Below are positions 1-32,000 of a stretch of DNA of 32,000 nt, one piece after another; within the stretch, counting starts at the first letter, position 1; each line of letters opens with the position of its first letter. A model generated the notes under the pieces. The model was given only the letters and a program-made list of their open reading frames with translations. It was not told the origin of the DNA and searched no databases. Position numbers and translations under genes: made by a program. Source of the DNA: Staphylothermus hellenicus DSM 12710 (GTDB lineage Archaea > Thermoproteota > Thermoprotei_A > Sulfolobales > Desulfurococcaceae); contig NC_014205.1 in NCBI RefSeq assembly GCF_000092465.1, forward strand, positions 780,001 to 812,000, written 5' to 3'.

Positions 1-1061
1 TATATGATCAAGGAGTGAGAAAAAGCTTTTATTTCCTATGGAGCGGTGCAGGAATGCATTTTAGAATTAATGAGAACTGCTTCAATAAATCAATACAAGA
101 ACATCACCCACTAGATATCGCGTTCGCTGTAACAGAGTATATATTAGAAAAGCTAAAACCCCAACTACTCGAAGCAGTAAAGCTTTCAAACTATTCCATA
201 AAGATCGAGAATCTTGTAGCTATGAAACGTGTATTTACAGCTCCCCTAAGCCTTCATCGCAGACTAGATAAAGTAGCTGTTCCTTTAGAGCCTGGTCAAC
301 TCGAAGAATTCAGTATTGAATGGGCTAATCCCTCCAATCCAAGATATAGTATTGATGCTTGGAAAAACTATGTTGTTGGAGAATGCGATAATCTAGCATA
401 TAAAGCACTTAATACTGTGGGTAAAGCAGTGAAGAGAACATTATTGGAGGCAAGAGCTGCAAAGATAGGTATAGAATCAGGTAAACAATTAAAACAACCT
501 GTTCAAACACAAGTATCAAGCAAAACTGGTCCCGGGAGATTTCCTGTTATGGCACTTCTCCAAGCAGCAAGATACTATGTATTATACAAAGACGTTGACC
601 GCGCTAAAAGTTTTGGATTAAACCGTGCAATATTCTATGCATGGGCAAAATACTATGGACCATCTAAGAGGCCCTTCTCCAAAGCATCTCATCATAGAAT
701 ATATGGTGCGAAAATATCTGAGCCTACAAAATGGGAAGAGGTAGCCGGCGAAAAAGTTCAGATTAGCCCTAGAAAACTCTATGTTATGGGCGGAGTAGAG
801 CAGAGACCAGAAGATTTTGATAGATATGTTGCCCGAAGATTTGAGGAGGCAGGAATACCTTTTGAAGAAGCATGGAGGAAAGCATTAGAATACGTTAAAA
901 AATTTCCTAGAACAATACTCTTGGATCCCCGGCTCTTCTATAAAGAAGTATATGAGCCCGTTCGAGACCAGTTCATAGATAAGATCATTAAAAGAAGATA
1001 TGAGAAGAAAACAACCGGACTAGATAAATGGATAAGAATCAATAACAGAGAAGAAGAATAA
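1..1061 (+). CDS. priS: DNA primase small (catalytic) subunit PriS-like AEP protein, 5'-partial, with a long helical C-terminal extension
   Basis: The frame of ORF 15..1061 stays open back to base 3 (YDQG before the GTG), so the gene probably starts upstream of the window. 'YFLWSGAGMHFRI' (nt 42-59 = SGAGMH) fits AEP primase motif II (SGxxGxH). 'APLSLHRRLDKVAVPL' (nt 243-257 = PLSLH) fits the conserved R-x-P-x-SLH-x-K segment after motif III of archaeal PriS. About 265 aa follow this segment, against roughly 90 aa as I recall Sulfolobus PriS. Confidence 0.5.
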   Translation, partial: YDQGVRKSFYFLWSGAGMHFRINENCFNKSIQEHHPLDIAFAVTEYILEKLKPQLLEAVKLSNYSIKIENLVAMKRVFTAPLSLHRRLDKVAVPLEPGQLEEFSIEWANPSNPRYSIDAWKNYVVGECDNLAYKALNTVGKAVKRTLLEARAAKIGIESGKQLKQPVQTQVSSKTGPGRFPVMALLQAARYYVLYKDVDRAKSFGLNRAIFYAWAKYYGPSKRPFSKASHHRIYGAKISEPTKWEEVAGEKVQISPRKLYVMGGVEQRPEDFDRYVARRFEEAGIPFEEAWRKALEYVKKFPRTILLDPRLFYKEVYEPVRDQFIDKIIKRRYEKKTTGLDKWIRINNREEE

Positions 1062-1140
1062 AAGATACCTATGAAAATCTTTATTCGAGAAATGGAAGCT
1101 AAATTCTCTACTAGCAACTATAATTTTAGCAGATAGTATA

Positions 1141-1923
1141 ATGGGTGAAAACAAAATGTTGAAAATAATAGTGTCGAAAACTGCTGATCTTCTTGCGAAA
1201 CTATATGATATGTTTAACGCTCCTAATACTTATGAAAATTTACCTGTCCATGTTTTAAGTATTAATGGCTTATCTGAAACTTTCTATTATGGATATGTTT
1301 TTGATAAGGAGAACTTGTGGGATAAATTATTTGATGTATTGATAAATAAACAACAAGATAATATGGTAAAACATTATCTAAGCCTACTCGACAAAATAAA
1401 TATTTACAACTGGAAACTCATTGAAAAAGAACTTGAAGTATTCAGCGGTAAATTCAAGGAAACATATTCCAGCTATAGATCTAAGATAAACAAGTTTTTG
1501 GGAAAAATATTAAGAATCAATAAGTTCTTTAAAGAAGAATATATGATTCTATCATTTAATCCATTCAAGGAATTAATAGGTGCTGTTCCAAGAATAAATA
1601 TTGATCTAGAATATGCTGTGATAACCTTATTTGTTAGACCTGATTCTAACCCGTTAAAAGCTCTTGATCTATACCTTCACGAGCTTATTCATGGATTATT
1701 AAGGCTTAATAATATTAGAATTAGAGAAGATGTAGAAGAAGAGTTCATAGATACATTGTGTCCTGAAGGATACTTATCTAAAGAACTGGGATTAAGTAAT
1801 ACAGTAAATGTTAACGAAGGAAATCTTCAAGCATATATTGCTTCTTATTTTGAAGAGAAATTATATGAGAAAATTGATTTACTAAGCTACTTAGAGAGGA
1901 GAGGCAGTGTTCACTATATCTAA
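1141..1923 (+). CDS. hypothetical protein with HExxH motif (possible zinc metallopeptidase-like)
   Basis: 260-aa ORF with an ATG start. It has a single 'HELIH' motif (nt 1678-1692) in the context LYLHELIHGLLRL. No other family signature recognised. Confidence 0.6.
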   Translation: MGENKMLKIIVSKTADLLAKLYDMFNAPNTYENLPVHVLSINGLSETFYYGYVFDKENLWDKLFDVLINKQQDNMVKHYLSLLDKINIYNWKLIEKELEVFSGKFKETYSSYRSKINKFLGKILRINKFFKEEYMILSFNPFKELIGAVPRINIDLEYAVITLFVRPDSNPLKALDLYLHELIHGLLRLNNIRIREDVEEEFIDTLCPEGYLSKELGLSNTVNVNEGNLQAYIASYFEEKLYEKIDLLSYLERRGSVHYI

Positions 1924-2001
1924 TTGTCAAATAAACTATTTTTACAAATAAGCCGTATTCCACAATAAGAATTATATTTTGTTCAAACTATTATTTTTGA
2001 C

Positions 2002-3318
2002 TTGAAATCATCAAAGACAGTATGGGAAAAGACTATGAGTAAAGAGTACATGTTTGCTACGAAGAAAATCTATCATCACATGGATCTAGATAGGTTTTAT
2101 CAATTAGTTAGAGAACATGTTAAACAAACAAGAATAATAGAAATAGACGTGAAAAAATCACTGAACCATGTTCTCGCCGAAAATATTTATTCACCATATG
2201 ACAGACCATTATTTGATCTAAGCCATGCAGATGGATTCGCTGTAAGATACGATGATATAAAACATGCTAGTAAAGATAACCCTGTCAAGCTTAGTATAGT
2301 TAGAGATGTAAATTCTAGGAAAGCCAATGATTACGTATTGAAAAGCGGTGAAGCAGTTTTCGTTGAGACAGGTTATCCATTACCATTGGGTGCAGATACT
2401 GTTATCCCGATCGAGGAAACAATTGTTAAGAATGAATATGTTTATATTAAGAAGCCTCATCCAAAGTTTTCACATGTTTTTACGCGGGGAAGTGATTATA
2501 GTAGGGGAGAACTGGTTTTCAGTAAAGGTATGAGAATTACTCCATTCATGCTGAAAACACTGTTAGATCTAGGAGTTGATAGGGTGAGAGTACATGATAA
2601 ACCACTTGTAGCATTGTTTAGTGTTGGAGACGAACTTGTTGATGAACCATTCGATCCGGTTAATTGGAAACTACCTACCTCTACTCGTTTCCTAGATAAA
2701 TATGCTATAGAATATTATGGCGGAATAATTATTAGAGAAGAAAAATTACCAGATGATCCAAACATTATTGTTGAAGTAATCAAGAATGTTATTGATAAAG
2801 CAGATATTATTGTGACAATAGGCGGAGTATCAATGGGTCCCAGAGACTATTCTTGGATCAGCCTCTATGAAGCATTTAAACCATTACATTATTGGAGGGG
2901 TCTAAAAATGCATCCAGCAAGGTCAACAAGTGGTTTAATAATAGACGGTAAGCCTATAATTAATCAGCCAGGTCTCCATCAATCCAGCTTATCAGCTTTA
3001 ATACTCGTGGTAACACCTATTCTAAACCATGTTCAGGGACAAATACTTGAACCTAGATATCCATGTGTTAATTTATCATTAACAAATAAGTATGTGGAGA
3101 ACAAGTATATTGACCATTATAGAGTGCGGCCTGTTGAGATACAGGGTTCTAAATGTGAAGTAATCGATTTGAAAGGATCATATTATCTCTCACCATTAAA
3201 TATGAGTGATGGATTCACAATATTGAAGCCGGGGACAAGAGAGATTAATGCTGGAGAGGAGATTAGGGTCTGCTTCTACGAGCCAATACATAAATCATAT
3301 AATGCACCAACTATGTGA
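2002..3318 (+). CDS. moeA: MoeA-like molybdopterin molybdenum/tungsten transferase (divergent paralogue)
   Basis: Length of 438 aa fits MoeA. 'LSHADGFAV' corresponds to the MoeA N-terminal R-S-x-x-DG-[YF]-AV motif. 'GYPLPLGADTVIPIEE' and 'TIGGVSMGPRDY' match the MoeA core. The track start is TTG 2002; the true start may be ATG 2035 (MSKEY...). Confidence 0.8.
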   Translation: MKSSKTVWEKTMSKEYMFATKKIYHHMDLDRFYQLVREHVKQTRIIEIDVKKSLNHVLAENIYSPYDRPLFDLSHADGFAVRYDDIKHASKDNPVKLSIVRDVNSRKANDYVLKSGEAVFVETGYPLPLGADTVIPIEETIVKNEYVYIKKPHPKFSHVFTRGSDYSRGELVFSKGMRITPFMLKTLLDLGVDRVRVHDKPLVALFSVGDELVDEPFDPVNWKLPTSTRFLDKYAIEYYGGIIIREEKLPDDPNIIVEVIKNVIDKADIIVTIGGVSMGPRDYSWISLYEAFKPLHYWRGLKMHPARSTSGLIIDGKPIINQPGLHQSSLSALILVVTPILNHVQGQILEPRYPCVNLSLTNKYVENKYIDHYRVRPVEIQGSKCEVIDLKGSYYLSPLNMSDGFTILKPGTREINAGEEIRVCFYEPIHKSYNAPTM

Positions 3319-3328
3319 GGATTAAGAA

Positions 3329-4093
3329 TTGAGTATTCTAGAAATAGATGAAGCAATCCGCCACTATGCTTTATCACTAATAAATGATTACGGCATAGAC
3401 CCATATGAAAGAGTTATTTGTTATCCAAAAACAGGACATGATCTTGGATTGCCTAGTGAAGAATATGTGTTGATTAGGGGTCCCGAGATACTGTTAACAT
3501 GTATTTATCATGGATATATTGGGCAAGCATTCACTGTTTCGCCCCGAGAGTATAGTGGGAGAGTGATTGACGTATTAAATATGGATTTAGGAGAAATAAG
3601 TAACCGAGGAGTATTCTATGCATTTCTAAACGCTCTATTCCGTAGCCTAGGCCTAGTCGATAAGACTGTGCATTGTAGATCATATGAGCCGGTTAAATGT
3701 GGTATGAAACTTGCAAACCACATAATAGCTAAATACGGTGTTGGCAAGCGTGTTCTACACATAGGTTATCAGCCTGGACATGTAGAGTATCTAGCATATA
3801 TTCTTAAAGACAATCTACTAGTTACTGATCTAAGAAACGATACTGTTTGGAGAAGTAAATATGGTAGACTAGTATATGATGGATTATTTAATGAAAACTA
3901 TATTGGAGTATCAGACATTGTCTTAGTTACAGCTAGTAGTATTGTTAATAAAAGCTTCTGGAACATCATTAGTAAAGCATATTTACTGGGCAAGAAAACC
4001 TATTTATACGGAGTATCAGCGTCTGCAATCACTTATTTCTTAAACAAGTATACCCCATTTAAGATCAATGTTTTCTGCCCCTATGCTAAATAA
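3329..4093 (+). CDS. DUF364/DUF4213-like Rossmann-fold protein (putative heavy-metal chelation family)
   Basis: 254 aa with a TTG start 10 nt after the moeA stop, suggesting coupled expression. 'RVLHIGYQPGHVEYL...LLVTDL' followed by 'SDIVLVTASSIVNKSFWNII...KTYLYGVSA' matches the remembered DUF364 pattern (short Rossmann strand, then D-h-h-h-h-T-G/A-S-T/S-h-V-N). Assigned from memory of the family, not from a search. Confidence 0.5.
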   Translation: MSILEIDEAIRHYALSLINDYGIDPYERVICYPKTGHDLGLPSEEYVLIRGPEILLTCIYHGYIGQAFTVSPREYSGRVIDVLNMDLGEISNRGVFYAFLNALFRSLGLVDKTVHCRSYEPVKCGMKLANHIIAKYGVGKRVLHIGYQPGHVEYLAYILKDNLLVTDLRNDTVWRSKYGRLVYDGLFNENYIGVSDIVLVTASSIVNKSFWNIISKAYLLGKKTYLYGVSASAITYFLNKYTPFKINVFCPYAK

Positions 4094-4255
4094 TTATATT
4101 CTAGAATAATTGATAATAGCTAGTATAAGGTGTTTGAACATGCTACCTAAAGAGTGGATAGATTACTTCTTCTATCAAAGAATAAGAGTTATAGAGAAAC
4201 TATGTGTTAATAGGAGACCACCCAGTAATTTCCTAGTAGAATTTACAAGGACAAC

Positions 4256-4277
4256 GCCAGCTGTGATCACAGATGGC
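4256..4277. repeat. 22-nt near-perfect palindrome GCCAGCTGTGA|TCACAGATGGC
   Basis: Read directly from the sequence: 10 of 11 positions pair about the centre (one G/A mismatch). It lies in the gene-poor gap, inside the weak 68-aa ORF. Confidence 0.9.
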
Positions 4278-4364
4278 CCTCAAGGATTAAGTGGTAGTAT
4301 TAAGATGGTGGGCTGAAACGTGTGATGTTGCTTTTGTATTGTTTATTATTTTGTTTCACCATAA

Positions 4365-4373
4365 TTTTTATAT
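4365..4373 (+). promoter_or_regulatory. TATA-box-like element (TTTTTATAT) upstream of the GC-rich RNA candidate
   Basis: An archaeal TATA consensus-like A/T element. Its centre is about 26-30 nt upstream of the point where GC content rises and where ATGATGA begins (4399). Confidence 0.3.
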
Positions 4374-4396
4374 GTGTGTTTGTCTAGTGTAATCTT

Positions 4397-4590
4397 TGAT
4401 GATGAGGTTTTAGATCCCGCGCCCGATATGTAGGGTAAGATTAAGCCTGAATGGGCGCGGGGTTATGAAGCATCGAAGATGTGGGGAGCCATCCGTTCCC
4501 CCCGAAAGCTCCTCGATGAAGATGGGAGAGGGGAAGGCTAGCCGTAACAATAATAAATACATATAACAAAAGTTACGGCTAGCCAGAACG
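4397..4590 (+). ncRNA. candidate structured non-coding RNA of unknown class (GC-rich island with three hairpins)
   Basis: Hand count for 4411-4550 is 78/140 G+C (about 56%), against 21/80 (about 26%) for 4321-4400. Helices: CCGCGCCC (4417-4424) pairs with GGGCGCGG (4453-4460). CATCGA (4471-4476) pairs with TCGATG (4513-4518), enclosing GGAGC (4485-4489) paired with GCTCC (4508-4512). GGCTAGCCGTAAC (4536-4548) pairs with GTTACGGCTAGCC (4572-4584). The strand is chosen from the upstream TATA-like box; the ends are approximate. Confidence 0.5.
4536..4584. repeat. perfect 13-bp inverted repeat with a 23-nt A/T-rich loop
   Basis: GGCTAGCCGTAAC, then aataataaatacatataacaaaa, then GTTACGGCTAGCC, read directly. 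Confidence 0.95.
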
Positions 4591-4858
4591 GTTTAAGCAT
4601 AGCTGGGAAAATATTAAAGTTACACATAAAGCTACATTATTATTCTACACTCCTCCTGAGACTAGTTTTGAGGTTAGAACTGTTGTTGAAATACACGATG
4701 AAGACGGTGATCTATATAAGAAGTTTCTTAACAGCATACATGATTTATTTCATTGGAGCGGGGAGAAAAGTAGTTATCCAGCATATGTTTTCAAAATAGT
4801 TGAGATATACAATAATTCTGCTACAAGAAATGGTTTTGGGAGAAAAATTTATCCATAA
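4583..4858 (+). pseudogene. 91-codon open frame with no ATG/GTG/TTG start (gene remnant or non-canonically initiated small protein)
   Basis: Manual translation from the in-frame TAG at 4580-4582 to the TAA at 4856-4858 gives PERFKHSWENIKVTHKATLLFYTPPETSFEVRTVVEIHDEDGDLYKKFLNSIHDLFHWSGEKSSYPAYVFKIVEIYNNSATRNGFGRKIYP. The composition is protein-like, but there is no canonical initiator and no SD-like GGTG upstream. Confidence 0.3.
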
Positions 4859-4860
4859 CT

Positions 4861-6291
<1,431 letters not shown>

Positions 6292-6569
6292 CTAATACAT
6301 ACTATTCATATTGCCATATATCTTTAAGATCGTGGAGGGATATGTTTTTCGTTGAATAGGATAGGAATGAAAGGAACTCTATATTGCAGAGTAGATGAAA
6401 TCGAAGACTATTGTAAATGATGATATATGGATCGTTAGCTCCTAGTTAGAAATAAGTTAAATCTATTGGATACTATTTTATAGCTGGTTTTATTACAGCA
6501 TTTAATTCTTTAGCTAAACATAAAACATAATATATTAACAAGCAAAGAATAAATGAAAGATGGAGAGAA

Positions 6570-7610
6570 ATGACTAATTGGGCCGTGATAGTAATTATTC
6601 TTCTTACATTATTAATATTGATTATATTTATTGTTCTCTTCCCAACAATAATGATTTTCCTACCAGCTAGAAACACGAGCAGCACCAATATTGACACTAA
6701 TACTACCACTAATACTACTTCTCCAGAGTATCTCGAGGAAATGCCGAGGGATGTAATAATCATTGTTAAGAGGCCATTAGAGGAATGGAAGCAAATGTAT
6801 CTACAATACCTGAACATCACGTATTACCAAGACATATATATTTATAATTTGAGTCTCGACGCCCCCGAGGAAATCTACTTTCATGATCTCATAGAGATCA
6901 TAAAAAATGCTGACAATGATACGTATGTATTGGAGCTTAACGGATACGATCCTAATAATAAGAGAGTTGACAATATACATGTAAAGGTTTACATACCAAT
7001 GTTTGTTTTGAGGATTTTAAACGATATTAAGCTTGGGGACGCACCACCCGCACTTGATCCTGTAATGTATAGTATTGGCCAGGCAATAAGGTTTTATGTA
7101 TACAATACTGCATCGCCTAAATGGAACTATACTGATTACAGGATAACACATATTATTTGCACCATTGTTGAGAACAGAATGGAGTATGGGAGGAGAGCAT
7201 GGATTCATCCACTAATATTGCTTATTGATGGTTATGGTGTGTGCCGCCACCAAACAATTGTTGCTAATTCCCTATTATCCGCTTCAGGTCTATGGAGTGC
7301 AGACATAGTTATTCCAAATATTAGCCATGTCCGAACAGGTGTGCATGTGGAAAAGTTTCCACCAAATGTTAATCCTCCTAATCCCTACATTGTTACCTTT
7401 AAGCTCAACAATGAAACATATAATATAACGTTCTATGCATGCGATGTTACGTGGAGAACAGGTTTCATAGATAAGGAGCTAAACTCTGAAGTTTCCACCA
7501 TATACTTACCCGTGGATCAATTTATTGAAGAACTGAAAAAACATGGCATAATAGTTGATTATCCAGAATTAGAGCCAATTATAAAAATACAGATAATACA
7601 GCCTCCATAA
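6570..7610 (+). CDS. membrane-anchored extracellular protein, possible transglutaminase-like cysteine protease fold
   Basis: N-terminal TM segment (WAVIVIILLTLLILIIFIVLF), then an Asn/Thr-rich linker (NTSSTNIDTNTTTNTTS). A candidate Cys-His-Asp arrangement is 'GYGVCRHQTIVANSLL', 'SHVRTGVHV', 'YACDVTW'. The fold assignment is tentative. Confidence 0.6.
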   Translation: MTNWAVIVIILLTLLILIIFIVLFPTIMIFLPARNTSSTNIDTNTTTNTTSPEYLEEMPRDVIIIVKRPLEEWKQMYLQYLNITYYQDIYIYNLSLDAPEEIYFHDLIEIIKNADNDTYVLELNGYDPNNKRVDNIHVKVYIPMFVLRILNDIKLGDAPPALDPVMYSIGQAIRFYVYNTASPKWNYTDYRITHIICTIVENRMEYGRRAWIHPLILLIDGYGVCRHQTIVANSLLSASGLWSADIVIPNISHVRTGVHVEKFPPNVNPPNPYIVTFKLNNETYNITFYACDVTWRTGFIDKELNSEVSTIYLPVDQFIEELKKHGIIVDYPELEPIIKIQIIQPP

Positions 7611-7735
7611 AAGTAAAAATAAAATTGTTTTATTACCAAAATCTTCTATCACTTACATACATTGCAGCAATTTTTGAGACCGAACATCGTAGAGGATAAA
7701 CTGAGGATTATTAGAATTAAACTTGAAACATCTAG

Positions 7736-10060
7736 CTATATTTTTGTTATTGTTGGGAAACCCATTATTTCTATTAGGTCTTTCAGTATTAGAGCTGCTA
7801 TTATTACTAGGAGTATTCTGAAGCTTTTCTTGTATGGGTCTTTTTCTCCGAGGACTGGGACTGATTCGTATAGTTTGTTTATGTTCATGCATAGATTACT
7901 TGTATATTCTAATAGTTTGTTTGGTTTAAGCTCCTGGTATGATTTGTATAGTGTTGAGGGGTATTCTAGCAGGTTTTCCAATATGTTCCTCTCCAATACA
8001 CTTAGATCTATTTCTTTATTCTTTACTGTACCATATAGTTTTTTGGCTTCAACAAGTAATTTATCAATATTTGTTAATGGTTCTACTCCAAGCCATTTCC
8101 TAAGAATGCCTTGTAGCCGTACAAATGTGTATAGGATCCATGAACCCATATTGTATTCTTCTAGTCTCCTAGGATCAAATGTTAGTACCTTGGATGGATC
8201 AATTGATAATAGTAGTGCTCTTGAATCAGCAACTGCTAGTTTTTCGAAAACATTTCTCAGCTCCCCTAGATCTATTGGTGTACTCGATTCTAACCCTCCA
8301 ATCCTTTTAATTTGGCTCTTAACATATGATTTAGCAATAGCTTTAACATAGTCTTCTAATAACTCGTCTAAACTATAATATTGTCCTCTACGACCGCTCA
8401 TCCTCATACCTTTCAAATTAACCATTTCATATGTGAAATGTACTAGTTTCTCGGCCTCACCCCCATATCCTAGGAGGTATAGTGTTGCTTTCACTTGTTT
8501 CTGCTCACGTATCTGCTCAACAGCTATAACATTATATACCTTGCTCGCCCCCAAATGTTTGAACTTGTATATTGAGTAAGCTATATCTCTGGTAGTATAG
8601 AGGCTTGTACCATCACTTCTCTGAACAACTAGTTTACCGGGCTGATCTTTGCCGAATAATTCCTTGATAAACAAGTGTTCTTCAGCTGCTTTATCGAGAT
8701 CTATGATTAATGCTCCCCCCTCTCTCCTAGAATAGGGTAGCTTCTCTGACTCCCTAATCACATTCCCTGCAAGCTCTCGTATAATATGGCTACTCTCCCA
8801 ATCATATGCATCGAAAACTATTCCAAGCCTTGACAATGTCTCTTTAAAGCCTTTCAGTGTATGTTCTGAAACCTCTCTGAACAATGCACCTACTTCTTCA
8901 TCTCCCCCCTCATATCTCCTCATATAATCCCTGATCTCCTCCTCTGCCTTATCTGGATCGGTTATGTATTTTTTCAACGCAACATATAGTTCTGGATATG
9001 TTTCAGCAAACCTATTCTCCGAATCACTATACTCGTTTTGCTCCATTAATAGATCCCTGTATTTCTTCTCATAGTTTTTCAGCTCGCCATGTTTTTCCTC
9101 ATAGTATTTGCTTATTTGCTTGTATCCCTTGCTTGAAAGAATCTTAACTGTTTTCTCGATTGATCTTATTGATTCAGTTATTATTTCTCCAACATAGTGT
9201 TTTATCCTGTATTTTTTCAATAGGTTATCCATTGTTATGTATAGCTCTACTAATGGGTATAAATTATTGTTTTCCATGAACTTCCTGGTTTGCTCAAGTA
9301 TTGCTTCCAGTTCCATGTATAGTTTTTCTTCGAGAAAATGTGTTTCTCTCTCAATTTCCAGTTTATGGATCAATATATTTGTTAATGCATATATTGCTCC
9401 AATCCAATGATCTATTTTCATGTTTTGCGGGGGAGCTAGTTTTTCGTTCTTAACAATCCTATACCCATATACCAGAACAGCAACCTGCCTACCCATATCG
9501 TTAACATAGAATCTCTCCTCAACATTGAAACCCATGTATCTAAGCAGGTTGGCATATGTGTTTCCTATAACAGCGTTTCTCCCGCTACCAACATGTAATG
9601 GGTGAACAGGGTTTGCACTAGTATGCTCAACAACTACTTTTTCTCCATCACCAAAACTCTTTATTTGATCAAATATTTTCATTGAGAGATAGTTTTCGAA
9701 TAAAACATTTTTCATCAAGTTATAGTCTATGTAGAAGTTGATGTATCCATTAACATATTCAGCTTTTCTAACATAGCATTTATCTAGAAGACCCCTATTC
9801 TCTAAATAACTGATTATTTTAGAAGCAATAGTCTCCCAATCATCTCTGCCAACTCTATATTTGTGAAATAAGTAGTGAAGTGCTAAACCATAATCTCCCA
9901 GCTTAGGATCAGGGGTCTTGGCGATCTTTATTCTTTTACTACTAAAATACTCCTTTATAACCTTTTCATCTTCTCCAAAAACACTAGATAAAGCTTCCAC
10001 CAGTATTTTTTCGAGACAATCACTTACCCCTATATAGCTCTGCATCATACTAAACACCAC
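7736..10060 (-). CDS. argS: arginine--tRNA ligase (unusually long, 774 aa)
   Basis: 'EHTSANPVHPLHVGSGRNAVIGN' is the class-I HIGH region of ArgRS. 'NDMGRQV' corresponds to the D-W-G-x-Q block. The C-terminal DALR-type anticodon-binding region ends '...LIEIMGFPTITKI'. Confidence 0.9.
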   Translation of the reverse strand: MVFSMMQSYIGVSDCLEKILVEALSSVFGEDEKVIKEYFSSKRIKIAKTPDPKLGDYGLALHYLFHKYRVGRDDWETIASKIISYLENRGLLDKCYVRKAEYVNGYINFYIDYNLMKNVLFENYLSMKIFDQIKSFGDGEKVVVEHTSANPVHPLHVGSGRNAVIGNTYANLLRYMGFNVEERFYVNDMGRQVAVLVYGYRIVKNEKLAPPQNMKIDHWIGAIYALTNILIHKLEIERETHFLEEKLYMELEAILEQTRKFMENNNLYPLVELYITMDNLLKKYRIKHYVGEIITESIRSIEKTVKILSSKGYKQISKYYEEKHGELKNYEKKYRDLLMEQNEYSDSENRFAETYPELYVALKKYITDPDKAEEEIRDYMRRYEGGDEEVGALFREVSEHTLKGFKETLSRLGIVFDAYDWESSHIIRELAGNVIRESEKLPYSRREGGALIIDLDKAAEEHLFIKELFGKDQPGKLVVQRSDGTSLYTTRDIAYSIYKFKHLGASKVYNVIAVEQIREQKQVKATLYLLGYGGEAEKLVHFTYEMVNLKGMRMSGRRGQYYSLDELLEDYVKAIAKSYVKSQIKRIGGLESSTPIDLGELRNVFEKLAVADSRALLLSIDPSKVLTFDPRRLEEYNMGSWILYTFVRLQGILRKWLGVEPLTNIDKLLVEAKKLYGTVKNKEIDLSVLERNILENLLEYPSTLYKSYQELKPNKLLEYTSNLCMNINKLYESVPVLGEKDPYKKSFRILLVIIAALILKDLIEIMGFPTITKI

Positions 10061-10201
10061 CTATGAAACCTAGGAAAAACCATTTATACATATTTTACTT
10101 CTAGTTCAAAATATGATTACGATATATTAATGATTAATAAGAATAGTGTCAGACCCGTGACCTTCATCACTTTTCAGTTTAGGACGCCCTCATCACTGTT
10201 C

Positions 10202-10642
10202 TCAAATCTTCTTTTTAATCTTAGAAACAACTCTTATTTTTTCAATCCATGTTTCAGGATATTGTCCATTCTCATCTTTCTCATATTTCTTAACCATATC
10301 CCATATGTTTAACAATGCAGTAGATACGCCAGTTAAAGCTTCCATTTCAACACCTGTCTTAGCAGTTGTCTTCACCTTCACAACCACCTTTATCTTATCA
10401 TTATCTATGAACTCATAGTCAACATCTACATGGGTTATAGGGATATTATGGCATAGAGGTATAAGATCAGGTGTTTTCTTAACAGCTTGTATAGCTGCAA
10501 TTCTTGAAACAGTTAAGACATCGCCCTTTTCAACCCTACCCTCCCTAATCCTCCTCACAGTATCTGGTTTAAGCTTGATAATTCCTTCAGCAATAGCTTC
10601 TCGATAAACTATCTCTTTACCCGTTATATCTATCATGGACAT
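10202..10642 (-). CDS. moaC: cyclic pyranopterin monophosphate synthase MoaC
   Basis: 146 aa. '[36 protein letters not shown]' and '[21 protein letters not shown]' are characteristic MoaC blocks. Confidence 0.9.
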
Positions 10643-10745
10643 AAATAATACACCAACATAGAATCTTCACTAATCTATTCCTATATATTTTGAATAACAA
10701 AAAATAATGTTTACAGGACTATTATTTCCTAGATTTTCATACATG

Positions 10746-11702
10746 TTATGAATTATTAGACCGGCTGCTTTTAGCTAGGTTTTCTGGTTTAAAATATGGT
10801 TCTCTAAGAAGCGCTGCTTTCTCTAGTAGTTTTTGAAAAGCTTCTTCGTCTCTATCTAGTATGGCTTTTCGAGCATCTAGAACAAGATCGTTTCTGAATA
10901 TGCATAGTTTTATTCTTCCATCAGGGGTCATTCTTATTCTTGTGCATTTCATGCATAGTTCTGGGTTTTGCCAGCCTTTGACTATTGTTATTTTGGAGTT
11001 GTTTGGTAGAACATATGTTGGCCTTGACTGGAACTCTTTCTTATATTTCTTCACACTTATTTTTTCCAGATAGTTAATTATGTTGTTTAAACCTGCATGT
11101 AGTTTTCCATATGTTTCCGGGCTCATGCCTAATGGGATTAACTCTATAATATTCATGTCTAACCCATGTTTTTGCGCAAATGATATGAGGTCTTTGTATT
11201 CATTGATGTTGAGGCTTAGGATAACATAGTCTATTTTAAGCTTTAATCCATATTCTAATGCTTTAAATATACCTGCCAATACTCTCTCTAGATCTCCGCC
11301 TGTAATTGTTTTGAAAACATCTGGTTTTAATGAGTGAAGGCTAACATTTATATGATCAACTTTTTCCTCGGCTAGTTTCTCAGCAAATTCTGCAAGCCTA
11401 GACCCATTAGTTGTAATTGATACTACTCCACCAACCGATCTTATTTCGTGAACAATATCAACTATATCATCTCTAATCAGGGGTTCTCCGCCCGTCAACT
11501 TATAGTATATAATATCGTTTCTAACCCCCATTCTAGCCACAAATCCCCAATCCCCTGGAGAAAGCTCTCTACTCTTTAAACCAAATATTCCTTCACGATG
11601 ACAAAATATGCATGAATGATTACATCTAAGAGTAACACTTATACGCATATGTGTTATTGGCCTACCGAATCTATCAATTAACAATGACCGCACCATCAGC
11701 AT
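10746..11702 (-). CDS. moaA: GTP 3',8-cyclase MoaA (radical SAM)
   Basis: 318 aa. 'RISVTLRCNHSCIFCH' is the CxxxCxxC radical-SAM cluster motif in MoaA context. 'KLTGGEPL' is present. C-terminal Cys residues (CMKCTRIRMTPDGRIKLC) fit the second cluster. Confidence 0.9.
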   Translation of the reverse strand: MLMVRSLLIDRFGRPITHMRISVTLRCNHSCIFCHREGIFGLKSRELSPGDWGFVARMGVRNDIIYYKLTGGEPLIRDDIVDIVHEIRSVGGVVSITTNGSRLAEFAEKLAEEKVDHINVSLHSLKPDVFKTITGGDLERVLAGIFKALEYGLKLKIDYVILSLNINEYKDLISFAQKHGLDMNIIELIPLGMSPETYGKLHAGLNNIINYLEKISVKKYKKEFQSRPTYVLPNNSKITIVKGWQNPELCMKCTRIRMTPDGRIKLCIFRNDLVLDARKAILDRDEEAFQKLLEKAALLREPYFKPENLAKSSRSNNS

Positions 11703-11713
11703 GAATTATTCAA

Positions 11714-11727
11714 TCAAATATATTTGA
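11714..11727. promoter_or_regulatory. perfect 14-bp palindrome TCAAATATATTTGA upstream of moaA
   Basis: Read directly. It lies 12-25 nt upstream of the moaA ATG (11702), downstream of a further A/T box (ATATATT). Its AT-rich composition lowers the significance. Confidence 0.25.
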
Positions 11728-11921
11728 ATCAATATATGGTTAATAAAGAATATTCGAGTCTTTTCAAACATCCTTATTTGACAAAACTAATAATTCTTGA
11801 TAAACATCTGGATAAAATAGCCATTTAATATAGTATCTAGGCGACTGCAGATACTGTAGACGACCCTGTAACAAGTATAGGGATCACTAATATATTATAA
11901 TTGTTATGTATTAACCGAATA

Positions 11922-13415
11922 TTATGGGTTGCCTAAGTTTTCTGAGTAAACCTTTCCTTGGTTATTTTTAGTGTTCCATCTCTGAGGAAGTAATGGTTTC
12001 TCTTGTTCATAGTTTTTACTTATTCTCAGGGCCTCGTATGCTCTGCATATTTCTCCTCCTAAGTAGAATGCGTGGTTCATAAGGGATACTAGTCCTAGTC
12101 TCAGTATAGTGTCCCTGATCTCTTCGCAGCTTCTCCCCTTTATTAATATCTTACCTTTCCTACCAATATAGAGAACCTCGATCACATGTTCTTTATGGTT
12201 AACTCTTATCTTAAATATACCCATAGGATCTATCTGGTATGCGGGATCTCTTGTTGCAAATACTATTTTATCTGGCTTCTCATATTCTGGGTAAACATAT
12301 GTTTTACTTTTCAAATATAATAGATCGATCCCTATATCTCTTGGATTTGTCCCTAAATATCTAGATATTGTTAATAATTTTCTAGCCTCCACTATTTCTT
12401 GAAGGCTCCAAACAAGTTTTTCTTCGAATTCATGAATAATTAATAGGCTTACTCCAGCTTCTATTAAGAGTTCTAGGAGGAATGGGTATAAGCTATGTGT
12501 GTCCGCATCAATGCTGTAACTAATATTGGTAATCCATCCTGCTTTAGCATAATCTATGATTGATTTATACTCGTTTAGTTTGTCTAGTATTTTCTGGGAG
12601 GATAATGTTGGTAGGATGGGATCAATTATTATTTTGTCTCTATAATTCTTCAGCTGGCTGAGTAGTTTATTATTTATTGTTTGGGCTTGAACATGTAGTA
12701 TCTTATTATATTTTAAATAATTGCTGATCTCATCTATTCTTATTCCATATATTATGCTTACATGTTTTAGTAACTGTGTATCTAGAAGATTTGGTGGAAC
12801 AGCTAATCTGCCTGAGTAGCCGAGTTTAACTAGTTTCTCAAATGTTTTCTCTGTGGAGGATTCTGTTAAATAGATTATGTCCGGCTTAAAGACCCGAATA
12901 TATTGTTCTAGAAACTCCTCACCCCACACATGATCATATAGTAGTCCAAGAACTATTGGAGGTGGTTTCAAAGGTACGAGATTCTTATTATTTATTCTCA
13001 GCCACTCTGTTTTCTCCATAAAGTATTTATTAGCTGTTGCATAGATTTGCTCAATGTTTTGCTCTATTATTTTGTCGCCGCTTATGCTTGGCGAGAATTT
13101 CTCTAACCCTATGAGAAACATTGTTTTTAATAATTCTATTCTGCTGGGGGACTTAACTATTTTAATACCTAGTTCTTCAGAGAGATCCTTGAGATCATAC
13201 TTTATAGTTCCAGGTAATATTATGTAATCATATTTTTTAAGATCATGTTTTAGTAGATGATGCTTTATGAATTCCTTAGGTGCTAAGGCTATAACGCTTA
13301 TTGGCAGTGCTAAAACATCTATTATAGTATTTAAACCAATGCTTTCCTTTATTTTCTCTATTTCTTTCTCAACAATCTTCCGGGCCGAGAGACTTGTAAC
13401 TATGAGTACATGCAT
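11922..13415 (-). CDS. archaeal dihydropteroate synthase-related protein (pterin-binding-like region plus DUF4346-like C-terminal domain)
   Basis: 497 aa. The N-terminal 'MHVLIVTSLSARKIV...VLALPISVIAL' and C-terminal 'IDPMGIFKIRVNHKEHVIEVLYIGRKG..ILIKGRSCEEIRDTILRLGLVSLMNHAFYLGGEICRAYEAL' resemble the MJ0301/TIGR00284-type architecture as I remember it. Not verified by search. Confidence 0.5.
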   Translation of the reverse strand: MHVLIVTSLSARKIVEKEIEKIKESIGLNTIIDVLALPISVIALAPKEFIKHHLLKHDLKKYDYIILPGTIKYDLKDLSEELGIKIVKSPSRIELLKTMFLIGLEKFSPSISGDKIIEQNIEQIYATANKYFMEKTEWLRINNKNLVPLKPPPIVLGLLYDHVWGEEFLEQYIRVFKPDIIYLTESSTEKTFEKLVKLGYSGRLAVPPNLLDTQLLKHVSIIYGIRIDEISNYLKYNKILHVQAQTINNKLLSQLKNYRDKIIIDPILPTLSSQKILDKLNEYKSIIDYAKAGWITNISYSIDADTHSLYPFLLELLIEAGVSLLIIHEFEEKLVWSLQEIVEARKLLTISRYLGTNPRDIGIDLLYLKSKTYVYPEYEKPDKIVFATRDPAYQIDPMGIFKIRVNHKEHVIEVLYIGRKGKILIKGRSCEEIRDTILRLGLVSLMNHAFYLGGEICRAYEALRISKNYEQEKPLLPQRWNTKNNQGKVYSENLGNP

Positions 13416-13463
13416 TAATAGTTGTCACCGTATAGTAAAAAATAATATAAATAACTTATTTTT

Positions 13464-15440
13464 CTATTTCTCCAGCGACGTACTTGATAATAACTTGTTT
13501 AGTTTAGCATAGAATCTCTCCCACCATTCTCTAGCCGCTTTCTCCTTGTTCAGGGAGAATTTAGTGTTCCATTCATCGTTGCCGTATTCTTTGGCTGCAT
13601 TAGCTAGATAGTCTATTATTTTCTTGGATTCCCAAAATGTTGGTTTAGCGCCTGCTAGGTCTTGGTATTCCATTATTTTCCTGTATAATTGCTTGTATCT
13701 TTCATCTAGGTTCTTTATTCCATAGTATTTCTCGTATAGTTTGTCAAGTGTTTTCTCAGCCCATTTACGATGGAATCTGCAGAATCCGCCGTTATCGCTC
13801 CACATTTCCTTTATTGCTCTCTCAAAGCTTTTCTCAGCGTATTGTTCAGGGTCTAGGAATACTCCTTTATAGAGTGTCCAGTATCTTCCCAATACTGGTA
13901 GTGGTGCAACCATTCCAGGTGTCCAGTAATAGTTAGGTGTTATGTGTCCTTCTTCGCCGAAGGATGCATATACTAGTAGGTCTGAGAACCTCCATTTCCT
14001 CTCTCTAACTCTGTTCTCATACAGTATATCCAGTATTTTAGCAGCTGATCTTAATCCTTTTTCACCTATCAGCTTCAATAATGGGTTCTTACCCCATGCT
14101 AAGTTCTCTATTAGTTGAACTGCTAGTTCAGCATTGTGTTTACTGTATTCATATTTGAAATCGTATGGATTGAAGAATGGTTTACTCGGCAACCCTACTT
14201 CTCCAGGCGTTAATAATCCCTTCTCAAGAGCATCATATATGAATCCAACTAGTTGTCCTGTCTCTATAGTGTCGAAACCATATGCATCTACCAGTTCTAC
14301 TATCTTCTGTGACTCGTGTATATCAAATACTCCAATGAATGGCCCGAATCCTTCGTAGGGTTCATAGTCTGATTTATACCTGTCTAGTCTAACTTTCTTA
14401 CACGCTATTGGGCATGGCTCTCCACATGTTTTCCATGATTTAGTCTCTATTGCTTCCTTATTGAATGGTTCCCATATGTGTTTCATTATTAGTTCATGTA
14501 GTTTTTCTCTGAGATCAGGCGGTAAATAGATCATGTTCCAGTTAAACATTGGCGTATGTATTTTTAAGCTGGGATAGTTTCCTCCAAGCGTGCCTCCAGT
14601 GTTGAGCTTCGGGTTGTATCTATACTTGGTTCCAGCCTCGATAACCATTGTTATATATGGTTTTCCAGCTATTTCTCTGAACAACTCATTTATTTTACGT
14701 GTATCTAAGAGATCTTTTGGTCTCTTGGTTCTTCTATCGAATTTTCCACCATACACTATAGCTGCTACACCATGTGCTCTGTAGAGAACACTTCCAGGAC
14801 CGCCTCGTGCAGCTAGGTCTTCGCTTCCCCAATCAATTCTTCCTTTTACTAGAGTAATTGATGCTAGTGCTCCTAGGCTAGTATGCTTGGATGCTGGTCC
14901 GACAAGTATTGATCTCCCATTATATTCCTCGTAGAACTTCTTATATTTCTCGCTTAGATATTCTTGGAAAGCATATATGCCTTTTTCTCCCTTATAGTTT
15001 CTCCAAATATTTTCTAGTTCTTTCTCGTCTATCTCGTCAAAATCTGCTTTGACTTCTCCATCTCCTTCATCATATACTTTAATGATTAAGGGCTTATTGG
15101 ATCTGCCCTCGACAACTATTGCGTCAGCATTCACGTTAAATTGATAAGCAGCACCACCCATTGCAGCAACATGTAATCCTCTCGTGATAGGGCTCTTGAA
15201 TACAGCTACAAACCTGTGGCCACCGTAAAGGTTTGTCCCAGTAAAGATACCCGCACCAATTACAACAGCATTATCAGGACTATATGCGGGTTTTTTCCAA
15301 GACTTATATTTTTCGAGGTGAAGCTTTACTCCAAGCTCAATAGGCCCGATTACTTCTTCTAGACCGTGTTCTTCTACCCAGTATTTCCTATTGCTAACAT
15401 CTATAAATAATACCCTATACGTTGTTGAAGAACCACTCAA
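13464..15440 (-). CDS. gor: tungsten-containing aldehyde:ferredoxin oxidoreductase family enzyme, GAPOR-type (glyceraldehyde-3-phosphate:ferredoxin oxidoreductase-like)
   Basis: 658 aa, which is GAPOR-sized. The AOR N-terminal pattern is 'GAGIFTGTNLYGGHRFVAVFKSPITRG...AMGGAAYQF'. 'ARGGPGSVL', 'YRYNPKLNTGGTLGGNYP' and the Cys cluster 'TCGEPCPIACKK' resemble my recollection of P. furiosus GAPOR. The start is TTG, preceded by an AGGTG SD-like motif. Confidence 0.7.
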   Translation of the reverse strand: MSGSSTTYRVLFIDVSNRKYWVEEHGLEEVIGPIELGVKLHLEKYKSWKKPAYSPDNAVVIGAGIFTGTNLYGGHRFVAVFKSPITRGLHVAAMGGAAYQFNVNADAIVVEGRSNKPLIIKVYDEGDGEVKADFDEIDEKELENIWRNYKGEKGIYAFQEYLSEKYKKFYEEYNGRSILVGPASKHTSLGALASITLVKGRIDWGSEDLAARGGPGSVLYRAHGVAAIVYGGKFDRRTKRPKDLLDTRKINELFREIAGKPYITMVIEAGTKYRYNPKLNTGGTLGGNYPSLKIHTPMFNWNMIYLPPDLREKLHELIMKHIWEPFNKEAIETKSWKTCGEPCPIACKKVRLDRYKSDYEPYEGFGPFIGVFDIHESQKIVELVDAYGFDTIETGQLVGFIYDALEKGLLTPGEVGLPSKPFFNPYDFKYEYSKHNAELAVQLIENLAWGKNPLLKLIGEKGLRSAAKILDILYENRVRERKWRFSDLLVYASFGEEGHITPNYYWTPGMVAPLPVLGRYWTLYKGVFLDPEQYAEKSFERAIKEMWSDNGGFCRFHRKWAEKTLDKLYEKYYGIKNLDERYKQLYRKIMEYQDLAGAKPTFWESKKIIDYLANAAKEYGNDEWNTKFSLNKEKAAREWWERFYAKLNKLLSSTSLEK

Positions 15441-15469
15441 CCCCCCACACCTACATCAATGCTTATTTT

Positions 15470-15491
15470 ATTCTATTATTCTTAATAGAAT
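15470..15491. promoter_or_regulatory. 9-4-9 inverted repeat ATTCTATTA-ttct-TAATAGAAT in the GAPOR upstream region
   Basis: Read directly. It lies 30-51 nt upstream of the GAPOR start (15440), between an A/T-rich TATA-like stretch and the SD-like AGGTG. Confidence 0.3.
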
Positions 15492-15578
15492 ATTTATTTT
15501 TAACATCTATTTAAAATATATCATTGATTAAACATTAGTCTATAGAGAAATATTAAAATAATTATTTAATTTTTACAT

Positions 15579-16235
15579 TTATTTTTTAGGCAATCTATAG
15601 TCGATCTGCCAATTAATAGTTACCTCGTCTGATCCAGTATAGATCCATCCATACATGTAGAGCCTATATTTACCGGGGCCTCCAATAGTTGAGATATCCA
15701 TATTTATAATTGTAGTATTCGTAGATCTCATTAATGGCCAGCTGATCTTTGAACCTGTTCTTGTATTCTCAAATACTATTTTGTAGGAATAGTCTAATAC
15801 TCCAGTTGAGGATATATTTATTATTAAAATTATATTTGTCTCGTTTTCGCTGAGATCAATTGTTTTGAAATAATAACCTGGATACTCCATAGCATTAAAT
15901 AAGCCATAGAAGTCTTTACCTGTATATAATGATAATCCTTGACTTGTAAATACGTAGTATTGGTTTTTAAATAAGTTATCAAAATATAATCTTCCACTAA
16001 ATACTTTTATCCTTGTAGAATTAGCTATTACTTCTCTAACCTCCTCAATATATGGATTGGCAAGTGTAGTGGTTGTTGTGGTGATTGCATATACTGATCC
16101 AGGGCTTTCTCTTCGATTTATTGTCTGATTATAAAAATATATACCGGTCAAAGAAGCTAGGATAACTGCTATAACAACTATTATAATTATTGTTTTATAC
16201 TTCATTAATGATTCACCAAAACTATACATAGACAT
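15579..16235 (-). CDS. hypothetical membrane-anchored extracellular protein
   Basis: 218 aa with an N-terminal TM segment (TIIIIVVIAVILASLTGIYF), a poly-Thr linker (AITTTTTTLA) and several N-x-S/T sequons. It begins 47 nt downstream of feoB on the same strand. Confidence 0.6.
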   Translation of the reverse strand: MSMYSFGESLMKYKTIIIIVVIAVILASLTGIYFYNQTINRRESPGSVYAITTTTTTLANPYIEEVREVIANSTRIKVFSGRLYFDNLFKNQYYVFTSQGLSLYTGKDFYGLFNAMEYPGYYFKTIDLSENETNIILIINISSTGVLDYSYKIVFENTRTGSKISWPLMRSTNTTIINMDISTIGGPGKYRLYMYGWIYTGSDEVTINWQIDYRLPKK

Positions 16236-16282
16236 ACCACTATTGTTGTGGAGAGCCAGTATTTTTATTGTTTAAGCATTGT

Positions 16283-18373
16283 TTAAATAAGTAATCCTAG
16301 AAGATATGTTATCATCATTCCAACATATGCTATAGACAACATTAACGCTATAGTTGATAACGTTATTTTCCAACTCCTTGATTCTAGCTGGATAACAGCA
16401 AGTGTTGCTAGACATGGTACATATAGGATTGAGAAAACTGTTAGAGCAGCTATTTGTGCATCGTTTAAGCCTAGCTGAATAATGGCCGCAGTACCTGAGG
16501 AAGCCCCTGTTACAATGGTTAATGCTCCTATTACTGCTTCTTTCGCAACAAATCCTATGAGAAGTGCGAACGTCATTATCCAAGCAGGGTCTCCGGATAA
16601 ACCTATTGGTGATAGTAGTGGTGCAAATAATTTAGCTACATAAGCTGCTATGCTTTCAGAGGCTTCACTTGTATAGGTTAAGGCGGGTGTGTAGCTTGTC
16701 GAGATCCAGATTATTATGCTTAGAAAGAATATTATGGTTCCCGCCTTTACTAGGAAATGCTTTGTAGCATCCCATACCTGCCACCATACTACTCTAGGTA
16801 TTGGTTTATGGAGTGGCGGTAGCTCCAGTAGGATCTCGGGTTCAACTATCTTGTGCTTTCTCTTATCATATATGTATAGAAGCTTGTTTGTAATAGCAAA
16901 AGCTGTGAAGGCTGCGATGTATCCATATATTATTAGTAGAAGACCTTTTATACCGGTTAAAGCTGATGCGAATGCTAATATAACCACCAACCTGGCTTGG
17001 CACGGGATAAATGGTATAGTCATCATTAATCTTAGTCTCTCATGTAGATTCGGCGAGGCTCTTGTAGCCATTATACCTGGTACATTACAGCCGAGACTAA
17101 GCATCATGGGAAAGATAGCATGGCCCGACACTCCTATTTTTGACAGCATTCCATGTAGGCTGACAGCTATTCTAGGAGCTAAGCCTGAATCCTCTAGTAT
17201 GGCGAGCATTAAGGCTACAACCATTATTAATGGTAGAAACACCAGTACTGAGCCAACACCGCCTATTATACCGTCTATTAGGAAATGCGAAAACATATTA
17301 TCTCCTAATATCTCATATAGGGTATTGCTTAGATAATCGAAGCCGGACTCCATTAATCCCCCTATACTATATTCTTCAACAGCTGATGCGAGATCAGGAT
17401 AACCCATTGAATCCAATATAATGTTCAGAGGAAAACCAGTATTGATCGTGAAAGCTAAGATGAAAATAGTAAATAGTATGGTTAAGCCGAGAGTTGGGCC
17501 AATAATTGGTTTATAAAAGTATGAAAATGCTTTACCTTTCCTAGAACTAATACTTACACGAACAATTACTCCTTTCAATATTTCATTAATATATTCAAAT
17601 CTTCTAATAGATAAAAGCTCCGATGGTTCCCTACCAAATATTTTCTTAACCTCATCCCTTACTGCACGTATTCGTTCCAATACATCTTCTCCCATTTTCC
17701 GTTGAACAATTTGTTCAAGTTCTACATCTCCCTCCAACAGCCTAACAGCAACCCATCTAATAGGAAACCCCAATATGTTACCATTTTTTTCTCTCAGTAT
17801 ATTCACTATTGAATCAATAAATGGATTTAATTCCTTATAGTCAACTACAAGAGGTGTCTTCCTACCCTTACGCCCCTCTTTCACATCTATTATTGTATCA
17901 AGCAACTCAACTATTCCTGCTCCAGTAGCGGAGGATACTGGAACCACTGGAACACCTAATTTACTTGATAAAGCATAATAGTTGATGTGGATGCCATGAG
18001 CATGAACACTATCTACCTTGGTGAAAACAAGTATAACTCTAGGAGTTATCTCCAATGCTTGTATAGCTAAATACATTGTTCTCTCAGGATTTAATGAATC
18101 AACAAGTACCAGTAGCACATCTGGTTGTTGAGTTAAAATATATTTTCTCGCAATCCTCTCCTCAATCGTTGTCGCGGAGAAACCGTATATTCCAGGTAAA
18201 TCAACAAAAACTATTCTCCTACCCCTATAAATACGTTCACCAACATGTTTCTCAACAGTAACCCCCGGCCAATTAGCAACATGAACTTTTCTACCTGTTA
18301 ATACATTGAATAATGTGGATTTACCAACATTTGGTTGCCCTACAACTCCTACTTCTATGTATTCCTTGGACAA
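16283..18373 (-). CDS. feoB: ferrous iron transporter FeoB
   Basis: 696 aa. The N-terminal G-domain has 'GQPNVGKSTLFN', 'DLPGIY' and 'TKVD', followed by a large polytopic membrane domain. Confidence 0.92.
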   Translation of the reverse strand: MSKEYIEVGVVGQPNVGKSTLFNVLTGRKVHVANWPGVTVEKHVGERIYRGRRIVFVDLPGIYGFSATTIEERIARKYILTQQPDVLLVLVDSLNPERTMYLAIQALEITPRVILVFTKVDSVHAHGIHINYYALSSKLGVPVVPVSSATGAGIVELLDTIIDVKEGRKGRKTPLVVDYKELNPFIDSIVNILREKNGNILGFPIRWVAVRLLEGDVELEQIVQRKMGEDVLERIRAVRDEVKKIFGREPSELLSIRRFEYINEILKGVIVRVSISSRKGKAFSYFYKPIIGPTLGLTILFTIFILAFTINTGFPLNIILDSMGYPDLASAVEEYSIGGLMESGFDYLSNTLYEILGDNMFSHFLIDGIIGGVGSVLVFLPLIMVVALMLAILEDSGLAPRIAVSLHGMLSKIGVSGHAIFPMMLSLGCNVPGIMATRASPNLHERLRLMMTIPFIPCQARLVVILAFASALTGIKGLLLIIYGYIAAFTAFAITNKLLYIYDKRKHKIVEPEILLELPPLHKPIPRVVWWQVWDATKHFLVKAGTIIFFLSIIIWISTSYTPALTYTSEASESIAAYVAKLFAPLLSPIGLSGDPAWIMTFALLIGFVAKEAVIGALTIVTGASSGTAAIIQLGLNDAQIAALTVFSILYVPCLATLAVIQLESRSWKITLSTIALMLSIAYVGMMITYLLGLLI

Positions 18374-18393
18374 TATAAACCACCTAAATAAAA

Positions 18394-18621
18394 CTATAAT
18401 GGCTGGACAAGTATTCTCCTAGCAATTCCTCTTCCAACAGCAACCTCTACTCCCATAATCCGGACAATTATGGGGCCTCTCCCATGATTGGCTACGACCT
18501 CTATGATAGCACCAGGAGTGAACCCCATTTGATACAGCCTATACATCCAGCCTCCTCCACGTGTGAACCCTGCTATTCTTGCTCTTGCACCTACTGGTAG
18601 CATGTCTAGCGTTGTCTGCAT
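18394..18621 (-). CDS. feoA: FeoA family iron transport protein
   Basis: 75 aa with an SH3-like FeoA pattern 'LDMLPVGARARI...RLYQMGFTPGAIIEVV...GPIIVRIMGVEVAVGRGIARRILV'. It lies 20 nt upstream of feoB. Confidence 0.85.
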   Translation of the reverse strand: MQTTLDMLPVGARARIAGFTRGGGWMYRLYQMGFTPGAIIEVVANHGRGPIIVRIMGVEVAVGRGIARRILVQPL

Positions 18622-18647
18622 ACTGGTTTCCCCACATGATAAGTGTA

Positions 18648-18661
18648 TTAGGAAATCCTAA
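18648..18661. promoter_or_regulatory. 6-2-6 inverted repeat TTAGGA-aa-TCCTAA upstream of feoA
   Basis: Read directly. It lies 27-40 nt upstream of the feoA start codon (18621). It is short enough to occur by chance. Confidence 0.2.
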
Positions 18662-18756
18662 CATTTTCCATAAATGCTCAGAATATATTTAATCATACCC
18701 TCCTATTAAAATTATTATTTAAGATAGTTATCATTAATTTATAGCTGTTAAAAACG

Positions 18757-19464
18757 GTGTATTATTTGCCGATATCACAGGCATTATCATGGCTAATATA
18801 CCATTACGGAGTATTAGGAGTATTCATTGTATCCCTTATAGGAAACGCTATCCCATACTCTACTATACCATACCTAATATTCATAGTATTGTATTCGGGC
18901 TCAATTCATGACCCAATCCTGCATACCATGATAACTTTTGCTGGAGGATTAGGTGCTACTATAGGTAAAGTAATAGTTTATTATTTTGGCTGGGGAATAC
19001 GACAAGTACTGCCGGAGAATATGAAGGAGAATCTTGAATTATTCACGAAACTATTTAAAAAATCAACTTTTATAACCATATTCATTTTTGCAGCATCACC
19101 ATTACCAGATGATATAGTATATATTCCACTAGGGGCGACCAAGTATAGTTTGAAAAAATACTTCACAGCTCTCTTAGCAGGAAAAATAGTAATCACAGGG
19201 CTCGCCGTATTCTTTGGTTCATCTATTGAATGGGCTATAAGAACAACTACGAACTATCCAGAATATATTACATTACCTATACTCATAGTATTAACACTTT
19301 ATCTCACATATGTTATAGGGAAAATAAAATGGAACAAAATAGCTAGAATAATGTCAAAGAAAGGATTTGCATGGGCAACCATACATATTATTATAGAAGT
19401 TTTCAGAATAACAATCAACATGATCATATATCCATTCAAGAAAATAATTAAGCACCTAACCTAG
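18757..19464 (+). CDS. DedA/VTT-domain-like integral membrane protein
   Basis: 235 aa with about 5-6 hydrophobic helices. The size, topology and 'PLPDDIVYIPLGATKY' segment are reminiscent of DedA/SNARE-associated (VTT) proteins. GTG start. Confidence 0.5.
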   Translation: MYYLPISQALSWLIYHYGVLGVFIVSLIGNAIPYSTIPYLIFIVLYSGSIHDPILHTMITFAGGLGATIGKVIVYYFGWGIRQVLPENMKENLELFTKLFKKSTFITIFIFAASPLPDDIVYIPLGATKYSLKKYFTALLAGKIVITGLAVFFGSSIEWAIRTTTNYPEYITLPILIVLTLYLTYVIGKIKWNKIARIMSKKGFAWATIHIIIEVFRITINMIIYPFKKIIKHLT

Positions 19465-19637
19465 TCAACACCAATAATCAAGGGAGAAATCACTCATAAC
19501 TATATAGTGATGAAACAGTAAAAACAATATAATACTCTAATATAATTAAGAATTAATGGGATGAAGAAGAACCCGGGATAGTAGCTCCGCTTGGAGCGAT
19601 GATATATCCTAGCCAGTAAGCGGGCACGGACCATTCT

Positions 19638-20624
19638 CTATACTGAATCCATATATGATTGTTGATAAACCATTATTTCCTTTCCAATCTCTTCCCTTAT
19701 TTTACCTAGTAGATCACCTAGTTTATCAATGATGATAGTGCAATCATAGTCGCAATATAGTATTAAATTAGCTTTTACACCTAGCATATCTGTATCAGTA
19801 AATACAACCCTCTGATCACGAGTATAATCTAGCATATGTGAAACAAAGATTAATAATTCTTCACGGTTTCTGGGGGTCGCCCAGTTCTTTAAAGCACTCA
19901 TTATGGAGAAAACTGTTTTCTCGCAGTAATCAATATTGATACATGTATCTTTCAATATTTTCTCAACTATACTTAGATCTTGTATGGGGTGCAGAATTGA
20001 GGCTAGTAATGTTTTATACATTGACTTATCAATTCTAAGACTAAATAGATCAGCAAGCTCTATAACTAATTGAGCAGTCTTAGATGAATGCTTAAACATG
20101 GTTTTCGAACCATGCTTCATAAAATGATTAAATAATTTTCTAAAATGATCCTTATCAATTATTTTCATTAATGAATAATAATCTTCAAGCATTCTCTGCT
20201 GACCAATAGTCTCCAATGCATAAGGAATTCTCTCACGCAAATACTTGACAGCACCAATTAGATCTTGTCCTTTATATACTAGGTACGAAGCTGTTACTAA
20301 ACCGCTTCTTCCAACCCCGCCCCTGCAGTGTACATAAACTCTTCTACCACTACTGATTTGTTTCTCAATATAATTTGATAAGTAATATAGCTCCAATAAT
20401 TGTAAGGGGTGGAAATCAGGGGTTGGAACATGCACATATTCTATACCGTAACTGTTAAGCATTGATAAATAATAATCTATTCCACCAGGTACTTCGTGAG
20501 GCATAATAAGTACTATGAATACATCAAATACTCTGGATAAATTTTCCAATTCATTGATCCGCGGCAACGGGCCCTGAGCCAGCTTGTTTGGAACAATCCA
20601 TACATAGCTCAAATGAACAAGCAC
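19638..20624 (-). CDS. dual-specificity/Cys-based protein phosphatase with a C-terminal helical extension of about 170 aa
   Basis: The catalytic P-loop 'VHCRGGVGRSG' (nt 20301-20330) is the HCxxGxxR(S/T) PTP signature. About 180 further residues have no recognised motif. Confidence 0.75.
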   Translation of the reverse strand: MLVHLSYVWIVPNKLAQGPLPRINELENLSRVFDVFIVLIMPHEVPGGIDYYLSMLNSYGIEYVHVPTPDFHPLQLLELYYLSNYIEKQISSGRRVYVHCRGGVGRSGLVTASYLVYKGQDLIGAVKYLRERIPYALETIGQQRMLEDYYSLMKIIDKDHFRKLFNHFMKHGSKTMFKHSSKTAQLVIELADLFSLRIDKSMYKTLLASILHPIQDLSIVEKILKDTCINIDYCEKTVFSIMSALKNWATPRNREELLIFVSHMLDYTRDQRVVFTDTDMLGVKANLILYCDYDCTIIIDKLGDLLGKIREEIGKEIMVYQQSYMDSV

Positions 20625-20698
20625 CCCTATAACCTATTATGAATTAGGCGATCTCATCTATTATTATTTATTTATAGATATTTATTGAGTATTTATTA

Positions 20699-21721
20699 CT
20701 AGAGAATTGATACCCATCCTTTAAAATGATCCCATCTCATAATTTCATCTATACTGATCTCTTCTTTCTCGAACACTAAACCGTATCCCTGCTCAACTCT
20801 TCCAACTATTTTATGTGGTATTCTAAACTTCTTCATATAATCAATGATCTTGTCTGAAAGCCTAGGATCTATTGCTAATACAACACCGTATTCTTCTCCA
20901 CCGTTTAGTATATGTTTCCATAAACAATGAGTGCTTCCACTACATATTTCTTCTAACTCTTTATAGTATAGAGGCTTATCTTCTAGAACGATTCGAACAT
21001 TTGATCTCTTCGACAACTCTCCCAGCGCATAGCCTAGTCCATCGCTCACATCTATTGAAGCATGTACTCCTCTATAATTACCCGCTATAATAATTGCTGT
21101 TTCAAGAAACGGTCTAGGACGCTTTGTTGCCTCTACAACCCATTTTTTATGCGTAGCTTTCTCAACCCCATTAATCGCTACATAGCCCATTGCACCATAA
21201 ACACCTGTAACAACAACTATGTCTCCAGGCCGAGCGTTTCTCCTACTAGGCGGTTTCTTCGCTGTAGTATAACCTATAACTGCGACACTAATCCATGGCG
21301 TACTAGATGAGTTAGTGTCTCCTCCGAGGAGTCTTAAATTATAATCTCTTGAAGCCTCATCAATACCCCTATATATTTCCTCGACAACGCTTGCCTCCAT
21401 ACTTGGAGGCAGACCTAGTGAAACCATTATATCTCTAGGAACAGCTCCCTTAGCTATTTGATCACTTATAGCCCCTGCTACAGCTACATATCCTACATCA
21501 GACCATGTTCTCCATGGAAGCTTCATAGAGGAAATACTGTATCCATCAATATTCATGAGTATCCGGGGAGAGATTGGGAGAATATCTCGTGCATCATCAG
21601 GGTAATCCAAGTATTCTCCAGGCAACGGTTCATGTATATATTTAGAAATAATTTTCTCGAGAACACCTTCTTCTCCAAGTTCCCCTAGTTTCTTATATCT
21701 ACTCTCCAATTCAGCCACCAA
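20699..21721 (-). CDS. thiL: thiamine-monophosphate kinase ThiL-like (PurM/AIR-synthase-related fold)
   Basis: 340 aa. 'DDARDILP...NIDGYS', 'DVGYVAVAGAISDQIAKGAVP' and 'RLLGGDTNSS' follow the ThiL/PurM-superfamily pattern. Other members of the superfamily are not excluded. Confidence 0.6.
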   Translation of the reverse strand: MVAELESRYKKLGELGEEGVLEKIISKYIHEPLPGEYLDYPDDARDILPISPRILMNIDGYSISSMKLPWRTWSDVGYVAVAGAISDQIAKGAVPRDIMVSLGLPPSMEASVVEEIYRGIDEASRDYNLRLLGGDTNSSSTPWISVAVIGYTTAKKPPSRRNARPGDIVVVTGVYGAMGYVAINGVEKATHKKWVVEATKRPRPFLETAIIIAGNYRGVHASIDVSDGLGYALGELSKRSNVRIVLEDKPLYYKELEEICSGSTHCLWKHILNGGEEYGVVLAIDPRLSDKIIDYMKKFRIPHKIVGRVEQGYGLVFEKEEISIDEIMRWDHFKGWVSIL

Positions 21722-22965
21722 GCCATATGTTTTAATGATTCAATTAATCCTTTACTCCAAGGAATAAATACGTGGTGATTTCCTGTTGCTTTCTCAACGA
21801 ATTCCTCCGGCTTCAATATTCCAGTATCTATGATTAATTGTGTTCTACAATATCCTGGCTCCAATAATCCTGAACGAATAACTTTGCCTCTATAAATTGT
21901 TAATCCATTAAAATCCTTGTCAACCCTGACAAACAATACCTTATCAGTTCTAAACCTGCACACCACAGCATATGGGTTTCCTGTTTCAAAATGTGTTGTT
22001 AAGAAACATTTCCTTCCCAAAATAGGCGCTATTGTGCAATGAGCAAATCTTAGATAACCATCACTAGTTATACCGCTTGGATTAGATATCCATCCAGGAT
22101 AACCAGTTAAAGCTAGGCTAGTGTATAGCGAGATGAGGCTGTAATAGTCGTTTTCACAAGCAGTCGGTATTCCCTCCACATTCATCATTGCAACCGCTAA
22201 ACACGGTGTAACATTGTATTTGAGGACCAAGGGGAAACAATCAATCACTATAGCGTTTGCTCCATGTATCGATAAGAGCTTTCGTAAACCATAATATATG
22301 CGTAGAACCTTGTCTAAATATTGTTTATTAGTGCCTGAGAGATCAATATATTGATGCACAATATTCTCTAATTCCCTTATATCATCAATTGATGCTTCTT
22401 CAGCCCTCCTCCATAATTCATCATAATCTACATGAATAATTTCTGCTCCGAACTTATCCGCAAAAATTTTTCCTTCACCGCTAATCCCAGGATAATCATT
22501 GATCTCTACTATTCTTAGATGCTTTAAACCATACCCAGCAACTAAACCCTTATAGAACAATGTAAACTTCATCAACAAATCATTTCTATCCAAGAAATAC
22601 AACAACTTAACCCTTATACCAGCATCTACTAGCTTACTCCTTAATGAAAGAGCTGATGCTAAGCTATTATGTTTACTATGAGCAATTATAAGTACAGGTT
22701 TTCTATTTGCACCGGTGAGAACCTTATAGGCAAGCCTACTCGTTCCACCAGTCAATAGATAAGCAATAACTAAATCATAATTTCCAAGATCAATTGTTAA
22801 CGGCTCAGTAACTATGTCCTGGTATACCTCTAGATCTTTAAACCCAGACAAGATATCAGTTACTTCACGGAACATAGACTCATAGTAGAGCTCACCATGT
22901 AATCTACTTGCAAAACCCAGTAGAAGCATTTTCATGAAAAACCACCTCGTAACTTGTCTGAACAA
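21685..22965 (-). CDS. L-fucose/L-arabinose isomerase-like protein (COG2407-like), function unknown
   Basis: 426 aa. 'CENDYYSLISLYTSLALTG' and the C-terminal 'GNHHVFIPWSKGLIESLKHMAWWLNW' resemble the sugar-isomerase family pattern (CE-x-D ... HH ... G). Its 3' end overlaps thiL by 37 nt. Confidence 0.45.
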   Translation of the reverse strand: MFRQVTRWFFMKMLLLGFASRLHGELYYESMFREVTDILSGFKDLEVYQDIVTEPLTIDLGNYDLVIAYLLTGGTSRLAYKVLTGANRKPVLIIAHSKHNSLASALSLRSKLVDAGIRVKLLYFLDRNDLLMKFTLFYKGLVAGYGLKHLRIVEINDYPGISGEGKIFADKFGAEIIHVDYDELWRRAEEASIDDIRELENIVHQYIDLSGTNKQYLDKVLRIYYGLRKLLSIHGANAIVIDCFPLVLKYNVTPCLAVAMMNVEGIPTACENDYYSLISLYTSLALTGYPGWISNPSGITSDGYLRFAHCTIAPILGRKCFLTTHFETGNPYAVVCRFRTDKVLFVRVDKDFNGLTIYRGKVIRSGLLEPGYCRTQLIIDTGILKPEEFVEKATGNHHVFIPWSKGLIESLKHMAWWLNWRVDIRN

Positions 22966-23053
22966 GTATAAGATAATTATGTCAATAAATAATATAGTTT
23001 CTAATACGGTTAATTATGGGGAAATAGTAATTGTTTATTTCATGCATCACTAC

Positions 23054-26000
23054 TTATTTACAGGAATTCAATATGTATATAAACATGTTAGTTAATCCTT
23101 TCATATTTATTTTCTCATATCGCTCACTGATGTATCCACAGACTAGTTCTTTGGCTTCCCCGTAGAAGAATGGGTTTTCAATATTACTAAATGCTGATAA
23201 TATGTTTTGTAATATCTCGGAGATTCTAATTATTTGTTCGAATCTCTGGTTCTCGAATACTATTTTATCATATGTTTTAAGAGCTAGCTCGTAATATTTC
23301 AATGCATTATTATAGGCTTTTTTCATATGATAATACGTTGCAAGCCTATAATAGGTATCTCCAATAATATTCAAAGGTAGATGTTTCCTGGCCTCATTGA
23401 TCTCTAGGAGAGCCGTGTATGCTTTAACAGCCTTATCGGTTTTTCCCTTATATTCCAATGCTTTTCCTATAATATATAGTAGCTTAGCCTTCAAGTCTAA
23501 CCTATTAATCTTATCTATGATCTTATTTGCTTTTCTCATGGCCTTGCCTATTTTACCTTTATAATATAGTATTTGGGCTTCGTATGCTTGACGTATATCT
23601 TTACTGATAATACGGGATATTTTTTCTAATTGCCTCTCCGCCTCTTCGTATCTGCCGTTTATTAATAATGAGTCTATATGTAATAGAATAAGCTCTGGAT
23701 CATTTATTGTTCCTATGATCTTCGACAATATTTTATTAATGTAGTCCAGCTTATTTAATTCGCTGAGAATAATAACTACTCTTTTCAAATACTTTATATT
23801 AGGCTTTATAGAATCTAGATTGGCTGTTTCTAATAGATCAATTAATGTATTAATACTTTTACCTATACCATATGATCCAGCATGTTTCCACTGCATAATT
23901 ATTAGTCTCGAAATACTCTGAATAGCCATGCTATACGTTATTTTCTTTTTTCTAAGTTGTTCATATACGTAGTTGATTATTTCTTCAACACTTTTTTCAG
24001 CGAGTAAATAATTAATCCTATATGAAATAATAAATAATAACGTCATGAATTTAAGCCGGTTGATCGGGTCTCTAATAGTCAATACTGTCTCAGAGGCTTT
24101 TTCAAGCGCTGTCCTATATAGTTTATTTCCAATTAAGCACTTGATAAACCAATAATTAGCCATAACCTCCATTTTCGGAGATAGTTTTCTGGTTAAGATG
24201 TTTTTCAAGGATTTATGACATGTTGAGTAATCATTGTCTTGGATCTCAGAGATATTGATCCATAATTCTAGAATATTTCTTTTCCTCGCGTACACTCTTC
24301 GAGATATGTTTTTGAACTCATTTAGTAGTTCTAGTGCTTTCTTAAAATAGTATTTAGCTTTTCCAGGGTTTCTATGTATCTTTACATAGTATATTCCCTT
24401 AGCATATAAGTAGTCTAAATAGATCTTTTTCGCCCATATACCATAGTTCTCTAATAACTCGTTGTATTGATTATCTAGTTCAAGATATTTCTTATCGATT
24501 CTTTTCTTCCTAACCATATATAAGGGTACAATACTGAGGTAAACATATTTGAAGCGAGGAATACTAATGTATTTTTCAATACTGTTCAGATATGTTTCAA
24601 CCAGATCACTGCTAACCCATTTCTTTAAGAGCCCGTTCCTAATAATGCGTCCTAGTTCTAAAATCTCGTATAGTTCTAATTTATTGAGATCTCTAATGAT
24701 TTCTATAAGGTGTTTCCTAAATATTCCCTGTTCATCTAGGAGGATTGATGCTTTTAAGCATTCTAGATGGTTATAGCTACATGTATGTTTATCATGTATT
24801 TCTTTTAGAGACCTGATTATTGATAATATTGGGTTTAGATATTTTATTTCCACAATATGGCCATACGAATCTATATCTTCAAGGAACTTGTTAATTATAG
24901 CTTGTGCATCGTTAATTCTTTTCTTCAATAAATTAGTTATAGCTAGTTTATATAGAGAACGCATATATGTATATATAAAATTCAATTCCCCATTAATTAA
25001 TCTATTATATGCTCCTATATATGATCTGTTAATGCTAAGCATAGATCTATCGAGATCTCCTATTCTGAGATATATATTTGCCTTATAGTATTCACTTATC
25101 GGGTCAGTGCTTGAAATAATCCTATTTATCCTCCCACTTAGATAATCTAGCATTATAATCATTTGTTTATTGAGCAACTTTTTCTTCTCGAGTAGTCTTC
25201 GAAGCTTACTATATTCTCCCGTTAAGTAGAATATTTTCTGTTCCAGCTTGTGAGAACCAATTTTGTATAGGTGGTCGAGTAAGGGGAGGACTTGCTTATG
25301 TAAGATTATTTTATCTATCATTTGATCAATCAAGATCTTCTTTAGTAATGTATCTTTAACGCCACGATATTGCTTAATATACTCTTCTATACTGCGTTCA
25401 CTATTGTTAATTATTGCTATTAATTTCTTAGATTGTTTCTTCGGTATCTTATATTTCCGTATGATGTCTAAGTAATCTGCTTCTATCCTATTTTTAAGCA
25501 TAAATAAGATCAAATAATATGCTGCGTTACTTATGTCTTTACTCATAATTATGTTCTTCTTCAAATCTAATACGTCCGGGTTTCGTGAGTGTTCAAGGAA
25601 ATGTATTGGAGATACATGTATTGTTTTGATCGAGCCCTTATTTATTGTTTCAACTAATAGTTCCGGATAGTTATTTGCTAAAACAAGGGCTTCTATGGGA
25701 TTTTCTATTTTATATGCAATATTTTTTCTTAGAGAGTAAATATCTTCGAGAAAAGATTTTATCTCATCAATTATTTCACTTATGTTCTCGTCTTCGCATA
25801 GTTTTTTCAGGCTCAGAATCCATTCTTTATGAGGTATTGTATATATTTCAGTATTTATATTTCCTAGTAGAAGTGATGGATCACCATAGGCGTTCCTATA
25901 CCTAGTTATTGACATAATCATGTTTCTAGTTGTGACATTGTTTAAGCCATGATATGCTGTTATGAAGCCTATTAAAGGAGCATATTTACGAATATAATAG

Positions 26001-27025
26001 TATCTAGTTATGAGCCTCTTTAATAGATCAGTGATATTATCGTATTCTTCTTTCAACCTATTCTTAGCAGTATATTGTCTAATATGTAAGATTTTTAAAT
26101 TGTCTGTTCGTTCAAGGAGCTTCTCATTTGAAATCTCCTGGATTTCGCTCGGCGAATATAATTGATCGGTTAGAGCTAGGATAACCGTTTTATTCTTGAA
26201 ATGAATAGGTTTACCTATATCCTCGTTTCCCAACACTATTTTTTCTCTCGGCAATATTTTATCTAGTAGATCAACTTTCACAGATTTAATTGAAACAATA
26301 TATCTTCTTCCTTGAAGCTGCCTCAGCTCTTCTAAGCCTAAATCATCGCCTACATATATATTTGTTCGTGGAACATTTTGAGGAGAAGGACCTGTAGCAA
26401 GTTTTAGATTATGCTTCTTCATCAATATATGGCTGGCCATGAATAAATGAGTGGTTTTACCTGTAAAGCTAGGACCAGATATAATAAGGTTATTGTTTTT
26501 AGCAACAATGTCTGCCAGCCATTTTGATCTCTTTATTAATTCTCTTGTCAGAATAAGTTCATTTAATGGAGTGTTTAAATAAACTGCTAGTTCTAAGTAA
26601 TTGTTTATCGGCTTATAAAATAAGTATTTCAACAAATCATATTCTCTTCTCAAGATCTCTACTTGCTTCTTCATTCTTGAACATAAATCGTTACCAAGTG
26701 ATAGATCTGAGCATAACTGGTCGAAGCCGTGTTTATTGAGAAAATTATTTAACAGTTTCAATCTAAGATCTGGATCAATAATGCATAAGTCTAGTTTTGA
26801 TATGATCGCATTATTTTTCCTACCTATCTCCCTATTAATAATGTATTCGCATCTTCTCAAATAGTCAATATTTGTTCCTAGAATATCTCTGTACCGGGTA
26901 AGTGTTTTTTCTAATCCCTCCACTAATAAATCATGAACCAAAATTATAAGAGATAACATGTGGGGATAAACAAATATTTTCTCCTTCAAATCCCTTATAA
27001 GCTCTAATAATAGTTCTTCCCTCAA
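23054..27025 (-). CDS. 1323-aa orphan P-loop NTPase with an extensive helical/TPR-like C-terminal region (STAND-like architecture)
   Basis: Uninterrupted ORF with a TTG start preceded by AGGTG. Walker A 'GPSFTGKT' is at aa 184-191 (nt 26453-26476). Candidate Walker B 'IYVGDD' is at aa 223-228 (nt 26342-26359); the alternative is 'VILALTD'. TPR-like helical pairs at aa about 1107-1255 (nt about 23261-23707) include 'LLINGRYEEAERQLEKI', 'ILYYKGKIGKAMRKANKII', 'LLYIIGKALEYKGKTDKAVKAYTALLEI' and 'YYRLATYYHMKKAYNNALKYYELALKTY'. Confidence 0.8.
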   Translation of the reverse strand: MREELLLELIRDLKEKIFVYPHMLSLIILVHDLLVEGLEKTLTRYRDILGTNIDYLRRCEYIINREIGRKNNAIISKLDLCIIDPDLRLKLLNNFLNKHGFDQLCSDLSLGNDLCSRMKKQVEILRREYDLLKYLFYKPINNYLELAVYLNTPLNELILTRELIKRSKWLADIVAKNNNLIISGPSFTGKTTHLFMASHILMKKHNLKLATGPSPQNVPRTNIYVGDDLGLEELRQLQGRRYIVSIKSVKVDLLDKILPREKIVLGNEDIGKPIHFKNKTVILALTDQLYSPSEIQEISNEKLLERTDNLKILHIRQYTAKNRLKEEYDNITDLLKRLITRYYYIRKYAPLIGFITAYHGLNNVTTRNMIMSITRYRNAYGDPSLLLGNINTEIYTIPHKEWILSLKKLCEDENISEIIDEIKSFLEDIYSLRKNIAYKIENPIEALVLANNYPELLVETINKGSIKTIHVSPIHFLEHSRNPDVLDLKKNIIMSKDISNAAYYLILFMLKNRIEADYLDIIRKYKIPKKQSKKLIAIINNSERSIEEYIKQYRGVKDTLLKKILIDQMIDKIILHKQVLPLLDHLYKIGSHKLEQKIFYLTGEYSKLRRLLEKKKLLNKQMIIMLDYLSGRINRIISSTDPISEYYKANIYLRIGDLDRSMLSINRSYIGAYNRLINGELNFIYTYMRSLYKLAITNLLKKRINDAQAIINKFLEDIDSYGHIVEIKYLNPILSIIRSLKEIHDKHTCSYNHLECLKASILLDEQGIFRKHLIEIIRDLNKLELYEILELGRIIRNGLLKKWVSSDLVETYLNSIEKYISIPRFKYVYLSIVPLYMVRKKRIDKKYLELDNQYNELLENYGIWAKKIYLDYLYAKGIYYVKIHRNPGKAKYYFKKALELLNEFKNISRRVYARKRNILELWINISEIQDNDYSTCHKSLKNILTRKLSPKMEVMANYWFIKCLIGNKLYRTALEKASETVLTIRDPINRLKFMTLLFIISYRINYLLAEKSVEEIINYVYEQLRKKKITYSMAIQSISRLIIMQWKHAGSYGIGKSINTLIDLLETANLDSIKPNIKYLKRVVIILSELNKLDYINKILSKIIGTINDPELILLHIDSLLINGRYEEAERQLEKISRIISKDIRQAYEAQILYYKGKIGKAMRKANKIIDKINRLDLKAKLLYIIGKALEYKGKTDKAVKAYTALLEINEARKHLPLNIIGDTYYRLATYYHMKKAYNNALKYYELALKTYDKIVFENQRFEQIIRISEILQNILSAFSNIENPFFYGEAKELVCGYISERYEKINMKGLTNMFIYILNSCK

Positions 27026-27099
27026 TCTCGGAAAAACACCTTTCCATACAAAGTTTTCTATAAATAATATTTATATGTGGAAAAAATAAAATAGCAACG

Positions 27100-27882
27100 C
27101 TAAGTTCTCCTTCTTCTTGACGCTATCAATGCATATATGAGGATAACCAATATAACAACTATTATGGTTCCGCCTACGTATTGGATAGGATAGCTGTTCT
27201 CTATGTTGCTAGGTGTACTTGTATGCTTGTTTGTTTCCGAGGTTGTCTGGGTACTTGTTTGTATCGGTGTATGTGTTTTGCCAATGTATTTATAGAGTTG
27301 TTCCAGATTTGTATCTATGAGTTTATAGTGTAGTATATATTTGTAGTTGGTATAGTTAGTTGTTTCATTAACATCGTTTAAATAATAATAGTCAAGTACA
27401 ATGCCTGTTCCACGATCATATGTTACATTAATGAATAAATAAGATGCTAGGTTATCCCTTGTAGACACAGACTCGTATGGTTTTGGATTATCAGGTATTG
27501 TTTCTGGGTTTACATATATGTTAAACCTTGTTTTATTATATGCAGTATCCCATCCAACAAATGCTTCAGACCTACTACCAGGGGATCCAAGAACCCGTGA
27601 GAAATACCCTTTTGTATCGTTAAGACTTAAAAGCTCATAGAATCCTTTCATTCCTGTCTCATTAAGTGATGTAGCAACAAACCTTGCAGTGCCAACTACA
27701 TAGTAGTTGGCCAGATCCTCTCTTATAGGCGGATTAGTTATGATGCGGGCCTCTATTTTATACTGGAAATAAACCCCCGGCTTAGCCCATGTAGGGATTC
27801 CTTGGATAATTGGGGAGGAAACTAGAAAGCCTATTACTATTGTTGTTGTTAATGCTATAATAAGAACCCTATAATTGAACAG
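27100..27882 (-). CDS. surface protein with C-terminal membrane anchor; probable N-terminal signal-anchor upstream of the first ATG
   Basis: The track ORF is 27100..27651 (183 aa). It has a Thr/Ser-rich stalk (TPIQTSTQTTSETNKHTSTPS), then a TM segment (GGTIIVVILVILIYALIA) and RRRRT. The same frame is open up to 27882 and encodes LFNYRVLIIALTTTIVIGFLVSSPIIQG..., which looks like a signal or anchor. GAGGTG at 27890-27895 and a TATA-like CTTTATAAATAT at 27937-27948 support a start near 27882. Confidence 0.6.
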   Translation of the reverse strand: MFNYRVLIIALTTTIVIGFLVSSPIIQGIPTWAKPGVYFQYKIEARIITNPPIREDLANYYVVGTARFVATSLNETGMKGFYELLSLNDTKGYFSRVLGSPGSRSEAFVGWDTAYNKTRFNIYVNPETIPDNPKPYESVSTRDNLASYLFINVTYDRGTGIVLDYYYLNDVNETTNYTNYKYILHYKLIDTNLEQLYKYIGKTHTPIQTSTQTTSETNKHTSTPSNIENSYPIQYVGGTIIVVILVILIYALIASRRRRT

Positions 27883-27988
27883 TTATAAGCACCTCTTCAG
27901 CAAATATGTTATTGTTTTTCAAAATACATTGTTCCATATTTATAAAGCTTATGTGGAATGATAAGATATTCTCTGCAACTAATATGAT

Positions 27989-29260
27989 CTAATATAGTAT
28001 TACGTCTACAATGCTCCCCTTCTCATAGCCCTCTATATTCTCATATAGTATTATATAGCCATTTGTTTTTACAAGGCTAGACAATATTCCGCTTCCCTTC
28101 AACATGTATGGTTCAACAATTACTTTGTTGCCGGGGCCGATACGTGTAGTTACTCGTATATAGCTTCTATAACCCACTGTATTAGGTACTCGGCGTGCTA
28201 GAATGCCTTGAACAACTGGTTTAACAGGCTTTTCCAAGCCTAAAATACTATATATTGTTGGAGAAACAATTGCTTCAAGACCTGTCCATGCAGCAACAGG
28301 GTAACCACTTAGTAGAAAGACTGGTTTATCATTAATTATTGCTGCACTTGTAGGTCTACCAGGCCTCATAGCGACCCCTCTAAACACCCATTCACCATAT
28401 TCATCAACGATGTCTCGGATAACATCTTCATCGCTTACACCGGTTCCACCAGTGGTTATGACTAAGTGGTTTTCTCTCAATGCTTTAAATAATGCTTCCC
28501 TTAATACTTCTTTCTCGTCTGGAAATACTCCATAGTATTTGCCCTTGGCGAGTCCTAGTGTTTCAACATAGTTTTTCACAAGCACACTTGTTGAATTATA
28601 TATTTGTCCACTGCTAAGCTTATATCCTGGCTCAACAAGCTCTGATCCCGTCCCTATAACTCCTATTCTCAGCTTCTCATAAACCTTTACAGAATTAATC
28701 CCTGTGCTTGCTATAATTGATAAATGCCATGGTTTAAGCAGGGTATTCTTCTTAACAAGAACCTCGCCTTTCCTATAATCCTCGCCTTTCCTGGAAACAT
28801 TAGCCCCACTAGGCACGGGCTTGTATATTTCGACTTCGTCTCCTACACGATTAGTATCCTCATACATTACAACAGCATCAGCACCCAATGGTAGAGGTGC
28901 GCCTGTCGCTAACTCAACGGCTTCACCATTTCTCACAACGTATTCTTCTGGAGTAGAGCTTGGAGACATGTATCCCTTAACCCTTAATATTGCAGGGTTA
29001 GTTGGTGATGCACCTGTAGTGTCAGAGCTTATAACAGCGTATCCATCAACAGCGGACCTATCATATCTAGGCTGATCAATTAATGCTAAAATATCTTCTG
29101 CGGAAACATAATATAGTGCGTCCCAAACAGTTTTCTCAATAATCCTTAACTCTACAAGATCCTTAAAAGCCCTAGTAGCTTTATTAACAGCTTCATCAAC
29201 ACTGATCAAACTGCCCAGGAACTTCACCATAACCATGCACCACTGACTTAGCTGTATCAT
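27989..29260 (-). CDS. moeA: MoeA molybdopterin molybdenum/tungsten transferase (canonical-looking paralogue)
   Basis: 'PRYDRSAVDGYAV', 'TGAPLPLGADAVVMYEDT' and 'TTGGTGVSDEDV' are MoeA blocks. The true start is probably at an internal Met (MVMVKFLG...). Confidence 0.85.
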   Translation of the reverse strand: MIQLSQWCMVMVKFLGSLISVDEAVNKATRAFKDLVELRIIEKTVWDALYYVSAEDILALIDQPRYDRSAVDGYAVISSDTTGASPTNPAILRVKGYMSPSSTPEEYVVRNGEAVELATGAPLPLGADAVVMYEDTNRVGDEVEIYKPVPSGANVSRKGEDYRKGEVLVKKNTLLKPWHLSIIASTGINSVKVYEKLRIGVIGTGSELVEPGYKLSSGQIYNSTSVLVKNYVETLGLAKGKYYGVFPDEKEVLREALFKALRENHLVITTGGTGVSDEDVIRDIVDEYGEWVFRGVAMRPGRPTSAAIINDKPVFLLSGYPVAAWTGLEAIVSPTIYSILGLEKPVKPVVQGILARRVPNTVGYRSYIRVTTRIGPGNKVIVEPYMLKGSGILSSLVKTNGYIILYENIEGYEKGSIVDVILY

Positions 29261-29401
29261 ATATACATGTAATATGTCAGAGCTGCCTAAAAACCACCAG
29301 TCATATATACAAGCTGAAAACGATTATATTTGTTTAGAGAATTTTCTAGTAGATTTTCTCCTTCGGCGAATATTACAAGCTTCTTTTTACACTACTAAAT
29401 C

Positions 29402-30535
29402 CTAGTTTCTATGGTTCTGGTTTGAGGAATGTGTTTGTTCAAGTATTTTATCTATTAATGGTTTTTCACCTATTGCTTCAGCTGCTGTGACTAGTGCTAC
29501 CTCGTTTGATCGGGCATAATCTATTACTTTTCTAACGTGTTTTCTCCAATTAGCATCTCTCAGTAAGTGGTGATCATAGATTATTATTTCAGGTTTTGAA
29601 TCAATTATTTTAATCATATTATCTATTGCTCTATTGAGGTTTATCTTGTTAAACATGTATGGGTATAAATATGTTGGCGGCCCATCTACTACCACTATAT
29701 CTAGGGATAGATCATGTATGTGGTACGCATAATCCTCGATTATAGGGCCCATTAAATCGCTTGTATAAAATATTTTGTAGCCTTTATTCACGATATATAT
29801 GGGTGTTACCCATCCAGTTTTATCATATTCTATGCCGTGAAACCATGGCGGGTAAATCTCAATATATGTTTTCCCCACCCGTAGTTTTCGTCCATCACCG
29901 AGAAATATCCTAGTATTACCTGGTAAAACAATGTTATCCTTTATCCACGGATTCCTTTTCCAATAATCAACGAGTTTCCGGAACCATTGCTTGCCTTTCA
30001 ATAATAGTTCTCTTCTCCTAACCATGTAGTCTCCATAGTTTCTTTCATGAATATATTTAAGATTATCAACTGGGTCAGGAAACCTTTTCTGCCAAGGCTT
30101 CACATAGAAGTCGTTTAGTCTAAGATTTTGACTATTAAGGATTTGTTCTAGGAATAATCTGGATCTTCTCCACTGGCTATAATTAATATACTTGTTGGGA
30201 TCCTTGATGTAGAGTTTTTTACCAGCATATATGTTTTCATTCTCTAAATTCTTATCGCTTAAGAGAATATGGTGGTCGTAGTGATAGTGGGTAATAATTA
30301 TTGTTGAGCACCGCCTGGCAACGGATCTTATTCTATGAACAGCTTTCCTCCTAAGAACAATTTTTTCTTGTCTAGGCAATGGATAGCTTGGCTGCATAGC
30401 TGCTGCTCCAGGATCTATGAGGATACATTCGTCTCCATCAATATTTATGGCTATACATGATGATTTAGCTCCTAAACTATCAAACCATACTATTTCTAAT
30501 CCAGCATTCATTAATACTTCTCTCAACGATTCCAA
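29402..30535 (-). CDS. metallo-beta-lactamase-fold hydrolase, specificity unknown
   Basis: 377 aa. 'CILIDPGAA' followed by 'IIITHYHYDHH' is an HxHxDH zinc-ligand motif. Later His/Asp residues are consistent with the MBL fold. Confidence 0.7.
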   Translation of the reverse strand: MESLREVLMNAGLEIVWFDSLGAKSSCIAINIDGDECILIDPGAAAMQPSYPLPRQEKIVLRRKAVHRIRSVARRCSTIIITHYHYDHHILLSDKNLENENIYAGKKLYIKDPNKYINYSQWRRSRLFLEQILNSQNLRLNDFYVKPWQKRFPDPVDNLKYIHERNYGDYMVRRRELLLKGKQWFRKLVDYWKRNPWIKDNIVLPGNTRIFLGDGRKLRVGKTYIEIYPPWFHGIEYDKTGWVTPIYIVNKGYKIFYTSDLMGPIIEDYAYHIHDLSLDIVVVDGPPTYLYPYMFNKINLNRAIDNMIKIIDSKPEIIIYDHHLLRDANWRKHVRKVIDYARSNEVALVTAAEAIGEKPLIDKILEQTHSSNQNHRN

Positions 30536-30584
30536 TCCGGTTTCACCATGACCACATGATCTTATATTGGTTGAGATATATTAA

Positions 30585-32000
30585 TTGTTTAAAACACAAT
30601 ATTTTTTCTTGGAAAAACATGTGTGGCGAAAAATCTTGAGCAGCGTCAAAGCAAGATTGGGAAAGATTAGGAAACCCTCTAGGATGCTTAGCGGTGTTAG
30701 CGTAGTTGCTGTTATGACGCATCCAATACCCTGTCCATTCAACTGTTATTATTGTCCTGGAGGACCAGAATATAATGCTCCAAAAAGCTATTTCGGAAAC
30801 GAGCCAGCTTTGAGGAGAGCTCGTAGAAACCAGTTTCACCCATATAAGCAGGTTTGGAATAGACTGCTTCAATACGAGTATCTCAAACAAGTTCCTAGCA
30901 AGGTTGAAATCATAGTTATGGGTGGGACTTTCCTAGCGGCTCGGCAGAGGTATAAGGAATGGTTTATAACAATGATCTTTGAAGCACTCAACAGGTATCC
31001 GGACCCGAATCCTCCTAGGAAATGGGATCTGGAGAGTGCACAGTTGAGGAATGAGACTGCTAATCATAGATGTGTTGGTTTAACAATTGAGACTAGGCCC
31101 GATTATGGATATGAGAAGCATGCTGATGAAATGCTATACTATGGTGCTACACGTGTTGAGCTAGGTGTTCAAAGCATCTATGACGATGTCTTGTTAAGAG
31201 TTAATAGGGGGCATGGTGTTGCTGAATCAATAAAGTCTACTAGAATACTTAAGGATGCAGGTTTTAAAATAGTATACCATATAATGCTTGGATTACCCGG
31301 CAGCGATCCCGATAGAGATATTGAGATGATGAAGGAAATATTTGAGAACCCAGATTTTAGACCAGACATGCTGAAGATTTATCCAACAGAAGTTGTTGAA
31401 GGAACAGTTCTATACCAGTGGTGGAGGGAGGGCAGGTATAAGCCATACGATGATGAAACAGCTATTGAGGTTATATCGGAGATGTACAGGTATATACCGA
31501 AATATGTTAGAGTAATGAGGATTAGAAGAGACATACCAGCACCAGAAGTTGTAGCTGGAACTAAGAAGTCTAATCTTAGAGAATATGTTGAGAAGAGATG
31601 CATGGAGAAAGGGATCAAGATAAACGAGATCAGGTTTAGAGAAGTAGGATTACAAGCTTGGAAATATGGTAGAATCCCTGATCCAAAACATATAGAGATA
31701 ACTAGGACAACATATGAAGCAAGCGGTGGGATAGAGGAGTTTTTAGCTGTTGAAGATACAAGAAACGATATCATAATAGGATTCCTACGCATGCGTATAC
31801 CAAGCGAGAAAGCGCATAGACCAGAAGTAGATAGTAGAACAGCAATCATTAGGGAACTACATGTTTACGGTCCAGAACTACCAGTTGGAATACATGGAGA
31901 ATCATGGCAGCACAAAGGATGGGGAGCAAAATTGTTGAAGGAAGCAGAGAGAATAGCTGTCGAAGAATATGATGCTAAGAAAATGCTTGTCCTATCAGGA
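30585..32000 (+). CDS. elp3: Elp3-family radical SAM/GNAT tRNA-modification enzyme, 3'-partial (runs off the window)
   Basis: Not in the ORF track because no stop codon falls within the window. Manual translation of the frame with codon starts divisible by 3 gives '...KPSRMLSGVSVVAVMTHPIPCPFNCYYCPGGPEYNAPKSYFGNEPALRRA...VEIIVMGGTFLA...RCVGLTIETRPD...RVELGVQSIYDDVLLRVNRGH...KIVYHIMLGLPGSD...MLKIYPT...GWGAKLLKEAERIA'. The CxxxCxxC motif is at 30732-30755. The start is uncertain: TTG 30585, TTG 30609 or GTG 30621. Confidence 0.85.
   Translation, partial: MFKTQYFFLEKHVWRKILSSVKARLGKIRKPSRMLSGVSVVAVMTHPIPCPFNCYYCPGGPEYNAPKSYFGNEPALRRARRNQFHPYKQVWNRLLQYEYLKQVPSKVEIIVMGGTFLAARQRYKEWFITMIFEALNRYPDPNPPRKWDLESAQLRNETANHRCVGLTIETRPDYGYEKHADEMLYYGATRVELGVQSIYDDVLLRVNRGHGVAESIKSTRILKDAGFKIVYHIMLGLPGSDPDRDIEMMKEIFENPDFRPDMLKIYPTEVVEGTVLYQWWREGRYKPYDDETAIEVISEMYRYIPKYVRVMRIRRDIPAPEVVAGTKKSNLREYVEKRCMEKGIKINEIRFREVGLQAWKYGRIPDPKHIEITRTTYEASGGIEEFLAVEDTRNDIIIGFLRMRIPSEKAHRPEVDSRTAIIRELHVYGPELPVGIHGESWQHKGWGAKLLKEAERIAVEEYDAKKMLVLSG

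Follow-up and report, generated by a model that had tools for sequence, protein, structure and literature searches.

The window analysed here is a 32,000-nt stretch of the Staphylothermus hellenicus DSM 12710 genome (NC_014205.1). Its longest ORF, and as originally predicted its largest gene, lies on the minus strand and encodes a protein of 1323 aa that is 100% identical to an S. hellenicus protein named by NCBI only as "tetratricopeptide repeat protein". Given the base composition, a frame that stays open for 1323 codons would arise by chance with probability ~1e-44. The gene is embedded among housekeeping genes, as had been proposed: two MoeA, MoaA, an AFOR-family oxidoreductase, ArgRS, FeoB and a ThiL-like gene. 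Markers of an island had been reported missing, and our searches agree, in that no tRNA and no integrase were found and flanking repeats were no better than chance-level AT-rich matches. Upstream of the TTG start, an AT-rich stretch and a GGTG may constitute the gene's own promoter and ribosome-binding site; these were called by eye, as the scanning tool does not cover archaeal promoters. The features of the locus are as follows.

27061–27080, minus strand: AT-rich TATA-like stretch CCACATATAAATATTATTTA, ~45 nt upstream of the TTG, read by eye
27037–27040: GGTG, putative ribosome-binding site, 12 nt before the TTG, read by eye
23054–27025, minus strand: whole ORF, 1323 aa, TTG start, TAA stop; probable STAND-type NTPase with TPR arm
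26576–27025, minus strand: N-terminal domain (aa 1–150), all-helical, ~6 helices in a low-confidence model
26156–26545, minus strand: nucleotide-binding domain, NBD (aa 161–290), compact alpha/beta P-loop core, model pLDDT ~77–95, AAA+/STAND structural matches
26453–26476, minus strand: Walker A GPSFTGKT (aa 184–191), from motif search and family alignment
26342–26362, minus strand: Walker B NIYVGDD (aa 222–228; hhhhDD at aa 223–228), on modelled strand aa 223–229
25826–26155, minus strand: lid/helical and winged-helix domains, lid/WHD (aa 291–400), from model and family alignment
25406–25825, minus strand: second helical domain, HD2-like (aa 401–540), from the model; Apaf-1 alignments span >520 columns
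23591–25405, minus strand: long helical arm (aa 541–1145), predicted alpha-solenoid with weak TPR-like signals only
23261–23590, minus strand: canonical TPR block (aa 1146–1255), from profile matches
23054–23260, minus strand: C-terminal tail and stop codon (aa 1256–1323); C1296 and C1322 invariant in 8/8 members
21685–22965, minus strand: downstream neighbour, 416–426 aa, distantly AraA/FucI-like, likely start ATG 22935, syntenic in 8 lineages
20699–21721, minus strand: ThiL-like AIR-synthase-family gene, the next conserved neighbour

An AF2 model covering aa 150–540 was built from an alignment of eight family members (pLDDT 88.2, pTM 0.81). It shows a P-loop domain followed by a helical lid, a winged helix and further helices. 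The P-loop domain contains helix alpha0 (aa 161–175) and strands at aa 179–183, 208–210, 223–229, 241–246, 262–265 and 280–284. In Foldseek comparisons with the PDB, where E-values were modest (1e-4 to 1e-3), the best match is ADP-bound Apaf-1 (1z6t; E 4e-4, probability 1.0, TMq 0.41). Full-length Apaf-1 (3sfz, TMq 0.39) and the Dark apoptosome also match, Avs4 ranks fourth, and AAA+ proteins without the extra helical domain (RFC, ORC, Cdc6) reach TMq values of only ~0.2–0.25. Among sequence profiles, Pfam, NCBIfam and PADLOC contain no model that picks up the NTPase or the N-terminal domain, and the one NTPase family with any sequence signal, nSTAND3 (PF20720), matches three of the eight members (best E 0.0019) and aligns ~34 residues around Walker A at 18.3 bits versus a cut-off of 27.2, which does not amount to membership. 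The order of N-terminal module, NTPase and helical repeats, previously likened to that of STANDs, thus holds, with a true NTPase fold, lid and winged helix, and we consider a STAND fold and architecture likely.

Among known systems, the closest is the AP-ATPase clade of STAND NTPases (Apaf-1/CED-4/Dark), which shares the NBD, helical domain, winged helix and HD2, the hhhhDD Walker B, an invariant His right after the wing, an all-helical N-terminal domain and a C-terminal repeat sensor. Unlike Apaf-1, the protein has no NB-ARC match by sequence at E-values up to 10, its NBD is far more compact, its sensor is TPR/solenoid rather than WD40, its N-terminal domain is not recognisably a CARD, and its family is archaeal, found in a few hyperthermophiles only. 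Likeness to AAA+ proteins (RFC, ORC/Cdc6, DnaA) extends to the arrangement of alpha0, strand 1 and P-loop and to a lid that starts Yxx(E)hxxI after strand 5, but fold similarity is below that to Apaf-1, no AAA Pfam family matches, the protein has an extra HD2 and a 780-aa repeat arm, and no arginine-finger or sensor-2 evidence was obtained. A segment that the original prediction took to be possibly helix-turn-helix-like (aa 143–166) turns out otherwise: aa 150–160 are mostly coil in the model (aa 143–149 lie outside it), aa 161–166 begin alpha0, which runs into NTPase strand 1, and no HTH family matches. The equivalent region of RFC2 aligns to this segment at E 0.3, which is not significant alone.

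The Walker A motif lies exactly at the coordinates first given for it, and the nearby hhhhGDD candidate proves to be a credible Walker B. Both are retained in a 38%-identity homolog (AKPYSGKS and NILVIDD). The pattern [AG]xxxxGK[ST] occurs three times in the protein, at aa 184, 1050 and 1189, versus 0.03 expected from composition; only the match at aa 184 is conserved in homologs. Walker A and Walker B lie 37 aa apart, an unusually short distance for STAND/AAA+ proteins. Of the 1490 columns in the eight-member alignment, just 25 are invariant, and these include G189, T192 and His399. The last (nt 25829–25831) directly follows the wing hairpin, at what we take to be the site of the nucleotide-contacting 'MHD/LHD' His of STANDs such as Apaf-1 and NB-ARC proteins. 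Also found in the lid/WHD are LYxPxEI, where the lid begins and Y290 is invariant, as well as YYYIRKYAPLIGFI and YGDPSLLL. Conservation peaks in the NBD and lid/WHD (60% identity for aa 291–400 versus 38% overall), which points to selection acting on the nucleotide site. The window protein and four further members have fully canonical Walker A and hhhhDD motifs. Residue 190 is Lys in five of the eight and Arg in three; the Walker B acids are DD in five, a single D in two, and absent from one (P0005), which also carries Arg in Walker A. In a GRRT variant of Walker A, the Mg-binding Thr is replaced. Given the Arg substitutions and the loss in P0005, canonical nucleotide hydrolysis, and perhaps binding, is not conserved family-wide.

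The N-terminal region of ~180 aa had been described as devoid of recognisable catalytic motifs, in keeping with our searches of PDB and Pfam, which gave no match for the N-terminal domain. This domain carries a conserved LDxxIxDPxxR motif around invariant P85, shows no marked basic character (net charge −2 to +7), and is homologous in the whole family, hence not swapped. At the other end, sequence predicts a helical arm of ~780 aa that ends in canonical TPRs and a tail. Residues 541–1145 give weak matches to kinesin-light-chain and IFIT TPRs, and aa 541–800 form the least conserved region of the protein. The TPR-like repeats noticed earlier near the C-terminus are genuine: TPR_2 reaches 32.3 bits at aa 1180–1211 (cut-off 27), TPR_1 and TPR_12 fall just under their cut-offs, and PDB consensus TPR proteins match aa 1190–1254 with E 1e-12.

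An exhaustive HMMER scan of 1.84 billion representatives yielded only 10 relatives, and those with a named source are Desulfurococcales. There are ~7 full-length clusters at 50% identity, which makes the earlier term "orphan" too strong. S. marinus F1 has an ortholog of 81% identity. We hold with moderate confidence that this is a previously undescribed family restricted, as judged from relatives of named source, to the Desulfurococcales. The same two genes flank the big gene in eight lineages (the window, L001, L002, L003, L005, L006, L008 and L046), which include S. marinus-like, other Staphylothermus-like and more distant Desulfurococcales contigs. The gene is missing from the same site in others (L009–L011, L013–L016), so that across the Desulfurococcales one finds it either present or absent at a precise point between two conserved genes.

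Shared position is accompanied by shared history. The big protein and the adjacent gene diverge in step, their pairwise identities being correlated over 28 pairs (Pearson 0.95). For the big gene, dS is 0.47 versus 0.38–0.49 in four neighbours; its dN/dS is 0.215 and exceeds 0.54 in no window of 150 codons. These data speak against the proposal that the gene was recently acquired. The low GC content on which that proposal drew is real (0.314 versus 0.365 ± 0.030 in 22 other ORFs), but it is no sign of foreign origin: the deficit is confined to codon positions 1 and 2, and because GC3 equals that of the neighbours (0.313 versus 0.310 ± 0.039), it can be attributed to an amino-acid composition rich in Leu, Ile, Lys, Tyr and Asn. 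Vertical inheritance at a fixed chromosomal position, with nothing recent or mobile in the gene's appearance, is thus a reading in which we place fair confidence. The protein nonetheless evolves much faster than its neighbours (38% versus 60% identity, and 25% versus 45–53%), and this divergence, together with absence from the same site elsewhere, would also fit a conflict gene.

Only 16–69 nt separate the big gene from the downstream gene, and in L045 the start of the ThiL-like gene and the stop of the big gene share 4 nt. Co-transcription of the big gene with the isomerase-like and ThiL-like genes in several lineages is put forward as possible, but each gene here apparently has its own AT-rich promoter-like stretch. 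The isomerase-like/ThiL-like pair is unchanged in lineages without the big gene. At the locus of the most distant member (P0011, in L004), the gene adjoins a PLD-family nuclease with a DrmC-like match (E 1e-21). Related loci have, a few genes downstream, a pair of ABC-type AAA_15 ATPases that weakly match AbiLi, GajA and PtuA.

What might such a protein do? The reading we favour, at around even probability, is that it is a STAND-class P-loop NTPase of a Desulfurococcales family, a ligand-gated switch of the Apaf-1/NLR/MalT kind that acts in cellular signalling or regulation. The foremost alternative, an Avs-like antiviral STAND, is unlikely in our estimation. On this view, a conserved viral protein would be sensed by the TPR arm, leading the NTPase to oligomerise, with the N-terminal helical domain as a novel toxic or adaptor effector in abortive infection. 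The STAND core, long TPR-type arm and length (>1300 aa) are as in Avs proteins such as Avs4 (PDB 8dgf), the fourth-ranked structural match, and the fast divergence, the precise presence/absence pattern, the DrmC-like nuclease beside P0011 and the AAA_15 pairs near related loci would suit this role. However, immune STANDs have as hallmarks extensive horizontal transfer, N-terminal effector swapping and defence-gene neighbourhoods (PMC12803255), and none of the three was found for this family, whose inheritance is vertical and syntenic, whose N-terminal domain is constant, and whose neighbourhood in the window is housekeeping. PADLOC matched no Avs or other defence model to the protein, the eight family members or the window neighbours, and no recognisable effector, such as a nuclease, protease, TIR or SIR2-type domain, emerged from PDB and Pfam searches. 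Also against this alternative are a dN/dS that nowhere approaches 1 and the natural Arg for Walker A Lys in three members. Relatives were sought in viral contigs, phage records and plasmids, and none was found. We know of no described virus of Staphylothermus.

More improbable is a regulator of the MalT/AfsR type, in which a metabolite bound to the helical arm would, together with ATP, drive oligomerisation, and DNA binding by the N-terminal domain or C-terminal tail would switch on the adjacent isomerase-like and ThiL-like genes. AfsR has the same order of N-domain, NTPase and TPR, the big gene lies on the same strand directly upstream of these metabolic genes in eight lineages, and TPR_MalT matches weakly at aa 1146–1255. 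That match (24.6 bits) is far under the cut-off of 45, however; no HTH, LuxR or SARP domain was detected anywhere in any member, the supposed HTH leads into alpha0, and the N-terminal domain is not basic. Moreover, the downstream pair persists without the big gene and so does not depend on it, and with synteny across the whole region, adjacency carries no specific weight. Slightly less probable still is a nucleotide-independent scaffold, its P-loop a degenerating relic and its TPR/solenoid a platform for assembling other proteins, which would fit the decayed Walker motifs of some members, the ~60% of the protein that is helical repeat and the two invariant C-terminal Cys (suggestive of a structural disulfide or metal site), but not the canonical motifs of the other five, the invariance of G189, T192 and His399 or the conservation of the NBD and lid/WHD.

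If the protein is indeed a ligand-gated signalling switch, solved STANDs suggest how it would work. At rest, the NTPase would be held in its ADP-bound form by a clamp made of the winged helix and the arm. Ligand binding to the TPR/solenoid arm would open the clamp and allow nucleotide exchange, whereupon oligomerisation of the NTPase domains would gather the N-terminal helical domains to give the output. On balance we lean towards a cellular rather than an antiviral role, that is, a signalling switch over an Avs-like sensor. Evolution and genomic context together suggest that this family of the Desulfurococcales may represent a chromosomally fixed, clade-specific cellular switch.

We conclude, with a predicted structure as the main support, that the longest open reading frame in the window (23054-27025, minus strand) encodes a protein whose fold and motifs are those of the STAND architecture, and one that lies outside every curated STAND family. 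The frame, which opens with TTG and runs for 1323 aa, is real, as originally called. At the base composition of the window, the chance of an open frame this long is about 1e-44, and an NCBI protein of Staphylothermus hellenicus, whose sole name there is "tetratricopeptide repeat protein", is 100% identical to the product. A literature search by accession numbers did not find a paper on this protein.

The sequence motifs bear out much of the original prediction. The Walker A motif GPSFTGKT occupies aa 184-191 (nt 26453-26476), precisely where it had been placed, and the suggested Walker B proves to be NIYVGDD (aa 222-228), 37 aa from Walker A. The pattern [AG]xxxxGK[ST] is matched three times in the protein, against 0.03 predicted from composition. 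The two further matches, GSYGIGKS (aa 1050-1057, window 23855-23878, minus strand) and ALEYKGKT (aa 1189-1196, window 23438-23461, minus strand), were rejected as P-loops; both are unconserved in homologs and fall within the helical repeats. The proposed C-terminal TPRs are likewise present. In the Pfam scan of the full protein they are the only match (aa 1146-1255; TPR_2, 32.3 bits versus a cut-off of 27), and PDB entries for consensus TPR proteins align to the same C-terminal repeats with an E-value of 1e-12. TPR_MalT also matches aa 1146-1255, weakly (24.6 bits versus a cut-off of 45). NCBIfam returned weak TPR similarities only, and neither collection gave an NTPase match for the full protein.

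An initial AlphaFold model, covering aa 1-600 and built from three sequences, was poor (pLDDT 50) and was left out of the fold search. A second, of aa 150-540 from eight family sequences, is confident (pLDDT 88.2, pTM 0.81) and predicts the following layout, in which NBD is the nucleotide-binding domain.

Start of the NBD: helix at aa 161-175, then a strand at aa 179-183, then the P-loop
Middle of the NBD: helix at aa 190-205, a short strand, and the Walker B strand at aa 223-229
End of the NBD: strands at aa 241-246, 262-265 and 280-284
Lid: helical, opening at the invariant Y290 (LYxPxEI)
Winged helix: a helix-strand-helix unit plus a beta-hairpin, the typical winged-helix layout
After the wing: the invariant His399 immediately past the hairpin, then another helical bundle

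An NTPase fold, a lid and a winged helix are thus all found in this model, in agreement with the STAND architecture originally proposed. By the features that distinguish STAND proteins, the protein has an ASCE-type P-loop with Walker A GxxxxGK[ST] (three of the eight family members carry Arg at K190), a two-acid Walker B (hhhhDD/DE), the tripartite arrangement of NBD, helical domain and winged helix, and, in its TPR block, superstructure-forming C-terminal repeats of the TPR/WD40/LRR kind. His399, invariant in 8/8 members and right behind the wing hairpin in the model, is by position a candidate for the nucleotide-contacting His of the MHD/LHD motif. Membership of a curated family (NB-ARC, NACHT, nSTAND and others) was not found for any of the eight members scanned at E <= 10. 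The best NTPase sequence signal is nSTAND3 around Walker A in three of the eight, at 18.3 bits versus a cut-off of 27.2. HMM profiles of the NTPase region and the N-terminal domain, run against PDB sequences, gave nothing significant (a designed coiled coil; RFC2, E 0.3). Unlike AAA+ clamp-loader and initiator ATPases, the protein has no AAA-family Pfam match, and its structural similarity to them is lower than to Apaf-1.

The family to which the protein belongs is small and apparently confined to the Desulfurococcales, as judged from the few relatives found, their named sources and the contig labels. Word-indexed searches with the single protein, a 3-sequence profile and an 8-sequence profile returned the same three proteins each time: the protein itself together with two relatives, at 81% and 38%. 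Distant members emerged only when 1.84 billion cluster representatives were scanned exhaustively by HMMER with a profile of aa 1-1100; this yielded 10 proteins in all, seven of them full-length (1292-1384 aa). The named sources are Staphylothermus marinus F1 (ABN70658.1), a "Staphylothermus sp." MAG and a "Thermoprotei archaeon" MAG, and contigs that carry the conserved neighbour bear the labels Desulfurococcales or Desulfurococcaceae. The protein is thus no true orphan, and it is conserved along its whole length within this narrow archaeal clade.

The 8-sequence alignment has only 25 invariant columns, among them G189, T192, His399 and two C-terminal Cys, and does not contain a stretch of 7-10 conserved residues. 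K190 of Walker A is Lys in five members and Arg in three; the Arg-type P-loops read GRRT in the family members P0005 and P0006 and GRTT in P0011, the most distant one. The Walker B acids are DD in 5/8 members, a single D in 2/8, and missing from P0005. In the C-terminal tail, C1296 and C1322 (window 23057-23146, minus strand) are invariant in 8/8 members, and the pair may be joined in a disulfide or make up a metal site. The sequence EDIGK (aa 268-272; window 26210-26224, minus strand) belongs to a conserved [ED][ED]IG[KR] motif in the loop between core strands four and five. Its basic residue is kept in 7/8 members, and the motif is a candidate for an arginine finger that would act in trans in an oligomer.

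N-terminal to the NBD, aa 1-150 are predicted to be all-helical, according to the low-confidence model. This domain is homologous across all members, has a conserved LDxxIxDPxxR motif and is not notably basic; aa 1-160 have no match in Pfam or among PDB sequences. The helix-turn-helix-like segment suggested earlier (aa 143-166) did not hold up: its C-terminal end opens helix alpha0, which leads into NTPase strand 1, and no family member has an HTH family match. The equivalent stretch of RFC2 aligns to this segment with an E-value of 0.3, which is not significant alone. A DNA-binding domain of the MalT/AfsR type (LuxR-type HTH or SARP/OmpR-type wHTH) was not found among the Pfam matches of any member. 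Within the helical arm, aa 541-1145 give only weak TPR-like signals, and conservation within the protein is lowest over aa 541-800.

Low GC had also been taken earlier to fit an accessory or recently acquired gene. Low GC is real (0.314 versus 0.365 +/- 0.030 in the 22 other ORFs of the window), but it does not indicate a foreign origin: GC3 is the same as elsewhere (0.313 versus 0.310 +/- 0.039), and the deficit, confined to codon positions 1 and 2, follows from the composition of the protein (Leu 14%, Ile 13%, Lys 10%, Tyr 7%, Asn 7%). The earlier remark that nothing marks an island stands, as neither tRNA, integrase nor meaningful flanking repeat was found in the window. Gene order is kept in related contigs, running from the surface-protein gene of about 260 aa through the large gene and the 416-426-aa protein to a ThiL-like gene. 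We scanned one genome per GTDB species with the 416-aa neighbour as anchor, which yielded 13 Desulfurococcales-type loci, and then ran the family HMM on these loci. The large gene is directly upstream of the neighbour in loci L005-L008 and absent from the same site in L009-L011 and L013-L016, where the neighbour is abutted by the surface-protein gene (L009-L011, L013, L015) or by another ORF (L014, L016). Neither tblastn nor an HMM search of ORFs of at least 30 aa detected remnants of the large gene in these latter loci. In a tree of the neighbour protein, carriers fall in well-supported clades (bootstrap 94% and 100%) and one clade without the gene has 100% bootstrap, the deep nodes being unresolved. 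Because carriers and non-carriers group in this way, presence and absence of the gene is clade-structured and old.

Over 28 locus pairs, identities of the large protein and of its neighbour are closely correlated (Pearson 0.95), divergence always being greater in the large protein (81 vs 86%, 38 vs 60%, 31 vs 54% and 25 vs 45-53% identity). Compared between the window and an S. marinus-like contig, the large gene has a dS of 0.47 and a dN/dS of 0.215; in four neighbours these values are 0.38-0.49 and 0.10-0.22. In no 150-codon window of the large gene does dN/dS exceed 0.54. No relatives were found in IMG/VR contigs, phage records or plasmids. These data show that the gene is under purifying selection and co-inherited with its flanking genes. 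Taken together, base composition, synteny, the tree, co-inheritance, dS and the mobile-element results lead us to reject recent acquisition.

The neighbours of the large gene in the window are housekeeping genes. The genes on either side of it are as follows.

27100-27882, minus strand: upstream gene, a surface protein apparently of about 260 aa, not 183 aa
21685-22965, minus strand: downstream isomerase-like gene, 416 aa, likely start ATG 22935
20699-21721, minus strand: ThiL-like gene, overlapped by the 3′ end of the 416-aa gene by 37 nt
19638-20624: dual-specificity phosphatase gene

The upstream protein has a hydrophobic N-terminal signal or TM segment, a linker rich in Thr and Ser and, at the C-terminus, a TM anchor whose last residues are RRRR. 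Its stop-to-stop frame is 84% identical over the whole length to L002:4613-5389, a related locus in which the copy is also called short. Conservation extends 77 codons before the first canonical start, ATG 27651, which suggests that the start codon is non-canonical or that the gene is systematically mis-called. The 416-aa neighbour has no Pfam family above threshold; it shows weak matches to AraA_central (E 0.014, in 3/4 orthologs) and to the sulfoquinovose isomerase SftI (E 2e-5), has relatives at 27-30% in SAR324 and Bacteroidia MAGs, and probably represents an undescribed sugar-isomerase-like family.

In related Desulfurococcales loci, the position occupied in the window by the phosphatase gene, directly downstream of the ThiL-like gene, holds an ABC-type AAA_15/AAA_23 ATPase of about 380-390 aa. 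Next to it comes a partner of 530-560 aa without matches. The ATPase has weak AbiLi, GajA, PtuA and AriA matches, mostly at its N-terminal P-loop, and the pair occurs with or without the large gene.

Loci with the ATPase pair: L003:17116-19912, L045:15074-17856, L046:6435-9288, L008 and L014

Elsewhere in the window, 2002-4093, 10746-15440 and 27989-29260 are rich in pterin-cofactor genes: two MoeA paralogs, MoaA (radical SAM plus Mob_synth_C), a DUF364 putative metal-chelation protein and a PterinBD-DUF4346 protein. They surround a gene of the aldehyde:ferredoxin oxidoreductase family (13464-15440), previously labelled GAPOR.

Short gaps between the large gene and the downstream gene (16-69 nt), together with a 4-nt overlap of the large gene and the ThiL-like gene in L045, hint at co-transcription with metabolic genes. 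Against this, AT-rich promoter-like stretches precede each window gene, and the isomerase-like/ThiL-like pair persists in loci without the large gene.

As for its role, the reading we favour is a signalling or regulatory switch within the cell, specific to this clade, because of this possible metabolic link and because the marks of immune STANDs were not found. According to a recent survey (PMC12803255), immune STANDs are marked by extensive horizontal transfer, by a variety of N-terminal effectors and by defence genes nearby; all three were looked for in the family. If it works as the solved STANDs do (Apaf-1, NLRs, MalT, Avs), the protein would be a ligand-gated ADP/ATP switch. A ligand on the arm would unlock a state that is autoinhibited, ADP-bound and clamped by the His, the freed NBDs would form oligomers, and the clustered N-terminal domains would give the signal output.

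An Avs-like antiviral sensor, as originally suggested, is a serious rival. The fast divergence of the protein and its presence/absence pattern at the locus would fit such a role, as would the PLD nuclease beside P0011 (L004:6873-9803), a member that comes from a high-GC archaeon and lies outside the conserved context. This PLD-family nuclease is divergently oriented and has an LTD domain (DrmC-like, E 1e-21); a small wHTH protein with CasR-like matches is also next to P0011, and a 431-aa gene downstream was rejected as an ortholog of the 426-aa neighbour. However, PADLOC assigned no family to the window protein and had no matches among its neighbours; across the eight members it gave weak TPR and PDC-S35 matches only, each in one member. 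A recognisable or swapped N-terminal effector of the Avs type was not found, the domain being homologous in all members, nor was an Avs-type defence island or a host-incongruent phylogeny, as judged from neighbours, the correlation of 0.95, dS and clade-wise presence. The defence idea is unsupported.

The natural Lys-to-Arg P-loops in 3/8 members argue against a universal need for catalysis and leave room for a scaffold-like reading, in which the nucleotide site may have decayed, but the NBD and the lid/winged helix are the best-conserved regions, which speaks against such decay. An unlikely, more specific possibility is that hyperthermophilic Thermoproteota have here an "apoptosome-type" STAND that resembles Apaf-1 and is inherited vertically, with the conserved six-helix N-terminal domain a new death-fold-like adaptor or effector, part of the family having an Arg, non-hydrolysing P-loop. 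It would then be a cell-intrinsic hub for stress, dormancy or programmed death rather than a virus sensor exchanged horizontally.

Whichever role applies, our analysis shows the protein to be the founding member of a new, unannotated STAND family within a known class. It is unusual in its very compact NBD, its constant N-terminal domain without a recognised fold, its vertical inheritance at a fixed locus and its partly Arg-substituted P-loop. Prokaryotic STAND proteins are today mostly discussed as mobile antiviral sensors. A chromosomally fixed family under purifying selection, inherited along with housekeeping neighbours and in part with a natural Lys-to-Arg P-loop, would be a useful counter-example to that view. 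If the protein were antiviral after all, it would suggest an unknown virus-host system in Staphylothermus. Proteins of hyperthermophiles are good material for structural work, and this family could help in studying the non-immune functions of STAND switches and the extent to which these depend on the nucleotide cycle.
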